This document shows, in pieces, positions 1-35,277 of a stretch of 35,277 bases of DNA (positions within the stretch are counted from its first letter, which is position 1; each line of letters starts with the position of its first letter). A program made the position numbers and the translations under genes. Under the pieces are notes generated by a model. The model was not told where the DNA came from. It did not search any database and was given only the letters and a program-made list of their open reading frames with translations. The stretch is from a virus (lineage: Duplodnaviria > Heunggongvirae > Uroviricota > Caudoviricetes). The stretch lies in IMG/VR virus record IMGVR_UViG_651053023_000020; one strand, 5' to 3'.

Positions 1-243
1 ATGTATACCTATAAAATGATTCAGGTGCCGCCTAATATTTCTGTAAAAGCCAAGGATAATAAGTCTGGCGTAGCTGCTGCATATCTTCAGGGGGTGGTCA
101 ATGAGCAGGCTGCTGAAGGTTGGGAGTTTCAGCGAGTTGATACCATTGGTATTGAAGAGCAGCCAGGATGTTTCAATGGCGGAAAGGCACAGGTTTTTCA
201 GTACTATGTGATTACTTTTCGAAAAAAAGTGCGAGATGTTTAA
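1..243 (+). CDS. small hypothetical protein (DUF4177-like); host flank or phage cargo
   Basis: 80-aa ORF starting at window base 1, stop overlaps start of next ORF; family assignment is weak recall only. Confidence 0.35.
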   Translation: MYTYKMIQVPPNISVKAKDNKSGVAAAYLQGVVNEQAAEGWEFQRVDTIGIEEQPGCFNGGKAQVFQYYVITFRKKVRDV

Positions 244-469
244 ATGGGTTAGTATTCGCCTGATTCTTTATTATCGCGCCCATGCGCCAGCAAGCATTCG
301 TAACAGATGTCGTTATACTCCAAGCTGCTCGGCTTATACCTTGATTGCAATAAGGCGCTTTGGTTTTTTTGAAGGGTGGCGATTAGGCTTGAACCGGATT
401 TATCGCTGTCGTCCGCCTAATGGTGGTGCTGATTATCCCCCGCATATTTGTAAATGTCGCAAATCGTGA
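236..469 (+). CDS. YidD-family (DUF37) small protein, membrane protein insertion efficiency factor-like
   Basis: 77-aa ORF with CRYTPSCS...YRCRPP.GGADYPP pattern resembling the conserved Cys/Pro motif of YidD; followed by hairpin terminator. Confidence 0.5.
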   Translation: MFKWVSIRLILYYRAHAPASIRNRCRYTPSCSAYTLIAIRRFGFFEGWRLGLNRIYRCRPPNGGADYPPHICKCRKS

Positions 470-487
470 GTGCGCAGGAAAAAGAAA

Positions 488-511
488 ACCCGCAGTTTTT
501 ACGCTGCGGGT
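488..511. terminator. bidirectional intrinsic terminator-like hairpin
   Basis: CCCGCAG / CTGCGGG stem with A-run upstream and TTTGTTGTT downstream, directly after the YidD-like ORF. Confidence 0.5.
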
Positions 512-930
512 TTGTTGTTCATGTCTGAGAGATAGGGTGCCACTTCAGCCAACCTTAGCAACCGATTGACGGGGGATTGCTCCCCCGTCGCGGTTTCCTT
601 ACTGCTTACACTGTAAGAACGCCGCAAACTCCGCTCCCCAAAAGCTCATCCGTATTTCACACAGCGAACCGTGCAGCATCCAGATGATGAGGATTACCGT
701 CACGCAGAACGTGATGGCCGTAAGCGATTTTTGCGACATAGCGCTTGCTCCTTTGTTGGAGAGGCGCTAACCTATCACTTGCTTAAGGTAGATATGTTAG
801 GGCCTCGGTTAAACAGAAATGTTTTCCGGGGCCTTTCCACATCTGGCCTTCGGGTATTCCCTCCGACCATCAGCCGAAAGGCACCCGCGCGTAATCTATC
901 GCTTTTTTGTTACTCCGGCAATTCTGCCTG

Positions 931-1191
931 TTAATTCTGAGGTAAAGGCAAACTCATCTGATTGTTTCCCCTGTGTGAAGCTGGCAGATCATGCCATGGG
1001 ATACCTTCTGATGAGTGAACGCCGGAGGCGTGTTTCGATGTAAATTTATGGAAAGCTTCCAGTGTTGAGAAGCATACGCCGCATTCCAGGTTGTTACACT
1101 GGTAATACTTTTGCCGCACGGTGTTTGAATCATTTTCCGGACGACTGGTGCGGATACGGGCAGATGCGCCACAAAGCGGACAACGGAACAT
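931..1191 (-). CDS. ogr: Ogr-type zinc-finger late-gene transcription activator
   Basis: N-terminus MFRCPLCG...YQCNNLEC matches the C4 zinc-finger layout of P2 Ogr; positioned immediately after D as in P2. Confidence 0.85.
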   Translation of the reverse strand: MFRCPLCGASARIRTSRPENDSNTVRQKYYQCNNLECGVCFSTLEAFHKFTSKHASGVHSSEGIPWHDLPASHRGNNQMSLPLPQN

Positions 1192-1233
1192 AGCGACCTC
1201 CCTTAACGTGGTGCTGTCGCTATTCTAAGTTCC

Positions 1234-2334
1234 TCACTCTGTTTCCGCTATCCATTCCGGGATTTTTGCCTCAAGCTCAAGCTGTGTGGTAAAGCCACTG
1301 TTATCAATGGTGTGCTCGGCTTTTGCAATAATCCAGTCCTGATTATCAATCTCGCTTTTAAATCCTGTTACCGTGCCATGCATTTCGGGGTAGAGTTCTG
1401 CGCGTCCACGTGCCAGTGTGATGGAGAATGATGCGGCTCCGCGTTGTAGCTGCTGCCACTTTGCCGCCGCTGCGCGTCTTGCTGCCTGCTCGTTCTGATA
1501 AGTCTTGCGTAACACAAACACGTTGCCTTCCGCACCTTCCATATAGTCACCTTCACGGCTGCTGCTTTTCTCTTTTTTCGGTTTGCGGCGTTTCACGCTG
1601 ACTTTTTTCTTTTTCCCGTAATTAAGATCAAGCCAGTAGGCGCGTACACCCGTATACGCCTCGCGGTCAGCAATGCGGAACTGATGGCGATCGCCGCTGC
1701 TGCGTGTGATGGCGAACGATGGCAACGGCTGGCCCTGTGCGTTCACGCCACCACCGGGCATGATGAATAACAGATTACCGCTTTTTACCGTGGTGATTGC
1801 GCCCAGCATTTCCGCCATGCGCGTAAGGAAGGACATGTCGCTTTCTTCGGTCTGGTCGGCGTGGTCGATTTCGATATCCATCAGCATTTCGCTGATTTGC
1901 GGTTTCAGACCATACCGATGAGCGATGGCGGATACCACACGCTCAACGGTCACATCATGCCAGGACACCTCACGTTTAACGTTAAATTCATCCCGAAAAT
2001 CTGCGCTTCTGGCTGAAACAGTCAGCCTGTCCGGCGGTCCTTCGTGAGCGATTTCATCAACAATGTAAGTGCCTTTTTCTGTCAGCGGTTCTCCTTTCCA
2101 GCCAATGAGAACCGTCAGGCGCGCGCCCCGTGGCGGTAGCTGCAACTGACCATCCGCATCATCCAGCGTGATGGTGAGCTGGTCCGCTTCAAATCCCCGG
2201 TTGTCGGTCAGTGACAGGCTCATCAGGCGCTCTGCCACGCCTGACAGCGTTTTACCCTCCGCGAGAATATCAAAATCCGGCATTTTCACGGGGTCTGTGC
2301 CCTGACTGAGCAATTGCATGGTGGTATCGGTCAT
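1234..2334 (-). CDS. D: tail protein gpD (late control gene D family)
   Basis: Translation resembles P2 gpD; start placed at internal ATG 2334 preceded by AGGGAGG rather than the track's extended 2466. Confidence 0.85.
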   Translation of the reverse strand: MTDTTMQLLSQGTDPVKMPDFDILAEGKTLSGVAERLMSLSLTDNRGFEADQLTITLDDADGQLQLPPRGARLTVLIGWKGEPLTEKGTYIVDEIAHEGPPDRLTVSARSADFRDEFNVKREVSWHDVTVERVVSAIAHRYGLKPQISEMLMDIEIDHADQTEESDMSFLTRMAEMLGAITTVKSGNLLFIMPGGGVNAQGQPLPSFAITRSSGDRHQFRIADREAYTGVRAYWLDLNYGKKKKVSVKRRKPKKEKSSSREGDYMEGAEGNVFVLRKTYQNEQAARRAAAAKWQQLQRGAASFSITLARGRAELYPEMHGTVTGFKSEIDNQDWIIAKAEHTIDNSGFTTQLELEAKIPEWIAETE

Positions 2335-2491
2335 CTGTTCCCTCCCTGTGCGGCATGGTCGCATGTGCGTGCGGAGGGGGTTACTGCTTTTTGTTGTCGC
2401 CGTGGCGGGAGAACGGCGCAGGGGTGAGATTACGCGCGTGGTGGGTGATGATTGTTGCCGAATCATTTAACGGATACAAGGGGCTGAAGCT

Positions 2492-3676
2492 ATGAGTGAA
2501 ACTCGTTTTCATGGTGCCCGTGTTACGGAAAATACCGACCTGGTAACAGCGATTAACGATGTTGATTCCAGCGTTATCGGTATCGTGGCAACGGCGGATG
2601 ATGCGGACGCGAAGCTGTTCCCGCTGAACAAGCCCACACTGCTGACCCGCGTCAATGACGTGCTGGGAAAATGCGGGACAACGGGGACGCTTTATCGTGC
2701 GCTTAAGGCCATCGCAGACCAGGTGAGCACAAAGGTGATCGTCGTTCGCGTGGCTGAACACAAAGAAGAAGACGGAAAGACGCAGGATCAACTGGTTATC
2801 GGTGGTTCTGAGGATGACGGCAGCTATACGGGGATGTATGCGCTGCTTGTTGCAGAGCAGGATGAAAGCATCGGATACCGTCCGCGTATTCTGGCCGCGC
2901 CGGAGCTGGACACGGAGGCTGTAACAAAATCCCTGTGCGTGATTGCAGGTAAACTGCGCGCGTTTGTGTATGCCTCATGTCACGGCTGTAACACGATGGC
3001 TGAGGCGATTACCTACCGCCAGAAATTCAACGAACGTGAGGTGATGCTCTTATGGCCGGACTTCATCGCCTACAACCCGAAAAGTGGCAAAAACGAAACG
3101 TTCCCCGCGTCTGCCTATGCGTGCGGCCTTCGTGCGTACATTGACCATGAGCAGGGATGGCACAAATCACTGTCCAACGTTCCGGTTAAAAATGTGCTGG
3201 GGATGTCGAGGCATGTGTTCTGGTCGTTGCAGGCCGAAGACAGCGATGCCAACAGCCTCAACAACAAAGAAATCACGACCATTATTCGTCGCAACGGGTT
3301 CCGCTTCTGGGGCAACCGCACACCGGAAACGAACGCCTACATCTTTGAGGTGTATACCCGAACCGCACAGGTGCTGGCTGATTCAATTGCGGAAGCGCAG
3401 TTTGAAACCATCGACAGTCCACTGACGCCTGCGAACGTGAAGGATGTTATCAGTGCCATCAGGGCAAAACTGGATTCACTGGTTACTGCCGGGAAACTGA
3501 TTGGCGCGGAGTGCTGGTATGACGTGGTGGATAACAGCACCACGGATTTACGTCAGGGGCGTGTGCGTATTCGCTACAAATATACGCCCGTTCCGCCACT
3601 GGAAGACATGGAGCTTTACCAGACGTTTACTGATGAATACTTTGAACCCGCATTTGCGGTGCTGGGAGGTGCCTGA
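2492..3676 (+). CDS. FI: contractile tail sheath protein gpFI
   Basis: 394-aa ORF with sheath-like sequence; SD upstream; stop overlaps tube gene start. Confidence 0.9.
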   Translation: MSETRFHGARVTENTDLVTAINDVDSSVIGIVATADDADAKLFPLNKPTLLTRVNDVLGKCGTTGTLYRALKAIADQVSTKVIVVRVAEHKEEDGKTQDQLVIGGSEDDGSYTGMYALLVAEQDESIGYRPRILAAPELDTEAVTKSLCVIAGKLRAFVYASCHGCNTMAEAITYRQKFNEREVMLLWPDFIAYNPKSGKNETFPASAYACGLRAYIDHEQGWHKSLSNVPVKNVLGMSRHVFWSLQAEDSDANSLNNKEITTIIRRNGFRFWGNRTPETNAYIFEVYTRTAQVLADSIAEAQFETIDSPLTPANVKDVISAIRAKLDSLVTAGKLIGAECWYDVVDNSTTDLRQGRVRIRYKYTPVPPLEDMELYQTFTDEYFEPAFAVLGGA

Positions 3677-4189
3677 TGGCTGTGCCAAAACATCTTCGCT
3701 TTTTTACGCTGTTTGTGGATGGTGAAAACGAAGTGGGTAAGGTGACGTCCGTCACTTTGCCTAAGCTGACGCGCAAAACCGACAGCTACCGGGGTGGTGG
3801 CATGATGGGGGCGGTAAGTATTGATCTCGGCCTGGACGACTCCGCGCTTGATGCGAGCTTTGTCATGGGGGGCGCAGTTCGTGAGCTGTTCCTTAAGTAT
3901 GGCGGCACGATTGACGGCACGCTGCTGCGTTTTGCGGGTGAATACTACACCGATGCAGAAAGCGACCTGTATGAAGTCGAAATGCGCGGACGTGTGACGG
4001 AAATTGATATGGGGGAAGCCAAAACAGGGCGAAGCCACATCACACACTTACGCCATTAAAAACACCTACTACAAGCTGAGCGTTAACGATCGCCCGTTGT
4101 GGGAGATTGACCTGCTGAACTTCATTTACCGGAAGGACGGCAAGGACATTGTGCCCGATCGCATCCGTTCCGCGCTTGGGCTTGGCTGA
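3676..4189 (+). pseudogene. FII: tail tube protein gpFII, interrupted by a +1 frameshift near 4027-4031
   Basis: Frame-1 ORF 3676-4059 matches the tube N-terminal region (SVTLPKLTRK...YRG.GM...DLGLDD...RFAG), frame-2 ORF 4004-4189 carries the C-terminal region; one extra base in a GGG-C-GAA context. Confidence 0.6.
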
Positions 4190-4243
4190 TAAGTAATATG
4201 CAGGCGGCGCAGTGCGTCGCCTCTGACTGAAAGGAGTTTCCTG

Positions 4244-4609
4244 ATGAAAGAGACGAAAAACATCGATACCGAAAACACGGTAGTTACTGACACTGTGAAA
4301 GAAACCAGTGAGCGTGGCGTAAAACTTACCCAACCAATTGAGCGAAGCGGCGAAAAAATCACGTATGTGGAGATCACCGGGGCTATTGAGCAGGCTGGAT
4401 CTCTGCGAGATTTGTCGCTGTCTGATGTGCTGAGTCTGAAAGCGGAATCCATGTTTACGCTGCTGTCACGCGTGACATCACCGCGACTGGATGAAGTGAC
4501 GATCAAAAAAATGGCATCCCGTGACTTTATTCAGTTATGTGTGGTTGCCGTAAATTTTTTGAGCGGTGCGGACTCTGGCGGGAAGAACGAACAGGCGACG
4601 GAAGCCTGA
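4244..4609 (+). CDS. E: tail assembly chaperone gpE
   Basis: 121-aa ORF with AAAGGAG SD, followed by overlapping -1 frame ORF as in P2 E/E'. Confidence 0.8.
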   Translation: MKETKNIDTENTVVTDTVKETSERGVKLTQPIERSGEKITYVEITGAIEQAGSLRDLSLSDVLSLKAESMFTLLSRVTSPRLDEVTIKKMASRDFIQLCVVAVNFLSGADSGGKNEQATEA

Positions 4610-4773
4610 TCACGGTTGTGTGCTTTGAGCACATAGAAGACTTTGTGGCAGATATTGCCGTTATTTTTAACTGGTCGCCCGCCGAAATCTTCATGATGAC
4701 GCCCGGCGAAGTGGTTAGCTGGCGTGAGCGGGCGGCACTTCGCAGCGGGAATGCAGACAATGAAGACTCTTGA
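4244..4773 (+). CDS. E+E': gpE+E' fusion made by programmed -1 ribosomal frameshift
   Basis: Slippery heptamer T_TTT_TTG at 4555-4561 in E frame; -1 frame continues open to stop at 4771-4773. Confidence 0.7.
4555..4561 (+). other. -1 programmed frameshift slippery site (TTTTTTG)
   Basis: X_XXY_YYZ heptamer positioned near end of E with open -1 frame downstream. Confidence 0.7.
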
Positions 4774-7567
4774 TATCCGGGTCGCTTTCAGCGCCGTTGA
4801 CAGGCTGACCCGACCTGCCGAAAACGCACGCCGCCTGATGGGGCAGTTTGGTGACTCCATCCAGCGAACGCAGGGGGCGATCAAAAATCTCGAGCGTCAG
4901 GCGCGTTCATTTGAGCGCGCCCGCGACGCTGTCAGTAAAGCGGATGCGGGTATCGTGAAAGCACGACGCCAGCTTAACGCCCTTAATCAGTTACAACGCA
5001 CGGGTACAGTGCTCAGCGAAAAACAACAAAAGCTGATGCAGCAGTTAAGCACCCGGCTTGAACGCCTGAATGAATCGCGCACACGGGAAATTCAGAAAAT
5101 GCGGGAGCTTGGCGGAGAGCTGAAACGCCACGGCATTTCCCTGACAGGCAGCGATAACACCATCCAGCAGGCCATCAGACGCACCGAACAGTACAACAAC
5201 CAGCTTGAACGCGAACGGCAGGCGCTTGCGCGTGTAACGCGGGCGCGTGAGCGGTATTCGCGCGTGCAGGAAACCGCGGGAAAACTGAAAACAGGTGGTG
5301 CGCTGGCAATTGGTGCGGCAGCGGCGGGCGGCTATGCTGCCGGGCGTTTTTTGCAGCCTGCGATCGGGTTCGGCAAAGAGATGTCCCGCGTTCAGGCACT
5401 GACGCGAATCGACCAGAACAGCCCGCAGTTTAAGGCGCTGCGTGAGCAGGCGTTAAAACTGGGCTCTGAAACGCAGTTCACCGCAGGCGATGCCGCCAGT
5501 GGACAGGCATTTCTTGCAATGGCTGGCTTTACACCACAGGCCATTCAGGCTGCGCTCCCTGGCGTACTGAGCATGGCAACGGCTGGCGGTATGGACCTCG
5601 GTGAGACGGCGGATATTGGCTCAAATATTCTGACGCAGTTCGGTCTTTCTGCTGACCAGATGGACCGGGTCGGCGACACACTCACCGCAGCGTTTACCCG
5701 TACCAACACTGACCTTCGCGCACTGGGTGAAACCATGAAATATGCAGGTCCGGTGGCGGGTAAGCTGGGAATATCGCTGGAGCAGGCCGCAGCGATGGCG
5801 GGCGTGCTGGCGAATATGGGTATCAGGGGGAGTGATGCTGGTACGGCAATGCGTGCCAGCCTGGCTCGTCTGGCATCACCGCCAAAGGCGGCAGCAGAGG
5901 CGCTGAAAGAGCTTGGCGTGTCTGTCTCGGATGCCGGGGGCAAAATGCGCCCGATGGAGGATGTGCTGGCTGACCTTTATAAAGCTACCCGCAAATACGG
6001 GGAAGTTGACCGGGTATCGTTCTTTAAGGACATTGCCGGAGAAGAGGCTTTCACATCATTTATGGCCCTCGTTGATGCGGCAGGTGACGGCTCCTTACCC
6101 AAACTGAGAAAAGAACTTGAAGGCGCGCGCGGTGAGGCTGAACGCACGGCAAAGGTTATGGCCAACAACCTTGACGGCGATCTGAAATCACTCAGCAGTG
6201 CATGGGAAGGGTTGCGCATCCGCATTGCAGATCTGATTGACGGTCCGCTGCGTTCTGTCACGCAGTGGCTCACGCGTGTGTTATCAAAGGTGACGGCGCT
6301 GGCGCAGGCCCATCCCGCACTGACGCGCCAGCTACTGATTGCAGGCGGCGCACTGCTGGCAATGACTGCAACGGTTGGCTCGTTGTCGCTGGCTATTGGT
6401 GTGCTTGCTGGCCCGCTGGCAAAACTGCGTCTTGGTTTTTCCCTCCTGACCGGATCAATGAATGCTGTCAGGGTTCTGCCAGCACTATGGGGAATGGTGA
6501 CGGGTTCCGTTTCTTTACTGGGAGGCGCTATCGGGGCGTTGTTCAGTCCGGTTGGTCTTATCGTGGCTGCGCTTGCCGGAGCTGCCGTTCTTATCTGGAA
6601 ATACTGGGATCCCATCAGGGCATTTTTTGCCGGGGTGTTCAGCGGGATTATGGAAAGGCTGACCCCGTTGCGCGAAACCTTTGAACGGTTTGGTCCTGTT
6701 TTTGACGCAATCGGGAGTGGGATCAGCCAGGTGTTTAACTGGTTTAAATCGCTGCTGTCACCGATGGAGTCCAGCAAGGAAACTCTGGATAAATGTACCA
6801 GTGCTGGCGAGATATTCGGTAACGTTCTTGGCGGTGCGTTACAACTTGTTCTGACACCTGCAAAAATGTTGCTGGATACGCTGGCGTGGATACTTGAAAA
6901 GCTTGGTGTGCTTCCGGATGAAGCGGAAAGGGCGCGCAAGAAAATCGAAGACGCACAGCGTGCGGCCATTCTTCAGGACAAGGTTGCCTTGCTTCAGGGG
7001 GACCTGGCGAAAATCAATCCACCGAAGCCTGTGGAAAATGGCAATGGCACCGGAGGTGATAACCCCAAAGACAATAAACCGCTCACAGACAGCAATACCG
7101 GTACGCTGCGCAGACTCAGCAAAATTGCTGATAACACAGGTAAGCTGGTTGAGGAGACGAAAAAACGCATTGGCCCCGGCGATATTGTCTTTAAAAACCT
7201 GCCCCGAGCACTTGCTGTTCGTGGGGAGTGGCAGGAGCGGAAGATTGCGCAGGTCAGTAAGCCTGCCCCCGCAATTAATATCACACCCGTGGTCCCGGCT
7301 CCGCTGCCTCCGGCGCTGGTCCCTGTTGTTGCGGCCAGCTCCCGCCCGGTGGCGGAGGCTATACGATCTCCAGTGGCATCAGTTCCTGTAACTTCCCGTA
7401 ACCGGGAGCCTGTTGCCTCCGGATTTGGTGGTGAAATTCATGTTCATCTGCATAACGTTGTTACGCAGAATCCCCGCGAACTGGCGAAACTGGTCGGTGA
7501 AATGGTCAGGGCAGAAATGGAACGGCGCGCCCGTGCCGGGCGTGGCAGTTTTTACGATAAAGATTGA
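4751..7567 (+). CDS. T: tail tape measure protein gpT
   Basis: About 940-aa protein with coiled-coil N-terminal part and hydrophobic/Gly-Ala-rich middle; start uncertain (ATG 4751 or 4760, track starts at GTG 4724). Confidence 0.85.
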   Translation: MQTMKTLDIRVAFSAVDRLTRPAENARRLMGQFGDSIQRTQGAIKNLERQARSFERARDAVSKADAGIVKARRQLNALNQLQRTGTVLSEKQQKLMQQLSTRLERLNESRTREIQKMRELGGELKRHGISLTGSDNTIQQAIRRTEQYNNQLERERQALARVTRARERYSRVQETAGKLKTGGALAIGAAAAGGYAAGRFLQPAIGFGKEMSRVQALTRIDQNSPQFKALREQALKLGSETQFTAGDAASGQAFLAMAGFTPQAIQAALPGVLSMATAGGMDLGETADIGSNILTQFGLSADQMDRVGDTLTAAFTRTNTDLRALGETMKYAGPVAGKLGISLEQAAAMAGVLANMGIRGSDAGTAMRASLARLASPPKAAAEALKELGVSVSDAGGKMRPMEDVLADLYKATRKYGEVDRVSFFKDIAGEEAFTSFMALVDAAGDGSLPKLRKELEGARGEAERTAKVMANNLDGDLKSLSSAWEGLRIRIADLIDGPLRSVTQWLTRVLSKVTALAQAHPALTRQLLIAGGALLAMTATVGSLSLAIGVLAGPLAKLRLGFSLLTGSMNAVRVLPALWGMVTGSVSLLGGAIGALFSPVGLIVAALAGAAVLIWKYWDPIRAFFAGVFSGIMERLTPLRETFERFGPVFDAIGSGISQVFNWFKSLLSPMESSKETLDKCTSAGEIFGNVLGGALQLVLTPAKMLLDTLAWILEKLGVLPDEAERARKKIEDAQRAAILQDKVALLQGDLAKINPPKPVENGNGTGGDNPKDNKPLTDSNTGTLRRLSKIADNTGKLVEETKKRIGPGDIVFKNLPRALAVRGEWQERKIAQVSKPAPAINITPVVPAPLPPALVPVVAASSRPVAEAIRSPVASVPVTSRNREPVASGFGGEIHVHLHNVVTQNPRELAKLVGEMVRAEMERRARAGRGSFYDKD

Positions 7568-7573
7568 GGAGTC

Positions 7574-8068
7574 ATGGCCATGATGATGATCTACGGCATG
7601 TTTGTTTTTGAGCTGCGCACGCTGCCGCATCAGCAGTTACAGCAAAACAAAAGCTGGCGGCATGTGAAAAATGAACGCGTTAACCGTTCAGCAAGCTGGC
7701 AGTATATCGGTGCAGGTGATGATCGCATCGTTCTTTCTGGTGTGCTTTATCCTGAAATTACAGGTGGCGAAGTGTCGCTGTCGCTGCTGACCACGCAGGC
7801 GTATACAGGACGACCCTGGCCTTTGATTGATGGCGTCGGGCAGATTTACGGCATGTATGTCCTGACTGAAACGAATACGACCCGCTCCGAGTTTGATCGC
7901 TACGGTAAGGCGAAAAAGATAGAATTTTCACTGACTCTTGAACGCTGTGATGAGGATTTGCGGGAGCGCCTGCAATCCTCATCGTTCAGTGATATGCTGT
8001 CCGGCTTCAAAGATAAGGTGACATCATCTCTTAACAGCGCGGCCAGTTCAGTTAAAGGGCTGTTCTGA
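7574..8068 (+). CDS. U: tail protein gpU
   Basis: 164-aa ORF resembling P2 gpU (N-terminus MMMIYGMFVF...SWRH...NRS); GAGGAG SD. Confidence 0.85.
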   Translation: MAMMMIYGMFVFELRTLPHQQLQQNKSWRHVKNERVNRSASWQYIGAGDDRIVLSGVLYPEITGGEVSLSLLTTQAYTGRPWPLIDGVGQIYGMYVLTETNTTRSEFDRYGKAKKIEFSLTLERCDEDLRERLQSSSFSDMLSGFKDKVTSSLNSAASSVKGLF

Positions 8069-8077
8069 TTTAACACA

Positions 8078-8107
8078 AAAACCGCTAATGGTCAGATTAG
8101 CGGTTTT
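8078..8107. terminator. bidirectional terminator hairpin between convergent U and invertase genes
   Basis: Perfect 12-bp stem AAAACCGCTAAT / ATTAGCGGTTTT, loop GGTCAG, flanked by A-run and T-run; overlaps last codons of invertase. Confidence 0.6.
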
Positions 8108-8696
8108 CATTTTCCTGAGTCTGCCCGGTTGTTTCTTCAGTCTGTATATCGCCTACAGGGTGATAACGATAAATCGTCGATGTGCCAATGCCGTAAATTA
8201 TTGCCAGTTGTTTTCTGTCGTGCCCGTTTTTGATTAGCCTTGCTATTTGCTCATGCTGTTCTTTTGTCAGCTTCGGTCGACGTCCGCCTGTGCGCCCCCT
8301 TGCGCGCGCTGCCGCCAGCCCGGCCAGTGTACGTTCAACAATTAATTCACGTTCCATTTCAGCCAGGGCACCCATCACGTGGAAGAAAAAACGCCCCATT
8401 GGAGAAGATGTGTCTATGCTGTCGGTCAGACTGCGAAAATTAATCCCTCGCTCCCGTAGTTCCCCGACGAGAGAAATCAGATGTTTCATGCTTCGCCCGA
8501 GGCGATCCAGTTTCCAGACAACCAGCGTGTCACCTTTTTGAAGGCGCTTTAAAGCGCGTTTTAATCCCGGTCGGTCTGTCTTTGTCCCGCTTAATTTATC
8601 TTCAAATATTTGTTCACATCCTGCACAAACAAGAGCGTTTCGTTGCAGGTCTGTATTCTGGTCATTTGTTGATACCCTTACATAGCCAATCAGCAC
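8097..8696 (-). CDS. serine recombinase, DNA invertase of Gin/Pin/Cin/Fin family
   Basis: Translation LIGYVRVSTNDQNTDLQRNAL...GDTLVVWKLDRLGRS... is near-identical in pattern to Gin-type invertases; start placed at GTG 8696 with GGGAGA SD. Confidence 0.9.
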   Translation of the reverse strand: MLIGYVRVSTNDQNTDLQRNALVCAGCEQIFEDKLSGTKTDRPGLKRALKRLQKGDTLVVWKLDRLGRSMKHLISLVGELRERGINFRSLTDSIDTSSPMGRFFFHVMGALAEMERELIVERTLAGLAAARARGRTGGRRPKLTKEQHEQIARLIKNGHDRKQLAIIYGIGTSTIYRYHPVGDIQTEETTGQTQENENR

Positions 8697-8750
8697 GCTG
8701 AATCTCCCGTCCAAAAGCGTAAATCATGCCATGCAGGTCAGAAACGGCCA

Positions 8751-8776
8751 TTATCTAAAACCTCGGTTTACAGGAA
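8751..8776. other. gix-like 26-bp crossover site (left boundary of invertible segment)
   Basis: TTATCTAAAACCTCGGTTTACAGGAA, matches gix/hix architecture; central dinucleotide TC. Confidence 0.8.
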
Positions 8777-8800
8777 ACGGTAAACAGGGCTGGTAACGCC

Positions 8801-9760
8801 GTGCAAAAAAATGGCGATACCTTGTCCGGTGGGCTTACTTTTGAAAATGACTCAATCCTTGCCTGGATTCGAAATACTGACTGGGCGAAGATTGGATTTA
8901 AAAATGATGCCGATGGTGACACTGATTCATACATGTGGTTTGAAACAGGCGACAACGGCAATGAATATTTCAAATGGAGAAGCAAACAAAGCACCACAAC
9001 AAAAGACCTGATGAATCTTAAATGGGATGCTTTGTATGTTCTTGTCAATGCCATTGTAAATGGCGAAGTCATATCAAAATCAGCAAACGGCCTACGTATT
9101 GCTTATGGTAATTACGGATTCTTTATTCGTAATGATGGTTCAAATACATACTTCATGTTGACAAACTCCGGTGACAACATGGGGACTTATAACGGATTAA
9201 GGCCATTATGGATTAATAACGCTACTGGCGCTGTTTCGATGGGGCGTGGCCTTAATGTTTCAGGGGAGACACTTTCAGACCGTTTTGCTATTAACAGCAG
9301 TAATGGTATGTGGATTCAGATGCGCGATAACAACGCTATCTTTGGGAAAAATATAGTTAACACTGATAGCGCTCAGGCGTTACTTCGCCAGAATCACGCC
9401 GACCGAAAGTTCATGATAGGTGGACTGGGGAACAAGCAATTTGGCATCTACATGATTAATAACTCAAGGACAGCCAATGGCACCGATGGTCAGGCGTACA
9501 TGGATAATAACGGGAACTGGCTTTGCGGTGCGCGAGTTATTCCCGGCAATTATGGTAATTTTGACTCACGTTATGTGAGAGATGTCCGACTTGGCACACG
9601 TGTTGTTCAGACTATGCAAAAAGGCGTGATGTATGAGAAATCAGGTCATGCAATTACGGGGCTTGGCATTGTCGGTGAAGTTGATGGCGATGATCCGGCA
9701 GTATTCAGACCAATACAAAAATACATCAATGGCACATGGTATAACGTCGCACAGGTGTAA
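8801..9760 (+). CDS. alternative tail fibre C-terminal (receptor-binding) domain, currently unfused (silent orientation)
   Basis: Frame is open from 8759, just inside the gix site; after inversion it would join the H constant part in frame (..YLGL|QETVNR..). Confidence 0.75.
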   Translation: MQKNGDTLSGGLTFENDSILAWIRNTDWAKIGFKNDADGDTDSYMWFETGDNGNEYFKWRSKQSTTTKDLMNLKWDALYVLVNAIVNGEVISKSANGLRIAYGNYGFFIRNDGSNTYFMLTNSGDNMGTYNGLRPLWINNATGAVSMGRGLNVSGETLSDRFAINSSNGMWIQMRDNNAIFGKNIVNTDSAQALLRQNHADRKFMIGGLGNKQFGIYMINNSRTANGTDGQAYMDNNGNWLCGARVIPGNYGNFDSRYVRDVRLGTRVVQTMQKGVMYEKSGHAITGLGIVGEVDGDDPAVFRPIQKYINGTWYNVAQV

Positions 9761-9763
9761 TTT

Positions 9764-10291
9764 ATGCAGCATTTAAAAAATATTAAGTCTGGAAATCCAA
9801 AAACAAAAGAACAATATCAGCTAACAAAGAATTTTGATGTTATCTGGTTATGGTCCGAAGACGGAAAAAACTGGTATGAGGAAGTGAAAAACTTTCAGCC
9901 AGACACAATAAAGATTGTTTACGATGCAAATAATATTATTGTCGCCATCACCAAAGATGCCTCCACGCTTAACCCTGAAGGTTATAGCGTCGTTGAGGTT
10001 CCTGATATTACAGCTAATCGTCGTGCTGATGATTCCGGTAAGTGGATGTTTAAGGACGGAGCTGTGGTTAAACGGATTTATACGGCAGACGAGCAACAAC
10101 AACAGGCCGAATCACAAAAGGCTGCGTTACTTTCCGAAGCAGAAAACGTTATTCAGCCACTGGAACGCGCTGTCAGGCTGAATATGGCGACGGATGAAGA
10201 GCGCGCACGACTGGAGTCATGGGAACGCTACAGCGTTCTGGTCAGCCGTGTGGATACAACAAAGCCAGAATGGCCACAAAAGCCTGAGTAA
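9764..10291 (+). CDS. tail fibre assembly chaperone, alternative copy
   Basis: 175 aa, N-terminal half about 70% identical to the expressed copy at 10320-10853. Confidence 0.8.
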
Positions 10292-10296
10292 AAATT

Positions 10297-10316
10297 AAGG
10301 CCCGATATCGGGCCTT
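10297..10316. terminator. palindromic hairpin between convergent fibre-assembly genes
   Basis: Perfect palindrome AAGGCCCGATATCGGGCCTT at the centre of the invertible segment. Confidence 0.55.
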
Positions 10317-10319
10317 CTC

Positions 10320-10853
10320 TCATTCTGGTTGTTCGGGGAACGTGACTGGCAGGACGGAGGTATCCGTAGACTCTACTTTCTGCGCGTAGAGCAGCCACTC
10401 GGTCAATTTTTGTTTATTCTCAGCAGAAATAATTCCAAGTCGTAGCTGAGAATCCCATAGCTGAGTTTTATCCCTGACGAGTTGTAACAGGTTTTGCTTC
10501 TCATTTTCCGCCTGTTGTCTCTGTTCTTCTTCGGTATATTCCCGCTTTATCACTGCGCCATCTTTGAACATCCAGTTACCCGAAATATCAGCACGGCGAT
10601 TTGCTGTAATATCAGGTAATTCAACGACGCTTGCGCCTTCTGGATTAATTGCTGAAACATCCTTTTCAATACAAATAATAACGCCGTTATGGTCATAGAC
10701 CATTTTCAACGTATCAGACTGGAAATTCTTTTGTTCCTCATACCAGTTTTTTCCATCCTCTGTATAAAGCCATTTGATGTTAAATCGCTTTGTTAGCTGG
10801 TATTGCTCCACTGTTTTAGGATTGCCAGCAGTAATATTTTTTAAGTGCATCAT
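10320..10853 (-). CDS. G: tail fibre assembly chaperone (gpG-like), expressed orientation
   Basis: 177-aa ORF immediately downstream of H, start overlaps H stop. Confidence 0.85.
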   Translation of the reverse strand: MMHLKNITAGNPKTVEQYQLTKRFNIKWLYTEDGKNWYEEQKNFQSDTLKMVYDHNGVIICIEKDVSAINPEGASVVELPDITANRRADISGNWMFKDGAVIKREYTEEEQRQQAENEKQNLLQLVRDKTQLWDSQLRLGIISAENKQKLTEWLLYAQKVESTDTSVLPVTFPEQPE

Positions 10854-10855
10854 AA

Positions 10856-12832
10856 TTAAATACTCCCCACGTTATACCAAGTCCCATTAATGCAATACTG
10901 AATTGGCCTTGCCTGAGTTGTATCAATTAGTTCATCTCTATTTGAGTTAACGGAACCGGTAACAACATAACCTGACTTATCAGACCAACCAGGTCCATTC
11001 CATGTCTGAACAGATGATAGGCCTCCTAAACGGACGCCTGTAATAAATCGTGAATTACATTCTGCTTTGGTATATGCACCAATATCTCCTGCTGATGGTT
11101 TGTGAGCGGTTGTATATAGTTGCGCCCATCCAGACCAATTAGCATCTGCTGTATCTCGTCGGGAGCGAATATATGCCGGAGCATGACCGCCGCTGGTCCC
11201 ACTCCACCCAATAAATAACTCTCCTTCGCCAACTGCCGCTACACCAGTAAGATGAAGAACGTTACCATAAGCAAAAGGATATCCATTTTTGTACGCTTCA
11301 TACATTTGGATACCTGGCGTACCCTTTGCGCTCCCACTTAATGCTGTAACACGGTTTCGGGATACTAACGTATTAATATTTATATCACTGGAACCATCAA
11401 ATTTAACGCCATTAATATTTCTTGCTGTTTTTAGCTTTGTTGCAGTAGCGGCATTGCCGGACAGCTCCCCAGAAAGGCCACCGCTGAATGTTTGTCGATT
11501 GGTCCAGGTATTCGCTGTACTGAGTAACGGTATTTTTTCCCCGCTTGTGCCGAGTTCTCGTAAACCGAGGTATTCGATAACGGCAGCAACGGTCGATTTC
11601 GCAAGAATATCCCGCCCGACTTTTGTCAGGGTTGCCAGGCTGGCGACATCATTCCCCGTAAAATACGGAAACTTGTCTGCCGCAGTAGCAAGCCCGGCCA
11701 GCGCCGTCAGGGTGGCATCTTTCGGTTGCTTACCCGCAAGCGCGTTAGTCATGGTGGTCGCAAAATTCGGGTCGTTTCCCAGCGCCGCCGCTAACTCGTT
11801 CAGCGTATTCAGTGCGTCAGGTGACGAATCTACAAGGGCGGCAATCGCAGCCATAACGAAAGCCGTGCTTGCGATTTGGGTATTATTCGTTCCCTGTCGC
11901 GCAGTTGGCGTTGTTGGCGTTCCGGTCAACGCAGGACTGTTTAAGGGCGCTTTCTTGTTCGTTTCATCCATTACCGCCTTAACCGCTTTCGATGTCGCGG
12001 CCAGTGTTTCAGACGTGCTGTTGGTGGCACTACTGAGCTGGACTATCCCTTTTTGTGCCGTCGTGGCGTCCTGAGCGGTATATTTTGCGTTAGCAAGGTC
12101 ATACGCGGCCTTTACTGCTTTCGGCGTTGCAGCCTGCGTTTCAGACGTGCTGTTGGTGGCGCTACTGAGCTGGACAAGGCCTTTTCGCGCTGTAGTGGCG
12201 TCCTGTGCGGTATATTTCCCGTTAGCAAGGTCATAGGCTGCCTTGACCGCTTTCGGCGTTGCGGCCAGTGCTTCAGACGTGCTGTTGGTGGCGCTACTGA
12301 GTTGAACAAAGCCTTTTGCGGTCAGCGAGGCGTCCGGGTGACGTCGTGACTGTTCGTGCTCTGAGATTTTGTCATCCACATATTTGCGGGTTGCCAGAAC
12401 CACAGACGGGTCGATTTTCAGCGTGATGGCTTCGGTGTTCGTGACAACCAGAATCATGCGGATAGTCTGGGTGCGTCCACTGCCTTCCTGCAACTGCGGT
12501 TTGTACGTTTCCGGGCAGTTCGCCACCGCAATGAGTACGCCTTCATCATCATAAAGCCCAATCTCACGGATCCAGAATCCTCCCTCGTTTTCAGGGATAA
12601 TTTGCTCCGCAATAATCTGGCTCTGATTGTTAGGGTCAACGCTCAGAAGATTCAGCGGTGCAATGCGTTTCTGGTTAATCAGTTTTGTCTGTGCCGGGTC
12701 TGGTGTCGGTAATACACCATTCGCATCACCAACGGCCATTTGCGTCAGATTCAGCTTACTGCCGAGCATCGTCGCGTTAGCCAGTCGTGCCGCGCCCTGA
12801 TTAGTCAGAATGGCGTAGTATTTCACTGTCAT
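10856..12832 (-). CDS. H: tail fibre protein gpH (constant N-terminal part plus currently fused variable C-terminal part)
   Basis: 658 aa; N-terminus resembles P2 gpH; gix-like site lies inside the coding region at 11555-11580. Confidence 0.9.
   Translation of the reverse strand: MTVKYYAILTNQGAARLANATMLGSKLNLTQMAVGDANGVLPTPDPAQTKLINQKRIAPLNLLSVDPNNQSQIIAEQIIPENEGGFWIREIGLYDDEGVLIAVANCPETYKPQLQEGSGRTQTIRMILVVTNTEAITLKIDPSVVLATRKYVDDKISEHEQSRRHPDASLTAKGFVQLSSATNSTSEALAATPKAVKAAYDLANGKYTAQDATTARKGLVQLSSATNSTSETQAATPKAVKAAYDLANAKYTAQDATTAQKGIVQLSSATNSTSETLAATSKAVKAVMDETNKKAPLNSPALTGTPTTPTARQGTNNTQIASTAFVMAAIAALVDSSPDALNTLNELAAALGNDPNFATTMTNALAGKQPKDATLTALAGLATAADKFPYFTGNDVASLATLTKVGRDILAKSTVAAVIEYLGLRELGTSGEKIPLLSTANTWTNRQTFSGGLSGELSGNAATATKLKTARNINGVKFDGSSDININTLVSRNRVTALSGSAKGTPGIQMYEAYKNGYPFAYGNVLHLTGVAAVGEGELFIGWSGTSGGHAPAYIRSRRDTADANWSGWAQLYTTAHKPSAGDIGAYTKAECNSRFITGVRLGGLSSVQTWNGPGWSDKSGYVVTGSVNSNRDELIDTTQARPIQYCINGTWYNVGSI
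11555..11580. other. gix-like 26-bp crossover site (right boundary, inside H)
   Basis: TTCTCGTAAACCGAGGTATTCGATAA, 22/26 match to reverse complement of the 8751-8776 site; central dinucleotide GA. Confidence 0.8.
11985..12360. repeat. three tandem repeats of about 126 bp inside H (42-aa fibre repeat VQLSSATNSTSE...KYTAQDATTA)
   Basis: Repeated ttcagacgtgctgttggtggcgctactgag... at roughly 12008, 12134 and 12264; approximate extent. Confidence 0.7.
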
Positions 12833-13437
12833 GCGTTTACTCTCAGGTTATCAATTAAATGAATGACCGAGGCCGGGAAATAATCCCCTCCGACAATAAT
12901 TGCCTCCGGGGTGTAGGGATAAACCGTCAGGGCGTCACCGTGATAGCATCCCGTACCAACGAAAATATTTCCGTTCACACTCAGGCTGATCGCCAGCCCT
13001 GTCAGATGGCGACTTACTGGTTTTGCATCCGCAATAAGGCGCTCAAGTTCCTGATACATTTCATCGGTGATGCCCTGATCAAGTACTCCGACAACAATGC
13101 GAAATGTTCCCGGCTCCTCGTTGAGTTGCCACCACTCCTTTACTTCAATCAGGTAGCCGAGAGGCTCTACGGCTCTTCGCAGTGCGCTGATGGTCCCTTT
13201 GTGTCGGTGTATCAGCCATGCATCACGAATCACCTGTCGCTTTGTCTCTTCCGGCCAGTTGCGATCCCAGCGGTCAACGGAAAATGCCCAGGCGAGATAA
13301 GGCAGCAGATGCACCGGGCATGTGTCCGGCGACCACAGCGTGTTGAGGTCTACCGGAATGTCTGTAATGCGTGTTCCGACGGCTTCGGCACAACGCATGA
13401 AACTGCTGGCTGATGGTGGTAACAGTGAATTACTCAT
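12829..13437 (-). CDS. I: baseplate protein gpI
   Basis: Position between J and H and recall of P2 gpI; start at ATG 13437 overlapping J stop. Confidence 0.8.
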   Translation of the reverse strand: MSNSLLPPSASSFMRCAEAVGTRITDIPVDLNTLWSPDTCPVHLLPYLAWAFSVDRWDRNWPEETKRQVIRDAWLIHRHKGTISALRRAVEPLGYLIEVKEWWQLNEEPGTFRIVVGVLDQGITDEMYQELERLIADAKPVSRHLTGLAISLSVNGNIFVGTGCYHGDALTVYPYTPEAIIVGGDYFPASVIHLIDNLRVNA

Positions 13438-14326
13438 TGCGCCCACCTTCGCTGATGGTGAATGACTCACAGCGCGCCGCCTGTATGTCGCTGATGGCCA
13501 TATTCTGTGTGGGTTCGATTATCTCCACGCGTTGCACACCGTGCACATGCAGTGCGGCAGCAATGGCGGACAACGCCACGTCCTGACCGATAAGCCCCTG
13601 CTCAGCCAGCCACTTCCTGAACGACGATTCAGCCGCAGCCAGAATAGGTTCGGATTCCGGGCCGGGGTAAAAGTACAGTTTTGCATTCAGCCGCCATGTC
13701 ACGATGCTGGCGCTCTGTACGGTCAGGCGGTCGGCCACCGGGCGGGTATCCTCTGCATTCAGAACGGCGCGAACGGTATTAAGCAACGCCTCCGTTGCTG
13801 TGCCGTCGCCTTCAGTGGACAGGATGGAAACCGTCACATTTGCCGGAGACGGACTGATAGCCCGCGCATCACGCACCAGACCGCTGGCGCTGCGGGCAAA
13901 ATACTCGTATGCACCTGACGGGCCAGCAACACTCAGGCCGTCATACGCCCGCTGCGCCCGCAGTCTCAGCGAGGTGTCGCTTTCCATCACCGCGTCGGTG
14001 GTATCCGTTGCCGGAGTGATAACCAGGCGCTTTGTGTTCATATTGCCCGCGAGGTTGTCCAGGTCTGCCCCGGCGCTGTGGCTTAGCATGCAGGCGCGTG
14101 CACCCTCATTGACCCGCTGGCGTAACAGCATTTCACGAAACGCTGTTGTCTGGGCGATAACGTTCAGGGGTTCCGATTCCAGCTCCAGCGCGGCGGAAAC
14201 GGCTTCACGCTGTTCGGCGGGATAAGCCGCAATCATCATGGCCTTTGTGTCAGCCAGAATTGCCTCAAAGTCAGGCTCCGCGATGATGGCGGGGTCCGGT
14301 AACTGTGAAAGGTCAACGGCGGGCAT
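13430..14326 (-). CDS. J: baseplate assembly protein gpJ
   Basis: 298-aa ORF, family recall plus position between W and I. Confidence 0.85.
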   Translation of the reverse strand: MPAVDLSQLPDPAIIAEPDFEAILADTKAMMIAAYPAEQREAVSAALELESEPLNVIAQTTAFREMLLRQRVNEGARACMLSHSAGADLDNLAGNMNTKRLVITPATDTTDAVMESDTSLRLRAQRAYDGLSVAGPSGAYEYFARSASGLVRDARAISPSPANVTVSILSTEGDGTATEALLNTVRAVLNAEDTRPVADRLTVQSASIVTWRLNAKLYFYPGPESEPILAAAESSFRKWLAEQGLIGQDVALSAIAAALHVHGVQRVEIIEPTQNMAISDIQAARCESFTISEGGRNE

Positions 14327-14329
14327 GAT

Positions 14330-14680
14330 TTACTCCCTCAGCGTGATGGTTAATTCAACATTCTGCATGGTCTGCATGACAGTGCCCGACAGCGTCACCC
14401 CGGCGCGGCCTCCCGCTTTCCAGACAACGTCGATGGCATCCAGGGCAATGCGGGGTTCCCATCGTGTCAGCGCAATCACGGCAGCACTCATGCATTGCAG
14501 ACGCGTGGTGTTATTCATGGGTTCGTCAATCAAATCAGGCACAAGGCTGCCATATTCCCGTCGCATAACCCGGCTTGCCAGTGGGGTGGTCAGGATGTCC
14601 CTGACTGACTGTTTCAGGTGCTCCATATCGTTCAGGTTTCCCGTTCCGTCCGGGTTCATTCCTGTGTAGCGGGTTGTCAC
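14330..14680 (-). CDS. W: baseplate protein gpW (gp25-like)
   Basis: About 115 aa; track start is GTG 14680 overlapping V stop, alternative ATG at 14659. Confidence 0.8.
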   Translation of the reverse strand: MTTRYTGMNPDGTGNLNDMEHLKQSVRDILTTPLASRVMRREYGSLVPDLIDEPMNNTTRLQCMSAAVIALTRWEPRIALDAIDVVWKAGGRAGVTLSGTVMQTMQNVELTITLRE

Positions 14681-15258
14681 TGCGGGCCTCCTGTCGAATC
14701 GCTGCCACCTTTCACGCCACCGTGTTTATGCGTATGCACGGTAATGCCGTTTGAGGTGAAATCGCCGCCGCTGTGCGTGATATTGCCGCTCATCTTTCCC
14801 CCTTTTGTGACGTCAAGCGTCGCCGTTCTCAGAAGGTTTGTGCATTCCACGACGGGCGTGTCCAGTGTCACGCTGACGGATGCCTGTAAAGTGGCCGTTT
14901 TCATGCCGCTGGCGCTCAGTGCGCCTGCGTCCGCGTCGTAGCGGAACACCGCGCCGTCCGGCGCGCTGATCACGATTTCTTTCAGGCTTTTGCCGGGGGC
15001 CGGATTGGCATCACTCCACAGGCTGCCAATTATCATGGCGGTTTCCGGGTTGCCGCCAATGCAGGCAATTACCACCTGTTCGCCTGGTGATGGCGGCAGC
15101 CACACATTGAAGGCTCCCGCGCGCGTGGTGTTCCAGCGCAACCAGCCTGTCTCCAGTTCGCCGCTGCGAACGCGCACGCGCCAGGACTTCTCATCAACTT
15201 CAGAGATGATCCCGGTGCGGATGATATTGCTCAGCAGTCGCATGAGTTCTGCGCTCAC
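14677..15258 (-). CDS. V: baseplate spike protein gpV
   Basis: 193 aa resembling P2 gpV (..IRTGII.E.D...R.RV..G...T.WL.W). Confidence 0.85.
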   Translation of the reverse strand: MSAELMRLLSNIIRTGIISEVDEKSWRVRVRSGELETGWLRWNTTRAGAFNVWLPPSPGEQVVIACIGGNPETAMIIGSLWSDANPAPGKSLKEIVISAPDGAVFRYDADAGALSASGMKTATLQASVSVTLDTPVVECTNLLRTATLDVTKGGKMSGNITHSGGDFTSNGITVHTHKHGGVKGGSDSTGGPQ

Positions 15259-15890
15259 CGTACAGCCTCCGCAATCCGGCCCAGCACCGTGTTATAAATC
15301 AGGCGTTCATCTGCCTGACTGATGCCCAACAGCTCACGTACCGGGTAATCGGTGAAAATGCCCGGCGCAACCTGATCGCGCTCACCGAACTGATGAACGC
15401 GTGCAATACGTGCAGCCACGCCGCTGTAACCCACCGTCACACCGGAAGTATCCGCACGGGCTTTCAGGTAGCGGGCGGTGCGCAGTTTTACGAACATGGG
15501 GACGCGCTTTGTGCTGTCCTGGTTGATGCGCCGGGTGCGTATTTCCAGAAAGCGGTCGATGTCATCCCGGTAAAACGTGCGGATGTTGTTTTTATCCTCA
15601 TCCCACCCGGTGATGGTTCGCCCGTATTTCCCCGTGTCGTGATGCCAGTTTTTCAGCGTGCGTGCTTCGTTATTCCAGATAAAGCGAATGCGTTCCTGTA
15701 TCCGGGTTACGCGGCGTCTGCGTGGTGCCCATGCGGTCCCGTCCGGCGCTTTCTGTGACCGGATACGTGCCTGCTGGGTGCGACGTAAATCCTGTGCCAG
15801 CTTTCTGGCGATGTTATTGATGGCCTGCTGATTCAGGCTGTCGCGGATGGCCTCAAAGGTTTCATCCACGCGGGTGAATGCCTTATCCAT
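15255..15890 (-). CDS. S: tail completion / virion morphogenesis protein (gpS-like)
   Basis: Position between R and V; start placed at ATG 15890 overlapping R 3' end; family assignment by position and weak recall. Confidence 0.6.
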   Translation of the reverse strand: MDKAFTRVDETFEAIRDSLNQQAINNIARKLAQDLRRTQQARIRSQKAPDGTAWAPRRRRVTRIQERIRFIWNNEARTLKNWHHDTGKYGRTITGWDEDKNNIRTFYRDDIDRFLEIRTRRINQDSTKRVPMFVKLRTARYLKARADTSGVTVGYSGVAARIARVHQFGERDQVAPGIFTDYPVRELLGISQADERLIYNTVLGRIAEAVR

Positions 15891-16350
15891 CGCTTTCACC
15901 CCACGTCACATCCTGGAATACATGCGACCAGTCGCCTTCGGAAGATGGCAGGCGGGGTTTTGGCTCCGGCAGGTGTTCTGCCTGCGGTGTGCCCTGACTG
16001 CTGCGCGTGATGCGAACGCGTTCCCGCAAGGGGAGCGTAAACAGGAGATCGGCGCTGTCATCGTCATTGATAACGGCGGAGAATTTGATGTCCTGATTAC
16101 GCTCAGGGTTGAGCAACAACTGTGGCTGATTTTGGGATAACCACGCCAGCAGCGGCAGCGTGAGGTCATCCAGCTCCCCGGCGTAATCCATGACAAACAT
16201 CACCATCTGATAGCGGTAAACAAACGATGGGGTTTCTCCGGTCGTTTCAATGTTGCCGCTCTCCACGAAAATGGTGAATTTTTCCGGGTTGGCCTGACAC
16301 CATCGGCATGAACGGGTCATGGCTTCACGCAGGGAATCAGTTTTCAGCAT
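15883..16350 (-). CDS. R: tail completion protein gpR
   Basis: 155 aa, N-terminus MLKTDSLR and LLAWL..NQP motif resemble P2 gpR. Confidence 0.8.
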   Translation of the reverse strand: MLKTDSLREAMTRSCRWCQANPEKFTIFVESGNIETTGETPSFVYRYQMVMFVMDYAGELDDLTLPLLAWLSQNQPQLLLNPERNQDIKFSAVINDDDSADLLFTLPLRERVRITRSSQGTPQAEHLPEPKPRLPSSEGDWSHVFQDVTWGESDG

Positions 16351-16627
16351 GGTTGTTATCCTCGTTGTTCAGTCGTTGCAGCCTGCGCTGTTCCAGTAAT
16401 TCAATGGCCCGTTTATCCGCGTTACAGGTTTCCAGTGCATCCAGAAGGCGGTCGCCCCATATACCGAGATTTCCCCATGTGGGAGTATCAGGGAAGGGGG
16501 GAGGCGTTACCGGTATGGTCAGCGTCTGCGGTATAAGCCGGACTGACGGCGCTGGCCGTGGCGCGTTCTGCGTGCCTGCGCAGCCTGTCAGTAAAACGAG
16601 CGTCAGGCAAAGCGTGGGCGCATTCAT
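16337..16627 (-). CDS. lysC: outer-membrane spanin lipoprotein (LysC/Rz1-like), overlapping LysB in another frame
   Basis: Signal peptide with LLTGC lipobox, Pro-rich mature part; start overlaps the 3' end of the LysB gene. Confidence 0.65.
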   Translation of the reverse strand: MNAPTLCLTLVLLTGCAGTQNAPRPAPSVRLIPQTLTIPVTPPPFPDTPTWGNLGIWGDRLLDALETCNADKRAIELLEQRRLQRLNNEDNNHAEN

Positions 16628-16895
16628 CTTTTGCAATATCGTTGCGTAGCTGTTCACGTCTGACCTCTCCGTCCTGATTTCGCTGTTGATTTTCCACGCG
16701 GAGTTGCGCCAGTACCTGCTGCATATCCTGCACCCCGGTGCTGATGATATTCAGGGTGTCGACGGTACTTTTCAGGGTGCTGGCCTGCGCTTCGTTTCTG
16801 GCGTTCTCCCGGCCCAGCGACCACGACAGACGCATGGATGTTCCCCATCCGGCAATCAGAAGGAAAGCGACGCCAAGCGTGGGCCAGAGCTTCAT
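16488..16895 (-). CDS. lysB: inner-membrane spanin (LysB/Rz-like)
   Basis: N-terminal TM segment MKLWPTLGVAFLLIAGWG followed by coiled-coil-like region; start overlaps endolysin stop. Confidence 0.65.
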   Translation of the reverse strand: MKLWPTLGVAFLLIAGWGTSMRLSWSLGRENARNEAQASTLKSTVDTLNIISTGVQDMQQVLAQLRVENQQRNQDGEVRREQLRNDIAKDECAHALPDARFTDRLRRHAERATASAVSPAYTADADHTGNASPLP

Positions 16896-17284
16896 GCCGG
16901 ATAGGCTCCGTGTGGTAACTGAAAATGCGGTCCGTCTTTCAGGGTCTTCCAGTCGCCGCCCCATTCCACCGGAATATTCAGTTCCCGGCTGGCCTGTCTG
17001 AATGCGGTTGCGATTTTTTCGTACAGCGGCCATTCCCATGACACCTGGCTGCCGATATAAGCCACAACATCCACGGCATGCCCCGTAAGGTGGCGGCTGT
17101 TCATGGTCTGGCTCTTACCCGTGGCCACCAGTTGCTTCTGGCGGTAACGGCTGCGCAACCCTTCGGTGATACCAAAATCCACTTCCGAGATTTCCAGTGC
17201 CCGTCGGGTCACTTTCACCAGATCAGGATTTACGCCCTGCAAATTCTTTTCGCTCCGGCTGCTGAATTTAAATGTGTTGCTCAT
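16892..17284 (-). CDS. endolysin, peptidase M15-type (L-Ala-D-Glu endopeptidase-like)
   Basis: 130 aa with SRHLTGHAVDV metal-binding-type motif typical of M15 peptidases; sits in lysis cassette. Confidence 0.7.
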   Translation of the reverse strand: MSNTFKFSSRSEKNLQGVNPDLVKVTRRALEISEVDFGITEGLRSRYRQKQLVATGKSQTMNSRHLTGHAVDVVAYIGSQVSWEWPLYEKIATAFRQASRELNIPVEWGGDWKTLKDGPHFQLPHGAYPA

Positions 17285-17619
17285 TCGTCCTTCTCCTTCA
17301 CCCTGCGATTAAAGGCCGCAATAACCTTGTCGCGTGCTTTCTCTGCACCCATAAAACCGATTGATGCGCCGATAAACGTCACGGCATCTTCAGGAAACCC
17401 GAAGAAGCGCAACGACCCGGCCACGGCCATGGCAAGAACGCCGCACGCCAGCGATCCCGTTACGGTCTGAACCAGTGTTCGTCCGTCATAAAGACTCATC
17501 AGCGCGGAAATGCTGACCGCCGCGCCTACTGCATACACCGTTGGCAGGTGGTCAAAGAGCCACGCAATAACCTGCTCTGTGATCCCTGTTTGAATGGTGC
17601 TCACTGCTACTTCCCCCAC
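17281..17619 (-). CDS. putative holin
   Basis: 112 aa with three hydrophobic segments and charged C-terminus, immediately upstream of endolysin; GTG start. Confidence 0.55.
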   Translation of the reverse strand: MGEVAVSTIQTGITEQVIAWLFDHLPTVYAVGAAVSISALMSLYDGRTLVQTVTGSLACGVLAMAVAGSLRFFGFPEDAVTFIGASIGFMGAEKARDKVIAAFNRRVKEKDE

Positions 17620-17807
17620 AACTGAATCATTTCTCGTTTCTTCTTCTCCGGCTCCGGCATCTCAACTTCCTGCCCGGCGTCCAGAAATACCTGCTGACAG
17701 AGTCCGGGGTTGGCATCCAGCACCTTTTCGGTGACGCCCTGCGTCGTGCCGTAGTACCGGAAACAGAGCGAATCCACGGTGTCGCCTTCCAGTGCCTTCA
17801 CTTTCAT
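17607..17807 (-). CDS. X: tail protein gpX (LysM-like)
   Basis: About 66 aa starting MKVKALEGDTVD..YYG...GV.E.VL.ANPGL, pattern of P2 gpX. Confidence 0.8.
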   Translation of the reverse strand: MKVKALEGDTVDSLCFRYYGTTQGVTEKVLDANPGLCQQVFLDAGQEVEMPEPEKKKREMIQLWGK

Positions 17808-18310
17808 CAGCACAACTCCGCAAAGATTCGCGGGCGGCACAGAATGTCAGAGATGGCCCAGCTCACATCACGCCACAAATCCGATGTCTGTATATCCAGA
17901 GCGTCCGCCCGGCGGTCGCCCTTGTCCGTTGTGTCTGCATCACGATAACGCTCCAGAATCAGGGCGCGCGTGGCGGTATAAACAGCATTGCGCCAGTGCC
18001 AGAGATTGACGCTTTCTCCGTTAATTACGGGTGCCGGAACATCGGCCAGCGTCTGATGGCCAGCTGCCTGCTGTTCCTGCTGCCATGCTTCCAGCTCGCG
18101 GGTAACGTGTGCCACAGCCCCGGTGGCAGTATGCAGCAGGCGGGAGGTGGTCACGCGGCCCGGCAGTCGTACCGCCAGACGCAGCTCGCGCAGCACAATA
18201 TCCGGCCAGAATGCACCCGCTGAAATGCGGGTATCGCCATCATCGGTATCGGTGATGTCGTCCTCTGCGGGTCTGGGTTCAGTTCTGGCAACCATACTCA
18301 TGGGGTTCAC
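17807..18310 (-). CDS. L: head completion / stabilisation protein gpL
   Basis: 167 aa, position between M and X and family recall. Confidence 0.8.
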   Translation of the reverse strand: MNPMSMVARTEPRPAEDDITDTDDGDTRISAGAFWPDIVLRELRLAVRLPGRVTTSRLLHTATGAVAHVTRELEAWQQEQQAAGHQTLADVPAPVINGESVNLWHWRNAVYTATRALILERYRDADTTDKGDRRADALDIQTSDLWRDVSWAISDILCRPRIFAELC

Positions 18311-18315
18311 TCCTG

Positions 18316-18387
18316 AAAAAAATCGGGCGGTGGGTGCGCGGTGTAAACGGTCACGGAGTCAAACCGGAACACCGCGCACGCCGCCCG
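18316..18387 (-). terminator. long hairpin plus U-run between M and L (possible attenuator)
   Basis: Inverted repeat CGGGCGGTGGGTGCGCGGTG / CACCGCGCACGCCGCCCG, followed on the minus strand by TTTTTTT just before the L Shine-Dalgarno. Confidence 0.4.
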
Positions 18388-18403
18388 CTGACGGGGTCAG
18401 TCG

Positions 18404-19204
18404 TTAACCGCGCTTCGCCTTCTGCGTCGCGGTGGTTTTTCGTGTTGCAGGCTTCCGCGTTGTCTTTTTACTTTTGCTGCTTTCGTCCTGCGTCTGCTGT
18501 GCGCTGGCGTCTTCTGGTGCGGCTGCGGAATCGGCTTTTTTCAGGGCGCGGGAAAGGGTTGCAATCTCGCGTTTCACACCTGCGTTCGGGTTCAGGTGCA
18601 TTGCTTCGCGCAGCAGCTTCAGTGACAGGGCCATGCTGTCCGTATCACTCAGGCCACGGCGGGCAAAGGCGCACGCTTTGCATAATTTGGCGCGCACTTC
18701 GTCCGGCATGTCCTGGTCGGTGACAATCTCCCGGAGGGTGTCCAGTGGTTCGATAAAGGCGGACAAATCCGCGTCGGCATCCGTCCCGGCCTGCGTCAGT
18801 ACCGGATTACAGATTTCTTCGGTCAGTACCGTGGCAGCAGTACGTCCAAAGTTATCCGGCATGATGAGGTTGTGACGGACCACATATGCACCAATACGCA
18901 GCGCCAGCGGAAGATCGCCGCAGTCAATCGCCCAGACCATCAGCGTGGCAATCACTTCATCCTGCTGCCCGCCGTCAGCCTCCAGCGTTCCCTCAATCCA
19001 GCCGGAAAAGTCCGGCAATAACTCTTTTTTGATGGCGGCTTTCGCGCTTCTGGCCTGTACGCCCTTAAGCCGGGCCTGTGCCAGACGCAGACGATACAGC
19101 ACCTCTTCATGCGCGGTACGCGCGGCGTGGTCCACGCCTTCATTCGCCCGGCCTGCGCGCTGTGCCATCACGTTCTGCCAGTGTTGCTGTGCAGGAGTAA
19201 TCAT
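18404..19204 (-). CDS. M: terminase endonuclease (small) subunit gpM
   Basis: 266 aa, position between N and L and family recall. Confidence 0.8.
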   Translation of the reverse strand: MITPAQQHWQNVMAQRAGRANEGVDHAARTAHEEVLYRLRLAQARLKGVQARSAKAAIKKELLPDFSGWIEGTLEADGGQQDEVIATLMVWAIDCGDLPLALRIGAYVVRHNLIMPDNFGRTAATVLTEEICNPVLTQAGTDADADLSAFIEPLDTLREIVTDQDMPDEVRAKLCKACAFARRGLSDTDSMALSLKLLREAMHLNPNAGVKREIATLSRALKKADSAAAPEDASAQQTQDESSKSKKTTRKPATRKTTATQKAKRG

Positions 19205-19249
19205 TTTTTCTCTCCGTTACAGGCGGGCATGATGCCCGCCGTGAGGTGA

Positions 19250-20302
19250 TTAGCTGTCGGCGAACTTCAGGCCAGTGACCATCGCGCACTTGCCATAGTC
19301 TTCAACGACATAAGCGTCATTGATGGACTGGTAGGTGGCGATGCGGTTGTATTCCGGCTCGTCTTTCATCAGGCGACGCATTGTTCCTTTCTGCCAGTAA
19401 ATTGACAGGTTATTGAACGAGGTGATCAGCATCGTTGCATCCGGGAAGAACGGCGCAAGGAATACATCCAGCCCGCCAATGGCGCGCGATGACAGGATGA
19501 GCTGTCCGGCAAGTAATTCCGCATTGGGATTCTGGCCGCTGATGCTGTTCAGCACGGGTAGACGCAGCGAGTTAAACAGGTTGCGCCCCATAATCACCAC
19601 GAGGTCGTCAGCTTCCTTGTGCCATTCATCCAGCAGGGATGAGCGCGCGTCCTGTACCAGAGCATCAGCGTTCGCATATTTACCCGCGTGCGCCACGGTG
19701 TTGTCCATGTTGCGGGAGGTCAGCGTTACATCATTCATAACGCGCTCGCTGGCGTCGGTTCTGATGTGCTCCAGCCATCCCACGTTAACGTCCTGAAGCA
19801 GCTTGTTAGTGCTGAAGTTGGACTCATCCGCGTGAGACGTGCCGTTGAAACCGATCATGATGCGGTCAAGCGCCACCTGCCGGGCAATCTGTGTGCTGAC
19901 GCGGGACTGAAAATCAGGGTGTGCCGCCCAGGCATCAAGCTGCGGATACGAAATAAACGTGTCGTAGTTCACCTGTTCGCACTGGTATTTGCGGTTTTTC
20001 AGATCAACCACGTTATTCGGGTTACGGCGTTTTGTGCCGTCATAACTGGTATTCGTGCGCGCAATCGGCCCGGTGGTGTCCAGGAGGATTTTTTCGCCTT
20101 TCTGGTCAGTCACACCGAACACGTTAATTTTTTTTGTAAATTCAGTGCTCTCCTTTACTGCGTTTTCAAAACGCTGCTGCACCGAGGGTTCCACGGTAAA
20201 TCGCGATACCAGTGCAGATACCGGGATATTGTTAAGCGACGCCTGCTGCGCCATATAGCAACCCAGCTTGTTGCGGGTAATATCTGACATCACCAGATTC
20301 AT
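19250..20302 (-). CDS. N: major capsid protein gpN
   Basis: 350 aa, P2 N-like. Confidence 0.85.
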   Translation of the reverse strand: MNLVMSDITRNKLGCYMAQQASLNNIPVSALVSRFTVEPSVQQRFENAVKESTEFTKKINVFGVTDQKGEKILLDTTGPIARTNTSYDGTKRRNPNNVVDLKNRKYQCEQVNYDTFISYPQLDAWAAHPDFQSRVSTQIARQVALDRIMIGFNGTSHADESNFSTNKLLQDVNVGWLEHIRTDASERVMNDVTLTSRNMDNTVAHAGKYANADALVQDARSSLLDEWHKEADDLVVIMGRNLFNSLRLPVLNSISGQNPNAELLAGQLILSSRAIGGLDVFLAPFFPDATMLITSFNNLSIYWQKGTMRRLMKDEPEYNRIATYQSINDAYVVEDYGKCAMVTGLKFADS

Positions 20303-20324
20303 AAAAATTTGCTCCTTTGTCTTA

Positions 20325-21161
20325 TCAGAAGTCAGCCAGCTGGTCGGAGGCTGCGCCCGTTGCGGTGAAGCGGTTCTGCGGATCGCCGTCCTGCGTGCGC
20401 AGTTTTTCCTTCAGTGCTGTCAGCTCTGTGGTCAGTGACGTGATTTTCTGGCGGTCCTGCTGATGGCGGGTTTCCAGCACATTAAAACGGTCGATAATGT
20501 CGGCCTGTGACGTTGCGACGCCTTCCACCGCTTCCTGAATACGGGAGAAACTGGCGTCATCCGCTTTGCGGCCACGACCAATAATCCCCATTACGCGGTT
20601 AAACCACTGGGTGCCTTCTTCCTGGCGTTGTTCTGCCATTTCGATGATTTCAGACTCGATGGCTTCGGAAATGAGCGGTGCTTCACCCTGGACACTGTTG
20701 AACGTCATCACCGCCTGACGTTGCTGTGCCGTGAATTTCAGGCGCTCAGTGCCCAGGCTTGCCGGGGTGTCGGTCATCGCCAGCCCGACCAGATAGGCGC
20801 GCCCGTTAACGGAGAACTGCGGGTGCAGTTCGATACTGGAATAGATTTTCTTGCCGTCCGCGACAAGCTGCTTCATGCGCTCGGTCGGTTCGATTTCTGC
20901 ATACAGCGCAGTACGTCCGGCCAGCGGACCTTCCGTAATGTCTTCCGTACTCAGTGCGGTGACATCGCCCATTGCGGAAAATTCGCTTGACGGGCATGGC
21001 GAGAGATAGTGCTCAACGTTCACGCGGGCAGCGTAAACATCCGGGTTGAAGTTCTCGGCGGCTTCACGCAGATGCACCGGACTGATTTCACGGCCATCAA
21101 CAGTTGATCCGGAGACAGCCACGCGAAACTTTTTGCGGGATGTCTTTTTTTCATTAGCCAT
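20325..21161 (-). CDS. O: capsid scaffolding protein gpO
   Basis: Start placed at ATG 21161 preceded by GAGGGG; divergent from P as in P2. Confidence 0.8.
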   Translation of the reverse strand: MANEKKTSRKKFRVAVSGSTVDGREISPVHLREAAENFNPDVYAARVNVEHYLSPCPSSEFSAMGDVTALSTEDITEGPLAGRTALYAEIEPTERMKQLVADGKKIYSSIELHPQFSVNGRAYLVGLAMTDTPASLGTERLKFTAQQRQAVMTFNSVQGEAPLISEAIESEIIEMAEQRQEEGTQWFNRVMGIIGRGRKADDASFSRIQEAVEGVATSQADIIDRFNVLETRHQQDRQKITSLTTELTALKEKLRTQDGDPQNRFTATGAASDQLADF

Positions 21162-21315
21162 AGTTTTTGCCCCTCTGACTGGTTCTTCAGTCATGATGGC
21201 AAAGCGTAACAGGCTGATACAAAGGGCTTTTGTTGTAAGAAAACGGCCAGAACAGGGGGTTAAGGAGAACAGTTTCGCGCGCGGGTAATCTTCCTGTAAT
21301 TACTCAGGGGGAGCA

Positions 21316-23067
21316 ATGATTCAGGACGCTTTTGTGCGCCAGCGTGCGCGGCAACTTTACTGGCAGGGTTATCCGCCCGCAGAAATATCACGTCTGATGG
21401 GAATAAACCCGAACACGATTTATGCGTGGAAAAAACGCGACCAGTGGGATGAAACGCCACCCGTGCAGCGTGTCACGCAGTCCATCGATGCGCGCCTCAT
21501 CCAGCTTACTGAAAAACAGAATAAAACAGGCGGTGACTTTAAGGAAATAGACCTGCTGACCCGGCAGCTTAAAAAACTGCATGATGGCCAGCCGGATGCG
21601 ACGGCCACAGGAAAGAAAGGCCGGGCGAAAAAACTCAAAAATCATTTCACGCCGGAACAGATTGCCGCACTGCGGGAAAAAATCATCAGCAGGCTGGAGT
21701 GGCATCAGCGGGGCTGGTTTGACTCCCTGACCCTTTGCAGGGAAGCCGGGATACGTAACAGGATGATCCTGAAATCCCGACAGATTGGGGCGACCTGGTA
21801 TTTTGCACAGGAAGCACTGCTGATGGCGCTGCGTGACGATGTGGCGCAACCTTACCAGCGTAACCAGATTTTTTTGTCTGCGTCGCGTCGTCAGGCGTTC
21901 CAGTTTAAAAGCATTATTCAGAAGGCCGCGGCTGAAGTTGATGTGGAGCTGAAAGGGGGCGATAAAATCATCCTCTCCAACGGCGCAGAGCTGCATTTTC
22001 TCGGCACTTCTGCTGCGTCGGCACAGTCCTATACGGGCAATTTTTATTTTGATGAATTTTTCTGGGTCAGTCGCTTTGCTGAACTGCGCAAGGTGGCTGG
22101 CGCTATGGCAACCCTCAGCGGACTGCGGCGCACCTACTTCTCCACGCCATCCACCGAAACGCACGAGGCATACGCCTACTGGAACGGCGACCGCTGGAAC
22201 GAGAAAAAGGCCTCGCATAAACGCCAGCGTTTTTCTGTGGACTGGAAAACGCTGCATAACGGGCTTATCTGCCCTGACCGGACGTGGCGGCAAATTGTCA
22301 CGCTGGAAGATGTGGTTAATCACGGCTGGAAACACACCGATATCGACGAAATTCGTGATGAAAACACCGAAGACGAGTTCCTCAATCTCTATATGTGTGA
22401 GTTTGTCCGCGAAGGGGAATCGGCATTTAACCTGAATATCCTGATTGGCTGCGGTGTTGACGGATACGACGACTGGAAAGACTGGAAACCTTTTGCTCCC
22501 CGCCCGATGGGGAATCGTCCGGTATGGATTGGGTATGACGCAAACGGAAGCAGTGGCAACGGCGACAGCGGCGCTGTGTCCGTGGTGGTTCCTCCGGCTG
22601 TTCCTGGTGGCCGTTTTCGAACGGTGGAGACGCGACGCGTTCAGGGGCTGGAGTTTGAAGAACAGGCCAGAGTCATTGAAGAGTTCACGTGTCGCTACAA
22701 CGTGGAACACATCGGCATTGATGTGACGGGCGGGAACGGGGAGGCTGTTTATCAGATAGTGAAACGGTTTTTCCCTGCCGCTATTCCGTACACCTTCACG
22801 CTGTCATCAAAACGGTCGCTGGTACTGAAAATGCTGCAAATAATGCGTGCCGGGCGGTGGGAATACGATCGCGCCGAACGCGAGCTGGTCGCGGCCTTTA
22901 ACGCCGTGCGTAAGGTGAAAACACCGGGCGGCTTTATCACTTACGAAACGGACCGCGCGAGGGGGATCAGCCACGGCGACCTTGCGTGGGCAACCATGCT
23001 TGCTGTCATTAACGAACCAATTGGCGGCGAAGGAGAAAACGAGCGTTTCACGGTTATGGAGTTCTGA
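21316..23067 (+). CDS. P: terminase ATPase (large) subunit gpP
   Basis: 583 aa, P2 P-like, GGGGGAG SD. Confidence 0.9.
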   Translation: MIQDAFVRQRARQLYWQGYPPAEISRLMGINPNTIYAWKKRDQWDETPPVQRVTQSIDARLIQLTEKQNKTGGDFKEIDLLTRQLKKLHDGQPDATATGKKGRAKKLKNHFTPEQIAALREKIISRLEWHQRGWFDSLTLCREAGIRNRMILKSRQIGATWYFAQEALLMALRDDVAQPYQRNQIFLSASRRQAFQFKSIIQKAAAEVDVELKGGDKIILSNGAELHFLGTSAASAQSYTGNFYFDEFFWVSRFAELRKVAGAMATLSGLRRTYFSTPSTETHEAYAYWNGDRWNEKKASHKRQRFSVDWKTLHNGLICPDRTWRQIVTLEDVVNHGWKHTDIDEIRDENTEDEFLNLYMCEFVREGESAFNLNILIGCGVDGYDDWKDWKPFAPRPMGNRPVWIGYDANGSSGNGDSGAVSVVVPPAVPGGRFRTVETRRVQGLEFEEQARVIEEFTCRYNVEHIGIDVTGGNGEAVYQIVKRFFPAAIPYTFTLSSKRSLVLKMLQIMRAGRWEYDRAERELVAAFNAVRKVKTPGGFITYETDRARGISHGDLAWATMLAVINEPIGGEGENERFTVMEF

Positions 23068-24113
23068 TGAGCAGAAAAAATAAAAAAGTGCGCATGAGTT
23101 CACGCATTGATCTCGCTGATGCGCTCAGGAAAGAATCATCGCTCAGTGCATTCACATTTGATGGTCCTTATCGCCTGACCGGGCATGACCTGCTGGACAA
23201 TATGTACTGTGCTGATAACGGGCGGTGGTATGAAACCCCGGTGGACTGGTACGGTCTGGCAAGAGCCGCCCGGCAAACGTCCTGGCATCAGTCTGCGCTT
23301 TACTTTAAGCGCAATGTATTGCTCGGTTGCTACATCCCGCACCCGCTGCTTTCCCGGCAGGATTTCTCGGCGCTGGCGCTGGACTGGTTTGTGTTCGGTA
23401 ACGCATTCCTTGAGCTTCGAAGCAATATGCTCGGCGAACCGCTTAAATTACGGCACGCCCTGGCGAAATACATGCGACGCGGAAGCGATCTTGAATCATG
23501 GTGGTATGTGCAGGATGGCAAGGATGCGTTTCAGTTTCGCCCTGGCAAAGTGTGCCACCTGATGAATCCGGATATTAACCAGGAAATCTACGGCATGCCG
23601 GAATATCTTGGCGCATTACTCTCGGCCAGCCTTTCTCATTCGGCGGACATGTTCAGAAAACTGTACTACGACAACGGATCCCACGCCGGGTGCATCATCT
23701 ACATCGGTGCAGCGCAGGTAAACCGCGAAAGCATGGACTCCCTGAAAGAAACGTTACAGGGTGCGCGTGGTGGTGGTGCATTTAAAAACGTGCTCATTCA
23801 TGCGCCCAACGGGGGCAAAGAAGGTGTGCAAATTTTGCCGTTCCAGCAGATCACCGCAAAGGATGAGTTCATGAATGTTAAGGCGGCATCCCGTGATGAT
23901 GTACTGGCTGCGCACCGCGTTCCGCCGCAACTGATGGGGGCGATGCCGGGTGAAAAAAGTGCGTTTGGTGATGTGGAGAAGGCCGCGCGGGTTTACGCAA
24001 TTAACGAGCTGATGCCCGTCATGGAGGCCATGAAGCACATCAATGACTGGCTTGGCGAAGAGGTGATCCGCTTTAACCCTTACGCACTGTTAGACACCCA
24101 GCCCACATCCTGA
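23067..24113 (+). CDS. Q: portal protein gpQ
   Basis: 348 aa, start overlaps P stop (TGATG). Confidence 0.9.
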   Translation: MSRKNKKVRMSSRIDLADALRKESSLSAFTFDGPYRLTGHDLLDNMYCADNGRWYETPVDWYGLARAARQTSWHQSALYFKRNVLLGCYIPHPLLSRQDFSALALDWFVFGNAFLELRSNMLGEPLKLRHALAKYMRRGSDLESWWYVQDGKDAFQFRPGKVCHLMNPDINQEIYGMPEYLGALLSASLSHSADMFRKLYYDNGSHAGCIIYIGAAQVNRESMDSLKETLQGARGGGAFKNVLIHAPNGGKEGVQILPFQQITAKDEFMNVKAASRDDVLAAHRVPPQLMGAMPGEKSAFGDVEKAARVYAINELMPVMEAMKHINDWLGEEVIRFNPYALLDTQPTS

Positions 24114-24130
24114 CGCGCTTCGCTTGTCTG

Positions 24131-24153
24131 CTGCTTCGCCGGGGCATAAAAAA
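24131..24153. other. stable hairpin immediately downstream of Q (no clear U-tract)
   Basis: GGGGCATAAA-AAA-TTTATGCCCC inverted repeat. Confidence 0.4.
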
Positions 24154-24409
24154 TTTATGCCCCGACTCTCCAGCTCCTGTATCAATCAGATAATTTCACG
24201 ATGCTTTTCTGCTGATTGCCATCATCGACAGTCAGACTCTTACGCAATCCCACCGCGTTGACTGCATGTTCTCGCCGTCTCAGTGCGATTTTGACGGCCT
24301 TACCTAAATCAAAAGCCCTCACGTCTTTTTCACGCTCAGCGTGAGAAATACAGCCATTCTGTTGTATCTCTGCGACATCGTTCAGGGAATGCTATTTACC
24401 CCCTGAAAC

Positions 24410-24440
24410 GCGGGCTGTTCCCCCGTCACCCGCGCGCAAC
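24410..24440. other. candidate cos region
   Basis: Expected location next to Q; G/C-rich tract gctgttcccccgtcacccgcgcgc loosely resembles the reverse complement of the P2-type cohesive end as I recall it; not an exact match. Confidence 0.3.
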
Positions 24441-24592
24441 AAAAACGCGTTTTTTGTGCACGCACGGATCCTTGACGGATCCAGCCGCCATGCGGGCCGG
24501 AAGGGTAAAAAGTCGTTCAAAAAAATTGTGCAAATTTGTGCACTATTGTGCAGCAGGGCGATGTGTGATTATCGCCCTGGTTTGTCGTGGAT

Positions 24593-25132
24593 CTAATTAT
24601 CTTCTGTCTCCTGCCACGAGACTTTTCCGCCTGCCTTTATGATGGCTTGCTCAACATCCCGTTCGTATCGCAAAGGCTGGAATACGCCGTTAATGAAATA
24701 CTCCTTTGGGTCCGGGATCGATACGGTAAATTTGTCATTCTCTGGTTTTGGTATTGGTGAGACTGGATGCTCGTTTTTGGCAAGTTTTTTTATGACTCCC
24801 TCGTATTTTTCTTTTGTACATTGCATCGCCTCTTCAAAAGAAAGCGCTTTGTTACGCATTAACACGGCGTACTTTAGTGCATCCTGTGCTTTCTGGAATT
24901 TAAGTGCATAGTCCGTGGCGATTTTTTCCAGTTCAGCAGCCCGCCTTCGAAGCCCTTCAATCTCACCATTGCGGGCGATGAGGTTGCAGCACATTCTTTC
25001 ATTCTCATCCAGCAACACCAGCACAACCGATGGTGTCACCTGTTCATGGAAAATATCCGCATCATATCCCCAGTCATCATGTATTGCCTGCTCTGCCGCT
25101 TCACGCAGTGCCTGATAGTCAATCTTGCTCAT
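24593..25132 (-). CDS. Ead/Ea22-like protein (function unknown)
   Basis: N-terminal IDYQALREAAEQA motif typical of Ea22-like proteins; last gene of accessory operon. Confidence 0.5.
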   Translation of the reverse strand: MSKIDYQALREAAEQAIHDDWGYDADIFHEQVTPSVVLVLLDENERMCCNLIARNGEIEGLRRRAAELEKIATDYALKFQKAQDALKYAVLMRNKALSFEEAMQCTKEKYEGVIKKLAKNEHPVSPIPKPENDKFTVSIPDPKEYFINGVFQPLRYERDVEQAIIKAGGKVSWQETEDN

Positions 25133-25653
25133 TGGATGACTCCTTTGTGTTGCGTCAGCTCTTCCTGTGCCTGCATCATGCGATTGACCTGAACGCGTGT
25201 GCGTCGAACGGAAAAAACAAACAGATTCAAAAGGCGGCGCATCTCTTTGTCCTCATGTCGCGCATGACGGATAAAGGTAAGTCGGTAGAACTCGGATTCG
25301 GCAGCGCGTTGAATCAACGACAGATCAAAGTGAAGTGCTGGTCTGGTGCATTTTGCGCATCTGGCGGCAAGCTCTGGCATCAATCTCTTAACGAAGGTGT
25401 TTTGTACTGCTTTGTTGAGTTGTGTCTGCATCCAAATCGCAAATTTCAGCGAACGCATGAGCCGGATCGCGTCGGGCAACGGCAGATAGATCATGCTGGC
25501 GGTTTTGGGTAGCGGATGAATCATTTTCACGGAGACGCGATCGCGCAGTGTTCGAAAAATCGTGTTCCCGACAACAGACTCCACGGAGACAGGGCAGGGG
25601 GCCAGACCAACCCGCAACGCGTTCGTCATGAACAGATATTCATCTTTTTTCAT
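25129..25653 (-). CDS. hypothetical protein (accessory operon)
   Basis: ORF 25129-25719; preferred start ATG 25653 with AAGGA SD (174 aa); stop overlaps Ea22-like start; no family recognised. Confidence 0.5.
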   Translation of the reverse strand: MKKDEYLFMTNALRVGLAPCPVSVESVVGNTIFRTLRDRVSVKMIHPLPKTASMIYLPLPDAIRLMRSLKFAIWMQTQLNKAVQNTFVKRLMPELAARCAKCTRPALHFDLSLIQRAAESEFYRLTFIRHARHEDKEMRRLLNLFVFSVRRTRVQVNRMMQAQEELTQHKGVIQ

Positions 25654-25719
25654 CGTGTTTTCCTTAGTGCGGGGGCGACAGTGCGCCCCGATAAAATTAA
25701 AAGCCGTCAAATTCGTCAT

Positions 25720-26052
25720 TCATCTTCCTGCTCCCTGCGTTCCTTGTTCTTCTCGGATAACGCTGTTGCACACTTCCACACACTCGTCGCAGATGAAAAC
25801 GTCGTCCCCGGCAATTAACTTTTTGATGGCGTGCTGTGGTTTCTTGCAGAAGCTGCAATAAAGCGTTTGCCTGATAGATACGGATGATGTGTAGGATGTC
25901 AGCCTCGCGATGTCGTTCTTGCGGCGCAACATCACACGGCAGCACTCAACCAGTTTCTCCGGGGCGATTTCTTCCTCTGTGGCGAGCGCCTCCAGTCGTT
26001 CGAGTATGTTGAAGGCTTTTTCCTCGGTAATTGCAGAATGCGATGTGGTCAT
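25720..26052 (-). CDS. protein with C-terminal ClpX-type C4 zinc-finger (ZBD) domain
   Basis: [39 protein letters not shown] closely matches the ClpX N-terminal zinc-binding domain; start at ATG 26052 with AAGGAG SD. Confidence 0.65.
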
Positions 26053-26063
26053 CTCTTTCTCCT

Positions 26064-26264
26064 TCAAAGTTCAGTGTGCTGACAGAGGTGTCCTTTGCGA
26101 CAGACCAGGACGCTTCCCTTACTTGAGTCGGTGATTGTCACCGTGCCGTCATCGCACTGGACAACGATGACGGTGTTGCTCTTTTCCGTTGCGCAGTTCG
26201 GCGTGGTTGAATGCGCCAACGGAATGAAAAACAGCGAAAAAAGTAATGTCAGTCTTTTCATCAT
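26064..26264 (-). CDS. small secreted protein with signal peptide and four Cys
   Basis: [19 protein letters not shown] signal-peptide-like N-terminus; 66 aa; tightly linked upstream of the ZBD gene. Confidence 0.45.
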
Positions 26265-26338
26265 GGATGCCTCATGCTTACTGTTCTGAAGGCATGACTT
26301 ACTAAATAAAACTGTCCGTCATGCCTTATCACGTCTCC

Positions 26339-26650
26339 TTATTCGGGGAATAACGCCCTGATGTTTGCGGCCATCTGGCTGGTTGGCTGCGCCTCTGGCG
26401 CAGCCTGTGCTTTGGTTTTTTCCTCCCTGACCTGTGTCACGGGTAACGCCTCATCGTCAGCCCATGCAGCCAGTCGGTAAGCCTCTGCCGGATTCATTTT
26501 CAGAAGTGCCAGCCCGGCCAGAAAAGCCACACGTTGGCCGCTTTTGCGGGCTTCTGGTGTAAGGCTGTCCAGCCAGGCGCATGCTTCGCCTTCGTTCTTG
26601 ACGGCGGCGGGCTTCAGATAGAAACTTATCCGTCTGGTTGGTGTCGTCAT
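26339..26650 (-). CDS. ParR-like centromere-binding protein (StbB-like)
   Basis: RRISFYLKP...WLDSL...AFLAGLAL pattern resembles R1 ParR N-terminal RHH region; ATG 26650 with AAGGAG SD, 5 nt after ParM-like stop. Confidence 0.55.
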   Translation of the reverse strand: MTTPTRRISFYLKPAAVKNEGEACAWLDSLTPEARKSGQRVAFLAGLALLKMNPAEAYRLAAWADDEALPVTQVREEKTKAQAAPEAQPTSQMAANIRALFPE

Positions 26651-26654
26651 TGGT

Positions 26655-27614
26655 TTACTCCTTGTCCATTGCGTACAGCCCATTAACCAGAGCAAACTGT
26701 GGCACCCCGTCCGCGATGAAAGTCGCATTAACTCCGCAGGCTTCGCGGATAGCGGGTGCCACAATCTCCGCCCCGCCACCGACAACCATCACCCGCCCGT
26801 AACCCGAAAAACCCGCCAGCGCGCGGATCACGCGTTGTTTCAGTGTTTCTTCCTTTTCACGAATAACCGCCATCAGGCTGTCGTAATGCGCGTCATTGTG
26901 GATGTGCTGGCGCAGCCAGGCTTCATCGTGGCGATGTTCGATAATGGTATTGGCGATATGGTGACTGGTACGCATACCGTTAGTGGCCATCACCGACAGT
27001 ACGGCATCGGCCATCAGGGAAACGCCTACGTGTGGATCGCAAAACACCTGGCTGATACCTGCCAGTTGTCCCTGGACCTTTGCCACATCCAGCGTGGTTC
27101 CGCCTAAATCCACAATCAGCAGGGATTCAAACGGACTCATGTCAGCCAGTGCCTTAAAGCCAGCCGGAATGGATTCAGGCATAACCCGCACGTTACGGAT
27201 AGTGAATGCTTCGCCGTTCTGGTACTCCACCGGGCGCATAACGTTCGCTTTTTTGCGGTTGATGTTGGCCATGTCCGGCTGTGCGTTTGTGTCGAAATAC
27301 TCGCTCAGTGGCAGGGTGACAACCACATCCACCTCCTGTGGTGTGATGCCTGATTTGACCAGCGCGTGGTGAATGGCGATTACATTCACATCGCTGTACT
27401 GGTATTGCGTGTCGGTCGTCTGGACAAAGCGATCGCTGACCGGATCAAAACCATAGCGCACGCCATCAAGCATGTAGTTCGCAGGCTGCGAGCCACCGAA
27501 CGGCGCAGACCATTCCGACTTGAAGCTGTTCGGGCTGATGGCGTTGCGGCGTTCGCTGTTCTCAGTCCATGCCAGCTTGATGTTGGTGGAGCCGTCGTCG
27601 ATACAAATTTTCAT
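26655..27614 (-). CDS. ParM/StbA-like actin-family segregation ATPase
   Basis: IDDGSTNIKLAW, SPNSFK, YQYSDVNVIAIHHAL, MPESIPAG, LLIVDLGGTTLD, VMVVGGGAE and LVNGLY motifs match plasmid R1 ParM as recalled. Confidence 0.75.
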   Translation of the reverse strand: MKICIDDGSTNIKLAWTENSERRNAISPNSFKSEWSAPFGGSQPANYMLDGVRYGFDPVSDRFVQTTDTQYQYSDVNVIAIHHALVKSGITPQEVDVVVTLPLSEYFDTNAQPDMANINRKKANVMRPVEYQNGEAFTIRNVRVMPESIPAGFKALADMSPFESLLIVDLGGTTLDVAKVQGQLAGISQVFCDPHVGVSLMADAVLSVMATNGMRTSHHIANTIIEHRHDEAWLRQHIHNDAHYDSLMAVIREKEETLKQRVIRALAGFSGYGRVMVVGGGAEIVAPAIREACGVNATFIADGVPQFALVNGLYAMDKE

Positions 27615-27646
27615 GTCGCTTTTCCTTATGTTGATTAATTAATCGA

Positions 27647-27755
27647 TTACGGGATTCTGAAATCCCGTTTTTGCCTGTTTTGTGCGCGCTTCATATATCG
27701 CTGCGCGTTTTTTGCTCATTTACGGGATTCGTGAGTCCCGTTTCTGTCTGTTTTT
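27647..27755. repeat. two about 36-bp direct repeats each containing a hairpin (candidate parC-like centromere/operator)
   Basis: ttacgggattctgaaatcccgtttttgcctgtttt (27647-27682) and ttacgggattcgtgagtcccgtttctgtctgtttt (27719-27755); second copy overlaps the 3' end of gene A. Confidence 0.5.
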
Positions 27756-30512
27756 GTTTCCGCTGGTCAGGCCACCCCGCAGCAGGTCTGCTTTGCGGCG
27801 GGCGCGTTCAGTGGTTTCACTGATTCTCTGTGCGTGCTCTGCGTCGCGGATGGCGCGCAGCATGTCAGAAAGCACGGTAACGGGTGTTTTCATGGTGTTC
27901 TGGTCCTGCTGAAGTGTGGATGCCAGGCGTGCGGCGGCTTCAGGGTCTGATGCCCCCAGCTGTGCCAGATAGCTGGCGGCCGGGTTATGGCGGATCTCCG
28001 TGCTGCTTACGCCGTGATTACGGCTCAGGCGCTGCCAGAGCTGCGTGATTCGGCTGTCCGGGCGGGTATCCGGTTTGCGTACAATTTCAAATCCCTGCGG
28101 TGCAATGATGCTGCCGTCAACGTACAGACTGCCGCCCCGTAACAGGTGCTGCATCTGTTGTTCACCGATATGCAGGCCGAGAGATTCAGCAGACTCCCGC
28201 CATTCTTTAGCGAGTAACTCGTGGTTATCAGGCAAAGGCCGCTGCTGTTTGCGGCTCTGTGTCCAGTTCTGCATTTCATCGCTGCTGTTTTTTGCCTGTT
28301 TGTCACGAAGCGAACGCATCAGCGCCCGGCGTTCGTGCCGTTTCAGTGAGCGCATCCATTCATTTACTTCAACGCCGTCAGGAAGCTGCGGCCACGGTGC
28401 TGGCCGTTCTTCCGGCTGTTCTGTCCCGTTGTTGCCTGTTTCCTGTACACGGGGACAGTTATTGCCACGAGTCCAAGGGGCGGTAGGGCCGCCCTGAAGG
28501 TCAAAACCATTTTCGCGGGCGCTGTCTTCCGCTTCCGGTTTACGTCTTACCAGCTTCCAGTTATCCGGGTGCGTGCACACGCGGGAAGACTCCCCGATGA
28601 GCGGCGACCAGATCCCGTAAATCTGTACACTCTGCTCGCCGTAATCGTTCAGCTCATCTGCGAGGTCGTAGGCGGTGCGAATCAGGTAGTCTTTACGTGG
28701 AACAAGTACGCCGCCCTGTTTTTCAATGTAGGAGGCAAAACACCCGGCATCAGCGGCAGCGAGTACCGCATCCATTGCATCATCCTTCAGCCGTTGCGGG
28801 CCTTCCGGGTTGCGTGCCATCTGGCTGGCAAGGCGGCGGAGTTCACGCCATACCTGACGGGAGGGGATGCCAAAGAACTGGAACTGGCGGACCCGATGAA
28901 GACGCGCCCAGCCAATGGCGCGCTCCACGCTCTCGGCCATTGATTTTCCGGTTTCGTGGTCAACGCGTGGCTTGCCCGTTTTCGGGTCGATGCCATCTAC
29001 GGCGCGGCTGTCCAGGTTTTTTCCGATGTAGGTCGCGATATAGCTGGTTGGTGTGCCTTTTGAGCCGTCGACATACTCCGCCTTAAAGCGCGGAGTAATA
29101 TCATCGCCCAGTTCGTGACGATCTTCCTGAATGGCAATATCGCGGGTGATGGCCACGATGCTGTCGATTTCTTCCGGATGAGCAAAGACCATCATATGCC
29201 AGTGCACGGTGCCGTCATGGTGAGGCTCCACCGTGCGGATGCCATACCAGCGCAGGCCGTCGCGGTTCAGTTTTTTGCGGACCGCCGCAAAAAACGTGTT
29301 AACCAGGTAATCGCTGGAGTCGCGCATGGTGGCCCCGTTCCATTTGGGGTTCGGATGACCGTTCTCCGTTGTTGCGTGGTATTTTGACGGGCAGGTGACA
29401 GTCAGAAACACCGCTTTGTCACCACGGGCTTCGGCCAGAAGTTCCAGCCCCTTCATGGTGGCCATCATTTCTGCCTTACGGTGAACCGGGTTACTTACTC
29501 CCGCGTAATACACTGTCTCGAGATCAATCGTGAACCCGTCTTCATTTTCCAGCATGAAACTTTTCAGGAAATCGCGTGTTTTCTCGCGCTGTGCGCGAAA
29601 CTCGCTTAACGCGTCCTGGCTCAGATAGGGCGATGTTTTTCTGGAAACCAGACAGGCGGCGCGGAGTTGTTCTTCTCTCCACTCGCAACGTAACAGCCAC
29701 AGTTTGCGTTTCCACCATTCTGCACAGGTCAGGCGAAGGATTGCGCCCGGCAGCAGCTCCGTGTCCGGTTCGTTCCTCCGGTCTTTGTCTGTTGTCAGTG
29801 CGTCATAATGTGGAGGCATGGCGTGCAGGTGTAACGCCATGCGGGCCAGCATCTGATACGCCTTCAGCGTTACATCCATGGTCAGTTCGCCATCGGTCGC
29901 GCCAAAGCCATCGCAGAGTTTTTCGAAGGTGCTGCTGAACATCGCCGCCGTCATGGTGGCCAGTGTCTGTATCTGGTGTTTGTTGAGCTGCGGCAGGTAA
30001 AGCAAATCGTCCAGGCGTTCGCGTCCGGCAAGGGAGCGATAACCCTGTGTCAGCCAGCGGTGATCGGTGCGCTCCAGACGTTCGAATATTTTGCGCAGGT
30101 TTCCGCGCGCGTAGCGTTCAGCCTGCCAGCTCTTTTTGCCTTTCTGACGATCGGCTTCCTGTTTTTTGCGCAGGAAGGAGAGGTGGCGAATAAGCGGATC
30201 GCGCAGATAGGACGGCAGCAGGCGCAGCGAGGCCATGGCTTCATCCACCGCGCCGCGTGCCTGTTTTCTGGCATCTCCTGCCAGTGTGATGGTTTTGTCC
30301 TGTTTTTCCTGTGCGTCCAGGCTTTTATTAATCAGGTTGCCCAGCGGCGTTGCGGAGAACGCCGCATCAGCCATTTCCTGGCGGCGCTCGTTCTCTACCC
30401 GGTAGGCATCCAGCCAGGAGGAAAGCGCGGATTCAGGAGCGGGGATCCCCGTTCCTTCACGCCCCACTGCGTGGCGCGGTTGTTGCCAGTCCCTGATGTA
30501 CTCTGCCGTCAT
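27720..30512 (-). CDS. A: replication initiation protein gpA (rolling-circle endonuclease)
   Basis: 930-aa ORF with HUH-like GTVHWHMMVF and YIATYIGKN motifs; noticeably longer than the P2 A length I recall. Confidence 0.85.
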   Translation of the reverse strand: MTAEYIRDWQQPRHAVGREGTGIPAPESALSSWLDAYRVENERRQEMADAAFSATPLGNLINKSLDAQEKQDKTITLAGDARKQARGAVDEAMASLRLLPSYLRDPLIRHLSFLRKKQEADRQKGKKSWQAERYARGNLRKIFERLERTDHRWLTQGYRSLAGRERLDDLLYLPQLNKHQIQTLATMTAAMFSSTFEKLCDGFGATDGELTMDVTLKAYQMLARMALHLHAMPPHYDALTTDKDRRNEPDTELLPGAILRLTCAEWWKRKLWLLRCEWREEQLRAACLVSRKTSPYLSQDALSEFRAQREKTRDFLKSFMLENEDGFTIDLETVYYAGVSNPVHRKAEMMATMKGLELLAEARGDKAVFLTVTCPSKYHATTENGHPNPKWNGATMRDSSDYLVNTFFAAVRKKLNRDGLRWYGIRTVEPHHDGTVHWHMMVFAHPEEIDSIVAITRDIAIQEDRHELGDDITPRFKAEYVDGSKGTPTSYIATYIGKNLDSRAVDGIDPKTGKPRVDHETGKSMAESVERAIGWARLHRVRQFQFFGIPSRQVWRELRRLASQMARNPEGPQRLKDDAMDAVLAAADAGCFASYIEKQGGVLVPRKDYLIRTAYDLADELNDYGEQSVQIYGIWSPLIGESSRVCTHPDNWKLVRRKPEAEDSARENGFDLQGGPTAPWTRGNNCPRVQETGNNGTEQPEERPAPWPQLPDGVEVNEWMRSLKRHERRALMRSLRDKQAKNSSDEMQNWTQSRKQQRPLPDNHELLAKEWRESAESLGLHIGEQQMQHLLRGGSLYVDGSIIAPQGFEIVRKPDTRPDSRITQLWQRLSRNHGVSSTEIRHNPAASYLAQLGASDPEAAARLASTLQQDQNTMKTPVTVLSDMLRAIRDAEHAQRISETTERARRKADLLRGGLTSGNKNRQKRDSRIP

Positions 30513-30518
30513 AGTGAT

Positions 30519-30884
30519 TTACTTCGTCATGCCATTCAGGGTGTCGCGGCAGACTGTAGCCAGCCGCTGAATTTCCAGCACGGTGTCTTCTGTGTCGGCA
30601 TGGCGATGTGTGATGCGGATGCTGTCGGCAATCACATCGACGATTGCAGAGGATGGGCGCTGGTAAATGCCAATAACGGACGGGGTGCCACCTTCAATGC
30701 GGTAAAGCCTGTAATTTCCCTCGTGGCTGTCAATCATGTAACGACCATCAATAACAATCTTTCCGTCAGCGAGCTGCGGTACAGGCAGGGATTTCAGGTA
30801 CATGTCATAACGATCACGCACGCGAGCGGCAAGATCACGCTCTGTGTTGAGCAGGTATTCAAGAAAGTCGTTGGCGAGAATCAT
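30519..30884 (-). CDS. hypothetical early protein
   Basis: 121-aa ORF directly upstream of A on the same strand. Confidence 0.5.
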   Translation of the reverse strand: MILANDFLEYLLNTERDLAARVRDRYDMYLKSLPVPQLADGKIVIDGRYMIDSHEGNYRLYRIEGGTPSVIGIYQRPSSAIVDVIADSIRITHRHADTEDTVLEIQRLATVCRDTLNGMTK

Positions 30885-30956
30885 TGCGGCAATCCTCTTG
30901 TTACAGATGTGCGAAGGCCTCCCGCCGCAAGGTGCAGGAAAGGCCCGGAACAGGAA

Positions 30957-31187
30957 TTAATGGAGTTTGTTTTGCTGCTGGATGAGATCCTGAAGAGACA
31001 GGAGGTCTTCCGCCAGATAGCTGAATACAGCGGCGCAGTAGTCGGCTGAAATAGTGCTGTTGAGTCTGTGCAATGTGTTGGATTGCATGATAAAGGCGAT
31101 GTGTGCAGCGCGGGTGAGTCTGCGATCGATTTCAGTCTGGATGTGACGACGCTCCGCGATAGTGCGGTGCTGTTTGCGGTTTGCCAT
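30957..31187 (-). CDS. hypothetical small early protein
   Basis: 76-aa ORF with AAGAGG SD. Confidence 0.45.
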   Translation of the reverse strand: MANRKQHRTIAERRHIQTEIDRRLTRAAHIAFIMQSNTLHRLNSTISADYCAAVFSYLAEDLLSLQDLIQQQNKLH

Positions 31188-31368
31188 GGTGTTTGGCCTC
31201 TTCGTTTGTGAGTTTTTGGATACTCACCAACCAGAGTTGAGAATCTCGGGGTGGCGAGACGTACGGGGTTCTCAACACCGGCAAACGAAGAAACCGGCCC
31301 GACCGAAGTCGGCCCCGTACGCCCCACCATAATTCTGATGCGAAAAAGACGTGGCAATACAGTACGCA

Positions 31369-31389
31369 CAAAAAAACCGCTGGCGCGGT
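31369..31389 (-). terminator. intrinsic terminator-like hairpin inside early operon
   Basis: Minus strand reads AACCGC-GCCA-GCGGTT followed by TTTTTTT. Confidence 0.5.
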
Positions 31390-31512
31390 TGTGCGCTTCG
31401 TTTGTCAGCAGGTTGAGAATCCCGGCACCCGTTTTATGAGGTGCAGCGGAAATGTAACCTGACTGATTGCGGTATGGCAAGCGGTTTTTTTGTGTGTGCA
31501 TGTTCTGGTTTC

Positions 31513-31812
31513 TTAGTGGTTCAGAAAAAAATCAAAAACCTTGTCAATGCGTTGCAGCAGCTCTTGCTGTATTGCTTCCGGCGTTTCCGGTTCGCCTGGC
31601 GCCTCCAACGTCGCGCAGAAATCCTCGATTTCATGACGGAGCGTCAGGCGAATGGCGAGAGGTGTGGTTCTGGCGTGCTCCAGCTCATCCAGCAGCGCCA
31701 GCACAGCAGACGGCGAGAGCATTGCGCGAAACGCCAGTAATTTTTGAGGCGTTGCCATTCGTTGCAGGTCAGTCGCCAGTTCGCGTAATTCCTGGTGGTT
31801 GATGGCGCTCAT
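31513..31812 (-). CDS. hypothetical early protein
   Basis: 99-aa ORF overlapping stop of upstream gene. Confidence 0.5.
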   Translation of the reverse strand: MSAINHQELRELATDLQRMATPQKLLAFRAMLSPSAVLALLDELEHARTTPLAIRLTLRHEIEDFCATLEAPGEPETPEAIQQELLQRIDKVFDFFLNH

Positions 31813-32054
31813 GCTCTGGCTTCCTTCAGTAGCTGGTTAAACATGTTGGTAAGTGGATTGCCGCACCCGAACGGCATCGGGTTTATCTGGTAAGAAAAGC
31901 GACCGCCTGTTTTGCGCTCTTTTCTTATGACTGAACCGCTGCGCCAGAGTCGGCGTAACTCCACATTAATGGCTGTGGTTGGGGTATTCAGTGCTGCGGC
32001 GATTTCTCCACCGCTACACCCCGGATTGGCGGCGATATAGTCCAGAATGGTCAT
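31809..32054 (-). CDS. small winged-helix-like DNA-binding protein (tentative)
   Basis: 81 aa, ILDYIAANPGCSGGEIAAAL resembles an HTH/wHTH N-terminus; weak. Confidence 0.45.
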   Translation of the reverse strand: MTILDYIAANPGCSGGEIAAALNTPTTAINVELRRLWRSGSVIRKERKTGGRFSYQINPMPFGCGNPLTNMFNQLLKEARA

Positions 32055-32254
32055 CTGCGTGACTCCTGTACCTGTCGGATAAGGTTCACCCGCACCACAT
32101 TCGTGGCGCAGAAGTAAGTGTCGTCAGTGAGATAAATGTGATGCGCGTCAGGTTGCGAACGGTGACGGTCGAGCGTTTTAATCAGCCGTTCGTCAACTTC
32201 GTATTCACGTCCTCTGGAAGTGAAACGAACGACGGTAAATCGCTTAATTGCCAT
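32051..32254 (-). CDS. hypothetical early protein
   Basis: 67-aa ORF with AAGGAGG SD. Confidence 0.45.
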   Translation of the reverse strand: MAIKRFTVVRFTSRGREYEVDERLIKTLDRHRSQPDAHHIYLTDDTYFCATNVVRVNLIRQVQESRR

Positions 32255-32340
32255 TGCGCCTCCTTGGCGTGTGCGAATACCTCCGCGAATGCGGATTGTT
32301 TTTACATTTTCTTATTTAACCTGTGGTTTTATTTGCTCTG

Positions 32341-32454
32341 TTATTCGCCAGTGAAAAAGCGTTCAATCTTTTTTACTGAATGAATAATTCGCATAATCCC
32401 AATGGCGCAGGCCACCGAAATAATCAGAACAAGCCATGAGATAAATATACTCAT
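32341..32454 (-). CDS. 37-aa hydrophobic peptide (MSIFISWLVLIISVACAIGIMRIIHSVKKIERFFTGE), not in ORF track
   Basis: ATG overlaps stop of upstream gene (TCATG coupling); single predicted TM helix followed by basic tail. Confidence 0.4.
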   Translation of the reverse strand: MSIFISWLVLIISVACAIGIMRIIHSVKKIERFFTGE

Positions 32455-32696
32455 GCAATATTCCCCAGCTTATACGGTTCAATATGTTCCCCGCATTCTG
32501 CGGCACAGATCAGCTCGGAAAGTTCGTTAAGTGCATCCAGATCATCAGCGTAAAAAGCCACGTCATACAGACTCCGGATTGCCCTGGTCAATGAGTCACG
32601 GGCTGCACGTTCAGCATGAGCGCCTGATGCGCTTAAGCGAAAATAAAAACGCTCAAGTGCTTTGTTAATGAGAGTTTTATATTCTTTGCCCATCAC
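32451..32696 (-). CDS. hypothetical early protein
   Basis: 81-aa ORF in early operon. Confidence 0.45.
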   Translation of the reverse strand: MMGKEYKTLINKALERFYFRLSASGAHAERAARDSLTRAIRSLYDVAFYADDLDALNELSELICAAECGEHIEPYKLGNIA

Positions 32697-32704
32697 AACG
32701 CCCT

Positions 32705-32983
32705 TTAATCTGCTTTCTTAATTTCAGCTTCTGAATCCATACAAATAATTTCGATATAGGGTTCATCGCCATTAGCTTGGCGCGCTTTTTCAGCTTCGTT
32801 AATGGCTTCGCGAACGGTCTGGTACGGAAGCTCCACGATCAGTTGTGCGTTGTTCGCATAAACGTGAGTAACTGCTTTTTTTTCTGCCTGGGCTACAGCA
32901 TCAATAGCTGATGCACGTAATAACAGTTCACCGCGAAAATCAATAAAACGGATAAATACACCTTGTGCATACTCTTTGGTCAT
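32705..32983 (-). CDS. hypothetical early protein
   Basis: 92-aa ORF in early operon. Confidence 0.45.
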   Translation of the reverse strand: MTKEYAQGVFIRFIDFRGELLLRASAIDAVAQAEKKAVTHVYANNAQLIVELPYQTVREAINEAEKARQANGDEPYIEIICMDSEAEIKKAD

Positions 32984-32993
32984 AAATCACCTG

Positions 32994-33344
32994 TTATAAA
33001 TCAACCTGTTTAATAAAACTTTGTCCGCGAAGCAGACGATCAACCGTGCGAAGTGCTTCGTATAATGTGAAATCCTGCCCGAACTGATTGTCGCCGCTGC
33101 TCAGTGCAAAAATGCGGTTTCCGGTAAACGGATTGCGTGGGCATTTGTGGACCACGATTCCAGCTTTCTCAATCAACCAGGCGTGCTCGCCGATTTGTTT
33201 TACTGGGTAGCCATCCGGCGTTGCGTGTGTTTCGCTCAGGCTGTAGCGAGAGTTGCTACGTGATGCACTGGTAGCGAAACGGTTAGCATGGCGTTCCGCC
33301 CCGTTGCGGAAGCGCTGCTGTGAAGAATTGCGACGTTCCTTCAT
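32994..33344 (-). CDS. hypothetical early protein (position of P2 orf78/B or 186 cII-like gene)
   Basis: 116-aa ORF directly downstream of cox. Confidence 0.45.
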   Translation of the reverse strand: MKERRNSSQQRFRNGAERHANRFATSASRSNSRYSLSETHATPDGYPVKQIGEHAWLIEKAGIVVHKCPRNPFTGNRIFALSSGDNQFGQDFTLYEALRTVDRLLRGQSFIKQVDL

Positions 33345-33381
33345 ATCAAAATACTCCGCCTAAAATGAATAATGGTTTGAG

Positions 33382-33636
33382 TTATGCTGCTTTACCGCTG
33401 ATATTTCTGTTTCGTCTGCCACTTGTTGGCTTAAACAAAAACAGACGGTTTTCCCAGTCGTGCCATTCCTGAGGTGCGTTTTCGATGAGGCGATCGCATG
33501 CTTCATCCCACGCTTTTCTGTTGATGTAGAGTTCAGCGTTTCCGCCTGGCTTGAGAGGGTCCGCCATATACACCGCAGGTAGCTTTCCTGCTTTTGCCAT
33601 GCTTACGATGGCATCAACGGTCTTTCCGATATACAT
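33382..33636 (-). CDS. cox: Cox-like excisionase / early repressor
   Basis: GKTVDAIVSMAKAGKLPAV...W pattern resembles P2 Cox HTH region; start placed at ATG 33636 with AAGGA SD rather than track's 33807. Confidence 0.7.
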   Translation of the reverse strand: MYIGKTVDAIVSMAKAGKLPAVYMADPLKPGGNAELYINRKAWDEACDRLIENAPQEWHDWENRLFLFKPTSGRRNRNISGKAA

Positions 33637-33915
33637 CGCAAATCCTTCTTTTGACAGGAGATGCGAGGGATTTTCTGAAAGTCGAATTTCTTCACGTTCA
33701 CGTGCTTTGCGTCCTGTTTTTTGATGCTCACCTTCTGGCATTTCTGACAGGTGATCGCATCGTGTTCCGCAAAGTGACTCAGGCGCGTTTTGAGTGCTTT
33801 CTTGCATCTGATATCCTCCGCTATTGGTGCTTTCTTCTAACTAGCACCATTTAGAACTAGTTAGCGCAATTCGTTGTGTGTTAATTGATGTATAAACTAA
33901 GTGAGTTAACTTACT
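33637..33915. promoter_or_regulatory. immunity switch region (expected face-to-face Pe/Pc promoters) with dyad repeat CTAACTAG...CTAGTTAG at 33837-33865
   Basis: Intergenic region between divergently oriented cox and C; operator-like inverted and direct TAG-containing repeats; promoter positions not determined. Confidence 0.4.
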
Positions 33916-34215
33916 ATGTCAACTACCGTAGCTATGAAAATTCGCATCATGCGGAAGTCAGAAATGCTTACACAAGAAAAAATGGCAGAGATTACTGGGC
34001 TTACTCTTGCTGCATTAAGGCAATATGAGCAAGGACGAAATGAACCCAACCTTGAGTCAACAAAAAAGCTTCTGAAAGCCCCCATGTTCCGTAAGTACCG
34101 CGACTGGTTTTTGTTTGATGAAGTTGAACCCAAGGCCGGGCAGGTTGTACCGGCTCTCGCACACATTGGGCAAGGCGAAGCGGAATCATCCCGCTCCGGC
34201 AAGAAAACTGGTTAA
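33916..34215 (+). CDS. C: immunity repressor C (P2 C-type, 99 aa)
   Basis: Length and sequence (..K..LMRKSE.L......A..TG........YE.GR..P.......L..P.F.KY..WF.........GQ..PALAH.GQ.E..S..SG.KTG) match P2 C as recalled. Confidence 0.85.
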   Translation: MSTTVAMKIRIMRKSEMLTQEKMAEITGLTLAALRQYEQGRNEPNLESTKKLLKAPMFRKYRDWFLFDEVEPKAGQVVPALAHIGQGEAESSRSGKKTG

Positions 34216-34281
34216 CGGTTCACCAGGCATTTATTTCCCAGAGCTGTGATCAAGATGATGTTTTCATTGGAGGGCTTCCTT

Positions 34282-35277
34282 ATGTCGATTAAGAAGCTCG
34301 CTAATGGCAAATTTTGTGTGGACGTGCGGCCAGCTGGATCAGAAGGAAAGAGATTCAGGCGGCGATTTGATACTCGTGGTGAGGCTGTTTTGTATGAGCG
34401 TCATGTATTGCAGCATTACCACGACAAAGATTGGGTTGATAAGCCAACAGAACGGCGCTCGCTGAGGGAGTTGCTGGATTGTTGGTGGCTATACCACGGG
34501 AAAAATCATCCTTACGGTGCGATGGAGCGAGTGCGTATTTCTGCGGTCATTAGTGATCTTGAAAGTATTAATGTTACACGCAGTGACCAACTTACTCGTA
34601 AGAACATAATTAATTATCGGTTATTGTTGCTTAATCGCGGAATAAAACAATCCACGGTTAATCGTTATTGCGCAATGATGAGTGGTTTCTTCACAAAACT
34701 AATTGACGCAGAGGAATATTCTGGGGCTAATCCGTTTCATGATGTGAAAAAACTTAATATCAAACAGCCTGAAATGGCTTATTTGTATCATGAAGATATT
34801 CCACGATTACTGGAGTTGTTATCTGGTGATGAATTAAAAGCCGTCTTGTTGTGTCTGGCAACAGGTGGAAGATGGAGTGAGGTTGCAAATATCAAGGGGG
34901 AGCATGTTATTAGCGGCAAAGTCATTTTTATGGAAACCAAAAATGGGAAGCGTCGCGTTATACCTATATCGTCAGAACTGGAGTGCATGATTAAAACAAA
35001 GGCCACTGGTCGTTTAATTTATCCAAGTTATGCAGCTGTCAGAGCTGCTATCAGAAAGGTGAGGCCTGATCTTCCTGAAGGGCAGTCGATACATGTTTTA
35101 CGGCATACCTTTGCCACTCACTTCATGATTAATGGTGGGAATATCATCACTTTGCAGAGAATACTTGGACATAGCACTATTCAGCAGACGATGACTTATG
35201 CCCATTTTGCACCGGATTATCTACAGGATGCTGTGCGCTTTAATCCTGTGGCTGAGTTGTCCAGATATTGCCCATAA
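34282..35277 (+). CDS. int: tyrosine integrase (P2 Int family)
   Basis: C-terminal HxLRHTFATHF...GHS...MTYAHFAPDYL catalytic region; start at ATG 34282 with GGAGGG SD; stop is last codon of window. Confidence 0.9.
   Translation: MSIKKLANGKFCVDVRPAGSEGKRFRRRFDTRGEAVLYERHVLQHYHDKDWVDKPTERRSLRELLDCWWLYHGKNHPYGAMERVRISAVISDLESINVTRSDQLTRKNIINYRLLLLNRGIKQSTVNRYCAMMSGFFTKLIDAEEYSGANPFHDVKKLNIKQPEMAYLYHEDIPRLLELLSGDELKAVLLCLATGGRWSEVANIKGEHVISGKVIFMETKNGKRRVIPISSELECMIKTKATGRLIYPSYAAVRAAIRKVRPDLPEGQSIHVLRHTFATHFMINGGNIITLQRILGHSTIQQTMTYAHFAPDYLQDAVRFNPVAELSRYCP

Follow-up and report, generated by a model that had tools for sequence, protein, structure and literature searches.

The window analysed here is the whole 35,277-nt stretch of viral DNA in IMG/VR record IMGVR_UViG_651053023_000020. 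Its tail region carries the features listed below, with gene identities and strands checked by Pfam and by BLASTP against P2 proteins:

931-1191, minus strand: ogr-like late activator, 86 aa, with an MFRCPLCG...CNN..C zinc-finger pattern, 3' of D and on the same strand
1234-2334, minus strand: D (baseplate hub/late control D), Pfam Phage_GPD, 49% identical to P2 D and 100% to P88 D
2335-2491: D/FI intergenic spacer, 157 bp, divergent, the left junction of the inverted block
2393-2414, plus strand: Ogr-box-like dyad GTTGTC-N10-GAGAAC (P2-type TGT-N12-ACA class), conserved in aligned relatives
2492-3676, plus strand: FI tail sheath, Pfam sheath domains, 46% identical to P2 FI and 100% to P88
3676-4189, plus strand: FII tail tube, split into ORFs 3676-4059 and 4004-4189 with the Pfam Phage_tube match divided over both
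4244-4609, plus strand: E, 31% identical to P2 E
4244-4773, plus strand: tail chaperone genes E and E'; slippery sequence TTTTTTG at 4556-4562
4724-7567, plus strand: T tape measure, Pfam PhageMin_Tail, 33% identical to P2 T
7574-8068, plus strand: U tail gene, the final gene of the inverted block, Pfam Phage_P2_GpU, 46% identical to P2 U
8078-8107: hairpin resembling a bidirectional intrinsic terminator, 12-bp stem, A-run before and T-run after
8097-8714, minus strand: Gin/Cin/Hin-type serine DNA invertase, Pfam Resolvase and HTH_7

D and the ogr-like gene lie on the minus strand and FI-FII-E/E'-T-U (2492-8068) on the plus strand, an opposition described in an earlier note on this DNA and borne out by ORFs, Pfam and BLASTP alike. 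As that note also stated, D and FI meet head-to-head across a 157-bp gap, and U and the invertase gene tail-to-tail across 28 bp (8069-8096). Its statement that every other late gene is on the minus strand needs correcting, since the plus strand also carries P (21316-23067) and Q (23067-24113), which diverge from O just as they do in P2. The co-directional FI-FII-E-T-U-D-ogr order that it gives for P2 agrees with the P2 reference. In the canonical P2 F operon, D stands directly 3' of U on the same strand; in the window, D is on the minus strand (1234-2334) and U on the plus strand (7574-8068).

D starts at an ATG at 2334 preceded by GGGAGG and encodes 366 aa, equal to the length of P88 D. We assigned 931-1191 as a putative ogr on the basis of tblastn conservation next to D and an N-terminal cysteine motif read by eye; an ogr-like match follows D directly in 60 of the 61 P88-type loci considered below. 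The minus-strand frame 954-1172, tried as ogr, returned zero Pfam or BLAST matches and was rejected, 931-1191 being the Ogr-like ORF that overlaps it. At the end of E, the TTTTTTG site, with the -1 frame open to 4773, is a candidate for programmed -1 frameshifting as in P2.

The window is very probably a P88-like prophage (genus Xuanwuvirus, family Peduoviridae) whose gene order is the one native to its lineage. Using local blastn, we aligned window positions 1-8788 to P88 as a single colinear HSP at 98.6% identity; against the full P88 genome, 92.3% of the whole window was covered at 96.9% identity, corresponding to ~89% similarity. By ICTV convention, members of a genus share at least 70% nucleotide similarity (identity × coverage) with the type member over the genome, a threshold that the window exceeds for Xuanwuvirus. 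The colinear HSP and the annotated P88 map also agree with the Xuanwuvirus gene order, including D divergent from FI-U. For the Peduoviridae gene set, taken as Q, P, O, N, M, L, X, R, S, V, W, J, I, H, G, FI, FII, E, T, U and D plus an integrase and an A-type replication gene, BLASTP matched 22 P2 proteins at 26-67% identity, in addition to Pfam domains.

This arrangement occurs in working phages. P88 is inducible and plaque-forming, with a burst size of ~65 and a contractile tail (PMC5285337), and Citrobacter phiSM has been described as fully functional (PMC6456863). The annotated phiSM map has the same strands as the window. The earlier note had suggested that a tail tube frameshift, together with an inversion, might render the prophage defective. 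The frameshift itself is supported by alignment to the intact 170-aa P88 gene, which places an additional A (+1) in an A-run at ~4018-4021 of FII; the gene arrangement as a sign of defect falls, because viable relatives share the order. Judged from sequence, the FII frameshift is the only sign of defect in the window, and it is unrelated to the arrangement of the tail block.

The divergent order is fixed far beyond this prophage. Of 1369 complete E. coli genomes that match the D/FI junction, 1354 carry it uninterrupted, and the exceptions that we inspected are IS insertions or truncations. A synthetic P2-type D/U junction was found in none of 1410 E. coli genomes. The same divergent order is present in five ICTV genera, namely Xuanwuvirus, Senquatrovirus (SEN5), Novemvirus (phiT5282H), Reginaelenavirus (3LV2017) and Reipivirus (ST16-OXA48phi5.4), and in Serratia KSP20, which is unassigned to a genus. 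In a species-level scan, with one genome per species, all 61 loci with a D protein 61% or more identical to that of the window have the P88-type order (58 complete and 3 truncated), and all 19 loci with D at most 53% identical have the P2-type order (13 complete and 6 partial).

These counts bear on two readings raised in the earlier note. The note had favoured a ~5.7-kb in-place inversion, and a recent event private to this prophage, disrupting the F operon and adding to its defect, would fit the inverted state of the block relative to P2 and Fels-2 between the same neighbours on both sides, as well as the FII frameshift in this copy. Such an event is exceedingly unlikely, given that viable phages and over 1350 E. 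coli genomes have the identical junctions, that the order is common to five genera and 61 species-level loci, and that the two ends of the FI-U block carry no inverted repeats. The inversion survives as an ancient one relative to P2 and Fels-2, and fails as a recent one because P88 is colinear and 1354 of the 1369 genomes share the junction. An assembly artefact in which a contig segment was mis-oriented, also offered as an option, has nothing specific in its favour and is vanishingly improbable: the same configuration recurs in the independently sequenced virion genomes of P88, P884B11, phiSM and SEN4/5 and in complete genomes from many laboratories, and the stretch from 1 to 8788 is a single HSP to P88. 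The note's remaining alternative, a lineage-specific arrangement, proved correct, with viable P88 and phiSM, the E. coli genomes, the five genera and the 61 loci sharing the order. It had also stated that close relatives natively carrying FI-U divergent from D would overturn a rearrangement; P88 and phiSM are such relatives, and the rearrangement reading falls.

At the right junction, the palindromic terminator proposed between U and the invertase gene corresponds to a hairpin of that form at 8078-8107, with a predicted stability of -15.7 kcal/mol (z = -2.9) and a 3' arm that overlaps the stop codon of the invertase gene. Transcription of the FI operon would stop at this predicted bidirectional terminator. 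The recombination sites of the invertase lie at 8747-8776 and 11555-11584, flanking a 2.8-kb tail-fibre segment. The tail-fibre and invertase cassette has been exchanged with Mu/D108/P1 (~92-97% nucleotide identity).

The earlier note had implicated the invertase through a breakpoint beside its gene. A Gin/Cin-type enzyme flipping FI-U, either as a switch or as a one-off event at a secondary site, would be in keeping with the 28 bp that separate its gene from the right end of the block and with its evident activity on its own segment, since 8757-11573 lies the other way round in the deposited P88 sequence. We nevertheless consider this explanation extremely improbable. Invertible segments are flanked by inverted ~26-bp gix/cix/hix sites; these are present for the tail-fibre segment and absent for the FI-U block. 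Gix-like cores occur in the window only at 8757-8770 and 11561-11573, with none at 2335-2491 or 8069-8107, and what adjoins the block is the 3' end of the invertase gene rather than a recombination site of the enzyme. None of the 1410 genomes has the block in the other orientation. An invertase is missing from this position in most relatives that share the order: it adjoins U in only 8 of 58 species-level loci, and SEN5, phiT5282H, 3LV2017, ST16-OXA48phi5.4 and an O157 remnant have the P88-type order but no invertase beside U. The invertase is a neighbour of the inverted block, not its cause.

In P2, in Fels-2 and in phiCTX, a distant phage of Pseudomonas, the block and D run in one direction; judged from these three outgroup genomes, the P88-type order represents the derived state. 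Block proteins are 46% (FI), 46% (FII), 46% (U) and 33% (T) identical to those of P2, and flanking and head proteins 49% (D), 47% (Q), 44% (P) and 41% (N). Because the block proteins are as diverged from P2 as D, Q, P and N, the data favour vertical descent. PF together with FI-FII-E/E'-T-U was very probably inverted in place in a phage ancestral to a large P2-like clade of Enterobacterales, leaving D and ogr as a separate leftward unit. The resulting order, with ogr and D leftward, FI through U rightward and cargo or tail-fibre genes leftward beyond U, has very probably passed down vertically ever since and is fully functional. Replacement by a foreign contractile-tail module FI-U, recombined in and by chance reversed, would be in character for mosaic P2-like phages, whose adjacent tail-fibre/invertase cassette was clearly exchanged. 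It is very unlikely, as FI, FII, E, T and U are 31-46% identical to their P2 counterparts, in the same range as D and the head genes (41-49%), the identity of FI and U drops in step with that of D across the 61 loci, and a PF-type dyad retains its P2 spacing to FI.

That dyad lies in the D/FI spacer, which presumably must hold promoters for both D and FI. It is placed asymmetrically, its centre lying 88 nt before the ATG of FI and ~70 nt from that of D; the P2 PF site is centred 83 nt upstream of FI. The dyad is kept in eight aligned sequences (four genera and Serratia KSP20), and at least 8 of 10 positions match in 51 of the 61 loci, with centres 74-88 nt, most often 82 nt, upstream of FI. 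About 10 of the 61, mainly Xenorhabdus, have no good match at the expected position. As in the canonical F operon, an Ogr/Delta-type dyad, here a putative activator site, thus occupies the PF position upstream of FI. The exact 12-base pattern TTGTTGT-N12-AGAAC occurs in the window only at this dyad and at 21230-21253, between O and P. One arm of the lineage dyad is degenerate (GAGAAC), and we detected it only through alignment of relatives. The exact P2 pattern TGT-N12-ACA gave 2 matches against 8.5 expected in the window, none of them in late spacers, and a looser activator pattern with two mismatches allowed was uninformative (23 matches against 16 expected in the window). A sigma-70 consensus scan of the D/FI spacer yielded nothing useful, as expected for activator-dependent late promoters.

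The PF-like distance of the dyad suggests that the ancient inversion took PF along. Late transcription would then start in a divergent promoter region within the 157-bp spacer, around one Ogr-type dyad, and this region may work much like the divergent P/O late promoters of P2. The D promoter is one that we purely infer; a start ~55 nt from the dyad centre would leave a leader of ~14 nt before the D ATG, which counts against it. We tentatively put forward, as plausible rather than probable, that by bringing PF and its symmetric dyad to D the inversion made a unidirectional late promoter bidirectional, so that one activator site drives both FI-U and the new D-ogr unit. D, with read-through into ogr, would thereby have been regulatorily uncoupled from the sheath and tube operon, and this rewiring would be a defining trait of the large Enterobacterales clade, which comprises five or more genera and is found in over 25 host genera.

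Among the papers that could be searched, those on P88, SEN4/5, phiSM and Serratia prophage PP4 and a 2026 survey of P2-like viruses say nothing of an inversion or of orientation; the name Xuanwuvirus returned incidental mentions only. For annotation, divergent D and FI genes give no ground for flagging a rearrangement or defect in P88-like prophages, and they serve as a reliable synteny marker separating the P88/SEN4/3LV2017/phiT5282H clade from P2, 186 and Fels-2-type phages. The regulatory interest is modest: an essential tail gene, D, has been cut from its operon and presumably must have gained, or must share, an Ogr-dependent promoter, making its separation a small natural experiment in late-promoter evolution.

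Among known systems, P88 and Xuanwuvirus stand closest, with identical order and strands along ogr-D, FI-FII-E-T-U and the invertase and with identical D and FI proteins; P884B11, Citrobacter phiSM and the E. coli O157 P2-like remnant are also among the closest. The window differs from P88 in the +1 A frameshift of its FII, in the opposite orientation of its invertible tail-fibre segment and in some early and accessory regions, including a stretch at ~24.5-26.3 kb without P88 coverage. Fels-2 (Felsduovirus) likewise has an invertase and invertible tail-fibre cassette between the tail-fibre genes and the F block, and ogr and D at the prophage end, but there the F block runs in the same direction as D, and the gene next to the invertase gene is FI instead of U. 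The P2 F operon (PF-FI-FII-E-E'-T-U-D, then ogr) shares the same genes in the same internal order, the TTTTTTG E/E' slippery site, a TGT-N12-ACA-type dyad ~83 nt upstream of FI and an ogr directly after D. In the window, PF-FI..U is inverted relative to D-ogr, so that D is no longer the last F-operon gene and needs its own promoter, and U ends at a predicted terminator, whereas P2 U overlaps D. Bidirectional use of the D/FI dyad, at ~70 and 88 nt from the start codons, is presumed here and sets it apart from P2 PP/PO, which share one annotated activator-binding site. The likeness to PP/PO lies in two divergent late units ~120-175 bp apart around a single central dyad, and the TTGTTGT-N12-AGAAC pattern common to the D/FI and O/P spacers of the window forms a parallel to it.

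Pfam and BLASTP comparison with P2 proteins identified a complete P2-like prophage in the window, with the following genes:

931–1191, minus strand: ogr, in its correct frame
1234–2334, minus strand: D
2492–3676, plus strand: FI (sheath)
3676–4059 and 4004–4189, plus strand: FII (tube), split
4244–4773, plus strand: E/E'
4724–7567, plus strand: T
7574–8068, plus strand: U
8097–8714, minus strand: serine invertase
about 8757–11573, mixed strands: invertible tail-fibre cassette
from the cassette onwards, minus strand: H, I, J, W, V ... N, O
21316–24113, plus strand: P, Q
27720–30512, minus strand: A
34246–35277, plus strand: int

P2 carries FI-FII-E-E'-T-U-D-ogr on a single strand, whereas in the window FI through U lie opposite to D and ogr, leaving a head-to-head D/FI spacer of 157 bp and a tail-to-tail U/invertase spacer of 28 bp, the latter junction holding a hairpin (8078–8107) with a 12-bp stem between an A-run and a T-run. 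The earlier note had described these strands and gaps accurately, as judged by Pfam, BLASTP and the P2 map; its statement that all other late genes are on the minus strand holds for most of them but not for P and Q, which diverge from O as in P2. Between the prophage end and ogr lies a small hok/gef-type toxin ORF (599–739, minus strand; MSQKSLTAITFCVTVILIIWMLHGSLCEIR...), whose P88 counterpart is annotated as MokW-like host killing.

Window positions 1–8788 align with Escherichia phage P88 as one colinear HSP of 98.6% identity spanning both block junctions. Over its full length the window is 92% covered by P88 at 96.9% identity and so belongs to the genus Xuanwuvirus. In their annotated maps, P88 and Citrobacter phage phiSM have these genes on the same strands as the window, and at least 80% of window 900–10400 is covered by 11 phage records. 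P88 is mitomycin C-induced and plaque-forming; its burst size is about 65 and its contractile tail measures about 137 nm (PMC5285337). The temperate phage phiSM has been described as fully functional (PMC6456863). This P88-type order, with D and FI divergent, thus does not preclude a working virion, contrary to the suspicion that it marks a defect. An assembly artefact is likewise not supported, since the order is already present in published, annotated phage genomes; no comment on the inverted arrangement was found in the literature searched. In the phiSM record (Shae_phiSM, OR565851; 2294–4745), GenBank product names are offset by one gene, the D homologue being labelled 'ogr/Delta-like zinc finger' and the tail sheath gene 'late control gene D protein'.

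The only lesion seen within the block is one additional A in the A-run at about 4018–4021 of FII (3676–4189), which reads GCCAAAACAGG in the window versus GCCAAACAGG in P88, where FII is an intact 170-aa ORF. Either a true inactivating mutation or a sequencing error in the homopolymer could account for this extra A, which is independent of gene order.

Among 5426 complete E. coli genomes, a 556-bp D/FI junction probe matched 1369, and the junction was intact at ≥95% identity in 1354 of these; the non-intact junctions inspected were IS-mediated truncations. Together with the colinearity of both junctions in P88, this contradicts a recent inversion particular to this prophage. A synthetic P2-type probe, fusing the D start to the U end, found no contiguous D/U junction in 1410 E. 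coli genomes; the FI–U block does not flip. The U/invertase junction was intact in just 630/1361 genomes, the remainder carrying other cargo after U, such as serine O-acetyltransferase in an O157:H7 remnant. The U/tail-fibre junction is a cargo hot-spot in the P88-type clade (E. coli matches; relatives' loci L004, 9250–10020, and L011, 1–1681), occupied by the invertase in the window; other E. coli carry either HxsB/HxsC radical-SAM genes or a gene with a PIN domain there, and a Klebsiella phage encodes a DUF262 protein.

The invertase, beside which the earlier note had placed a breakpoint, has no detectable role in FI–U orientation. Its 3' end, not a recombination site, adjoins the block; a search at the block ends found no inverted repeat joining them, and the invertase neighbours U in just 8/58 species-level P88-type loci. 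Gix/cix-like sites occur only at 8747–8776 and 11555–11584, inverted and bounding a 2.8-kb tail-fibre segment (about 8757–11573). This segment is oriented oppositely to the deposited P88 sequence, and is therefore the enzyme's real substrate. The cassette at about 8750–10400 shares 96.8% identity with phage D108 and about 90–93% with Mu, P1 and D6, which indicates that the host-range cassette has been exchanged with unrelated phages.

Tblastn with D and FI found the two genes as neighbours encoded on different strands in Senquatrovirus SEN4/5, Novemvirus phiT5282H, Reginaelenavirus 3LV2017, Reipivirus ST16-OXA48phi5.4 and Serratia KSP20 (D 62–76% and FI 56–76% identical to the window). We then scanned one genome per bacterial species by D alignment and classed the loci by tblastn. 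All 61 loci with D ≥61% identical were P88-type (58 complete, 3 cut by contig ends or truncation), in hosts including Salmonella, Serratia, Klebsiella, Enterobacter, Erwinia, Pantoea, Pectobacterium, Xenorhabdus, Photorhabdus, Providencia, Morganella and Yersinia, whereas all 19 with D ≤53% identical were P2-type. The order is thus native to close relatives, and the lineage-specific arrangement offered as a fallback proved correct. A 226-kb contig (NZ_JBQPOM010000071) with a locus whose D and FI are 99% and 97% identical to those of this E. coli-type prophage is labelled as the Gram-positive 'Vagococcus sp. WN89Y', likely through contamination or mislabelling. FI–U is also co-directional with D in P2, in Fels-2 and in phiCTX, a distant Pseudomonas phage. 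The simplest reading is a single ancient inversion at the base of the P88-type clade. A foreign-module origin of FI–U was rejected because BLASTP identity to P2 (FI, FII, U, T and E, 31–46%) falls in the same range as that of D (49%), Q (47%), P (44%) and N (41%).

In P2, D is an essential gene; because FI points away upstream of it here, D would have to be transcribed from a start inside the 157-bp spacer. Alignment of eight spacers (the window, three Xuanwuvirus phages, one each from three more genera, and KSP20) revealed a conserved dyad, GTTGTC-N10-GAGAAC in the window (2393–2414) and a perfect GTTGTC-N10-GACAAC in KSP20, which belongs to the P2 TGT-N12-ACA class and is a putative Ogr-binding site. 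There are only two exact TTGTTGT-N12-AGAAC matches in the window, one in this spacer and one at 21230–21253 in the divergent O/P spacer (21195–21315). The O/P box is centred about 48 nt from the first O ATG (21194), too near for a −55-type activator site; either O begins further downstream, or the box serves mainly P. The P88 annotation has a shorter O. A two-mismatch copy (TCGTGGTCGCTGGGCCGGGAGAAC; 16803–16826, minus strand) within the lysis/tail-completion region, where S and V overlap and leave no P2-like PV spacer, could act as an internal late promoter or be a chance match.

The best dyad match reached at least 8/10 in 51/61 loci, centred 74–88 nt (mode 82) upstream of the FI ATG; the annotated activator site of PF, the P2 late promoter upstream of FI, is centred at 83 nt, so PF was evidently carried along when the block inverted. 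The 8078–8107 hairpin would terminate the rightward operon. Although it would leave D with only a short leader, we propose a model in which the D/FI dyad would work in both directions, driving D and FI, just as a single annotated activator site in P2 serves both PP and PO.

Follow-up and report, generated by a model that had tools for sequence, protein, structure and literature searches.

Why does a P2-type prophage that is otherwise complete have its tail tube gene spread over two reading frames? The question is raised by a 35,277-base stretch of viral DNA (IMG/VR record IMGVR_UViG_651053023_000020; hereafter the window, i.e., the whole stretch that was analysed), and it bears on whether the gene should be regarded as recoded, as inactivated, or as wrongly recorded. 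A first-pass annotation had named a genuine mutation, a sequencing or assembly error and, less likely, a recoding event as possible causes; comparison with relatives leaves the first two. The split is an unprogrammed one-base lesion, for which an artefact and a recent mutation are about equally likely.

The window and its relatives

The window represents a whole prophage of the P88-like type, which belongs to the genus Xuanwuvirus (Peduoviridae, P2 family). In alignments, it is collinear with Escherichia phage P88 (KP063541) over its whole length and in the same permutation, with base 1 corresponding to P88 position 35667 and base 35277 to P88 position 108, at the end of the integrase gene, and the conserved blocks show 95.6-99.1% nucleotide identity. 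When all 53 P88 proteins were used as tblastn queries, 52 were detected in the window, mostly at 97-100% identity, and only a hypothetical gene (P88 10524-10862) gave no match. Of these 52 proteins, 50 are encoded at full length and in a single frame, the two exceptions being the tube gene and replication gene A. The window does not simply repeat a known genome: it is a distinct mosaic, with substitutions of its own against each of the relatives fetched, and long stretches matching it at 99% identity or more were found in no phage record and in no complete E. coli record.

Several further features of the window were recorded. Two cargo ORFs, one of 80 aa (1-243) and one YidD-like (236-469, 77 aa, Pfam YidD), lie at the phage end and are uninterrupted both in the window and in three related assemblies (L009, L013, and L014). 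Between these cargo genes and gene D are a hok/gef toxin gene (602-739), which is 100% identical to that of P88, and an ogr/Delta late-gene activator (931-1191, minus strand), both intact. A pair of 30-nt inverted repeats (8747-8776 and 11555-11584) bounds a 2.8-kb invertible tail-fibre segment, which adjoins a Gin/Cin-type invertase (8097-8714, minus strand). P88 and L009 have this segment in the opposite orientation, and thus the fibre gene that is active in the window (10856-12832, minus strand, 658 aa) has an alternative C-terminus and chaperone. An intergenic 11-bp deletion relative to most relatives lies at 24306, downstream of the portal gene, and the neighbouring cargo region (24593-26264), which holds small ORFs together with genes resembling Ead/Ea22 and a ClpX zinc finger, is variable. 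Two Rfam matches above the gathering score, to C4 antisense RNA (79 bits) and to the Hfq-binding sRNA isrK (62 bits), fall within the variable early region at 31247-31334 and 31370-31444 on the minus strand.

The tail operon

The features that bear on the split are collected in Table 1. The stop codon of the sheath gene overlaps the ATG of the tube gene, which fixes both the identity and the start of the latter. With P88 proteins as tblastn queries, no second tube gene was found in the window.

Table 1. Coordinates of the tail operon features and of the two private indels in the window
Feature	Position	Strand	Description
Tail sheath gpFI	2492..3676	+	intact; 394 aa; 100% identical to P88
Tube gpFII	3676-4189	+	P2-type tail operon, between sheath gpFI and chaperone E
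Tube gene, N-terminal piece	3676..4059	+	frame 1, 127 codons; from ORF, Pfam, and tblastn with the P88 tube protein
AAAA run with one extra A	4021-4024	+	AAA in relatives (GCC AAA CAG GGC)
Tube gene, C-terminal piece	4025..4189	+	frame 2, 54 native codons (QGEATSHTYAIKN...ALGLG)
Tail chaperone E	4244-4609	+	ORF; 100% match to P88 E
Slippery heptamer T TTT TTG	4555-4561	+	in gene E, from sequence
Tail chaperone E'	open to 4773	+	-1 frame; 100% match to P88 E'
Tape measure T	4760-7567		tail operon member
gpU	7574-8068		tail operon member
Replication gene A indel	27751-27755	-	A5 on the minus strand (T5 on the plus strand) where relatives have 6

The operon does contain a recoding site, and this site is the heptamer in gene E, not the tube gene. 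We take the heptamer to be the P2-type -1 frameshift site, as assigned from established knowledge of the P2 FETUD operon. Together with the overlapping E' frame, it is 100% conserved with P88; in public annotations E' is listed as a separate 'GpE family' ORF. The E/E+E' frameshift thus belongs to the same tail operon as the tube split, approximately 530 nt downstream of it, but the two differ in kind: the former is a -1, conserved, and programmed event, whereas the latter is +1, unique, and unprogrammed.

The lesion in the tube gene

The proposed switch from frame 1 to frame 2, with a frame-1 stop at 4057-4059, was borne out by the ORFs and their translation. The upstream piece starts at ATG 3676 and is closed by that stop (TAA); its codons 1-116 are native, Lys116 being the last native residue before the shift, and codons 117-127 (TGRSHITHLRH) are aberrant. 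The downstream piece ends at the native TGA (4187-4189), and frame 2 is open from 3998. The first-pass annotation had placed the extra base, a C, at 4027-4031, which must be corrected: an alignment with five relatives, which include P88, PhiR44_2, P88_4B11, and E. coli FDAARGOS_1299, has a single gap column, where the window reads GCC AAAA CAG and the relatives GCC AAA CAG, so that the additional base is an A within 4021-4024, a few bases upstream. The same gap recurs in pairwise alignments with KSC9, FDAARGOS_1299, and P88, and was also seen against L009-L014. The comparison with tube genes of related phages, which had been recommended as a check, thus showed AAA in all relatives and AAAA in the window alone.

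Deletion of one A restores a 170-aa protein that is identical to the tube protein of all eight relatives tested, in agreement with the earlier statement that the two pieces together give a tube protein of normal length. The gene corresponds, in the same place, to gpFII of P88 and other Xuanwuvirus phages (WP_000290450.1/AIZ95156.1), and the tube genes of the eight relatives differ from that of the window by 0-8 nucleotides, all silent. Such complete protein identity combined with exclusively silent changes indicates that the tube protein is under strong purifying selection. Unlike its Xuanwuvirus counterparts, however, the 170-codon ORF of the window is split into 127 codons and a 54-codon remainder. 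The latter shows no nucleotide differences from the corresponding part of L001, L009, L013, and L014.

The two pieces match adjoining parts of the Pfam family PF04985 (Phage_tube), the frame-1 piece covering model positions 1-118 (E 2.8e-29) and the frame-2 piece positions 115-165 (E 3.7e-12), and they are therefore one split gene rather than two chance ORFs. The restored protein covers the model from end to end (1-165 of 165; E 7.5e-47; 159.6 bits against a cut-off of 22.4), which is the full-length profile match expected of a family member. It also aligns over residues 1-167 with the tube protein of the R-type (R2) pyocin, PA0623 (PDB 3J9Q, 5W5E, 6PYT), with E values of 6e-25 to about 1e-25. 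The position directly after the sheath gene is likewise that of a tube gene, but the uninterrupted ORF of approximately 170 codons that belongs there is lacking. As written, the gene would be a pseudogene of the PF04985 family. Expression of the C-terminal piece on its own was considered and rejected: its only in-frame start, TTG at 4004, is not preceded by a convincing ribosome-binding site, and ATG 4009 belongs to the upstream frame.

The split thus consists in one added A (AAA to AAAA) within gpFII of a P88-like prophage that is otherwise complete. Translation of the gene as written would lose the native frame after Lys116 and stop 11 codons further on. The resulting 127-aa product would retain only the first approximately 116 residues of the P2 FII/pyocin tube fold and lack its C-terminal third, and a tail tube could not be built from it.

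Distribution of the extra base

The extra A is unique to the window. When 61 nt with the site at their centre were searched against 5,426 complete E. coli genomes, 1,356 records with 1,495 places were identified, and at none of these places was the 61-mer with AAAA present, the best matches being 60/61, with the gap as the one difference. The tube gene occurs in up to three copies per genome. A 36-mer with AAAA was found in no IMG/VR contig and in no JGI metagenome contig, whereas the 35-mer with AAA was found in at least 120 IMG/VR contigs, all 120 listed copies of which carry AAA. The AAAA form was not found in GTDB species representatives, but the wild-type 35-mer is missing from them as well, so that this zero carries no information. 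At the protein level, the truncated 127-aa product has no record in an exact-protein index of 153 billion gene positions.

The surroundings of the lesion give the same picture. The tape-measure protein of the window (935 aa) recurs unchanged in 36 blocks of the protein collection, and an intact 170-codon tube gene was present at all six places among the tape-measure matches listed. Three of the assemblies with an identical tape-measure protein, L009, L013, and L014, also share the left junction of the window, and over 234-4275 (approximately 4 kb comprising hok, ogr, D, sheath, and tube) every base is equal apart from the extra A. It follows that the downstream, now untranslated 3' part of the tube gene has accumulated no change.

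Is the split a recoding event?

A conserved programmed event at the tube split is excluded by these data. A selected +1 site, which would regulate tube output or give two products, should be conserved, yet not one of the E. coli copies carries the extra A and the IMG/VR copies are unshifted. In addition, the tube gene is a single 513-nt ORF in every inspected relative with annotation or called genes, one chain of approximately 168 aa makes up the tube protein both in the Pfam family and in the solved pyocin structures, and the recoding site of this operon lies elsewhere, in gene E. The sole point in favour of programmed +1 recoding is the clean junction of the two frames at a codon that can re-pair, since AAA (4021-4023) can be exchanged for AAA (4022-4024) in the P site. 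Because the shift is not conserved, this explanation is refuted for practical purposes, and we give it next to no weight.

The features of the site lead to the same judgement. In prfB, the +1 shift takes place at CUU UGA C behind an upstream Shine-Dalgarno-like element, which is spaced by 3 nt. The window resembles prfB in its re-pairable P-site codon and in a G-rich stretch upstream; however, the codon that follows in the zero frame, ACA, is not a stop and is not known to be slow or hungry, no homologue conserves the shift, and the GGGGG at 4011-4015 is 5 nt, not 3 nt, from the shift codon. This G-run is part of the codons for Met-Gly-Glu, which are conserved in all relatives. Folding of 4005-4095 revealed no RNA structure (z = +0.68), an Rfam scan gave no match near the lesion, and a run of four A's falls short of the approximately 7-9 or more A/T that transcriptional slippage uses. 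The earlier ranking of recoding as the less likely option was therefore sound, in that no other copy is shifted and the site lacks known +1 or slippage features.

A weaker form of recoding deserves separate consideration, namely that the indel is real and leaky, with the P-site Lys-tRNA slipping +1 from AAA to AAA so that a little full-length tube protein is made. Low-level compensatory frameshifting at 'problem indels' is a recognised class (review PMC5009743). Re-pairing in the +1 frame would be perfect, the product would equal the wild-type 170-aa protein, and the upstream GGGGG might serve as a Shine-Dalgarno-like stimulator. Nonetheless, ACA is the next codon, the G-run is ordinary coding sequence in relatives and is spaced by 5 nt, no RNA structure supports the shift, and a run of A4 falls well below the length needed for transcriptional slippage. 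Moreover, the tube is needed in hundreds of copies, and a trace amount would not rescue normal yields. We thus regard leaky decoding as improbable, and slightly more doubtful still is the corollary that the lysogen harbours a hypomorphic prophage with a trickle of wild-type tube protein supplied by a Lys-tRNA slip on AAA-A. If true, a phage structural gene would here offer a natural example of a problem indel offset by corrective frameshifting.

A second private indel and the quality of the record

The tube gene is not the only one affected. Gene A (27720..30512, minus strand) also differs from its relatives by the length of a homopolymer: a change from T6 to T5 replaces the last 20 residues by 10, giving a product of 930 aa instead of the 940 aa of relatives. 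Of 251 E. coli places, not one was identical to the T5 allele, T6 is present in each of the 14 additional relatives fetched (L015-L028), and the 930-aa product has no record in the exact-protein index. Relative to the first relatives, four run-length differences were found in the window, of which those at 4021 and 27751 are private. The other two are shared polymorphisms: A7 at 18316-18322 occurs in 182 records (91-nt query), and T6 at 24450 is shared with strain P13-6. The window therefore contains exactly two private indels, both of which change the length of a homopolymer and shift the frame, while the rest is intact. As a test of whether the record is prone to homopolymer errors, this pattern is suggestive, not decisive.

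Public records of this phage family are often frameshifted, and many of the frameshifts are private homopolymer-length changes; KSC9, for example, has at least four frameshifted prophage genes. A private extra A is likewise present in L024 (GCA_000194535.2 contig AFAB02000154.1), at the equivalent of window position 21682, where it splits the large terminase into 434 + 135 aa; in the left arm of the same prophage (L013, from the same assembly), the tube gene is intact. The P88 record itself was obtained by Roche 454 sequencing (PMC5285337). Near its position 35297, it has T8, in contrast to T7 in the window (365-371), L009, L013, and L014. The T8 disrupts the YidD-like ORF, no gene being annotated there in P88, and it is probably a frameshift error in the P88 record.

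Artefact or genuine mutation?

Two explanations of the extra A thus have to be weighed. The one that we rank slightly above the other holds that the base is a homopolymer-length miscall introduced during sequencing or assembly and that the tube gene of the actual phage is a normal one encoding 170 aa; we put the probability of this explanation at roughly 0.5. The two private run-length changes, the lack of any other lesion, and the frameshifts seen family-wide together tilt the balance slightly towards such an artefact. This tilt is restrained by several considerations. Although the T6 run is a classic consensus-error site, the A3 run is not. Polymerase slippage in vivo favours homopolymers too, so that the pattern discriminates weakly between the two explanations, and the two remaining homopolymer differences are shared and real, which means that the record is not riddled with run-length errors.

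The other explanation, which we consider to fall somewhat short of an even chance, is a genuine and very recent inactivating mutation, in which replication slippage would have added an A in the lysogen. Prophages with a single inactivating frameshift are common in nature, and the mutation is what the sequence as given encodes. Furthermore, the window is a real, distinct mosaic whose other run-length differences are true polymorphisms, the private frameshift in gene A would suit a prophage that is starting to decay, and complementation is conceivable where a genome has up to three copies of the tube gene. Nonetheless, the allele occurs in no other assembly, the untranslated 3' part contains no substitutions, the 4-kb flank shows no differences from three assemblies, and the other structural genes are intact. 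The lack of secondary decay and the intactness of the structural genes imply that the mutation, if real, would be extremely young.

Implications

In either case, the lesion is a frameshift of an ordinary type, caused by one base in a well-known gene and private to one record; its relevance is limited to annotation and curation, and it opens no new biological question. The most suitable annotation of the locus is gpFII, major tail tube gene, with a frameshift, i.e., a pseudogene or a probable sequence error, and neither two hypothetical ORFs nor a recoding event. By homology, the genes for lysogeny, replication (subject to the change in the gpA tail), head formation, and lysis appear intact. 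Thus, if the mutation is genuine, excision, replication, and lysis of the host could still take place, but this P88-like prophage, although otherwise complete, would have no tails of its own and would be virion-defective unless another P2-like prophage supplied the tube. Such a defect would, in turn, alter what is predicted about inducibility and about transfer by the phage from its host.

Follow-up and report, generated by a model that had tools for sequence, protein, structure and literature searches.

The tail fiber locus of this prophage raises the question of whether the phage can exchange one receptor-binding tip for another by inverting a segment of its own DNA. The locus lies in a stretch of 35,277 nucleotides (here called the window), in which a first-pass annotation, made from the sequence alone, had proposed a Gin-type invertase with an invertible tail fiber cassette. 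The cassette and its surroundings consist of the following features, given in the order of their coordinates.

8078-8107, no strand assigned: terminator-like hairpin with a 12-bp stem, between the convergent U gene and invertase gene.
8097-8696, minus strand: Gin-type serine DNA invertase, 199 aa, assigned by Pfam, PHROG, identity to Mu Gin, and PDB matches.
8491-8696, minus strand: 5' part of the invertase gene, homologous by DNA identity to the enhancer (sis)-bearing part of Mu gin.
8751-8776, minus strand: crossover site A (gixR-like), on the invertase side, with 1 mismatch to Mu gix.
8765-9760 (ORF 8801-9760), plus strand: silent fiber tip Hv' (Mu S-type), assigned by Mu S, PDB 5YVQ, and Pfam.
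9764-10291, plus strand: silent tail fiber assembly chaperone (Mu U-type), with Pfam Caudo_TAP.
10297-10316, no strand assigned: perfect 20-nt palindrome AAGGCCCGATATCGGGCCTT between the convergent units.
10320-10853, minus strand: expressed tail fiber assembly chaperone (Mu U'-type), with Pfam Caudo_TAP.
10856-11566, minus strand: expressed variable tip Hv of H, a mosaic of Mu S'/P1 Sv' type.
11555-11580, plus strand: crossover site B (gixL-like), within H, with 4 mismatches to Mu gix.
11567-12832, minus strand: constant part Hc of the tail fiber gene H, about 424 aa.

The sequence of the protein encoded beside the cassette supports its membership in the Gin/Hin/Cin/Pin family of enhancer-dependent serine DNA invertases. 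It contains Resolvase (E 1.5e-50) and HTH_7 (E 4e-13) domains in Pfam and matches the DNA invertase family in PHROG (E 1e-96). The proposed Gin-type identity was upheld by 85% identity to Mu Gin, by a nearly identical catalytic domain, and by the best matches among solved structures, which are to Gin (4M6F, E 3e-100; 3UJ3, E 1.4e-99). Divergence from Gin is much greater in the DNA-binding domain (residues ~120 to 199), to which the Hin DNA-binding domain 1HCR aligns at residues 139 to 185, than in the catalytic domain. Inactivating changes in catalytic residues had been named as evidence that would speak against a functional switch. However, the catalytic serine of Gin, S9 (PMC3575834), is retained as Ser9 within a VRVSTNDQ motif, and K39R is the single difference from Mu Gin in residues 1 to 119. 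H106 and M114 are the wild-type Gin residues, M114V being a Fis-independent change in Gin (PMC3575834); therefore, the invertase carries no known Fis-independent change. The open frame reaches upstream to a TTG at 8714, but the GTG at 8696, which is the annotated start in relatives, is the most likely initiation codon. In the assembly collection, 13,761 blocks list the identical protein.

In gin, hin, and cin, the Fis-dependent recombinational enhancer sits inside the 5' part of the gene. Because the first 206 nt of the invertase gene contain 3 mismatches to Mu gin DNA (about 99% identity), the Mu enhancer sequence has very probably been retained. Candidate matches to a Fis motif, which is degenerate and thus unspecific, were located at 8596, 8561, and 8550. 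A promoter scan of positions 7900 to 13000 gave fewer matches than shuffled sequences did, and within that range neither an invertase promoter nor a promoter-like site inside the cassette was found above chance.

The first-pass annotation had also placed two inverted 26-bp gix-like sites around the cassette, and our alignments confirmed their positions, their orientation, and their identity to each other at 22 of 26 positions. Read on the minus strand, site A is TTCCTGTAAACCGAGGTTTTAGATAA, with the halves TTCCTGTAAACC-GA-GGTTTTAGATAA; read on the plus strand, site B is TTCTCGTAAACCGAGGTATTCGATAA, with the halves TTCTCGTAAACC-GA-GGTATTCGATAA. The two share a GA core when aligned as inverted repeats, and the central dinucleotides are complementary as described, reading TC and GA on the plus strand. 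Alignment to gix, which had been suggested as a check, revealed differences from both Mu gix sites at 1 nt in site A and 4 nt in site B over the 26 positions. A separate repeat search recovered the same pair as 30-nt arms with 83% complementarity. When the whole 35-kb window was scanned with a degenerate pattern built from A and B, allowing up to 3 mismatches, only A and B matched, and no match occurred in 100 shuffles. The window therefore holds no third gix-like copy, and an arrangement of more than two crossover sites, as in multisite shufflon-type systems, was not found in it at this threshold.

Between the sites, two convergent pairs, each a fiber tip and a chaperone, had been described on either side of a perfect palindrome; the ORF map, the Caudo_TAP domain in both chaperones, and the 20-nt palindrome agree with that description. 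The silent tip, which contains a Gp34_trimer domain, has 88% amino acid identity to residues 171 to 504 of Mu S, matches PDB 5YVQ (tail fiber protein S; E 3e-193), and lacks both a start codon and a promoter. Its chaperone is 94% identical to Mu U at the amino acid level. On the other strand, the expressed chaperone is 93% identical to Mu U', and its match among solved structures is the paralogous Mu U (PDB 5YVQ_B, E 3e-60). Over its C-terminal ~105 aa, the expressed tip is almost the same as the Mu S' portion of PDB 8JU3 (E 3e-52), and by tblastn the tip is 79% identical to P1 Sv'. At the DNA level it shares 99.5% identity with the S' copy that lies silent in a Mu-like prophage of E. coli TUM9757, and only 1 of 5,426 complete E. 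coli genomes contains this variant, there in a Mu-like prophage. The palindrome also scores as a terminator-like hairpin and is a probable bidirectional terminator. Across positions 8751 to 11102, the cassette DNA is 94% identical to D108 and 91% identical to the Mu G and P1 C segments.

The whole H gene occupies 10856-12832 on the minus strand, and its 3' part falls within the cassette. The constant part contains an N-terminal Phage_tail_fib domain and Phage_fiber_2 repeats in Pfam, with three 132-nt tandem repeats at 11976-12371. Site B does lie in the H coding sequence, as had been stated. The silent frame had been said to be open from just inside the other site. Its open stretch starts at 8759, and the closest stop before it, a TAA at 8756-8758, sits in the outer half of site A, past the crossover point. 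In silico inversion of positions 8763 to 11568 yields an uninterrupted H of 753 aa, compared with 658 aa at present, and the first 424 residues are common to both products. The junction of Hc and Hv' is predicted to read ...CCGTTTCCTGTAAACCGAGGTATTCGATAACGG... after inversion. The proposed exchange of the H C terminus is thus in frame. With a constant 5' part outside the segment and alternative 3' parts inside, the locus fits a tail fiber host-range switch of the Mu G-segment type.

Among related E. coli prophages, both states of the switch occur. The predicted inverted junction is present at a coverage of at least 80% in 127 complete E. coli genomes, with the best match in E. coli EC14 (99.4% over 1226 nt). 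In EC14 and in two further relatives (L002 and L008), each site is an exact recombinant of half-sites found in the window. In the flipped relatives, the inner half-sites accompany the inverted cassette, whereas the outer ones remain in place; the crossover therefore falls at the core, and the comparison is a neat natural demonstration of crossover at the central dinucleotide. The fixed outer half GGTATTCGATAA adjoins Hc in all 12 of the Xuanwuvirus relatives examined. Four loci (L005, L011, L012, and L013) encode exactly the invertase protein of the window; the cassettes of the first three match the L013 cassette at 99.6 to 99.8% identity over 2773 bp but are oriented the other way. The same combination of sites and enzyme therefore occurs in both orientations among relatives. 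A search of the E. coli genomes for the native junction of Hc and Hv gave no match at a coverage of at least 80%, which reflects the rarity of the expressed tip variant and not of the orientation. An exact-sequence look-up likewise returned no record of the H protein of the window.

The best explanation, in which we have high confidence, is that a Mu-family G segment and gin occupy the tail fiber locus of a P88-like prophage and form a two-tip inversion switch. The reading of the locus as an invertible tail fiber cassette is sustained by the enzyme, the 91 to 94% DNA match of the cassette, the in-frame inversion, and the flipped relatives. By analogy with Gin, dimers of the invertase would bind both 26-bp sites and would be activated by host Fis bound in cis to the enhancer that the 5' part of their own gene carries. 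The enzyme would then cut at the central GA of both sites, and a 180-degree rotation of the DNA followed by rejoining would invert about 2.8 kb. Whichever tip faces site B would be expressed, together with the chaperone downstream of it, because the H promoter, the start codon, and the first 424 codons lie outside the segment. The present state corresponds to G(-) of Mu, producing the 658-aa H with a Mu S'/P1 Sv'-type tip and the U'-type chaperone, and the flipped state would produce the 753-aa H with a Mu S-type tip and the U-type chaperone. Given two alternative tips, a population of lysogens would release virions of two receptor specificities.

The phage that carries the switch had been described as having a P2-type backbone. 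Its closest matches identify it as a P88-like Xuanwuvirus (Peduoviridae) and not as P2 proper: the best phage matches are Xuanwuvirus records, 92 to 94% identical over the aligned parts, and the backbone is 96 to 98% identical to the prophage of E. coli EC14. The late genes of P2 run collinearly on one strand in the order V-W-J-I-H-G-(Z/fun)-FI-FII-E-T-U-D. This collinear order of P2 sensu stricto (genus Peduovirus) was not found in the window, where the plus strand carries FI-FII-E-T-U and the minus strand carries D and V-W-J-I-H. The same split-strand arrangement is seen in the Xuanwuvirus records and in the EC14 prophage. The description as P2-type accordingly stands at the level of the family but not below it, since the FI-U operon is on the strand opposite V-W-J-I-H, as in Xuanwuvirus. 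The window contains the P2-family Pfam domains GPD, sheath, tube, GpU, Tail_P2_I, GPA, and Cox. We also considered a second, larger inversion of the FI-U operon by the invertase at a third gix-like site, and rejected it because the operon borders contain no such site or inverted repeat and because the arrangement is conserved across Xuanwuvirus.

The switch had been described as intact, and taken by itself it is, but the prophage as a whole is not, owing to a frameshift in its tail tube gene, FII. This +1 frameshift leaves 127 aa compared with 170 aa and results from a single A, near position 4021, in excess of the number in the EC14 relative. The frameshift is specific to the window's copy, and the truncated tube protein has no match on record by exact-sequence look-up. 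A further 23 genes, for tail, head, lysis, and late control, were compared with EC14 and align over their full lengths without stops, and the extra A may be a sequencing error. If the frameshift is real, the prophage would produce no infectious virions and the switch would have no phage-level consequence in this host. Genes for the head, tail, lysis, replication, Cox, repressor, and integrase are present. A tailocin was considered and rejected, as the window includes genes for capsid, terminase, portal, lysis, replication, and integrase functions.

The frameshift bears on an alternative interpretation, in which the locus has the architecture of a Gin-type switch but inversion of this copy has ceased or has become irrelevant, whether through divergence of the sites, lack of invertase expression, or a defective prophage. 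A disabled tube gene among 23 others of full length would suit such a fossil, unless the extra A is an error of sequencing. The 4 mismatches of site B to Mu gix also point in this direction. These departures, at 4 of 26 positions, were among the features that we counted against an active two-tip switch, together with the diverged DNA-binding domain of the invertase, the tube frameshift, and the lack of an invertase promoter above chance level. A 1-nt insertion in the invertase-side site of L013 indicates that decay of such sites does occur. However, the invertase ORF is complete, and elsewhere the identical protein is encoded beside cassettes of either orientation; relatives in both states share these two outer half-sites, and both tips and both chaperones are uninterrupted. 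We consider a locked switch unlikely; the window's own copy is probably active.

It is very improbable that a tail-defective prophage keeps the complete switch or its invertase for the benefit of the bacterium, either by altering susceptibility to other phages through blocked adsorption or by inverting other gix-flanked segments in trans: the tube frameshift, if real, would favor this, and two reports provide a precedent in PinQ and PinR, Pin-type invertases of cryptic prophages that are reported to affect T2 adsorption (PMC12529663; bioRxiv 10.1101/2025.03.28.646004), but the window is otherwise a complete phage genome and no sequence feature points beyond fiber switching.

The two-tip inversion switch is thus a correct but already known finding, of the textbook Gin/G-segment host-range type, and the same module is present in thousands of E. 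coli genomes. It offers little new biology; the locus is a clean and complete instance of such a switch, and it shows the whole module of G segment plus gin moving between Mu-like and P2-like phages. For annotation, H should be joined to either tip, and host-range prediction for the prophage must allow for two fibers.

The layout is that of the G segment of Mu and D108, with a constant part, gix, a tip and chaperone, a convergent chaperone and tip, gix, and an invertase on the same strand as the fiber gene. Unlike in Mu, the constant part is a P2-type H, with a tail-collar N terminus and Phage_fiber_2 repeats, instead of Mu S; the outer half-site on the H side is GGTATTCGATAA; the DNA-binding domain of the invertase has diverged; a mosaic variant of S' forms the expressed tip; and the carrier is a Peduoviridae prophage instead of a transposable phage. 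The Xuanwuvirus members compared (Escherichia phages 503458, 520873, and P88/P884B11, Citrobacter phage phiSM, and prophages of UTI89, ST131 strains, and EC14) share the order D(-), FI-FII-E-T-U(+), invertase(-), cassette, H-I-J-W-V(-) and the same two sites, and several of them have the identical invertase protein. The window differs from them in its exact H protein, its rare tip, and its copy-specific tube frameshift.

The C segment of P1 and P7 (Cin) and the P segment of e14 (Pin) are likewise served by enhancer-dependent serine invertases acting on 26-bp sites inside a fiber gene. The window DNA is 91% identical to the P1 C segment over the common part, and its expressed tip is 79% identical to Sv'. 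However, its invertase is closer to Gin than to Cin or Pin, and its backbone differs from those of P1 and P7, which are plasmid prophages, and of e14, a defective lambdoid element. The locus had been called a recognized type of host-range switch, and this type is indeed known: in P2-like prophages of EPEC E2348/69, phase variation of tail fiber segments has already been quantified, with inversion measured experimentally in cultures (Goldberg et al. 2014, PMC4272514). With its two sites only, the window resembles one of the EPEC loci, a simple two-state switch, and differs from a second one, in which there are several inverted repeats and four variants (PMC4272514).

The first-pass annotation proposed a recognized type of switch, in which a Gin-type invertase adjoins an invertible tail fiber cassette. 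An ORF map, together with the sequence itself, gave the following layout:

8097-8714, minus strand, resolvase-type gene (extent as ORF)
8801-9760, plus strand, fiber-tip ORF (silent)
9764-10291, plus strand, chaperone ORF (silent)
10320-10853, minus strand, second chaperone (expressed)
10856-12832, minus strand, tail fiber gene H, 658 aa

The two tip-chaperone pairs converge, as annotated, on a perfect palindrome, AAGGCCCGATATCGGGCCTT (10297-10316), which was scored as a terminator-like hairpin. A repeat search of the window recovered the inverted pair 8747-8776 and 11555-11584. Read as inverted repeats, its 26-mers, TTCCTGTAAACCGAGGTTTTAGATAA and TTCTCGTAAACCGAGGTATTCGATAA, are identical at 22 positions and share a central GA, in agreement with the annotated pair of 26-bp sites. 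One site (A, 8751-8776) lies on the invertase side and the other (B, 11555-11580) within H. A degenerate pattern derived from both matched only these two places in the 35-kb window with up to three mismatches and had no matches in 100 shuffles; the bare core motif AAACCNNGGTTT was not enriched elsewhere in the window. The constant part of H (Hc) lies outside the segment, and the two alternative tip and chaperone units lie inside it. Just inside site A, the frame of the silent tip stays open from 8759 onward; the TAA that closes it (8756-8758) lies beyond the crossover point. Inversion of 8763-11568 in silico yielded an uninterrupted H of 753 aa that shares residues 1 to 424 with the present protein. 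The fusion is in frame in either state, and the predicted swap of the H C terminus holds. The ORF map, sites, palindrome, frames, and in silico inversion therefore confirm every element of the annotated switch. Within Hc, positions 11976-12371 contain three tandem 132-nt (44-aa) Phage_fiber_2 repeats, the second and third copies being 84% and 62% identical to the first.

Pfam assigns Resolvase and HTH_7 domains to the invertase, and its PHROG match is DNA invertase. Read from a GTG at 8696, it is 199 aa long and 85% identical to Gin of phage Mu, and its top solved-structure matches are the Gin entries 4M6F (E = 3e-100) and 3UJ3 (E = 1.4e-99). A gap-free DNA alignment to Mu gixR-gin extends from site A across the initial 206 nt of the gene, where only three mismatches to gin occur. 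The Fis-dependent enhancer of the Mu, Hin, and Cin systems is located in this 5' part of the invertase gene. K39R is the sole difference from Gin in residues 1 to 119, and the catalytic Ser9 (PMC3575834), H106, and M114 are in the wild-type state, M114V being a known Fis-independent change in Gin (PMC3575834). The two inverted sites with an identical core are thus accompanied by an invertase that is complete and carries the catalytic domain of Gin. This exact protein occurs in 13,761 blocks of the assembly collection. Compared with Gin, it is a mosaic: the catalytic domain is approximately 99% identical, and the DNA-binding C-terminal third (residues ~120 to 199; window 8097-8330) is far more diverged, its acidic tail also being longer. 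Likewise, the half-site most diverged from gix is the fixed outer one on the H side, GGTATTCGATAA.

Window positions 8751-11102 share 94% DNA identity with the G segment of D108 and 91% with both the Mu G and the P1 C segment. In the silent unit, the tip matches PDB 5YVQ and has 88% identity to residues 171 to 504 of Mu S, and the chaperone has 94% identity to Mu U. In the expressed unit, the chaperone has 93% identity to Mu U', and its solved-structure match is 5YVQ_B, the paralogous Mu U; the C-terminal ~105 residues of the tip are almost the same as in the Mu S' part of PDB 8JU3, and the remainder resembles P1 Sv'. Judged by these matches of invertase, tips, chaperones, and cassette DNA, the locus is a Mu-family G segment with gin, and its present state corresponds to Mu G(-). 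For the expressed tip (10856-11584), a counterpart with 99.5% identity also exists in E. coli TUM9757 (L015 7001-7729), as the silent S' copy within a Mu-like prophage's G segment; the similarity breaks off precisely at the crossover site. The tip is a rare variant, found in TUM9757 only among 5,426 complete E. coli genomes. Its recurrence there is evidence that G-segment modules have been exchanged between Mu-like and P2-like phages.

The junction predicted for the inverted state, queried as 600 nt each of Hc and the silent tip, was found at a coverage of at least 80% in 127 complete genomes of E. coli. The match in strain EC14 is 99.4% identical over all 1,226 nt, and the prophage of this strain is collinear with the window on either side and reversed between the sites. 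The EC14 sites, TTCCTGTAAACC-GA-GGTATTCGATAA and TTCTCGTAAACC-GA-GGTTTTAGATAA, are the half-sites of the window swapped exactly at the core. Both states therefore occur in natural relatives, the exchange lying at the core. At 12 related Xuanwuvirus loci, GGTATTCGATAA is always the outer half adjoining Hc, the outer half adjoining the invertase is GGTTTTA(A/G)ATAA in 11, and the inner halves (TTCTCG... or TTCCTG...) travel with the adjoining tip. Among the ten listed loci encoding the identical invertase protein, the cassettes of L005, L011, and L012 are 99.6 to 99.8% identical to that of L013 over 2,773 bp, in the opposite orientation. L013 is the exception among the outer halves, with a 1-nt insertion in its invertase-side crossover site (5920-5945), and L007 (4014-5946), also with the identical invertase, has a shortened cassette of ~1.9 kb, a 448-aa H, and no called chaperones; these two loci are possible examples of locked or decayed switches. 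The flipping inferred from relatives in both states agrees with published work: EPEC cultures have been used to quantify tail fiber segment inversion in P2-like prophages (PMC4272514), this P2-like phage hotspot often shows a DNA invertase next to genes that are inverted (bioRxiv 10.1101/2024.10.15.618418), and tail fiber genes are enriched among predicted programmed inversions, some confirmed by long reads (PMC9881135).

By analogy with Gin and Hin, invertase dimers would bind each site, and Fis on the enhancer in the 5' part of the invertase gene would activate a synaptic tetramer on supercoiled DNA. Both strands would be cut at GA through a Ser9-phosphodiester link, followed by a 180-degree subunit rotation and religation. 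Virions would then bear either an S'-type or an S-type tip. In Mu, these tips, the alternatives of G(+)/G(-), differ in their LPS-core receptors and in host range. This is a textbook system. E. coli widely carries the same invertase and cassettes that are nearly identical, and reference phage records already annotate them.

The first-pass reading is correct except in two respects, the backbone genus and the description "intact." Pfam and PHROG searches recovered P2-family proteins (D, sheath FI, tube FII, U, I, H, gpA, Cox, and an integrase), as expected of the "P2-type backbone" annotated. However, the late genes of P2 are collinear, whereas in the window the FI-FII-E-T-U operon (2492-8068, plus strand) converges on the invertase, opposite in strand to D (1234-2466) and V-W-J-I-H (10856-15258). 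Escherichia phage 503458 and Citrobacter phage phiSM, both Xuanwuvirus (Peduoviridae), and the EC14 prophage, with a backbone 96 to 98% identical, have the same gene order as the window. A secondary inversion of the FI-U operon was rejected, as the window contains no third gix site and the Xuanwuvirus relatives share the order. By gene-order comparison, the opposite-strand operon is a conserved Xuanwuvirus (P88-like) arrangement and no local rearrangement.

As for "intact," the complete invertase and the in-frame tips support it, but FII (3676-4186) has one extra A at ~4021 relative to EC14, causing a +1 frameshift. FII is 170 aa in relatives; here the original frame covers 127 aa (3676-4059) and the next frame the rest (4013-4186), and an exact-sequence lookup returned no record of the shortened protein. 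The comparison with EC14 covered 23 further genes (tail, head, lysis, and late control), which align at full length with no stops, I and X being short of only 1 to 2 terminal residues. The extra A may be a sequencing error, or the prophage may be truly defective; in the latter case, the switch would have no consequence for phage spread from this host.

The window starts at an ATG and ends at the stop codon of the integrase gene (34246-35277), with no attachment site or host flank; apparently, a predicted prophage was trimmed to its gene boundaries. Tail chaperone E (4244-4609) and baseplate protein I (12916-13437) are only 76% and 79% identical to EC14 in amino acid sequence. Because their neighbors are 96 to 100% identical, this divergence indicates probable local mosaic replacement. 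In the early region, a ParM/StbA-type actin-like plasmid segregation protein (26655-27614, minus strand; Pfam E = 8e-82) adjoins the gpA replication gene (27720-30512). In the region of 599-739 and 931-1191 (both minus strand), a 46-aa ORF, equivalent by position only to an EC14 prophage gene annotated as Hok/Gef family, adjoins an Ogr/Delta-type late activator 99% identical to that of EC14. EC14 has an additional hypothetical gene of ~1 kb between ogr and D that is absent in the window; on this comparison, the ogr-D region is therefore a putative cargo hotspot.

Follow-up and report, generated by a model that had tools for sequence, protein, structure and literature searches.

A ParMRC-like cassette and an adjoining cargo slot at the old/tin locus of a P88-like prophage of Escherichia coli

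Described relatives of the locus and its genes

The P2 old/tin hotspot lies between gpA and gpQ, and several systems from this class of locus have been validated (Rousset et al. 2022, PMC9122126). A putative system for plasmid partitioning occupies the site in roughly one in four E. coli P2-like phages; it appears in Table S5B of that study as system #1, 'Plasmid_stab_B, StbA', and is the most frequent in the P2 hotspot (4592/18,150 loci); the authors suggest that these phages are maintained as plasmids. The same tables list the arrangement StbA + Plasmid_stab_B + zf-C4_ClpX + hypothetical + Ead_Ea22. We found no test of parMR or of the cargo genes in the text and tables of that paper, and no experiment on a P88-like parMR cassette in the literature searched.

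Partition-type cassettes are also described on other elements. SrpMRC of the SXT/R391 ICEs cuts loss of the element, whose excised circle replicates via a rolling-circle initiator (PMC4489591), and AlpAC of the Corynebacterium glutamicum prophage CGP3 provides for efficient phage replication after induction (PMC4446434). As to the accessory genes, lambda Ea22 is reported to be pro-lysogenic and belongs to a family whose C-terminal domains vary among homologues (PMC7093339, PMC10834534). The free ClpX zinc-binding domain, when present in trans, inhibits adaptor-mediated ClpXP degradation (PMC7226468).

A partition-type cassette next to a cargo slot

The window, which is the whole stretch of 35,277 nucleotides that was analysed, is a P88-like (Xuanwuvirus, P2 family) prophage of the porcine E. 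coli UMNF18. Between gene A and the portal/cos end, at the position of the P2 old/tin locus, lie six minus-strand genes (Table 1). A sequence-only reading had described six such ORFs in the old/tin hotspot and had offered them as a single undescribed accessory system. All six ORFs are present, their placement in the hotspot is correct, and profile searches confirmed the domain identities that had been proposed (StbA_N, PF10784, PF06689 and PF13935). The claim of novelty did not survive comparison with the literature, as the cassette and the gene arrangement are already in the tables of Rousset et al. 2022 (PMC9122126). Their system #1 shares with the window the locus, the same two genes and the tabulated arrangement, to which the window adds the 66-aa gene, a D6-type allele of the zinc-finger gene (ZnF) and a different Ea22 allele.

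Table 1. Features of the old/tin interval and its borders (positions are those of the window)
Feature	Coordinates	Strand	Evidence or remarks
Gene A, rolling-circle replication endonuclease	27720..30512	-	PF05840 E 3e-131; directly upstream of the parMR cassette
Candidate parC-like centromere and promoter region	27647..27754	-	Two 35-nt direct repeats, 27647-27681 and 27720-27754
parM, actin-like segregation ATPase, 319 aa	26655..27614	-	Pfam StbA_N E 8e-82; ParM C-terminal domain E 1e-68
parR, centromere-binding adaptor, 103 aa	26339..26650	-	PF10784 E 9e-24; phrog_2515 E 1e-56
Cargo slot, variable region from parR stop codon to conserved terminator/cos backbone	24553..26338	-	Locus comparison
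66-aa protein gene	26064..26264	-	phrog_20764 E 2.5e-11
ClpX zinc-binding-domain look-alike (ZnF), 110 aa	25720..26052	-	PF06689 E 3e-16; phrog_6797 E 4.5e-49
174-aa orphan protein, predicted mostly helical	25129..25653	-	ATGA overlap with Ea22-like gene
Ead/Ea22-like protein, 179 aa	24593..25132	-	PF13935 E 1.3e-13
Hairpin 24554-24579, then terminator-like stem and T-run 24528-24543	24528..24579	-	Terminator scan; closes the transcription unit

The statement that none of the genes belongs to a known defence system was borne out: the six proteins and gpA gave 0 matches in PADLOC-DB v2 at E <= 0.1, and the same library finds IetAS, AbiL, RmrA (RosmerTA-like) and PDC-M04 in the equivalent slot of related P88-like phages. 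Locus type and gene arrangement are already catalogued, and nothing here marks a new defence system.

We consider it likely that two parts, a type II (ParMRC-like) partition cassette and a recombination-prone cargo slot, make up the interval, rather than a single system. When the slot was compared across related phages, recurrence of the module held for parM-parR, which is constant, and failed for the cargo, which is swapped. Directly 3' of the parR stop codon, 41 different sequences were found among 77 loci; the far boundary is sharp, with homology regained at window 24551-24553 (41 loci) or 24593 (14 loci), just ahead of a conserved terminator. The distance from parR to the portal gene varies from 995 to 4176 bp in related viral contigs, with many different gene contents, and the GC content of the cargo slot is 0.48-0.51 compared with 0.55 in the flanks. 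At the far border, the 26-mer of the terminator hairpin is exact in 46 loci and present with <=3 mismatches in 58, and the cos-proximal region was matched in 61 loci. Apart from the defence systems named above, the slot holds DUF4760, SSB and YafO genes as well as other mixes of the ZnF, 174-aa and Ea22 genes; partial combinations are many, some with Ea22 by itself, others with ZnF but no 174-aa gene.

The genes are co-oriented, several of their junctions are short or overlapping and a single terminator-like site stands at the end, a layout that would suit six genes acting as one co-functioning novel system. The description of stops and starts as overlapping or abutting holds for the 4-nt gap between parM and parR, the 11-nt gap between the 66-aa and ZnF genes and the 4-nt overlap between the 174-aa and Ea22-like genes, but not for the 74-nt gap between parR and the 66-aa gene or the 66-nt gap between ZnF and the 174-aa gene. 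Each of these long gaps contains a GC-rich hairpin. The first is the junction with the cargo slot, and the second is a cassette boundary, because the same sequence stands directly 3' of the parR stop codon in L013/L043-type loci. Co-inheritance of the six genes is not supported by their distribution: the parMR cassette occurs in 1304/5426 complete E. coli genomes (24%) and the exact cargo combination of the window in only 2 of these 5426, while the cargos that accompany ParMR are unrelated and number in the dozens. The ZnF and Ea22 genes, in turn, occur without ParMR in the P1-like phage D6, in a 110-kb plasmid and in lambdoid phages. A single six-gene system is already contradicted by these comparative data, and we regard it as highly improbable. 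No sigma-70 consensus promoter was found in 24000-28000, and the cargo genes are probably transcribed by read-through from upstream promoters.

The parMR cassette and its upstream repeats

ParM matches phrog_691 ('partition protein') and aligns over its full length with the R1 ParM structure 1mwk (~50% identity, E 3e-92); the nucleotide-binding motifs DDGSTNIK, DLGGTTLD and GGGAE are intact in this alignment. This full-length identity places the window ParM closest to a system with a demonstrated partition role. The start of parR is the ATG at 26650 and not the TTG at 26785. ParR shares its Pfam family (PF10784) with the R1/R100 counterpart but is shorter, at 103 aa, and no solved ParR was matched by its sequence. 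Across loci its N-terminal region is conserved, its linker is hypervariable and its C-terminal NI(R/Q)xLFPE motif, with which the window protein ends (LFPE), is conserved. This motif is compatible with a predicted peptide that binds the ends of ParM filaments.

The cassette resembles R1/R100 ParMRC (StbA/StbB) further in its order, centromere/promoter-parM-parR, and in the presence of repeats upstream of parM. It is unlike R1/R100 in its setting, beside gene A of an integrating P2-family phage rather than on a low-copy plasmid, and in the form of its candidate centromere. The R1 parC consists of ten 11-bp iterons, whereas the window has two 35-nt repeats, each holding a 20-bp palindrome (ACGGGA-N8-TCCCGT), with a 38-nt core between them. 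The upstream repeat overlaps the stop codon of gene A. Copies of the palindrome with 0 mismatches are found at only these two sites in the 35-kb window, and the repeat element is present in 79/79 related loci examined, with stems mostly conserved and loops variable. Gene A ends differently in SWHEFF_58, and there homology begins exactly at the first repeat; judging from this locus, the upstream repeats travel with the parMR cassette when gene A differs. We propose the repeats as a candidate ParR-binding centromere and autoregulated promoter. Gene A itself is marked as frameshifted in RefSeq, and its A-run at 27751-27755 is 1 nt shorter than in other loci.

The parMR cassette is under strong purifying selection. 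The dN/dS of parM is ~0.05 (81 sequences) with dS up to 0.18, its ORF is intact in essentially all loci and ParM identity is 98-100% across 80 related viral contigs; the dN/dS of parR is ~0.24. On the evidence of the loci compared, the cassette is fixed in P88-like P2-family phages. This constraint bears on whether ParMR is instead the remnant of a plasmid, decaying and carried along in the prophage without a function. Damaged copies do occur occasionally (a premature stop in parR of L048 and a truncated copy in L024), and an integrating phage has no obvious need for partition. Decay is nevertheless very hard to reconcile with the low dN/dS and intact reading frame of parM, the conservation of the upstream repeats and of the ParR C-terminal motif, and the presence of the cassette in about one in four complete E. 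coli genomes, and we give it next to no credence.

The sequence-only reading had named maintenance among the possible roles of the interval, which is the right idea for ParM and ParR. In the mechanism that we propose, ParR would bind the upstream repeats of the phage DNA circle and capture ParM filaments by its conserved C-terminal motif; the filaments would push or position sister phage circles. A genome not yet integrated, one that has excised or one in a carrier state would in this way be kept from loss at cell division. By analogy with the described partition systems, we lean towards a role of ParMR in segregating or positioning an extrachromosomal phage circle. SrpMRC, which has been shown to work in this manner, is a parallel in lifestyle, as a ParM-type partition cassette on a normally integrated element with rolling-circle replication. 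The element is an ICE in that case and a phage in ours, and SrpMR is only distantly related to R1 ParMR (PMC4489591), whereas the window ParM is a close R1 relative.

Alternatively, ParMR may serve mainly in lytic growth, where it would position or spread replicating phage DNA as a counterpart of AlpAC (PMC4446434) rather than stabilise a lysogenic or carrier state. The cassette is directly downstream of gene A and in the same orientation, and early-operon transcripts may therefore include it. Nearly every copy is integrated (1450/1452 in complete E. coli genomes are chromosomal), so that a plasmid phase is not evident in assemblies. We think a mainly lytic role unlikely, given the ~50% identity of ParM to the R1 segregation protein and the precedent of SrpMRC, in which a cassette of this type stabilises an integrative element (PMC4489591). 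AlpC of CGP3 also differs from the window ParM in being a distant actin-like protein of a Gram-positive host. The chromosomal location of 1450 of the 1452 copies indicates in addition that a stable plasmid lifestyle is not the norm. On the side of an extrachromosomal circle, one complete P88-like genome has been deposited as a 34.5-kb circular 'plasmid', but this record could represent an excised or induced phage genome instead of a maintained plasmid. The gain that an integrating phage would draw from a partition system, like all biochemical activities of cassette and cargo, is something that we infer.

Genes of the cargo slot

Most likely, the cargo consists of small accessory genes of the kind found in the early non-essential regions of lambdoid and P1-like phages. 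In ZnF, ~60 aa of helical N-terminal sequence precede a C4 zinc finger. Its residues 62-102 are ~73% identical to residues 10-50 of E. coli ClpX (2ds5/2ds8) over 41 residues, with all four Cys conserved, while the helical N-terminal region is unrelated to ClpX. The AAA+ module is absent: NCBIfam clpX models match residues 62-106 only (48 bits compared with a cut-off of 371), and a function as a ClpX unfoldase is ruled out for this stand-alone protein of 110 aa. ZnF is 75% identical to the allele in the P1-like phage D6 and the 110-kb plasmid and 47-49% identical to the P88 allele. By analogy with the free ClpX domain acting in trans (PMC7226468), we tentatively suggest that ZnF may titrate, or heterodimerise with, the adaptor-docking N-domain of host ClpX and so alter ClpXP proteolysis.

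The Ea22-like protein matches PF13935 over residues 2-118 (52.1 bits; gathering cut-off 27). Its relationship to lambda Ea22 extends to the DNA, as window 25005-25131, which encodes the N-terminal ~42 aa, shares 86% identity with the 5' portion of lambda ea22, and to a site among small non-essential genes. The two differ in location, a P2-family late/cos-proximal slot as opposed to the lambdoid early-left operon, and in their C-terminal domains. At E <= 1 no PDB chain was matched by the Ea22-like protein, the solved C-terminal domain of lambda Ea22 included. By analogy with lambda Ea22, the protein probably shifts the choice between lysis and lysogeny. The gene overlapping it, through which it is translationally coupled by the ATGA, encodes the 174-aa protein, for which there was no match in Pfam, PHROG, NCBIfam or PADLOC.

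The four cargo genes, or sub-modules such as the 174-aa/Ea22 pair or ZnF, could instead form an undescribed anti-phage, superinfection-exclusion or counter-defence module, with ParMR as neighbouring backbone. IetAS, AbiL, RmrA and PDC-M04 occupy the slot in other P88-like phages, and systems from this class of locus have been validated (PMC9122126); with genuine defence systems present in this slot in other phages, defence or counter-defence is no less plausible for the cargo than regulation. The 174-aa family was found in this slot in every context recovered, coupled in the window to the Ea22-like gene, and in CDE6306 a protein that shares the N-terminal ~65-70 aa of this family (hhalign probability 87%) is encoded immediately 5' of a YafO-family toxin gene, a hint that the 174-aa and Ea22-like proteins might be a toxin-antitoxin pair. 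Longer ordered arrays, 66aa-SSB-ZnF-169aa-Ea22, also recur. Conversely, the PADLOC library, which picks up the alternative cargos with ease, matched none of the four proteins; all are small, without a recognisable effector domain, and the genes are found in many partial combinations. Homologues of ZnF and Ea22 are common in the early accessory regions of lambdoid, P1-like and large phage-plasmid genomes, and the role reported for lambda Ea22 is pro-lysogenic and not defensive (PMC7093339, PMC10834534). On balance we regard such a module as improbable, though clearly less so than a single six-gene system.

The composite reading, with a partition-type cassette beside exchangeable accessory genes, leads to a broader and doubtful conjecture. 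P88-like phages might run a facultative extrachromosomal (carrier or plasmid-like) phase by means of a ParMRC segrosome, with ZnF mimicking the adaptor-docking domain of ClpX and rewiring host ClpXP. If this were true, ZnF would be a host-takeover factor of a kind without description in the literature searched, and one common to P1-like phages and large phage-plasmids.

The 66-aa protein has a predicted Sec-type signal peptide, with cleavage before TT, and its mature part of 47 aa contains 4 Cys. RefSeq calls a plus-strand antisense ORF at 26095-26289 in place of its gene, and substitution counts favour neither strand. The 66-aa gene has a GAGG ribosome-binding site 5 nt upstream of its ATG and is also called in L091-L093. 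A homologue in SWHEFF_58 is 74% identical, keeps 4/4 Cys and is annotated on the same strand as the 66-aa gene.

Position and gene content of the interval

The RefSeq annotation describes the window as a complete P2-family prophage with the order tail, capsid, terminase, portal, interval, gene A (replication endonuclease), early genes, Cox, repressor and integrase, with ppa adjoining. The six-gene interval lies between gene A and the portal/cos end, which confirms the assignment to the P2 old/tin position made in the sequence-only reading. E. coli UMNF18, a porcine diarrhoeal isolate, is 100% identical to the 3.4-kb interval; the nearest named phages, P88 and other Xuanwuvirus members, show 94-98% identity and cover only ~47% of it.

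Coordinates of the genes and other features (window positions unless stated otherwise)
Feature	Coordinates	Strand	Basis or remark
ParM	26655-27614	minus	Both ParM Pfam domains, E 8e-82 and 1e-68
ParR	26339-26650	minus	PF10784, E 9e-24; starts at ATG 4 nt past parM stop
66-aa ORF	26064-26264	minus	Typical Sec signal peptide (predicted), four Cys, phrog_20764 match
64-aa ORF (RefSeq)	26095-26289	plus	Antisense to the 66-aa ORF
ZnF protein	25720-26052	minus	ClpX C4 zinc finger match, E 3e-16
174-aa protein	25129-25653	minus	
Ead/Ea22-like protein (last gene)	24593-25132	minus	E 1e-13
GC-rich junction hairpins	26289-26327; ~25675-25697; 24554-24579		
A5 run at gene A 3' end	27751-27755		A6 in six related phages
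C4 antisense RNA and isrK sRNA	31247-31444	minus	Rfam, 79 and 62 bits
'Recombinase family protein' gene	8097-8696		
Tail-fibre/recombinase region	~8097-12832		GC 0.42-0.45
197-aa protein of CDE6306	2137-2730 of related locus L006		Immediately upstream of YafO-family toxin

All six minus-strand ORFs of the initial description are present. ParM can be aligned over its whole length with R1 ParM structures (E 3e-92) and keeps the phosphate-binding and adenosine motifs. Tight coupling of the genes as an operon, also part of that description, holds at three of the five junctions, with gaps of 4 and 11 nt and an overlap of 4 nt, but not at the remaining two, where gaps of 74 and 66 nt each contain a GC-rich hairpin. 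A terminator-like hairpin with a T-run lies downstream of the last gene, and a scan of 24000-28000 for sigma-70 promoters returned no consensus promoter. GC-rich hairpins occur at every cassette junction; CAGGGCG-loop-CGCCCTG is found immediately 3' of the parR stop in many related loci and a similar hairpin follows the Ea22 stop of the window. These elements may be attenuators, RNA-stabilising elements or recombination points.

For the third gene, the RefSeq call is the plus-strand ORF. Synonymous/nonsynonymous counts of 10/17 versus 11/16 for the two strands do not separate them. We adopted the minus-strand call because of the signal peptide, conserved cysteines, ribosome-binding site, PHROG match and annotation in relatives: annotation of the related prophage SWHEFF_58 places the homologue on the minus strand, as do the gene calls of three further contigs.

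A constant backbone and a variable slot

Gene A, parM and parR are present in all six related prophages and phages that we compared, each of which carries different genes from parR to cos.

Genes between parR and cos in six relatives
Relative	Slot content	Remark
P88	ZnF and 112-aa protein	
PV468777	DUF4760 and membrane protein	Opposite strand
CFS3292	ZnF, 174-aa gene, Ea22	
SWHEFF_58	66-aa gene, SSB, 159-aa protein, Ea22	
CDE6306	Damaged ZnF, 174-aa gene, Ea22 fragment, 197-aa protein, YafO-family toxin	
EA2	174-aa gene, Ea22	

Among 80 IMG/VR contigs, ParM identity is 98-100% and the parR-to-portal distance ranges from 995 to 4176 bp with diverse gene content. Identity is lost at the stop codon of parR, beyond which 77 loci show 41 different sequences, and homology returns at window position 24551-24553 (41 loci) or 24593 (14 loci). 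The point of resumption is just upstream of a terminator-like 26-mer (exact in 46 loci, with three or fewer mismatches in 58), and the cos-proximal region is matched by 61 loci. This pattern of breakage and resumption indicates a backbone of repeats, parM, parR, slot, terminator and cos, in which the four genes downstream of parR are, on these sequence comparisons, the present occupants of the slot. GC falls from ~0.55 to 0.48-0.51 across the slot. The boundaries, from the parR stop to the conserved terminator by cos, are precise enough to make automated mining of cargo feasible.

In other loci the corresponding slot gives PADLOC matches to IetA/IetS, AbiLi/AbiLii, RmrA and PDC-M04; the cargo of related phages includes bona fide defence systems. 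These matches bear out the earlier view of the slot as a defence hotspot and make the PADLOC library a meaningful control for the window itself, where neither the six proteins nor gpA gave a match, in line, for the six, with the sequence-only reading. The present cargo may still act in defence or counter-defence, but nothing positive supports such a role.

The locus has moreover been catalogued. Rousset et al. (2022) analysed 18,150 gpA-gpQ loci and state that roughly one in four P2-like phages of E. coli has a putative plasmid-partitioning system there. In their tables, system #1 of Table S5B is 'Plasmid_stab_B | StbA' with 4592 occurrences and Table S5A includes the arrangement 'StbA + Plasmid_stab_B + zf-C4_ClpX + hypothetical + Ead_Ea22'. 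The accessible part of Table S5A has at least 489 occurrences of StbA, 197 of DUF4760, 81 of Ead_Ea22 and 43 of zf-C4_ClpX. With both the partition genes and the gene arrangement in these tables, the locus cannot be termed undescribed, and our analysis for the most part recovers a locus already in the catalogue, whose small genes are uncharacterised. The original observation was real, but the reading of the six genes as one undescribed system is unsupported, and is contradicted by the constancy of parMR beside differing slot genes in relatives. What the locus adds to a known hotspot is one more rare combination of cargo genes, joined to a widespread partition cassette that had been noted but not characterised.

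The repeat-parM-parR cassette occurs in 1304 of 5426 complete E. coli genomes; the full cargo of the window was found in only two of these genomes, both pig-derived. Other P88-like contigs carry a longer ordered array, 66aa-SSB-ZnF-169aa-Ea22, of which the cargo of the window looks like a deletion variant. A ParM scan of species-representative genomes recovered only three close relatives. A 226-kb contig labelled Vagococcus sp. (NZ_JBQPOM010000071.1) encodes a ParM 97% identical to the E. coli phage protein, probably due to contamination or mislabelling.

The ParMR cassette and its candidate centromere

Low dN/dS values (parM median 0.053, with dS up to 0.18 across 81 sequences; parR median 0.24) indicate that both genes are kept by selection in prophages. 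Damaged parR copies, with an in-frame stop in one related locus (L048) and a truncation in another (L024), show that the cassette decays now and then despite overall purifying selection. In ParR, the N-terminal region and a C-terminal NI(R/Q)xLFPE motif are both conserved and the linker between them is hypervariable, a pattern that would be expected of an adaptor that binds DNA and carries a short tail for filament binding; no match to ParR was found among PDB sequences.

Upstream of parM is a pair of 35-nt direct repeats spaced 73 nt apart. Both contain the palindrome ACGGGA-N8-TCCCGT, whose exact matches in the window are confined to these two sites. The repeats were found in 79 of 79 loci, with largely conserved stems and variable loops. 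In SWHEFF_58 the end of gene A differs and homology starts exactly at the first repeat, which indicates that the repeats belong to the partition cassette. In parC of plasmid R1, the par promoter has blocks of repeats on either side. The arrangement upstream of parM (repeat, 38-nt core, repeat, 32 nt, ATG) is similar but has far fewer units, and we regard the two repeats as a candidate centromere only. The A5 run of UMNF18 shifts the last codons of gene A, such that the ORF stops at a TAA inside the first parC-like repeat. RefSeq lists gene A as a frameshifted pseudogene, in line with this run, which affects the extreme C-terminus alone.

The best-supported reading of these comparisons is that ParMR may be a functional type II partition module, which would act on a circular, non-integrated phage genome replicated by the adjoining rolling-circle initiator gene A. 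We found no experimental work on this cassette in the literature. Related cases are srpMRC of SXT/R391, which stabilises an integrative element whose excised circle is replicated by a relaxase (PMC4489591), and AlpAC of prophage CGP3, which is needed for efficient phage replication (PMC4446434). As 1450 of the 1452 cassette copies in complete E. coli genomes are chromosomal and two are on plasmids, life as a stable plasmid is not usual. From a cat E. coli isolate, a P88-like phage genome that is complete, with integrase, gene A, parMR and structural genes, has been deposited as a 34,461-bp circular 'plasmid' (NZ_CP148288.1); it may be a true episome, or a phage that was excised or induced. Among the points of most interest is why an integrating phage retains a ParMRC module under strong selection. 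Should this module indeed partition the phage circle, the distinction between integrating phages and phage-plasmids would become less sharp for a very common group of E. coli prophages, in parallel with SrpMRC for integrative conjugative elements and with a bearing on lysogen stability and pseudolysogeny.

Proteins encoded in the slot and other prophage features

The role of the ZnF protein is among the most interesting questions at the locus. [quoted passage not shown] This makes it a reasonable inference, by analogy, that ZnF may modulate the docking of adaptors to ClpX, as a decoy or by heterodimerisation, a directly testable hypothesis of phage interference with regulated proteolysis of the host. 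A literature search for phage-encoded ClpX zinc-domain proteins found no relevant paper or experimental work. The ZnF allele shares 75% identity with those of the P1-like phage D6 and a 110-kb plasmid, and only 47-49% with that of P88; in D6 the ZnF and Ea22-like genes are adjacent, among small accessory genes. At its 5' end the Ea22 gene shares 86% identity with lambda ea22, whose product is reported to favour lysogeny (PMC7093339, PMC10834534). The Ea22-like protein had no match among PDB sequences, and its C-terminal domain is unrelated in sequence to any solved structure.

The 174-aa protein has no match in Pfam, PHROGs, NCBIfam or PADLOC. An exhaustive profile search of 1.84 billion representatives recovered three clusters at 50% identity, indicating an extremely narrow family, and brought out no remote one; all recovered contexts are within this slot. 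The predicted structure is helical with generic fold matches only. The N-terminal ~65-70 residues resemble those of the CDE6306 197-aa protein (hhalign probability 87%), a weak hint that the 174-aa protein may be a modular partner-binding protein. The pair of 197-aa protein and YafO-family toxin is a separate 'YafO_toxin' system in Table S5B of Rousset et al. A 196-aa reading of this fifth gene was rejected, as the upstream extension is out of frame in related loci of the L043 type.

Elsewhere in the prophage, a C4 antisense RNA and the Hfq-binding sRNA isrK lie side by side in the early region. The 'recombinase family protein' gene adjoins a truncated tail-fibre gene and a pair of tail-fibre-assembly genes in opposite orientations, and this low-GC region looks like an invertible host-range segment.

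What the first reader, a model, noticed from the sequence alone, without database searches (positions are those of the whole stretch)
26064..26264. Small secreted Cys-containing protein co-transcribed with the ZBD gene
66-aa ORF with a classical signal peptide ([19 protein letters not shown]) and four cysteines in the about 47-aa mature part. Phage morons encoding small periplasmic proteins often mediate superinfection exclusion or interfere with envelope functions.
Basis: inference. Interest (0 to 1): 0.4.

Follow-up and report, generated by a model that had tools for sequence, protein, structure and literature searches.

The report
Small secreted disulfide protein, phage early gene
This is a real 66-codon gene in a P2-like E. 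coli prophage for a tiny exported, disulfide-locked beta-sheet protein from an uncharacterised family that phages, phage-plasmids and conjugative plasmids share; what it does is untested, and it is built into an early operon rather than being a stand-alone 'moron'.

Summary
Window 26264..26064 (minus strand) is a 66-codon ORF with a GAGG ribosome site. It has a Sec-type signal peptide (KR, hydrophobic core, A-H-S cleavage motif) and four cysteines in a 47-aa mature part.

It belongs to a family of about 76 protein clusters, all unnamed, with no Pfam or NCBIfam model. It matches PHROG families 20764 and 11462, both of unknown function. The four Cys and a QC-D-G-TV motif are essentially invariant, and every full-length member has a signal peptide.

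AlphaFold gives a confident five-strand beta-meander (pLDDT 94-97) with no convincing PDB match.

RefSeq annotates the opposite-strand shadow ORF in this genome, which is probably an error.

Family genes sit tightly packed in early or accessory operons of:
- P2-like and lambdoid prophages
- P1-like phage-plasmids
- lytic jumbo Erwinia phages
- an integrative element
- the IncI2 plasmid virB6/virB5/eex operon

Their neighbours vary, so nothing ties the gene functionally to the ClpX zinc-finger gene 11 nt downstream.

It lacks its own promoter, terminator and odd GC, so it is not a moron.

The most likely role is a periplasmic binder of an envelope component, perhaps excluding incoming DNA. That is inference only.

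The parts
26064..26264 (-). CDS of the 66-aa pre-protein (stop codon included): small secreted four-Cys protein
   Evidence: ORF list. Conserved family. PHROG 20764 E 2.5e-11 and 11462 E 1.2e-6. AF2 pLDDT 94-97 for residues 21-66.
26208..26264 (-). Signal-peptide codons (residues 1-19, [19 protein letters not shown]). Predicted signal peptidase I cut after A-H-S.
   Evidence: Rule-based features: 2 K/R, a hydrophobic core with mean Kyte-Doolittle 2.7 over 10 residues, and small residues at -3/-1. The same layout occurs in nearly all of about 100 family sequences. Low pLDDT, as expected for a signal peptide.
26067..26207 (-). Mature 47-aa domain: five beta strands (residues 24-29, 32-37, 42-46, 51-55, 62-65). 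Cys codons at 26193-26195, 26154-26156, 26100-26102 and 26082-26084.
   Evidence: AF2 secondary structure is identical with a 6-sequence and a 64-sequence alignment. C24, Q36, C37, T41 and C61 are invariant; G40, V42 and C55 are at least 90% conserved.
26270..26273 (-). Shine-Dalgarno-like GAGG, 5 nt upstream of the ATG
   Evidence: Sequence. The upstream 18 nt are AGTAAGCATGAGGCATCC.
26289..26327 (.). Perfect 10-bp inverted repeat (AAGGCATGAC / GTCATGCCTT) with a 19-nt AT-rich loop, in the 74-nt spacer between the parR-like gene and the small ORF. No U-run follows it on the minus strand.
   Evidence: the repeat finder. RNA fold centroid -16.6 kcal/mol, z = -2.5. Kept in relative L002 with a G-U-compatible change. 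Absent from P2-like relatives that lack the small ORF, whose sequence diverges right after the parR stop.
25720..26052 (-). Downstream gene: stand-alone ClpX C4 zinc-finger (ZBD) protein, 110 aa. Its ATG is 11 nt after the small ORF's stop, preceded by AGGAG.
   Evidence: Pfam zf-C4_ClpX E 3.3e-16. PGAP annotation.
26339..26650 (-). Upstream gene: ParR/StbB-like plasmid-stability protein, partner of ParM at 26655-27614
   Evidence: Pfam Plasmid_stab_B E 2e-23 and StbA_N/ParM. PGAP annotation.
24528..24543 (-). First terminator-like hairpin plus T-run on the minus strand downstream of the small ORF. Probable end of the leftward operon, after the Ead/Ea22 gene.
   Evidence: Consensus scan.
26095..26289 (+). 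Antisense 'shadow' ORF (64 aa, TTG start) that RefSeq annotates instead of the small secreted protein. Probably not a gene.
   Evidence: PGAP table. No PHROG, Pfam or NCBIfam hit. An antisense ORF survives in only 7 of 38 distinct family CDSs.

Best explanation
The minus-strand ORF is a real gene. It lies in the distal part of the long leftward early/replication operon of a P2-like (P88/Xuanwuvirus-type) E. coli prophage. The gene order is replication endonuclease A, parM, parR, this gene, the ClpX-ZBD gene, a 174-aa hypothetical, Ead/Ea22, then a terminator.

Proposed pathway:
1. The 66-aa precursor is exported by Sec.
2. Signal peptidase I cuts it after Ala-His-Ser19.
3. The 47-aa product folds in the periplasm into a five-stranded antiparallel beta-meander.
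4. Two disulfides, made by the host Dsb system, staple the fold. Inferred pairing: C24-C37 across the first hairpin, and C55-C61 closing the beta4-beta5 loop.

It belongs to an uncharacterised family that moves between mobile elements of Enterobacterales and sits in early or accessory operons. It would therefore be made when the element is active (induction, infection, transfer), not as an autonomous lysogenic-conversion cassette.

Most likely function (inference): a periplasmic binder that masks or blocks a conserved envelope component to the element's advantage. The leading candidate is exclusion of competing incoming DNA, meaning phage superinfection or conjugative entry. This would work like T4 Sp/Imm or T5 Llp, which are also early-expressed, without being related to them.

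Confidence by step:
- Real gene on the minus strand: about 0.93.
- Exported and cleaved: about 0.85.
- Disulfide-stapled beta-meander: about 0.75.
- Expressed with the early operon rather than on its own: about 0.65.
- Exclusion or entry-blocking as the actual role: about 0.25.
For: Gene and strand:
- ORF with an SD site.
- 76 homologous clusters and 40 IMG/VR loci.
- Invariant C24, Q36, C37, T41 and C61.
- Sense ORF intact in 38 of 38 distinct CDSs, against an antisense ORF of at least 80% coverage in 7 of 38.
- PGAP calls this strand in relatives.

Export:
- A K/R n-region, a hydrophobic core and an (A/V)-x-(A/S) motif 3-9 residues before Cys1 in nearly all of about 100 family sequences.
- Exactly four Cys in the mature part in 96 of them.
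- No lipobox.

Fold:
- AF2 pLDDT 94-97 for residues 21-66, with the same five strands from a 6-sequence and a 64-sequence alignment.
- In the hairpin 24-29/32-37, residues 24 and 37 are cross-strand partners. This is inferred from strand register, not read from coordinates.

Operon context:
- No promoter-like site in 24400-27800, and no minus-strand terminator-like site between this ORF and 24543-24528.
- Ordinary GC.
- Usually -22 to +24 nt from same-strand neighbours in 57 loci.

Where family members are found:
- Between the replication genes and NinB in lambdoid prophages.
- Upstream of xis/int in Klebsiella prophages.
- In a DnaB/ParA/AcaB/TopoIII integrative element of Salmonella.
- In the variable hot/humD/phd-doc region of P1-like phage-plasmids.
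- Next to the RNR small-subunit gene in jumbo Erwinia phages.
- At the head of the operon that carries virB6, virB5 and two EexN entry-exclusion lipoprotein genes in IncI2 plasmids.

Carriage by unrelated mobile elements that all cross or remodel the envelope, including next to an exclusion module, is what points to an envelope-directed, element-serving role.
Against: - No experiment or homology ties the family to any function. Pfam, NCBIfam, PADLOC, a PDB sequence-profile search and PDB/BFVD fold searches gave no informative match.
- The signal peptide was judged by rules, not by SignalP, and no expression data were available.
- The promoter scan is a simple consensus scan. A parMR promoter in the A-parM spacer, or a weak promoter in the 74-nt spacer, could drive expression in the lysogen.
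- The carrier elements use very different receptors and entry routes. A single exclusion target is therefore not obvious, and IncI2 plasmids already have dedicated Eex lipoproteins.
- Disulfide pairing is inferred from strand register only.
Confidence: 0.4

Rival explanations
1. Host-takeover factor rather than exclusion factor. On this view the periplasmic mini-protein inhibits or titrates a host envelope enzyme or sensor while the element replicates or transfers. Candidates include a lytic transglycosylase or lysozyme inhibitor, a periplasmic protease, or an envelope-stress sensor.
For: - It shares the export and fold evidence of the main explanation.
- Early-operon position in temperate phages and presence in strictly lytic jumbo phages fit a function needed during active development.
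- IncI2 transfer regions also encode peptidoglycan-remodelling SLT.
- Most members end in a conserved hydrophobic C-terminus (-EIKL, -TEL, -IEF). This could be a recognition tag, but that is speculation.
Against: - No similarity to any known inhibitor family.
- The jumbo-phage members have different, extended C-termini.
- No partner gene is conserved.
Confidence: 0.25
2. One reading: a lysogenic-conversion moron. It would be expressed from the repressed prophage and protect the lysogen against superinfecting phages.
For: - The gene is present or absent among otherwise similar P2-like prophages. Only 25 of 5426 complete E. coli genomes carry this allele, and only 2 have it between parR and the downstream gene as in the window.
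- In this phage it is preceded by a 74-nt spacer with an inverted repeat.
- It lies downstream of an autoregulated-type parMR module that might be transcribed in lysogens. That step rests on established knowledge of R1 parMRC and is not shown here.
Against: - No promoter-like or terminator-like sites flank it.
- GC is not deviant.
- In most relatives it overlaps or abuts its neighbours inside CI-repressed or N-dependent early operons.
- It occurs in lytic jumbo phages.
- The moron criteria of PMC3594210 are not met.
Confidence: 0.15
3. A secreted toxin, bacteriocin or enterotoxin-like peptide. The comparison is heat-stable enterotoxin STb of porcine E. coli, which also has a 48-aa mature form with two disulfides. 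On this view the peptide acts outside the producing cell.
For: - The size and Cys count of the mature peptide resemble STb (from my own knowledge of STb).
- The source strain is an O141:H4 clinical isolate from a pig.
Against: - No sequence match to any PDB chain with the family profile at E up to 1. STb has a solved structure (from memory), so it should be among the chains searched.
- The predicted fold is all-beta, whereas STb is helical (own knowledge).
- Homologues occur in chicken, human, wastewater and Klebsiella/Citrobacter/Salmonella elements and in Erwinia phages.
- There is no route across the outer membrane.
Confidence: 0.03
4. No protein is made from the minus strand. Either the plus-strand ORF annotated by PGAP (26095..26289) is the gene, or the stretch is non-coding spacer.
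For: - PGAP annotation WP_136746568.1 in the source genome.
- The plus ORF also has a GAGG 6 nt before its TTG start.
- Its pN/pS is as low as that of the sense frame.
Against: - The low pN/pS is expected for the wobble-sharing antisense frame.
- The antisense ORF is broken in 31 of 38 distinct family CDSs.
- It has no family hits.
- It would be a lone gene opposing an operon of roughly 6 kb or more.
- The sense protein has a signal peptide, invariant Cys and a confident fold.
Confidence: 0.04

Closest known systems
PHROG families phrog_20764 and phrog_11462 (phage protein families of unknown function)
   Same: Direct profile matches: E 2.5e-11 over residues 13-64, and E 1.2e-6. Similar lengths (69 and 92 aa profiles). 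The Erwinia jumbo-phage member W6B1F0 (92 aa) is also the best BFVD structural match, at 33% identity.
   Different: Nothing is known about these families, so membership names the protein but does not explain it. This study also extends the family beyond phages, to IncI2 conjugative plasmids and an integrative element.
T4 Sp (spackle) and Imm: early-expressed superinfection-exclusion proteins of a lytic phage
   Same: Works-like analogy only. Sp is a small protein with a cleavable signal peptide, made early in infection, that acts in the periplasm against superinfecting phage (own knowledge). The present family is likewise exported and sits in early operons.
Cor (phi80/N15/HK022), T5 Llp and plasmid TrbK/EexN: lipoprotein exclusion factors
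   Same: They are small, exported, encoded by mobile elements, and block receptors or DNA entry. In IncI2 plasmids the family gene sits four genes upstream of two EexN genes, apparently in the same gene cluster.
   Different: Those are lipoproteins with a lipobox Cys at +1. This family has (A/V)-x-(A/S) signal peptidase I sites and its first Cys lies 3-9 residues into the mature chain. There is no homology.
HK97 gp15-type morons
   Same: A small phage accessory gene with present/absent polymorphism between related phages.
   Different: It has no promoter or terminator of its own and no GC deviation, and it is embedded in an early operon. The definition comes from PMC3594210. gp15 is an inner-membrane protein expressed from the prophage (PMC3594210).
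WD40 repeat blades
   Same: The family profile hits multi-repeat WD40 proteins through the hairpin motif Q-C-D-D-G-T-V-T-I-x-D...G, which resembles S-x-D-x-T-V-x-V-W-D...G. Pfam gives a sub-threshold ANAPC4_WD40 hit. Both are tight antiparallel beta-meanders.
   Different: Only about 25 residues match. The protein is a single 47-aa disulfide-locked unit with a signal peptide and cannot form a propeller. I read this as convergence of hairpin sequence, not homology.

Membership tests
Uncharacterised small secreted 4-Cys family (phrog_20764 / phrog_11462) | Significant profile match to the family HMM | tested here: met
   phrog_20764 E 2.5e-11 and phrog_11462 E 1.2e-6. The family profile recovers 76 clusters at E <= 1e-3.
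Uncharacterised small secreted 4-Cys family (phrog_20764 / phrog_11462) | Four conserved Cys and the Q-C-(D/N)-(D/N)-G-T-V motif in a mature domain of about 47-60 aa | tested here: met
   C24, Q36, C37, T41 and C61 are invariant. G40, V42 and C55 are at least 90% conserved across 64 sequences. 96 of about 100 sequences have exactly 4 Cys after the predicted cut.
Sec/signal peptidase I secreted proteins | Positively charged n-region, hydrophobic h-region of 10 or more residues, small uncharged residues at -3 and -1 | tested here: met
   K3, R4; [12 protein letters not shown]; A17-H18-S19. The same tripartite layout is conserved across the family.
Sec/signal peptidase I secreted proteins | Positive call by a trained predictor (SignalP/DeepTMHMM) or experimental export | not testable with these tools
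   No such predictor or assay was available. The AF2 low-confidence N-terminus (pLDDT 51-60) is compatible but is not proof.
Bacterial lipoproteins (Cor/Llp/TrbK/EexN-type exclusion factors) | Lipobox L-(A/S)-(G/A)-C with Cys at +1 | tested here: not met
   The sequence before the first Cys is ...[10 protein letters not shown]. Across the family, Cys1 lies 3-9 residues after an AXA-type site.
Phage moron (independent transcription unit) | Own promoter upstream | tested here: not met
   0 sigma70-like sites in 24400-27800 on either strand, against 2.7 expected from shuffles. The consensus scan is weak evidence.
Phage moron (independent transcription unit) | Own terminator downstream | tested here: not met
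   The next gene starts 11 nt after the stop. The first minus-strand terminator-like site downstream is at 24543-24528, three genes further on.
Phage moron (independent transcription unit) | Base composition that differs from the surrounding genes | tested here: not met
   GC is 0.498, against a window mean of 0.528 (sd 0.059 for 201-nt windows): 24th percentile.
Phage moron (independent transcription unit) | Present in some and absent from other closely related phages | tested here: met
   1329 E. coli genomes match the flanking parR/ZBD region. Only 25 carry this ORF type, and only 2 have it between parR and the downstream gene as here. In relatives without the ORF, sequence diverges right after the parR stop.
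Functional unit with the ClpX-ZBD gene | Conserved adjacency of the two genes across relatives | tested here: not met
   The downstream gene is the ZBD gene only in the window-type prophages (4 loci). Elsewhere it is SSB-like, a 104-aa hypothetical, Ead/Ea22-type mosaics, the RNR small subunit, or a 100-aa IncI2 protein.
Known anti-phage defence systems (PADLOC) | Match to a defence-system protein model | tested here: not met
   No PADLOC hit for this protein or its four neighbours at E <= 0.01.
WD40 repeat proteins | Several tandem repeats of about 40 residues forming a propeller | tested here: not met
   There is a single matched stretch of about 25 residues. The Pfam ANAPC4_WD40 hit scores 12.9 bits against a cut-off of 22.9. 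The large WD40 hits match through 4-9 repeats of their own.

The most novel reading that the evidence does not exclude
The family is a previously unrecognised periplasmic effector shared across mobile elements. It would be a roughly 47-aa disulfide-stapled beta-meander, exchanged among temperate phages, lytic jumbo phages, P1-like phage-plasmids, integrative elements and IncI2 conjugative plasmids. It would dock onto one conserved enterobacterial envelope machine and so block DNA entry by competitors, both phage injection and conjugation. That would make it a generic cross-class exclusion factor with a new mini-fold.
Probability: 0.15. Interest if true: 0.65.

Novelty: new variant of a known kind. 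Interest (0 to 1): 0.4.

Why it matters
Small exported proteins of phages and plasmids are a largely unannotated class. The few that have been studied (T4 Sp/Imm, T5 Llp, Cor, Sim, Eex proteins) control who can enter an already occupied cell.

This family has four features that make it worth testing:
- It is compact, at 47 aa.
- It has a confidently predicted fold with no solved relative.
- It is carried by at least five different kinds of mobile element in Enterobacterales.
- Those carriers include the IncI2 plasmids that spread mcr-1.

If it blocks DNA entry or manipulates a conserved envelope component, it would be both a clue to a shared vulnerability of the envelope and a handy minimal binder scaffold.

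There is also a practical point. RefSeq annotates the wrong strand in the source genome, which illustrates how such genes get lost.

If it turns out to be just another accessory early gene with a narrow role, the result is ordinary.

Tried and rejected
- **Pfam, NCBIfam and PADLOC scans.** Only sub-threshold noise (CRIM1_C, ANAPC4_WD40), so no family name.
- **PDB sequence-profile search.** Nothing at E <= 1.
- **Large proteins in the representative search.** They are WD40 repeat proteins matching one hairpin motif, rejected as convergent.
- **dN/dS to decide the coding strand.** Rejected as uninformative, because the antisense ORF shares wobble positions and scores equally low. I used ORF integrity across divergent homologues instead.
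- **Looking for a conserved partner gene.** Upstream neighbours fall into 23 clusters. The one large downstream cluster (37 loci) is held together by the common Ead/Ea22-type N-terminal module 'ELARIALASLEAEP' on otherwise different proteins. That is a mosaic-junction effect, not a specific partner.
- **Literature.** No paper contains the motif QCDDGTV or the WP accessions. The IncI2 T4SS paper does not mention the gene.
- **Species-representative genomes.** A degenerate DNA pattern for QCDDGTVT found 11 sites, about the number I would expect by chance from my own rough estimate. Only one (Pantoea sp. BAV 3049) is a true member, so the family is strictly accessory.
- **The inverted repeat at 26289-26327 as a terminator.** No U-run follows it on the minus strand, so it is not a canonical intrinsic terminator.
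Full report
**1. What is at the coordinates**

The window is almost a whole P2-like prophage. It is 99.9-100% identical, over the stretches compared, to the chromosome of E. coli O141:H4 strain P13-6, a pig clinical isolate. Parts of it resemble P88/Xuanwuvirus-type phages.

It has an ATG start and 66 codons, and reads [19 protein letters not shown]|[47 protein letters not shown].
- GAGG lies 5 nt upstream of the ATG.
- The four Cys are at residues 24, 37, 55 and 61.
- The stop codon is followed by AGGAGAAAGAG and then the ATG of a 110-aa stand-alone ClpX C4 zinc-finger protein (25720..26052; Pfam E 3e-16).

All genes from the replication endonuclease A (27720..30512) down to the Ead/Ea22-like gene (24593..25132) are on the minus strand. 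In order they are A, ParM, a ParR/StbB-like protein, this ORF, the ZBD protein, a 174-aa hypothetical and Ead/Ea22.

**2. Is it a gene, and on which strand?**

RefSeq/PGAP does not annotate this ORF in the source genome. It annotates the antisense ORF 26095..26289 (+), a 64-aa ORF with a TTG start. In relatives, PGAP annotates the minus-strand ORF: WP_239606634.1 in strain SWHEFF_58 and WP_000086827.1 in several chicken and human isolates.

Pairwise pN/pS in the sense frame is 0.35-0.47, with binomial P of 0.0005-0.02 against neutrality. But the antisense ORF shares third-codon positions with the sense frame, and its pN/pS is just as low at 0.32-0.33. Substitution ratios among close relatives therefore cannot pick the strand, and I do not use them for that.

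Four other observations do pick the strand:
- Across 38 distinct family coding sequences from 57 loci, the sense ORF is intact in all. This follows partly from how the loci were found. An antisense ORF covering at least 80% of the CDS exists in only 7, and median coverage is 51%.
- The sense protein matches PHROG families (phrog_20764, E 2.5e-11; phrog_11462, E 1.2e-6). The antisense protein matches nothing.
- The sense protein has a coherent architecture that is conserved down to 26% identity (section 3).
- The plus-strand ORF would be a lone gene opposing a long operon.

I conclude that the minus-strand ORF is the gene and that the RefSeq call in this genome is a shadow ORF.

**3. The protein and its family**

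A first search found only 6 near-identical clusters, all from E. coli. An exhaustive profile search of 1.84 billion representatives returned two kinds of hit.

The first kind is a set of 57-117-aa proteins with the same layout as the query. The second is large WD40-repeat proteins. These match only through the hairpin motif [12 protein letters not shown], which resembles SxDxTVxVWD..G. I regard that as sequence convergence between tight beta-hairpins, not homology.

A second profile search gave 76 clusters. They come from E. coli, E. albertii, E. marmotae, Citrobacter, Klebsiella, Salmonella and jumbo Erwinia phages. All are called 'hypothetical', apart from one UniRef entry named 'Secreted protein', and none carries a Pfam domain.

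In a 64-sequence alignment, C24, Q36, C37, T41 and C61 are invariant. G40, V42 and C55 are at least 90% conserved.

I applied rule-based signal-peptide analysis to about 100 family sequences:
- The n-region usually has 1-2 K/R.
- The 10-residue hydrophobic maximum has a mean Kyte-Doolittle value of about 2.2-3.8 in nearly all full-length members.
- An (A/V)-x-(A/S) motif lies 3-9 residues before the first Cys. AMA occurs 37 times, VTA 10, AIA 7 and AHS 5.
- 96 sequences have exactly four Cys after the predicted cut.
- The median mature length is 50 aa.
- No member has a lipobox.

SignalP was not available, so export is a strong inference rather than a prediction from a trained model.

**4. Structure**

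AlphaFold2 gives the same model from a 6-sequence and a 64-sequence alignment:
- pLDDT is 91-97 for residues 21-66.
- There are five beta-strands, at residues 24-29, 32-37, 42-46, 51-55 and 62-65.
- The signal peptide has low confidence, as expected.

In the first hairpin the strand register makes C24 and C37 cross-strand neighbours. C55 and C61 bracket the beta4-beta5 loop, whose length varies from 5 to about 10 residues across the family. I therefore infer 1-2 and 3-4 disulfides. I could not read model coordinates, so this was not checked directly.

**5. Genomic context in relatives**

The allele in the window is rare. 1329 complete E. coli genomes match the flanking parR/ZBD region, but only 25 of 5426 carry this ORF type. 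Only 2 have it between parR and the downstream gene as the window does. In P2-like relatives without the ORF, sequence diverges immediately after the parR stop codon.

Family members occur in these places:
- P2-like prophages, downstream of gene A, with a different upstream gene (a 143-aa hypothetical) and different downstream genes (SSB-like, or a 104-aa hypothetical).
- Citrobacter lambdoid prophages, between the replication genes and NinB/Q.
- Klebsiella prophages, either just upstream of xis/int or before the terminase genes.
- A Salmonella integrative element carrying ParA, DnaB, AcaB and topoisomerase III genes.
- P1-like phage-plasmids of about 90 kb, near hot, humD and phd/doc.
- Jumbo Erwinia phages, next to the RNR small-subunit gene.
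- IncI2 conjugative plasmids. 123 PLSDB plasmid records match at 90% identity or more. There the gene heads the cluster that continues with two small ORFs, virB6, virB5 and two EexN entry-exclusion lipoprotein genes.

The phage-plasmid and IncI2 alleles are 78% identical at the nucleotide level, and 108 of 5426 E. coli genomes carry one of them on a plasmid. IMG/VR holds 40 loci. Among species-representative genomes, a degenerate motif scan found one true member, in Pantoea. So the family is strictly accessory.

In 57 loci the gene is almost always on the same strand as both neighbours and usually -22 to +24 nt from them. The window-type arrangement, with a 74-nt upstream spacer, is one of the exceptions. 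Upstream neighbours fall into 23 unrelated clusters. The single large downstream cluster of 37 loci is held together only by the Ead/Ea22-type N-terminal module '...ELARIALASLEAEP', which is fused to different C-terminal domains. No specific partner gene is conserved, and there is no conserved link to the ZBD gene.

**6. Is it a moron?**

Morons are independent transcription units with their own promoter and terminator and a deviant GC content (PMC3594210). This gene fails each test:
- The consensus scan finds no promoter-like site on either strand in 24400-27800.
- On the minus strand there is no terminator-like site between this ORF and 24543-24528, just after the Ead/Ea22 gene.
- GC is 0.498, against 0.528 +/- 0.059 for the window.

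The 74-nt spacer upstream holds a perfect 10-bp inverted repeat with a 19-nt loop, at 26289-26327. The RNA fold has z = -2.5. No U-run follows it, so it is not a canonical terminator, and its role is unknown.

The gene is therefore best read as part of the leftward early operon. In the lambdoid and Klebsiella relatives it lies in operons that are repressed in lysogens, and in the jumbo phages it can only be a lytic-cycle gene.

The caveats are these. The scans are crude. A parMR promoter in the A-parM spacer could give some expression in lysogens. That spacer holds two ACGGGATTC..GAATCCCGT palindromes 73 bp apart.

**7. Most likely mechanism**

Shown or strongly supported:
- It is a real gene.
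- It has a Sec-type signal peptide with a signal peptidase I site.
- Four Cys are conserved.
- The mature domain is confidently predicted as a beta-meander.
- It is packed into early or accessory operons.
- It is carried by several classes of mobile element.

Inferred:
- The mature 47-aa protein is periplasmic and stapled by two DsbA-made disulfides.
- It acts by binding an envelope component.

The carriers are unrelated elements that all cross or remodel the envelope, and in IncI2 plasmids the gene sits beside the virB6/virB5/eex specificity-and-exclusion module. Early expression also parallels T4 Sp/Imm and T5 Llp (own knowledge). My leading guess is therefore exclusion of competing incoming DNA while the element is active, at a probability of about 0.25.

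The close rival is inhibition of a host periplasmic enzyme or stress sensor (about 0.25). A secreted STb-like toxin and 'not a gene' are each unlikely (under 0.05).

**8. Comparison with known families, and verdict**

The protein is a member of the uncharacterised PHROG families 20764 and 11462. It is not a lipoprotein exclusion factor, since it has no lipobox. It is not a moron by the standard criteria, not a WD40 protein, not in PADLOC, and not related by sequence or fold to any solved structure.

It may work like Sp, Imm or Llp, but it is not a member of those families. No paper in the held library mentions the motif or the accessions.

Verdict:
'Secreted Cys protein next to the ZBD gene' stands. 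'Moron' does not. 'Exclusion' is untested.

Interest is moderate. This is an ordinary-looking accessory gene, but it belongs to an unannotated family shared across mobile elements, it has a new mini-fold, and it is mis-annotated in RefSeq.

Noticed in passing
window 26095-26289 (+): RefSeq/PGAP annotates this antisense 64-aa TTG ORF (WP_136746568.1) in the source genome instead of the conserved minus-strand gene. In relatives PGAP calls the minus strand. This is probably a shadow-ORF mis-annotation.
   Followed up: yes
window 26289-26327: A perfect 10-bp inverted repeat (AAGGCATGAC/GTCATGCCTT) with a 19-nt AT-rich loop lies in the 74-nt spacer between the parR-like gene and the small ORF. It is conserved in strain SWHEFF_58 with a G-U-compatible change, and absent from relatives that lack the ORF. 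It is not a canonical terminator, and its function is unknown.
   Followed up: partly
window 26339-27741: An integrated P2-like prophage carries a plasmid-type ParM/ParR (StbA/StbB) partition pair. Upstream of parM, two copies of the palindrome ACGGGATTC-N-GAATCCCGT (27649-27668 and 27722-27741, 73 bp apart) could be a parC-like centromere or operator.
   Followed up: no
window 25720-26052 (-): A stand-alone 110-aa protein consisting of an N-terminal helical part plus a ClpX C4 zinc-finger domain (phrog_6797, E 4e-49). It is widespread: the flanking parR/ZBD region matches in 1329 of 5426 E. coli genomes, and the gene also occurs in P1-like phage D6. It may interfere with ClpX adaptor or substrate recognition.
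   Followed up: no
window 24113-24593, and loci L018 694-1445, L002 1709-2236, L003 2090-2800: The convergent gap between the portal gene and the end of the early operon is empty in this prophage. Terminator-like hairpins sit on both strands at 24528-24579. Relatives carry cargo at this position: Phd/Doc toxin-antitoxin in BCE049, and 175-aa and 236-aa hypotheticals in others. This looks like the P2-type cargo hotspot.
   Followed up: no
loci L019 5004-5213 and L020 5037-5252: The family allele of P1-like phage-plasmids and that of IncI2 conjugative plasmids are 78% identical at the DNA level. This implies fairly recent exchange between a phage-plasmid and a conjugative plasmid backbone.
   Followed up: partly
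downstream neighbours in 37 of 57 family loci (for example L005 8207-8770, L011 8231-9289, L057): The genes right after the family gene share an N-terminal module ending in '...ELARIALASLEAEP'. It is fused to unrelated C-terminal domains (DUF551, DUF3850, dATP/dGTP pyrophosphohydrolase, Ead/Ea22). This is a recurrent mosaic junction in early-region gene arrays.
   Followed up: partly
proteins P0007, P0009-P0011 and others: The profile of this 47-aa domain scores E 1e-11 to 1e-13 against multi-repeat WD40 proteins, because the hairpin motif [12 protein letters not shown] mimics the WD40 consensus. Such matches can mislead profile searches with small beta-hairpin proteins.
   Followed up: yes

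Follow-up and report, generated by a model that had tools for sequence, protein, structure and literature searches.

A ParM-ParR gene pair and two candidate ParR sites beside the replication gene of P88-like phages of Escherichia coli

The phage DNA analysed here (35,277 nucleotides, hereafter the window) carries a parM-parR gene pair that very probably forms a functional ParMR module, and that is a core component of an integrating phage lineage, linked to a particular allele of its replication gene A, rather than part of the cargo. Together with two dyad-containing repeats upstream of parM, the pair would make up a working type II (ParMRC-type) partition system. The explanation that we prefer, with its chances evenly balanced, is that this system is core in a group of P2-like phages and acts on phage circles during the replicative phase; the view that parMR is not recent plasmid cargo forms part of that explanation and shares its grade.

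ParM and ParR

The parM gene (26655-27614, minus strand) encodes a 319-residue actin-fold ATPase, as assigned from Pfam (StbA_N, 7.8e-82; ParM C-terminal domain, 9.9e-69), the PDB (R1 ParM, 1mwk, E 2.8e-92, residues 2-316), PHROG (family 691, 'partition protein') and alignment; a match to ALP_N was sub-threshold only. Identity to R1-type ParM is 46% across 318 residues, covering the full length, the nucleotide-binding motifs IDDGSTN, MPESIPAG, DLGGTTLD and GGGAE are intact, and equivalents of D6/D7, E148 and D170 are present. The initial annotation, which had called this protein a ParM from its motifs, is borne out by these matches. Full-length homology to R1 ParM with intact motifs is the profile of a type II ParM, and the protein is the putative filament-forming motor of such a system. 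The pN/pS ratio is 0.06 over 70 distinct alleles, and parM is under strong purifying selection.

The parR gene (26339-26650, minus strand) encodes 103 residues. It starts with an ATG at 26650, after a gap of 4 nt from the parM stop codon (26655-26657), and has the ribosome-binding site AAGGAG; a 148-residue ORF with a TTG start, which appears in the mechanical ORF list, was rejected as the gene. The product, also described as ParR-like in the initial annotation, was confirmed as such by its match to Pfam PF10784 (Plasmid_stab_B, 9.3e-24) and belongs to PHROG 2515. It consists of an N-terminal part of the ribbon-helix-helix type (residues ~5-62), a variable linker (~67-92) and a C-terminal tail, NIRALFPE, which is a putative ParM-binding peptide. 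Residues R6, F10, P14, R35, R40, G46, A48, L49 and N96 occupy columns common to the ParR proteins of R1, IncL/M and pB171, and these proteins also share a KN..LFP tail with the window ParR. A profile that includes the phage ParRs matched the ParR of pB171 par2 (PDB 2JD3) at 2.4e-15; unlike the sites considered below, the DNA bound by pB171 ParR consists of arrays of short direct repeats. The AlphaFold2 model of the ParR monomer (pLDDT 56), with helices at 20-61 and 90-100 and a disordered linker, was too poor for a fold search.

Selection on parR is uneven along the gene. The pN/pS ratio is 0.14 in the N-terminal part and 0.05-0.19 in the tail, and rises to a near-neutral 0.68-0.72 in the linker; a working adaptor would be expected to show this pattern, in which the predicted DNA-binding part and the tail are constrained and the linker between them evolves almost neutrally. 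The allele classes of ParR are ~55% identical to each other, and the first 18 residues, as well as the cis sites, are common to both. As a small adaptor encoded directly 3' of parM, the protein has the attributes of a type II ParR, as far as its sequence can tell.

The locus as a whole resembles the parA locus of R1/R100 (parC-parM-parR; StbA/StbB), with the same gene order and a cis site upstream of parM. ParR also follows the same domain plan: the strand and helices of the N-terminus are conserved, and a KN...LF tail is found at the C-terminus, although the window ParR is shorter and only 25% identical to that of R1. R1 is a plasmid, however, whereas the window genes belong to a P2-like phage that integrates, and they come immediately after its rolling-circle gene A.

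The phage lineage and the distribution of parMR

The element is a P88-like phage (Xuanwuvirus), P2-like, of E. coli. Its DNA is 94-98% identical to Escherichia phage P88 of the genus Xuanwuvirus (NC_026014), which is the same element, with a different cargo set and a different variant of the ParR linker. The phage has kept both a tyrosine integrase (34246-35277, plus strand) and a rolling-circle gpA, and a C/Cox switch is present in P88 (a 96%-identical relative). Gene A (27720-30512, minus strand) encodes a 930-residue rolling-circle replication endonuclease (Pfam Phage_GPA, 3.2e-131) and is the upstream neighbor of parM, in the same orientation. The match of gpA to REP_ORF2-G2P is sub-threshold only; the replication protein is of the P2 rolling-circle type, and the P88 annotation contains no theta-type Rep. 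A Hok/Gef-like ORF (599-739, minus strand) accompanies parMR, as in plasmid R1. A defence-system reading of parMR or its neighbors was rejected, with no PADLOC matches.

The parMR cassette was found in 1304 of 5426 complete E. coli genomes (~24%), almost always on the chromosome: all but two of its 1452 sites (1450) are chromosomal, inside a prophage that bears an integrase. Some genomes hold up to 3-4 related copies. At a coverage of at least 80%, gene A is present in 1328 of the complete genomes and parMR in 1278, and every phage record with this gene A allele (14 of 14) carries parMR. Among other isolated phages, a ParM was found only in phage-plasmid D6, whose StbA is 47% identical to the window ParM; unlike the window phage, D6 is a P1-like obligate plasmid prophage. 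The type II cassette had been flagged as unexpected in an integrative phage. The pair is genuine and does lie on the same element as an integrase, but it is no oddity, being an annotated hallmark of the P88-like genus and of P2-like prophages more widely; RefSeq already names both genes, with P88 gp17 as 'plasmid segregation protein ParM' and gp18 as 'partition protein'. No publication on the cis repeats, a grouping of phage-associated ParMs or the function of P88-type parMR came up in a literature search.

Searches for close relatives returned 80 loci in IMG/VR at 98-100% identity and 3 loci in GTDB genomes. Since these are too similar for a test of conservation, distant relatives were reached through protein searches and contig look-ups. 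The order A - parM - parR - cargo - portal recurs in P2-like prophages of Hafnia, Plesiomonas, Serratia and Enterobacter, whose ParMs are 53-62% identical. In a neighbor-joining tree, the ParMs of P2-like prophages group together, apart from those of the R1 and IncL/M types. Judged from these comparisons, the association between ParMR and P2-like phages is ancient.

This distribution bears on two other readings of the module. In one, which we consider somewhat unlikely, the element is a facultative phage-plasmid: a low-copy, gpA-replicated episome in lysogens, kept by parMRC and the Hok-like toxin, for which integration by Int would be the alternative state. Pfeifer et al. 2021 (PMC7969092) listed P88 among candidate phage-plasmids and proposed that it may exist both as an episome and integrated, so the episomal phase put forward in the initial annotation was already in print for this phage. 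One complete circular 'plasmid' record of 34,461 bp comprises a whole P88-like genome, KS14, another P2-like phage, persists as a plasmid (PMC3091744), the Hok/Gef-like ORF sits beside parMR as it does in R1, and parM is strongly constrained although prophages are otherwise replicated passively. Against these points stands the chromosomal location of nearly all sites, where a type II system would be expected on an extrachromosomal replicon; the circular 34.5-kb record is a single case against ~1450 integrated copies. Moreover, a sister isolate carries an integrated twin of this record at 99.9% identity, so that the record may be no more than an excised or induced circle (the assembly of its strain lies outside the E. 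coli genome set, and the twin comes from another isolate). KS14 has a plasmid RepB and ParA, without gpA, whereas the present phage keeps gpA and the tyrosine integrase; of the plasmid-type genes it has those for partition, and its replication protein is of the P2 type. P88 itself was characterized as an integrated, mitomycin-inducible prophage with attL/attR. The episomal phase is not supported by the data analysed here.

The other reading is a conflict function, in which parMR would cause incompatibility with, or exclusion of, plasmids or phages with the same centromere, or titrate their partition proteins. The parC sites of R1 reportedly exert incompatibility, and both the co-residence of up to 3-4 related copies in a genome and the diversification of ParR into allele classes would fit such a role. 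We nevertheless regard it as very improbable. Among plasmid ParMs the best match has only 52% identity, no plasmid ParR was matched by tblastn and no similar plasmid centromere was detected; on these grounds a recent plasmid origin and incompatibility with known plasmids, the latter having been suggested in the initial annotation, were rejected. Variation in ParR spares the DNA-reading strand and the sites, and the allele classes should therefore share their specificity. There was no match to a PADLOC defence model, and parMR is core, outside the variable cargo.

Two dyad repeats upstream of parM

Two direct repeats of 35 nt are located upstream of parM, each with a 20-bp imperfect palindrome. 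The proximal repeat (27647-27681) contains the dyad ACGGGATTTCAGAATCCCGT (27649-27668), which is preceded by AAAACAGGCAAAAAC on the coding strand and presents a GGG-N10-CCC element at -52 from the parM ATG. The distal repeat (27720-27754) extends over the last 11 codons of gene A and its stop codon (27720-27722), and its dyad, ACGGGACTCACGAATCCCGT (27722-27741), has the GGG-N10-CCC element at -125. The repeats are 83% identical and 73 nt apart from start to start, with 53 bp between the dyads. Chance would give 0.01 occurrences of their 24-nt consensus in the 35-kb window, which has exactly two. The description of two such repeats in the initial annotation, the distal one over the 3' end of gene A, held up. 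They are the best candidate for a centromere or operator, and each is a candidate ParR site (half 1, distal; half 2, proximal). Among 85 close relatives, the proximal dyad differs by one base (CCT) in 18, and both strict sites are missing from two.

Pairs of GGG-N10-CCC elements recur at -128/-55 in Hafnia and -131/-59 in Plesiomonas, which gives a spacing of 72-73 bp in the three lineages; elements of this kind have a background frequency of 0.17 per kb, and there is little conservation of the flanks between the window, Hafnia and Plesiomonas. In Hafnia, gene A and parM are separated by an inserted ORF, and the equivalent of the distal site falls within that ORF, not within gene A, which indicates that the site goes with parM rather than with gene A. 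These dyads occur in the lineages in which the ParR strand reads T-R-R, and the N-R-K lineages (Serratia and Enterobacter) have other palindromes. The expectation that relatives keeping the genes would keep the repeats is therefore upheld in Hafnia and Plesiomonas, and the Serratia and Enterobacter loci are neutral in this respect. One 16-mer of the proximal repeat, ACAGGCAAAAACGGGA, is also present in the Serratia locus L094.

Between the repeats is a 38-nt core (27682-27719) with GC-rich arms around GATATAT; it occupies the place taken in R1 parC by the promoter core, between the two iteron blocks. The likeness to R1 parC thus comprises two blocks around a core of ~38 bp, and extends to a coding strand that is rich in A and C and carries AAAAC motifs. 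R1 parC, however, consists of 2 x 5 tandem, contiguous 11-bp iterons flanking a promoter (all 10 iterons were seen in an R1-type control region), whereas the window has only the two 35-nt repeats with internal dyads and no clear promoter in the core; the region is accordingly treated as a putative variant centromere. The AAAAC motifs are phased, with spacings of 10, 33, 30 and 10 nt; this hint of weaker iterons was noticed post hoc.

The perfect 12-bp palindrome GATTAATTAATC (27633-27644) is located between the proximal repeat and the ribosome-binding site of parM. It belongs to a ATTAATCAA box conserved in Hafnia and Plesiomonas, its variants in relatives include GGTTAATTAATC and the symmetric GGTTAATTAACC, and ATTAAT.AA is invariant in the window, Hafnia and Plesiomonas lineages. 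The palindrome could serve as a -10 region or as a second operator. A 26-residue ORF between gene A and parM (27639-27719, minus strand) was rejected as a gene, since 1-nt indels disrupt its frame in relatives.

The 38-nt core yielded no convincing sigma-70 promoter. A consensus promoter scan of 24000-28200 gave no site, but the same scan misses the known promoter of the R1-type parC control and was dropped as evidence. A more lenient scan, which does recover the R1 promoter, found only a 7/12 site in the window and, in Hafnia, a plausible promoter overlapping the proximal dyad. The argument that parMR has no promoter of its own is consequently a weak one.

The repeats can also be read, not as the centromere, but as tandem intrinsic terminators that shield gene A from plus-strand (antisense) transcription running into parR and parM, whether it arrives from the variable cargo region or from the late P-Q operon, which is convergent. 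The binding site of ParR would in that case be somewhere else, or be confined to the GATTAATTAATC palindrome or the A-rich AAAAC motifs. Both dyads do score as terminators on the antisense strand, with a stem-loop and then a T-run on the plus strand, two antisense terminator-like hairpins also lie upstream of parM in the Serratia locus L094, and relatives have cargo genes that point toward parR. This reading is nonetheless improbable in our view. In Plesiomonas, GGG-N10-CCC is kept at the same positions with arms of 4 bp only and no terminator call. The stem variants show neither a consistent strand preference nor compensatory double changes, the site type co-varies with the DNA-reading strand of ParR, and the repeats sit directly upstream of parM, as type II centromeres do. 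The two roles are, in any case, not mutually exclusive. An RNA-structure reading was rejected: predicted folds modestly beat shuffled sequences on both strands, 60 distinct relatives are without compensatory stem changes, and in these relatives the wobble-compatible changes favor opposite strands in the two hairpins. No Rfam family was found at the repeats.

A candidate segregation machine for phage circles

The explanation that we prefer, a partition system acting on replicating phage DNA, would operate as follows. ParR dimers would bind the two GGG-N10-CCC dyads, which are seven helical turns apart at the junction of gene A and parM, through the strand T-R-R-I-S-F-Y-L of the N-terminal ribbon-helix-helix. 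The NIRALFPE tails of ParR would capture the ends of ATP-ParM filaments, and growth of a filament between two ParR-bound phage circles would push them apart. The parMR genes are probably the tail of the early operon that includes gene A: from their position directly after gene A, in the same orientation and without a convincing promoter of their own, we infer expression with the early replication operon.

P2-type rolling-circle replication gives monomeric circles, which are also the substrate for packaging. The module would target the extrachromosomal phage circles that arise after infection or induction, and its role might be to spread or position these circles, or to supply both daughter cells before the outcome between lysis and lysogeny, like AlpAC in CGP3. 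In this prophage of Corynebacterium glutamicum, the actin-like AlpC is co-transcribed with an adaptor, AlpA, which binds upstream of its own operon; AlpAC is induced early, and without it the excised phage circle does not replicate efficiently (PMC4446434). The two cases have in common an integrated prophage that encodes an actin-like protein and an adaptor in an analogous gene arrangement. They differ in that the actin-like families are only distantly related, the host phylum and phage type are not the same, and the role was shown experimentally for CGP3, whereas that of the window module is inferred. A bolder version, which we hold only tentatively, is that P2-like phages of Enterobacterales have an ancient ParMR lineage of their own with a minimal two-dyad centromere, serving as a spindle for the monomer circles of rolling-circle replication or as a switch to a stable episome.

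The kind of system and the identities of both genes were already known from public annotation. New are the core status of parMR, the selection pattern of ParM and ParR, the cross-genus ParM group, and the conserved dyad pairs that track the T-R-R strand of ParR. ParMRC is the textbook bacterial 'mitotic spindle', studied almost exclusively on plasmids, and here ParMR is a conserved and strongly selected core pair of a phage lineage that integrates. This raises the question of why an integrating phage needs a segregation motor, for which the options are positioning of circles, inheritance before integration and a hidden plasmid state. A two-dyad site would be the smallest ParR centromere described, and would help to explain the capture of filaments by ParR scaffolds. 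If the proposed function is true, about a quarter of sequenced E. coli strains harbor an actin-like machine whose substrate is phage DNA, not plasmid DNA.

The parMR gene pair and its conservation

The gene pair lies on the minus strand, directly downstream of and in the same orientation as gene A (27720–30512, minus strand), which encodes a P2-type rolling-circle replication endonuclease (Pfam Phage_GPA, 3e-131). Gene A is separated by 105 nt from a 319-residue ORF (26655–27614), which contains both Pfam ParM domains (7.8e-82 and 9.9e-69), matches the solved ParM structures of plasmid R1 (E 2.8e-92), the textbook type II partition system, and shares 46% identity with R1-type ParM over 318 residues, with intact phosphate-binding and catalytic motifs. 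The 103-residue ORF that follows (26339–26650) starts 4 nt past the parM stop, is preceded by an AAGGAG ribosome-binding site and matches Pfam Plasmid_stab_B (StbB/ParR family, 9.3e-24). It can be aligned to the ParR proteins of R1, IncL/M and pB171, with the N-terminal strand/helix columns and the C-terminal KN..LFP tail conserved, and a profile containing it matches the pB171 ParR structure (2JD3). The comparison with R1, proposed as a check in the initial annotation, thus bears out its assignment of the two genes as parM and a parR-like partner. The public names agree: RefSeq uses 'plasmid segregation protein ParM' and 'plasmid partitioning/stability family protein', and PHROGs labels both products 'partition protein'. 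A 26-residue ORF in the gene A–parM gap is broken by indels in relatives and was rejected.

The window, a P88-like phage of the genus Xuanwuvirus (Peduoviridae), has an identical counterpart among the prophages of E. coli UMNF18. The genes of P88 follow the usual P2 order of int, C, cox, early genes and A, then parM, parR, a few small genes and the convergent portal gene. The cassette is matched at 94–98% identity by 14 phage records. Among 5426 complete E. coli genomes, 1304 contain it, at 1450 chromosomal places and two on plasmids. Additionally, a 226-kb contig labelled 'Vagococcus sp. WN89Y', a Firmicute (NZ_JBQPOM010000071.1), encodes a ParM with 97% identity in a P88-like setting, most likely through enterobacterial contamination or assembly mislabelling.

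parMR is a core gene pair of the P88-like lineage, rather than cargo. ParM homologues among isolated phages (E < 1e-5) are confined to the 14 P88-like records and the P1-like phage-plasmid D6, and the gene A allele of the window is restricted to these 14 P88-like records. At a coverage of at least 80%, 1328 E. coli genomes contain the A allele and 1278 contain parMR. The pN/pS of parM is 0.06 (70 distinct alleles), while that of ParR is 0.14 in the N-terminal domain, 0.68–0.72 in the linker (residues 67–92) and 0.05–0.19 in the C-terminal tail, a pattern of constraint that would be expected for a working adaptor. Decayed copies exist beside this conserved majority, since parM is frameshifted in Escherichia phage 503458 (NC_049341.1 / CP025874.1; four pieces by tblastn) and gene A is split in another locus, where IS elements adjoin parR.

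ParR falls into at least two allele classes, of 103 and 104 residues, that are about 55% identical. The first 18 residues, including the predicted DNA-reading strand, are invariant in both classes, and the NI(R/Q)ALFPE tail is likewise common to them. The ParR linker is hypervariable between the window and its relatives, whereas ParM is at least 98% identical. Similarity at the DNA level to the second class is lost after the first 54 nt of parR, pointing to recombination breakpoints within the gene; the variable parR–portal cargo therefore appears to be exchanged with a crossover inside parR. This interval (24114–26338), compared with four relatives (L085, the Serratia locus L094, L095 and L097), is a cargo hotspot. 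In the window it encodes a 66-residue secreted peptide, a 115-residue ClpX-zinc-finger protein, a 196-residue orphan with no match in Pfam, PHROG or PADLOC, and an Ead/Ea22-like protein; in relatives, the same interval holds HicAB, a KAP NTPase, a DUF3800 protein or different ORFs.

Two further regions of the phage were noted. A 32–44-nt stretch within gene A (28447–28490) is 93–100% identical in 58 other Peduoviridae, including Fels-2, SopEPhi, SEN8, many Klebsiella phages and Yersinia MLG42, while the remainder of gene A has no megablast-level match to them; it is a candidate ori/nick site of gpA. In the early region, close to a 'derepression'-type gene, Rfam matches above gathering score to C4 antisense RNA (31247–31334, minus strand, 79 bits) and the Hfq-binding sRNA isrK (31370–31444, minus strand, 62 bits) suggest that this P2-like phage controls an antirepressor through RNA in the manner of P1/P7 immI.

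Upstream repeats as a candidate centromere

The initial annotation had reported two direct repeats with internal hairpins upstream of parM, the second overlapping the 3′ end of gene A. These are two 35-nt repeats (27647–27681 and 27720–27754), 83% identical and 73 nt apart, each containing a 20-bp dyad with a GGG-N10-CCC pattern; the distal repeat extends over the end of gene A. Their 24-nt consensus occurs at two places in the window, both at the repeats, compared with 0.01 expected. Given the gene matches, repeat positions and consensus count, the observation is therefore correct in every detail.

The repeats are always present in the P88 group, although this conservation says little as the entire region is about 95% identical. 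More distant relatives carry GGG-N10-CCC pairs at similar positions relative to the parM start codon (window, -125/-52; Hafnia, -128/-55; Plesiomonas, -131/-59), with a spacing of 72–73 bp, or about seven helical turns, against a background density of 0.17 per kb; the flanks are poorly conserved. In Hafnia, another ORF has been inserted between these two genes, and the distal dyad lies within it; the sites therefore belong to parM rather than gene A. Serratia and Enterobacter lack such dyads and contain other palindromes instead, with Serratia retaining ACAGGCAAAAACGGGA. Among relatives that keep the genes, persistence of the repeats, on which the initial annotation had staked its reading, holds for Hafnia and Plesiomonas, and the outcome is neutral for the more distant Serratia and Enterobacter. 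The ParR strand reads T-R-R-(I/V)-S-F-Y-L in dyad-bearing lineages and N-R-K-I-S-F-Y-L in Serratia and Enterobacter, a small but real co-variation between the predicted DNA-reading strand and its putative site. A one-base variant in the proximal dyad is found in 18 of 85 close relatives.

In R1-type parC, a 39-bp promoter core is flanked by two sets of five 11-bp iterons rich in A and C. The phage region also has two blocks around a core, and A-rich AAAAC motifs in helical phase, a phasing noticed post hoc; in contrast to parC, it has only two strong sites. As judged from sequence, it is a candidate variant centromere rather than a canonical iteron array. Additionally, a perfect 12-bp palindrome, GATTAATTAATC (27633–27644), closely precedes the ribosome-binding site of parM; relatives have GGTTAATTAATC and a symmetric double variant, GGTTAATTAACC, and the ATTAATCAA box at this position is conserved in Hafnia and Plesiomonas.

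The dyads could alternatively be terminators that halt antisense transcripts from the cargo region, as terminator prediction on the antisense strand picks out both as intrinsic terminators, and two Serratia hairpins likewise. However, termination as the sole role is at odds with Plesiomonas, which retains the dyad ends without a terminator-grade stem, and with stem variants that show neither compensatory changes nor a consistent strand preference. No Rfam family matched at the repeats.

ParMR in other P2-like prophages

Plasmid ParMs are at best 52% identical to that of the window, and no plasmid ParR was detectable by tblastn, apart from prophage copies within plasmid records. A role in incompatibility or exclusion, which the initial annotation had also suggested, finds little support at such distances. 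Protein searches identified intermediate ParMs in P2-like prophages of Hafnia (62%), Plesiomonas (62%), Serratia (58%) and Enterobacter (53%), and contigs of all four genera share the gene order A–parM–parR–cargo–(ogr)–portal of the window. A 48% identical ParM from Dickeya is located in a conjugative element. In a neighbour-joining tree, which carries no bootstrap support, all ParMs of verified P2-like context form one group, apart from the R1-type and IncL/M-type proteins. The shared gene order and this grouping indicate an old association of ParMR with P2-like replication modules, which argues for a phage-specific function.

Lifestyle and role of the cassette

The main alternative to a role during phage replication is that the phage is a facultative plasmid prophage. 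P88 was described as an integrated, mitomycin-inducible prophage in a paper that does not mention partition, and Magaziner et al. 2019 listed the gene merely as a 'fitness' factor; Pfeifer et al. 2021 (PMC7969092) classified P88 as possibly having both episomal and integrative states, which favours the plasmid reading. Given the existing annotation, the gene identification and this episome hypothesis had thus both been made public earlier; what appears to be new is the architecture of the cis sites, the grouping of phage-associated ParMs and the pattern of selection. Literature searches found no experimental work on P88-type parMR. A 34,461-bp circular 'plasmid' from an E. coli isolate from a cat (PLSDB NZ_CP148288.1) is a complete P88-like genome, int, C, cox, A and parMR included, but a sister isolate from the same project (Z1323HEC0067) has a 99.9% identical copy integrated in its chromosome, and 1450 of the 1452 copies are chromosomal. 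The P2-like phage KS14 has a plasmid lifestyle (PMC3091744), although it relies on RepB/ParA and not gpA. The plasmid reading is also favoured by a 46-residue Hok/Gef-like toxin ORF (MSQKSLTAITFCVTVILIIWMLHGSLCEIRM..., 599–739, minus strand), the equivalent of which is annotated 'MokW-like host killing' in P88; the phage therefore has equivalents of the two stability modules of R1, parMR and hok. Rfam called no sok-type RNA in the window.

For a role during phage replication, the timing of expression is relevant. A consensus promoter scan found nothing, and also missed the known R1 promoter. A more lenient scan recovered the latter and revealed a plausible Hafnia promoter overlapping the proximal dyad, with only a poor candidate in the window. 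The scans and the position after gene A therefore lean, weakly, towards parMR being co-transcribed with the early replication operon, which lysogens keep repressed. Replication of the P2 type yields monomeric double-stranded circles, which are also the packaging substrate, and a ParMRC spindle may act on these circles. Such a spindle would parallel AlpAC of prophage CGP3, an actin-like protein and adaptor; the adaptor binds its own upstream region, and the system is induced early and needed for efficient replication (PMC4446434).

The cassette is a phage-borne member of the type II partition family, and its candidate centromere is unusual in consisting of two dyads. It forms part of the core both in a very common lineage of E. 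coli prophages and in a broader set of P2-like prophages, and its biological role is easy to test.

Follow-up and report, generated by a model that had tools for sequence, protein, structure and literature searches.

A predicted antisense-RNA immunity cassette of the C4/CI type in the early operon of a P88-like prophage

A 325-bp gap in the early operon of this prophage is very probably a phage antisense-RNA immunity cassette of the C4 (P1 and P7) or CI (P4) type, together with a decoy RNA of the IsrK/SeqA type. This level of confidence applies to the explanation as a whole, that is, to the identity of the cassette, to its layout and to the repression mechanism proposed below. The window, by which we mean the entire stretch of DNA that was analysed (35,277 nucleotides, or 35 kb), is a complete P88-like prophage of the genus Xuanwuvirus, family Peduoviridae (the P2 family). 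Its early operon runs on the minus strand from the cox side down to the replication gene A, and within it the order is promoter, IsrK with its terminator, C4, target sites, orf76, orf121 and gene A (Table 1). Both RNA genes lie on the strand of the early operon, and both are matched over their full length with scores above the Rfam gathering values. Judged by its sequence, the cassette is a system of a known kind that existing Rfam models detect. A description of C4 in P88-like or P2-like phages was not found in the literature searched, and a search of the region for tRNA and tmRNA genes found none.

Table 1. Positions of the cassette elements and of the neighbouring genes in the window.
Feature	Position	Strand	Basis or remark
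Integrase	34246-35277	+	
C repressor	33916-34215	+	
cox	33807..33382	-	
Upstream arm ACACACAAAAAAACCGCUUGC	31477..31497	-	19/21 complementary to the terminator 3' half and U-run (31384..31364)
PisrK, predicted sigma-70 promoter	31451..31480	-	Promoter scan
IsrK / P4 SeqA-type leader RNA	31370..31444	-	Rfam RF01394, 62.0 bits vs gathering 50
a1 target UUCUCAAC	31412..31419	-	Complement of C4 a'; loop region of the second IsrK hairpin
b1 target CAAACGAAG	31396..31404	-	Complement of the C4 b' loop
IsrK terminator	stem 31390..31375, U-run 31376..31370	-	Terminator scan
C4 / P4-CI-type antisense RNA	31247..31334	-	Rfam RF01695, 79.2 bits vs gathering 45
C4 closing stem	31328..31313 with 31268..31250	-	
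C4 hairpin 1	31312..31299	-	
C4 hairpin 2	31298..31277	-	
b' recognition segment CUUCGUUUG	31282..31290	-	In the 12-nt loop UUUCUUCGUUUG of hairpin 2
a' recognition segment GUUGAGAA	31269..31276	-	Single-stranded junction, hairpin 2 to closing stem
a2 target UUCUCAAC	31236..31243	-	Begins 7 nt past the C4 closing stem
b2 target CAAACGAAGAGG	31197..31208	-	Covers the orf76 Shine-Dalgarno AAGAGG (31202..31197)
orf76	30957..31187	-	76 aa; first gene after the cassette; distant P4 epsilon homologue
orf121	30519..30884	-	Directly upstream of gene A; PHROG 3237, E 3e-55 (PHROG label: function unknown)
Gene A, rolling-circle replication endonuclease	27720..30512	-	Pfam Phage_GPA, E 3e-131

The C4 match extends over model positions 1-87 of 87 (E 4e-14), and the predicted mature form occupies approximately 31328..31250. 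The minimum-free-energy fold of C4 (-48.6 kcal/mol, z -4.67; as good in 0 of 200 shuffles) is the Rfam consensus, a predicted tRNA-like cloverleaf with a long closing stem, two internal hairpins and a single-stranded junction. A covariance search against Rfam and a structure prediction had both been suggested in an earlier reading of the letters alone (here called the sequence-only reading), which listed a small RNA among its options. That option turned out to be correct at the level of sequence, and there are two such RNAs, one C4-like and one IsrK-like, each scoring above the gathering value of its Rfam family.

The names a1, b1, c4, a2 and b2 used here come from the annotated P1 record. The recognition segments a' and b' of C4 have targets on both sides of the RNA, and this three-way complementarity is the central feature of the cassette. 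Downstream, a' forms 8 bp with a2, and the b' loop forms 10 Watson-Crick pairs and 2 G-U pairs with b2. The Shine-Dalgarno sequence covered by b2 lies 9 nt before the ATG of orf76 at 31187. The repeats that give rise to this complementarity had in part been recognized. The sequence-only reading had noticed a three-fold motif, GTTGAGAAYC. The 35-kb window has three copies of it and no more, at 31236-31245 (+), 31267-31276 (-) and 31412-31421 (+), compared with 0.12 copies expected in shuffles (three copies were reached in 0 of 100). The three copies are a2, the C4 recognition segment a', and a1 inside IsrK. A second three-fold motif, CTTCGTTTG / CAAACGAAG, at 31200-31208 (+), 31282-31290 (-) and 31396-31404 (+), had been missed. 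The complementary pair ACGTACGGGG / CCCCGTACG, also reported before, is real and lies within a 17-nt inverted repeat (31252-31268 / 31313-31329) that is the C4 closing stem. Equally real is the minus-strand hairpin with a U-run, which is the IsrK terminator (31390..31370). All of the pieces that had been described do exist, although each had been placed one base too low.

The 5' flank of C4, GAATTATGGTGGGGCGT, is identical to that of P1, and this identity is the sole sequence-level hint that the RNA may be excised by RNase P. A candidate LexA box near this flank, CTGTATTGCCACGTCT, was dismissed by eye because it has no CAG half-site. A second promoter-like site (31357..31329) has its -10 on the same flank, and its start would fall inside the closing stem; we took it for a fortuitous match or for a part of the processing site.

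The isrK match spans the full length of its model (positions 1-77; E 4e-11). Along the 75-nt RNA, a 5' hairpin is followed by the target sites a1 and b1 and then by a Rho-independent terminator. Its predicted promoter, PisrK, has a -35 of TTGCCA (31480..31475), a spacer of 18 nt and a -10 of TACATT (31456..31451) that ends 7 nt before the Rfam start of isrK. The predicted promoter and the terminator-like hairpin are conserved in 21 aligned representative P88-like sequences, and PisrK aligns with the region of P4 that is upstream of the P4 isrK match. The predicted PisrK is the counterpart of PLE in P4 and of P1c4 in P1. The c4-a1b1 motif of Rfam (RF03163) had no match at E <= 10 in 30900-31800, even though the a1/b1 content is present there; on the reference phages, the same model scores 51 bits (P1) and 44 bits (P4). 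A regulated terminator had also been among the earlier suggestions, and of this the terminator stands, while its regulation is suggested by its likeness to P4 t1.

An upstream arm can pair with the terminator, and a fold of 31500..31364 has a free energy of -56.5 kcal/mol (z -7.1). The core of this arm is kept in all of the approximately 80 P88-like loci that were examined, two of which have a single-base variant of it. The other C4 classes lack the arm and show just an A-tract, and so the inverted repeat around isrK was rejected as a family-wide feature and is confined to the P88-like class. Hypothetically, the arm may have an antitermination role in transcripts initiated at the early promoter, or it may be a mere A-tract UP element.

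Evidence for the pairing comes from relatives of this prophage. For example, the integrase, C, Cox, orf116, orf92 and orf81a products of P88 are 100% identical to those of the window, and the orf67 and MarR proteins are 98-99% identical. The DNA that surrounds the cassette is also almost identical in the two phages, and yet all six sites differ in a compensatory manner: P88 has UUUCCACC at its a sites instead of UUCUCAAC, and CAACUACAG at its b sites instead of CAAACGAAG. The same pattern extends to 81 P88-like loci collected from viral contigs, which display 21 site combinations made up of 13 b' types and 7 a' types. Each b' type is matched by its own b1 and b2, each a' type by its own a1 and a2, and the variation in the alignment is concentrated at the six sites. 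Prophages that are nearly isogenic and differ almost only at six co-varying sites amount to a natural compensatory-mutation experiment on the specificity of an antisense RNA.

Pair counts were made on the 21 distinct P88-like sequences. Between C4 and the downstream targets a2/b2, 93.3% of the cells are paired and 75 are double-change cells; between C4 and the upstream targets a1/b1, the values are 94.1% and 76. In the controls, approximately 69% of the cells are paired in shuffles and 22-53% when the partner is slid, and the shuffles have 20.8 +/- 3 double-change cells, with a number as high as that observed in 0 of 500. For the individual helices, b'/b1 is 98.9% paired with both sides changed in 7 of 9 pairs, and b'/b2 is 96.8% paired with both sides changed in 6 of 9 pairs. 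Since the co-variation is so far above that of the shuffles, chance is excluded. A search of viral contigs with a core pattern yielded 117 C4 loci, most of which obey the same pairing rule, with more than 30 specificities and with a b2 that mostly ends in a Shine-Dalgarno sequence. The a and b sequences would constitute a hypervariable specificity code, which we hold with the same high confidence as the rest of the explanation. Motif conservation in relatives had been another check proposed from the sequence, and the repeats are indeed kept, as a co-varying system, at a place where no conserved protein gene is found.

The first gene that C4 could control is orf76. Its product is 30% identical to P4 epsilon over 66 aa (BLASTP, E 4e-9), and an hhalign comparison of the orf76 family with epsilon gives 93.5% probability (E 2.3e-7). 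Against Pfam PF25738, the family of epsilon (Derepression protein), orf76 itself reaches 22.7 bits, below the gathering value of 27, and most of its relatives have PF25738 and the NCBI name 'derepression protein'. On these sequence comparisons, the orf76 product is a distant homologue of epsilon, the P4 anti-repressor that brings about helper derepression. A similarity to the P1 Icd protein was looked for and not found, and there are no solved structures for the orf76 family.

The orf76 proteins fall into two allele classes, at 93% or higher and at about 68-70% identity, that differ in residues ~25-65. The simple idea that orf76 is a specific anti-repressor of its own C did not hold up, because across about 60 loci the alleles do not co-vary with the C-repressor class; both allele classes occur together with C proteins of 100%, ~72% and 30-41% identity. 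Therefore, the target of orf76 may not be its own repressor. The alleles are also independent of the C4 code; for example, locus L123 has an identical orf76 and a different code. The next gene, orf121, has a weak DUF5405 match and occupies the position of P2 Orf83 (DUF5405), and it shows no similarity to P4 orf151. Last in the unit that follows the cassette comes gene A, separated from orf121 by 6 nt; orf121 itself is probably co-regulated by polarity.

For transcription, processing, repression, polarity and the role of orf76, we rely on the analogy with P1, P7, P4 and Gifsy-1. As modelled on those systems, PisrK would produce the 75-nt IsrK RNA, which would end at its own terminator (31370), and read-through transcripts would carry C4. 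RNase P would excise C4 from the precursor, as expected by homology with P1, P7 and P4. With b' exposed in the hairpin loop and a' in the junction, C4 would pair with a2 and b2 and cover the Shine-Dalgarno sequence of orf76, which would then not be translated. The untranslated message would probably be terminated early, and less orf121 and gene A would be made from PisrK. The a1 and b1 sites in IsrK would act as an upstream target or a decoy that sets the level of C4 itself, either by termination at the end of IsrK, in the manner of P4 t1, or by titration of C4. Briani et al. (2000) reportedly found that in P4 the antisense RNA regulates terminator t1. The early operon in which the cassette lies is already repressed by C, and so any role in the lysogen hinges on the predicted internal promoter.

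One of the closest known systems is that of P4, where the C4 model scores 74.9 bits on the CI RNA and the isrK model 60.8 bits on the leader. With the same order and strand logic, both elements have a promoter of the constitutive type (in the window a predicted one), a leader with the first target and a Rho-independent terminator, a C4/CI RNA and a second target on a ribosome-binding site, and these are followed by an epsilon-family gene (orf76 being homologous to epsilon), a small ORF and a replication gene. There are also differences. The element described here is not a satellite but an entire helper phage of the P2 type that possesses a C repressor and Cox of its own, and its cassette is internal to a longer operon. 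The order downstream in P4 is kil, epsilon, two small ORFs and alpha, whereas the window has no 65-codon ORF of the kil/icd type, and the epsilon-like gene consequently sits directly on b2. In addition, the replication gene of the window encodes a P2 A-type nickase (Phage_GPA) and has no alpha match, and the orf121 product is unrelated to that of P4 orf151.

The immI region of P1 and P7 has the same a1b1-c4-a2b2 layout, the same C4 fold and the same 5' flank. In P1, as in the window, a' is in the junction, b' is in the loop of hairpin 2, a2 comes right after C4 and b2 is on the ribosome-binding site of the first ORF, which in P1 is icd. P1 and P7 also have the RNA as a second immunity layer beside a protein repressor, and they are the paradigm for specificity differences between phages that are otherwise homoimmune. 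However, downstream of the window C4 there is no icd homologue and there are no matches to Ant1 or KilA, and no C1-type operator is known at the window promoter. Furthermore, the upstream RNA of the window exceeds the threshold for isrK and not for c4-a1b1, and in P1 the reverse is true. As the window has neither the icd and ant genes of P1 nor the kil-like ORF that P4 has at b2, the output of the switch may differ from both models.

A third relative is the isrK-orf45-anrP region of the Salmonella prophage Gifsy-1, as it is described in the literature. Hershko-Shalev et al. (2016) noted that IsrK is a structural homologue of the P4 SeqA RNA and that a processed RNA, STnc1160, lies downstream (PMC4825925). 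Gifsy-1 has an RNA of the IsrK family with its own promoter, a leaky terminator and a silent read-through mRNA (PMC4825925), features that are predicted for the window as well. In Gifsy-1, some 30 nt of downstream sequence pair with the central part of IsrK (PMC4825925), and this corresponds to a1/b1 with a'/b' in the predicted precursor fold of the window. The downstream gene encodes a protein of the anti-repressor type in Gifsy-1 (PMC4825925) and, by homology, in the window. The differences are that Gifsy-1 is lambdoid, that its output is AnrP and then AntQ, and that in the published model IsrK is a trans-activator and the C4-like stretch is taken as the coding sequence 'orf45' (PMC4825925).

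Within the P2 family proper, P2 and 186 share with the window a C or cI switch with Cox or Apl, internal terminators in the early operon and an ORF of the DUF5405 type before gene A, which adjoins A in P2 and is two genes upstream in 186. The early regions of P2 and 186 gave no C4 or isrK match at E <= 0.01. The anti-repressor of 186, Tum, is under LexA control; for P2, the annotation of the region examined lists no such protein.

Two other explanations accept that the region makes RNA. In the first, which is possible but doubtful, the cassette is the same and its main job is to control replication, as in P4, and not an anti-repressor. Pairing of C4 with a1/b1 and a2/b2 would then lead to premature termination, so that gene A and orf121 would be silent in the lysogen and in superinfecting genomes, and orf76 would be no more than a short coding stretch, translated first, through which termination is coupled to translation. 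The order IsrK, C4, epsilon-like gene, small ORF and replication gene mirrors that of P4, alpha, a replication gene, closes the downstream operon in most of the C4 loci sampled, and the gap between orf121 and gene A is the 6 nt mentioned above. The lack of a link between orf76 alleles and the C-repressor class also fits, and the early operons of P2 and 186 have internal terminators too, annotated as anti-terminated in 186. Nevertheless, as in P1, b2 coincides with a ribosome-binding site, here the Shine-Dalgarno sequence of orf76, which implies that the first effect is translational; the terminator scan had no terminator-like site on the minus strand from C4 to gene A; and the main early promoter must also express gene A in lytic growth. 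Both replication control, as in P4, and anti-repressor control, as in P1, are compatible with the data, and the replication reading leaves room for the main explanation. A model patterned on Gifsy-1, in which there is no C4 repressor and IsrK acts in trans to open an inhibitory fold of the read-through mRNA and so activates the downstream ORF, is unlikely. In Gifsy-1, IsrK supplied in trans did raise downstream translation more than 100-fold (PMC4825925), and the minimum-free-energy fold of the 271-nt precursor of the window pairs a1/b1 in cis with a'/b', like the published 'structure A'. However, IsrK has the target's own sequences (a1 is the same as a2, and b1 the same as b2) and not their complement. 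Consequently, it is unable to pair with the ribosome-binding-site region, and competition for C4 is all that is left to it. Titration of a C4-like segment by IsrK explains the Gifsy-1 data equally well, and the authors themselves note that the processed RNA STnc1160 is comparable to P4 CI (PMC4825925).

The remaining two explanations do without an RNA. The sequence-only reading had considered a regulator-binding array, that is, a set of DNA operators for a phage or host protein in which the complementarity would merely come from one copy being inverted. Two direct copies and an inverted one could in principle be operators, and a MarR-type regulator is encoded two genes upstream, but this explanation is very improbable. 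The repeats are RNA-RNA pairing sites, located in the loop and the junction of an RNA fold that scores high, and on a Shine-Dalgarno sequence. All copies change wholly between the window and P88, and yet all candidate DNA-binding proteins encoded in the early region are 98-100% identical. The 13 x 7 specificity types have no co-varying protein, and the orf76 alleles are independent of the site type; as the sites change without any protein changing along with them, an operator array is excluded. Moreover, the homologous sites of P1 and P4 are experimentally established RNA targets, recorded as such in the P1 annotation. That the region encodes a protein, either the 206-aa ORF (31501..30881) or the 'Ash family' protein of RefSeq, is extremely improbable, and the sequence-only reading was right to doubt this ORF. 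It scores 21.2 bits against Pfam Phage_ASH, whose gathering value is 26, and in a related prophage PGAP annotates an 'ash family protein' pseudogene over the same stretch. Yet the ORF shares part of its length with orf76 in a different frame, its own frame is broken in relatives by indels of 1 and 2 nt, and the variation is confined to the six RNA-complementary sites without a codon-like spread. Among the 206-, 79-, 62- and 56-aa ORFs of the gap, all rejected as genes, the sub-threshold Phage_ASH match was the only one obtained, and it lies over the RNA genes. The weak match is explained by the Pfam family itself, whose P4 member is a now obsolete ORF, 'cI protein', located over the CI RNA.

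If the antisense cassette works as proposed, it has consequences for the immunity of these phages. We suggest, tentatively, that immunity in P88-like phages of the P2 family may have a second layer, which is encoded in RNA, carries a combinatorial barcode and gates an epsilon-like anti-repressor and, through polarity, gene A. The barcode behind this suggestion was counted in 81 near-identical prophages and comprises at least 13 b types and at least 7 a types. This prophage and P88 have the same C repressor and different codes, and so each cassette would be unrepressed by the C4 of the other and heteroimmunity is predicted, as between P1 and P7. In that event, C would not be the sole determinant of immunity grouping among P2-like phages.

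There is a parallel with the satellites as well, in that a P2-type helper carries a module of RNA immunity and epsilon that its satellite P4 also has. Most of the 117 C4 loci sampled are from P4-like satellites, and 8 of the 117 are in a P88-like context. Since the satellites use the same RNA system, the cassette could have been exchanged between helper and satellite, or the two could be in conflict over it. There was no sign of cross-talk in the codes: when the P88-like types were compared with 44 other types, mostly P4-like, none of the 924 pairs matched in both a and b. In a catalogue of P4-like satellites, delta was the sole P4-specific gene with clear homologues in P2-like phages (PMC8628076), and the epsilon-like orf76 family is a second candidate. 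The same catalogue used Pfam PF10554 as a marker of epsilon (PMC8628076), and this family appears to be a translation of the RNA genes described here.

There is, finally, a gain for annotation. Of 5426 complete E. coli genomes, 1298 contain a match to this region, and in public records its RNA genes are missing or misnamed, being either unannotated or entered as a hypothetical protein or as an 'ash family protein' pseudogene.

The isrK gene is bracketed by an inverted repeat. Folding predicts that, in RNA initiated at the early promoter further upstream, the upstream arm of this repeat base-pairs with the terminator's 3' half and U-run (-56.5 kcal/mol, z -7.1). Such pairing could make read-through of the terminator promoter-specific. 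The core of the repeat is kept in all of the P88-like loci examined (about 80), with single-base variants in two of them; it is missing from the remaining C4 classes, where an A-tract alone occupies that position.

The sequence GAATTATGGTGGGGCGT, which leads from the 5' flank of the C4 antisense RNA into its closing stem, is identical in the window prophage and P1, and this identity suggests that a determinant of processing is conserved here. The promoter-like match TTGCCA-17-AATTAT (31357..31329), which overlaps the same stretch, is unlikely to be a genuine promoter.

Coordinates of features in and around the isrK-C4 cassette
Feature	Window	Strand	Counterpart	Remark
Inverted repeat on both sides of isrK	31477-31497 and 31364-31384			21 nt, 19/21 matching
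C4 5' flank and start of closing stem	31319-31335	-	P1 (L203) 3337-3353	17 nt
isrK-C4 stretch under Phage_ASH reading	31241-31456	-	related prophage (L204) 1214-1474; P4 (L122) 8168-8584	
Insertion hot spot directly upstream of cassette	~31498-31512		P88 (L001) 3850-4990	
orf76 (epsilon homologue)	30957-31187	-		variable part, residues ~25-65
Gene A	27720-30512	-		product 930 aa

In RefSeq, the isrK-C4 stretch of a related prophage is labelled as a pseudogene for an 'ash family protein'. Pfam PF10554 (Phage_ASH) matches the P4 'cI protein' ORF, an obsolete annotation that overlies the CI RNA, at 59.7 bits, and the spurious 206-aa ORF of the window matches the same family weakly (21.2 bits). 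What PF10554 describes is apparently the translated sequence of conserved RNA genes. This family has served as the 'epsilon' marker in P4-like satellites (PMC8628076); the true epsilon family is PF25738, not PF10554.

The orf76 genes of otherwise near-identical prophages fall into two classes (at least 93% versus about 68-70% identity), with conserved N- and C-termini and a divergent middle, and the class is independent of both the C-repressor class and the C4 code. Two P88-like viral contigs with the cassette upstream of an orf76 homologue represent mismatched recombinants that arose naturally. The b' of L137, CUGUAGUUG, does not fit the b1 and b2 of that contig, CAACCAAAG, and in L146, a1 UUCUCACC mismatches a' UGUGGAAA; both cassettes may be partly derepressed.

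The upstream flank of the cassette exists in at least 22 different versions in the 81 loci, and that of P88 holds a membrane protein gene and an SPFH/lipoprotein gene. Gene A of the window encodes a clearly longer product than its counterparts in P2 (2286 bp) and 186 (2085 bp), and the Phage_GPA domain spans only residues 179-503 of it.

Follow-up and report, generated by a model that had tools for sequence, protein, structure and literature searches.

Does a 37-codon reading frame in the early region of a temperate phage encode a real protein, and, if it does, what could such a small hydrophobic product do for the phage? The ORF in question lies on the minus strand at positions 32341..32454 (stop codon included) of a stretch of viral DNA of 35,277 nucleotides (IMGVR_UViG_651053023_000020), the whole of which is called the window here. 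The original prediction, made from the sequence alone, described it as an unannotated peptide with one transmembrane helix and a basic tail, translationally coupled to the early gene upstream. In this study, we analyzed the genomic setting, the conservation and the predicted structure of this ORF, and weighed several explanations of its role.

The reading frame and its place in the early operon

Sequence comparison of positions 31800-33400 revealed 99.4% identity to Escherichia phage P88, and 88-93% identity to other Xuanwuvirus phages and to the prophages of approximately 1400 complete E. coli genome records. Judging from these identities, the window is a P88-like temperate phage of the P2 family (Peduoviridae, Xuanwuvirus). 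The window and P88 are collinear from 31495 to 34900. Two genes of the P88 early operon, coding for an SPFH-domain protein (labeled 'lipoprotein/serine protease') and a 67-aa membrane protein, were absent from the window at ~31494/31495; with flanks matching on both sides (109-1195 of the P88 locus, L001), the alignment indicates a two-gene membrane module that is polymorphic by insertion or deletion. The early genes were not discussed in the P88 paper.

The plus strand carries the C repressor (33916-34215) and, from 34246 up to the end of the window, the integrase; the early genes are read on the minus strand. The first of the latter is cox (33382..33807), which was identified by Pfam (Phage_Cox, E=5e-28), the P88 annotation and the ORF map. 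It is followed by DUF4761 (33344-32994), orf92 (32983-32705), DUF4754 (32451..32693; Pfam PF15946, E=3e-54), whose 80-aa product is predicted to be a soluble helical hairpin, and the peptide gene. Gene order indicates that the peptide gene is the fifth cistron of a P2-type early operon (cox, DUF4761, orf92, DUF4754, orf37). The early operon of P2 is read from Pe and is repressed by C in lysogens. Beyond the peptide gene, an 86-nt spacer (32255-32340) leads to orf67, a MarR-like winged-helix gene, an Ead/Ea22-like gene, two RNA genes, orf121 and the replication gene GPA (30512-27720; 930 aa), which is on the same minus strand as the peptide gene.

The two RNA genes deserve a brief description. 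A pair of minus-strand segments inside the early operon (31247-31334 and 31370-31444) matched the Rfam families of C4 antisense RNA (RF01695, 79 bits, E=4e-15) and isrK (RF01394, 62 bits, E=4e-12). The ORFs called mechanically over 30881-31501 are probably spurious. By similarity, the pair looks like an antirepressor-control RNA module of the P1/Gifsy type, here in a P2-family phage; the biology of IsrK has been described elsewhere (PMC4825925).

Read from 32454 to 32341, the ORF translates to MSIFISWLVLIISVACAIGIMRIIHSVKKIERFFTGE, which is identical to the peptide originally given. Its ATG (32454-32452) overlaps the TGA of DUF4754 (32453-32451) as ATGA (TCAT on the plus strand), and the junction on the minus strand reads ...GGGGAATATTGCATGAGTATA... 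This start/stop overlap (32451..32454, minus strand), which was kept in 109 of 109 related loci, is a putative translational-coupling junction. An SD-like GGGG (32463..32466, minus strand) is located 8 nt 5' of the ATG, within the DUF4754 coding sequence, and divergent loci carried GAGGAG, AGGGGA, GAGGTGG or AGGAGGA at this position despite differing DUF4754 C-termini. The coordinates, the translation, the overlap of the start with the upstream stop and the presence of a small real ORF in a P2-family early operon, as originally predicted, all agreed with our analysis of sequence, selection and conservation.

The description of the ORF as unannotated was wrong. The gene gp07 of P88 (YP_009113050.1 / AIZ95115.1) is the same gene in the same position after DUF4754, with a protein 100% identical over 37 aa, and differs only in the surrounding genome; its label, 'membrane protein', is an automatic annotation. 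In RefSeq, the same E. coli protein is entered as WP_000021656.1 ('hypothetical protein'), and when 40 E. coli genomes were drawn at even intervals from the ranking, 39 had a PGAP CDS at the matching position. A few relatives' records leave the gene out (e.g., NC_049344 and NC_049341). What the original prediction offered is the correct call of an already annotated gene and not a discovery.

Conservation of the gene and its pairing with DUF4754

The original prediction had named a frame broken in close relatives as the observation that would speak against a real gene. Among 80 IMG/VR loci, which were chosen via the neighboring DUF4754 protein, the ORF was intact at 37 aa in 71, altered only in the tail in eight (45 aa) and broken in one (at codon 9), which does not bear out this objection. 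The 45-aa variants have lost 1 nt from an A6 or T5 run and therefore end in other residues. The neighboring genes were intact in all IMG/VR loci that could be scored (orf92, 77/77; DUF4754, 80/80; orf67, 80/80). The larger set of 109 loci comprised related loci that retain the peptide N-terminus, one further locus being broken at codon 9; 100 of these were intact (37 or 41 aa), and nine had a frameshift in the C-terminal tail. Lengths were 37 aa in 77 loci, 41 aa in 23, 45 aa in eight and 59 aa in one, the last also by a tail frameshift.

Selection was specific to the reading frame: pN/pS among 23 distinct intact haplotypes was 0.20 in the frame of the ORF but 0.89 and 1.71 in the two alternative ones, and 7, 3 and 13 polymorphic sites fell on codon positions 1, 2 and 3, respectively. 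The 41-aa subfamilies were only 54-68% identical. Between subfamilies, pS was near saturation (0.47-0.77), pN was 0.19-0.28 and dN/dS was 0.11-0.35, and the peptide was more conserved than DUF4754. Since the frame is kept in nearly all loci, with frame-specific pN/pS and low dN/dS, these comparisons indicate that the 37-codon ORF is a genuine, conserved protein-coding gene.

An exhaustive HMMER (phmmer) search of 1.84 billion cluster representatives returned nine clusters, including the 41-aa subfamilies, all of which were no longer than 59 aa and came from Escherichia, Salmonella or Shigella-type prophages; no fusion of the peptide to a larger domain was found among them. The genes of the 41-aa subfamilies had an equivalent position, and the 4-nt overlap, in other P2-like prophages, where the order was int, C, cox, ..., DUF4761, DUF4754, peptide, ..., GPA. 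A scan with the DUF4754 alignment added 18 more diverse loci, in all of which the peptide gene was present, and a scan of the genome collection with the peptide alignment confirmed two loci, short peptides falling below the tblastn threshold. Of 5426 complete E. coli genomes, 1379 (~25%) contained the peptide gene, including O157:H7, UTI89 and ST131 strains, and the exact protein occurred on at least 1000 contigs in public collections. Named members were all located in Escherichia, Shigella, Salmonella or Citrobacter prophages. One of the two loci from the genome-collection scan is on a 226-kb contig ascribed to a member of the Firmicutes, 'Vagococcus sp. WN89Y' (NZ_JBQPOM010000071.1); its peptide gene is 100% identical and its flanks resemble those of E. 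coli, and it is probably E. coli contamination of the assembly.

DUF4754 was located directly upstream of the peptide gene in 108 of 108 loci with upstream sequence, and the pairwise identities of the peptide and of DUF4754 were correlated (r=0.86). This unbroken adjacency and the coupling point to joint synthesis of the two proteins and perhaps to a joint function. In one pair of loci (L089 and L090, 3762-4126 in each), the peptide genes were identical and the adjoining DUF4754 proteins only 42% identical (dN 0.61), with a recombination breakpoint at or very near the ATGA junction. Thus, recombination separates the two genes at this junction, and an allele-specific interface between the peptide and DUF4754 appears unlikely.

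The AlphaFold2 model of DUF4754 (pLDDT 89) consisted of a long and a shorter helix (residues 4-48 and 52-66) forming a generic helical hairpin, and a Foldseek search of this model against PDB and BFVD gave no match at E<=0.001. The label of DUF4754 as a 'DNA modification methyltransferase' in the GenBank record of P88 (KP063541, AIZ95114.1) is almost certainly a mis-annotation, for which a PADLOC stretch with E=0.012 to the tail of a type IIG enzyme is a possible origin. Proteins of 103-128 aa listed as 'DUF4754', which might have been taken for natural fusions with the peptide, were wrong-frame frameshift read-throughs, mostly from single low-quality contigs, and the Rosetta-stone idea was therefore rejected.

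The 1-nt deletions of the tail, which lie in the A-run or in the T5 run (32353-32357, minus strand), recurred in at least three backgrounds. Given that approximately 10% of close relatives are tail-frameshifted with intact neighbors, either the phage may do without the tail or some prophage copies may be in decay. An A_AAA_AAG heptamer, a dnaX-type -1 slippery sequence, is present in frame at codons V27-K28-K29 (32368-32374, minus strand), where a -1 shift would yield a 30-aa product ending ...SVKKD. Programmed -1 frameshifting was set aside, as the heptamer was absent from the 41-aa subfamilies and present in 68 of 94 loci, with no adjacent stimulator evident.

A conserved 5-bp hairpin, UCCGC-N4-GCGGA (DNA TCCGC-N4-GCGGA(GG); 32282..32295, minus strand), follows the peptide stop at a distance of ~46 nt in most loci. 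Its loops vary (ATTC, ACTC, ATTA, AACG, AACA, ATCT, TCAC and ACCC); one lineage has a compensatory C:G->U:A change (TCCGT...ACGGA), and another (TCCGT...ATGGA) has a G.U pair that can form in the sense RNA alone. Read on the plus strand, the hairpin scans as a weak terminator with a T-run. As the next gene differs among loci, the hairpin lies at a mosaic boundary, and its link to the peptide gene is putative. In one prophage lineage (L098-L104 and L106), a second, unrelated small hydrophobic ORF of 31-34 aa, MKNVKAIHTIATVWVIFQVSALIWLALKIWE, begins ~12 nt after the peptide stop (e.g., L098 1877-1972) and is conserved with substitutions between loci; it is followed by a sense-strand terminator-like hairpin, AAGGCAT-TC-ATGCCTT with a T-run, which replaces the TCCGC hairpin.

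Predicted structure of the peptide

Codons 3-21 (32392..32448, minus strand) are predicted by Hessa, KD19 and AlphaFold2 to form a transmembrane helix, IFISWLVLIISVACAIGIM, the summed Hessa dGapp of residues 3-21 being -2.9 kcal/mol and the 19-residue Kyte-Doolittle mean 2.68. Codons 22-37 (32344..32391, minus strand) follow as a juxtamembrane, amphipathic and net-basic tail, RIIHSVKKIERFFTGE, which is predicted to be cytoplasmic on the basis of K/R placement and hydrophobic moment (0.72 for a helix of residues 22-35). No charge was found N-terminal of the hydrophobic segment; R22, K28, K29 and R32 all come after it, and the net charge of the tail is +2. Since all K/R residues are C-terminal of the helix, the positive-inside rule predicts an N-out/C-in topology. 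AlphaFold2, run with an 8-sequence alignment, gave a single uninterrupted helix over residues 2-35 (mean pLDDT 90), which is the expected output for any such peptide. Hydrophobicity, charge distribution and the structure model are thus all consistent with the one transmembrane helix and charged tail of the original prediction.

Conservation within the family appeared to follow the helix. Over 14 distinct family members, M1, S6, W7, L10, G19, I24, I30, E31 and F34 were invariant and F4, A17, I20, R22, I23 and K28 nearly so, and position 13 was always S or A. The periodicity of conservation peaked at 105 degrees per residue (~3.4 residues per turn; permutation p=0.004 for residues 2-36) and was marginal in the transmembrane part alone (p=0.06), the sequences behind both values being few and related. 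From this pattern, we infer a packing surface between helices, formed by one conserved face that runs through the membrane part and on along the cytoplasmic extension.

Homology searches gave no lead to a function. Neither the peptide nor any of the 14 family members had a significant match to Pfam, PHROGs, NCBIfam, PADLOC or PDB profiles; only sub-threshold Pfam matches to unrelated hydrophobic families were obtained (PET117, 12 bits with a cutoff of 27; DUF6007, E=0.03), and no family of PADLOC defense models matched the peptide at E<=1. No publication was found on the peptide, its accessions, DUF4754 or DUF4761.

A lipoprotein of the Cor/Llp type was rejected, being incompatible with the replacement of C16 by M or F in the 41-aa subfamilies and with the lack of K/R (a basic n-region) before the hydrophobic core. 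A holin or antiholin does not agree with the location of the gene, which is in the early operon between cox and the replication gene A and not in a lysis cassette beside an endolysin.

Proposed role, rival explanations and known systems

We propose, with a probability of roughly 0.55, that the peptide is an early-lytic accessory microprotein of the inner membrane, which is co-produced with DUF4754 and either binds a partner helix or self-associates; this reading is drawn from sequence comparison and structure models. Ribosomes ending DUF4754 would reinitiate at the overlapping AUG, so that synthesis of DUF4754 and the peptide would go together soon after infection or induction. The peptide of 37 aa would enter the inner membrane as one continuous helix with its N-terminus in the periplasm, residues 3-21 crossing the bilayer and the amphipathic basic tail lying on the cytoplasmic face. 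A packing stripe with ~3.4-residue periodicity (S6, W7, L10, S/A13, A17, G19, I20, I23, I24, K28, I30, E31 and F34) would be the surface for self-association or for contact with a partner, either an inner-membrane protein of the host or the co-translated DUF4754. The peptide would then be a non-structural accessory factor of early lytic development, with a mode of action akin to that of bacterial small membrane-protein modulators and not enzymatic.

Some of the same observations would also fit other roles. The peptide might be a membrane anchor or partner subunit that tethers or activates DUF4754 at the inner membrane, with the pair as the functional unit. Strict co-occurrence (108/108), the invariant ATGA (109/109 loci) and the co-diversification of both genes (r=0.86) are in favor of this, and in the models the small all-helical DUF4754 could pack on the cytoplasmic extension of the peptide helix; however, identical peptides occur beside DUF4754 alleles of only 42% identity, and there are no in-frame natural fusions, the long database proteins being frameshift artifacts. 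We consider this explanation possible, if tentative. It is doubtful that the peptide damages membranes in a type-I-toxin-like or viroporin-like manner, with helices that oligomerize via the conserved face and depolarize or permeabilize the inner membrane early in the lytic cycle, thereby shutting down host processes or blocking superinfection. Its size, single hydrophobic helix and charged C-terminal tail are as in toxins of the Hok, Ldr, Fst and TisB type (PMC8309996; PMC12648545), and the heptad-like conserved stripe fits self-association, but the peptide matched no Pfam toxin family, neither a plus-strand promoter-like site nor an antisense RNA family was found over the gene, and the gene is start/stop-coupled inside an operon instead of forming a separate transcription unit. 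Early depolarization would also hurt a phage that still needs replication and assembly. A further proposal is that of an obligate co-translated early module, in which a type-I-toxin-like helix would be gated, targeted or neutralized by DUF4754 and with which the phage would shut off the host, exclude superinfecting phages or evade a membrane-bound defense. We regard this as unlikely; if true, about a quarter of E. coli genomes would contain a membrane switch under protein control, comparable to holin/antiholin or toxin/antitoxin pairs.

The original prediction had mentioned a host-directed role, such as inhibition of cell division, as speculation, and we leave it at that grade. It seems quite unlikely that the peptide binds a membrane component of the divisome and causes filamentation, as small membrane division inhibitors or phage Kil/Fil do: the family showed no similarity to Fil (hhalign probability 0.4%) or Dhr (0.1%) of phage 186, Kil and Gp0.4 are not known to span the membrane, and no sequence feature favors the divisome over other membrane targets. 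On the other hand, the site in the early operon is equivalent to that of 186 fil and dhr, after which a structured spacer comes, and phage small proteins that block division are known, namely lambda Kil and T7 Gp0.4 (PMC11323111). A factor expressed by the lysogen, with which the prophage would block DNA entry of other phages or modulate host membrane function, is improbable for a gene that belongs to the C-repressed early operon at a distance of 1.35 kb from the switch and lies in a region with two promoter-like sites compared with 3.8 expected by chance, and for a peptide with no PADLOC match that is not a Cor/Llp-type lipoprotein, even though such a role is frequent among small prophage membrane proteins and the gene is found in a quarter of complete E. 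coli genomes. Finally, the peptide itself might be irrelevant and its ORF serve only to let ribosomes move on past DUF4754 into the spacer, with an effect on the hairpin, on the stability of the mRNA or on expression of the next gene. The invariant coupling, the conserved hairpin ~46 nt downstream and the tolerance of recurrent tail frameshifts agree with this explanation, which is nevertheless the least probable of all because of the constraint at the amino-acid level: pN/pS is 0.20 in the ORF frame only, hydrophobic residues are exchanged for hydrophobic ones, S6, W7, G19, E31 and F34 are invariant despite saturated synonymous sites, and conservation has a helical periodicity.

The importance of the proposed accessory microprotein would rest mainly on its prevalence in E. 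coli and its invariant pairing with DUF4754. Small single-helix membrane proteins are a recognized but poorly understood class, of which the phage versions are largely unstudied. Finding the partner of the peptide would assign a role to two orphan genes that are very common in prophages, and could expose a host membrane process that is manipulated by P2-family phages.

With regard to known systems, type I toxins (Hok, Ldr, Fst, TisB and DinQ; PMC8309996, PMC12648545) resemble the peptide in their length of <50 aa and in having a single hydrophobic helix with a charged C-terminus; like the peptide gene, their genes are often located on prophages or other mobile elements. The curated Pfam toxin families (Hok, Ldr, Fst, Ibs, TisB, ShoB and others) gave no match to the peptide. 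A consensus scan of 31400-34300 revealed no plus-strand promoter-like site, which is weak evidence, and no Rfam family was found over or beside the gene at E<=5, although an sRNA of a new kind could be present. The toxins have their own transcription unit with an antisense RNA, whereas the peptide gene is coupled within a polycistronic early operon.

The division inhibitors offer a likeness of another sort. Like the peptide gene, 186 fil and dhr, lambda Kil and T7 Gp0.4 are small non-essential genes of early operons. In the 186 record, where fil carries the annotation 'overexpression blocks cell division', this gene and dhr overlap, and the terminator tR1 comes after them. The analogy is positional only, in that 186 Fil (75 aa) and Dhr (66 aa) are without an N-terminal transmembrane helix, unlike the peptide. 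Among Fil, Kil, Gp0.4 and DicB, Fil was the division inhibitor compared directly with the family by hhalign, and the Pfam and PHROG searches gave no match. A short resemblance was observed between IMRIIH (peptide residues 20-25, at the membrane exit) and IIRIVH in the hydrophobic C-terminal part of 186 Fil (residues 59-64; L095 3453-3680), loosely extending to ...V.K, which is not significant (0.4%) and includes H25, a residue that is not conserved in the peptide family.

Lambda CIII is a small amphipathic peptide of the early operon that inhibits the membrane protease FtsH and has no transmembrane anchor. The peptide may share with CIII a small early-operon amphipathic helix at the cytoplasmic face of the inner membrane; no homology is expected, and CIII is a candidate for the type of mechanism only. 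The known kind to which the peptide would belong is that of phage and bacterial single-helix microproteins (reviewed in PMC12648545 and PMC11323111). It differs from AcrZ, MgtS, MgrB, KdpF and YohP in being phage-encoded, in its presumed early lytic expression and in having no homology to them, and it shares with these proteins (PMC12648545) the single-helix form of a microprotein, for which the binding of another helix, in a larger membrane protein or in a further copy of itself, is the only plausible activity.
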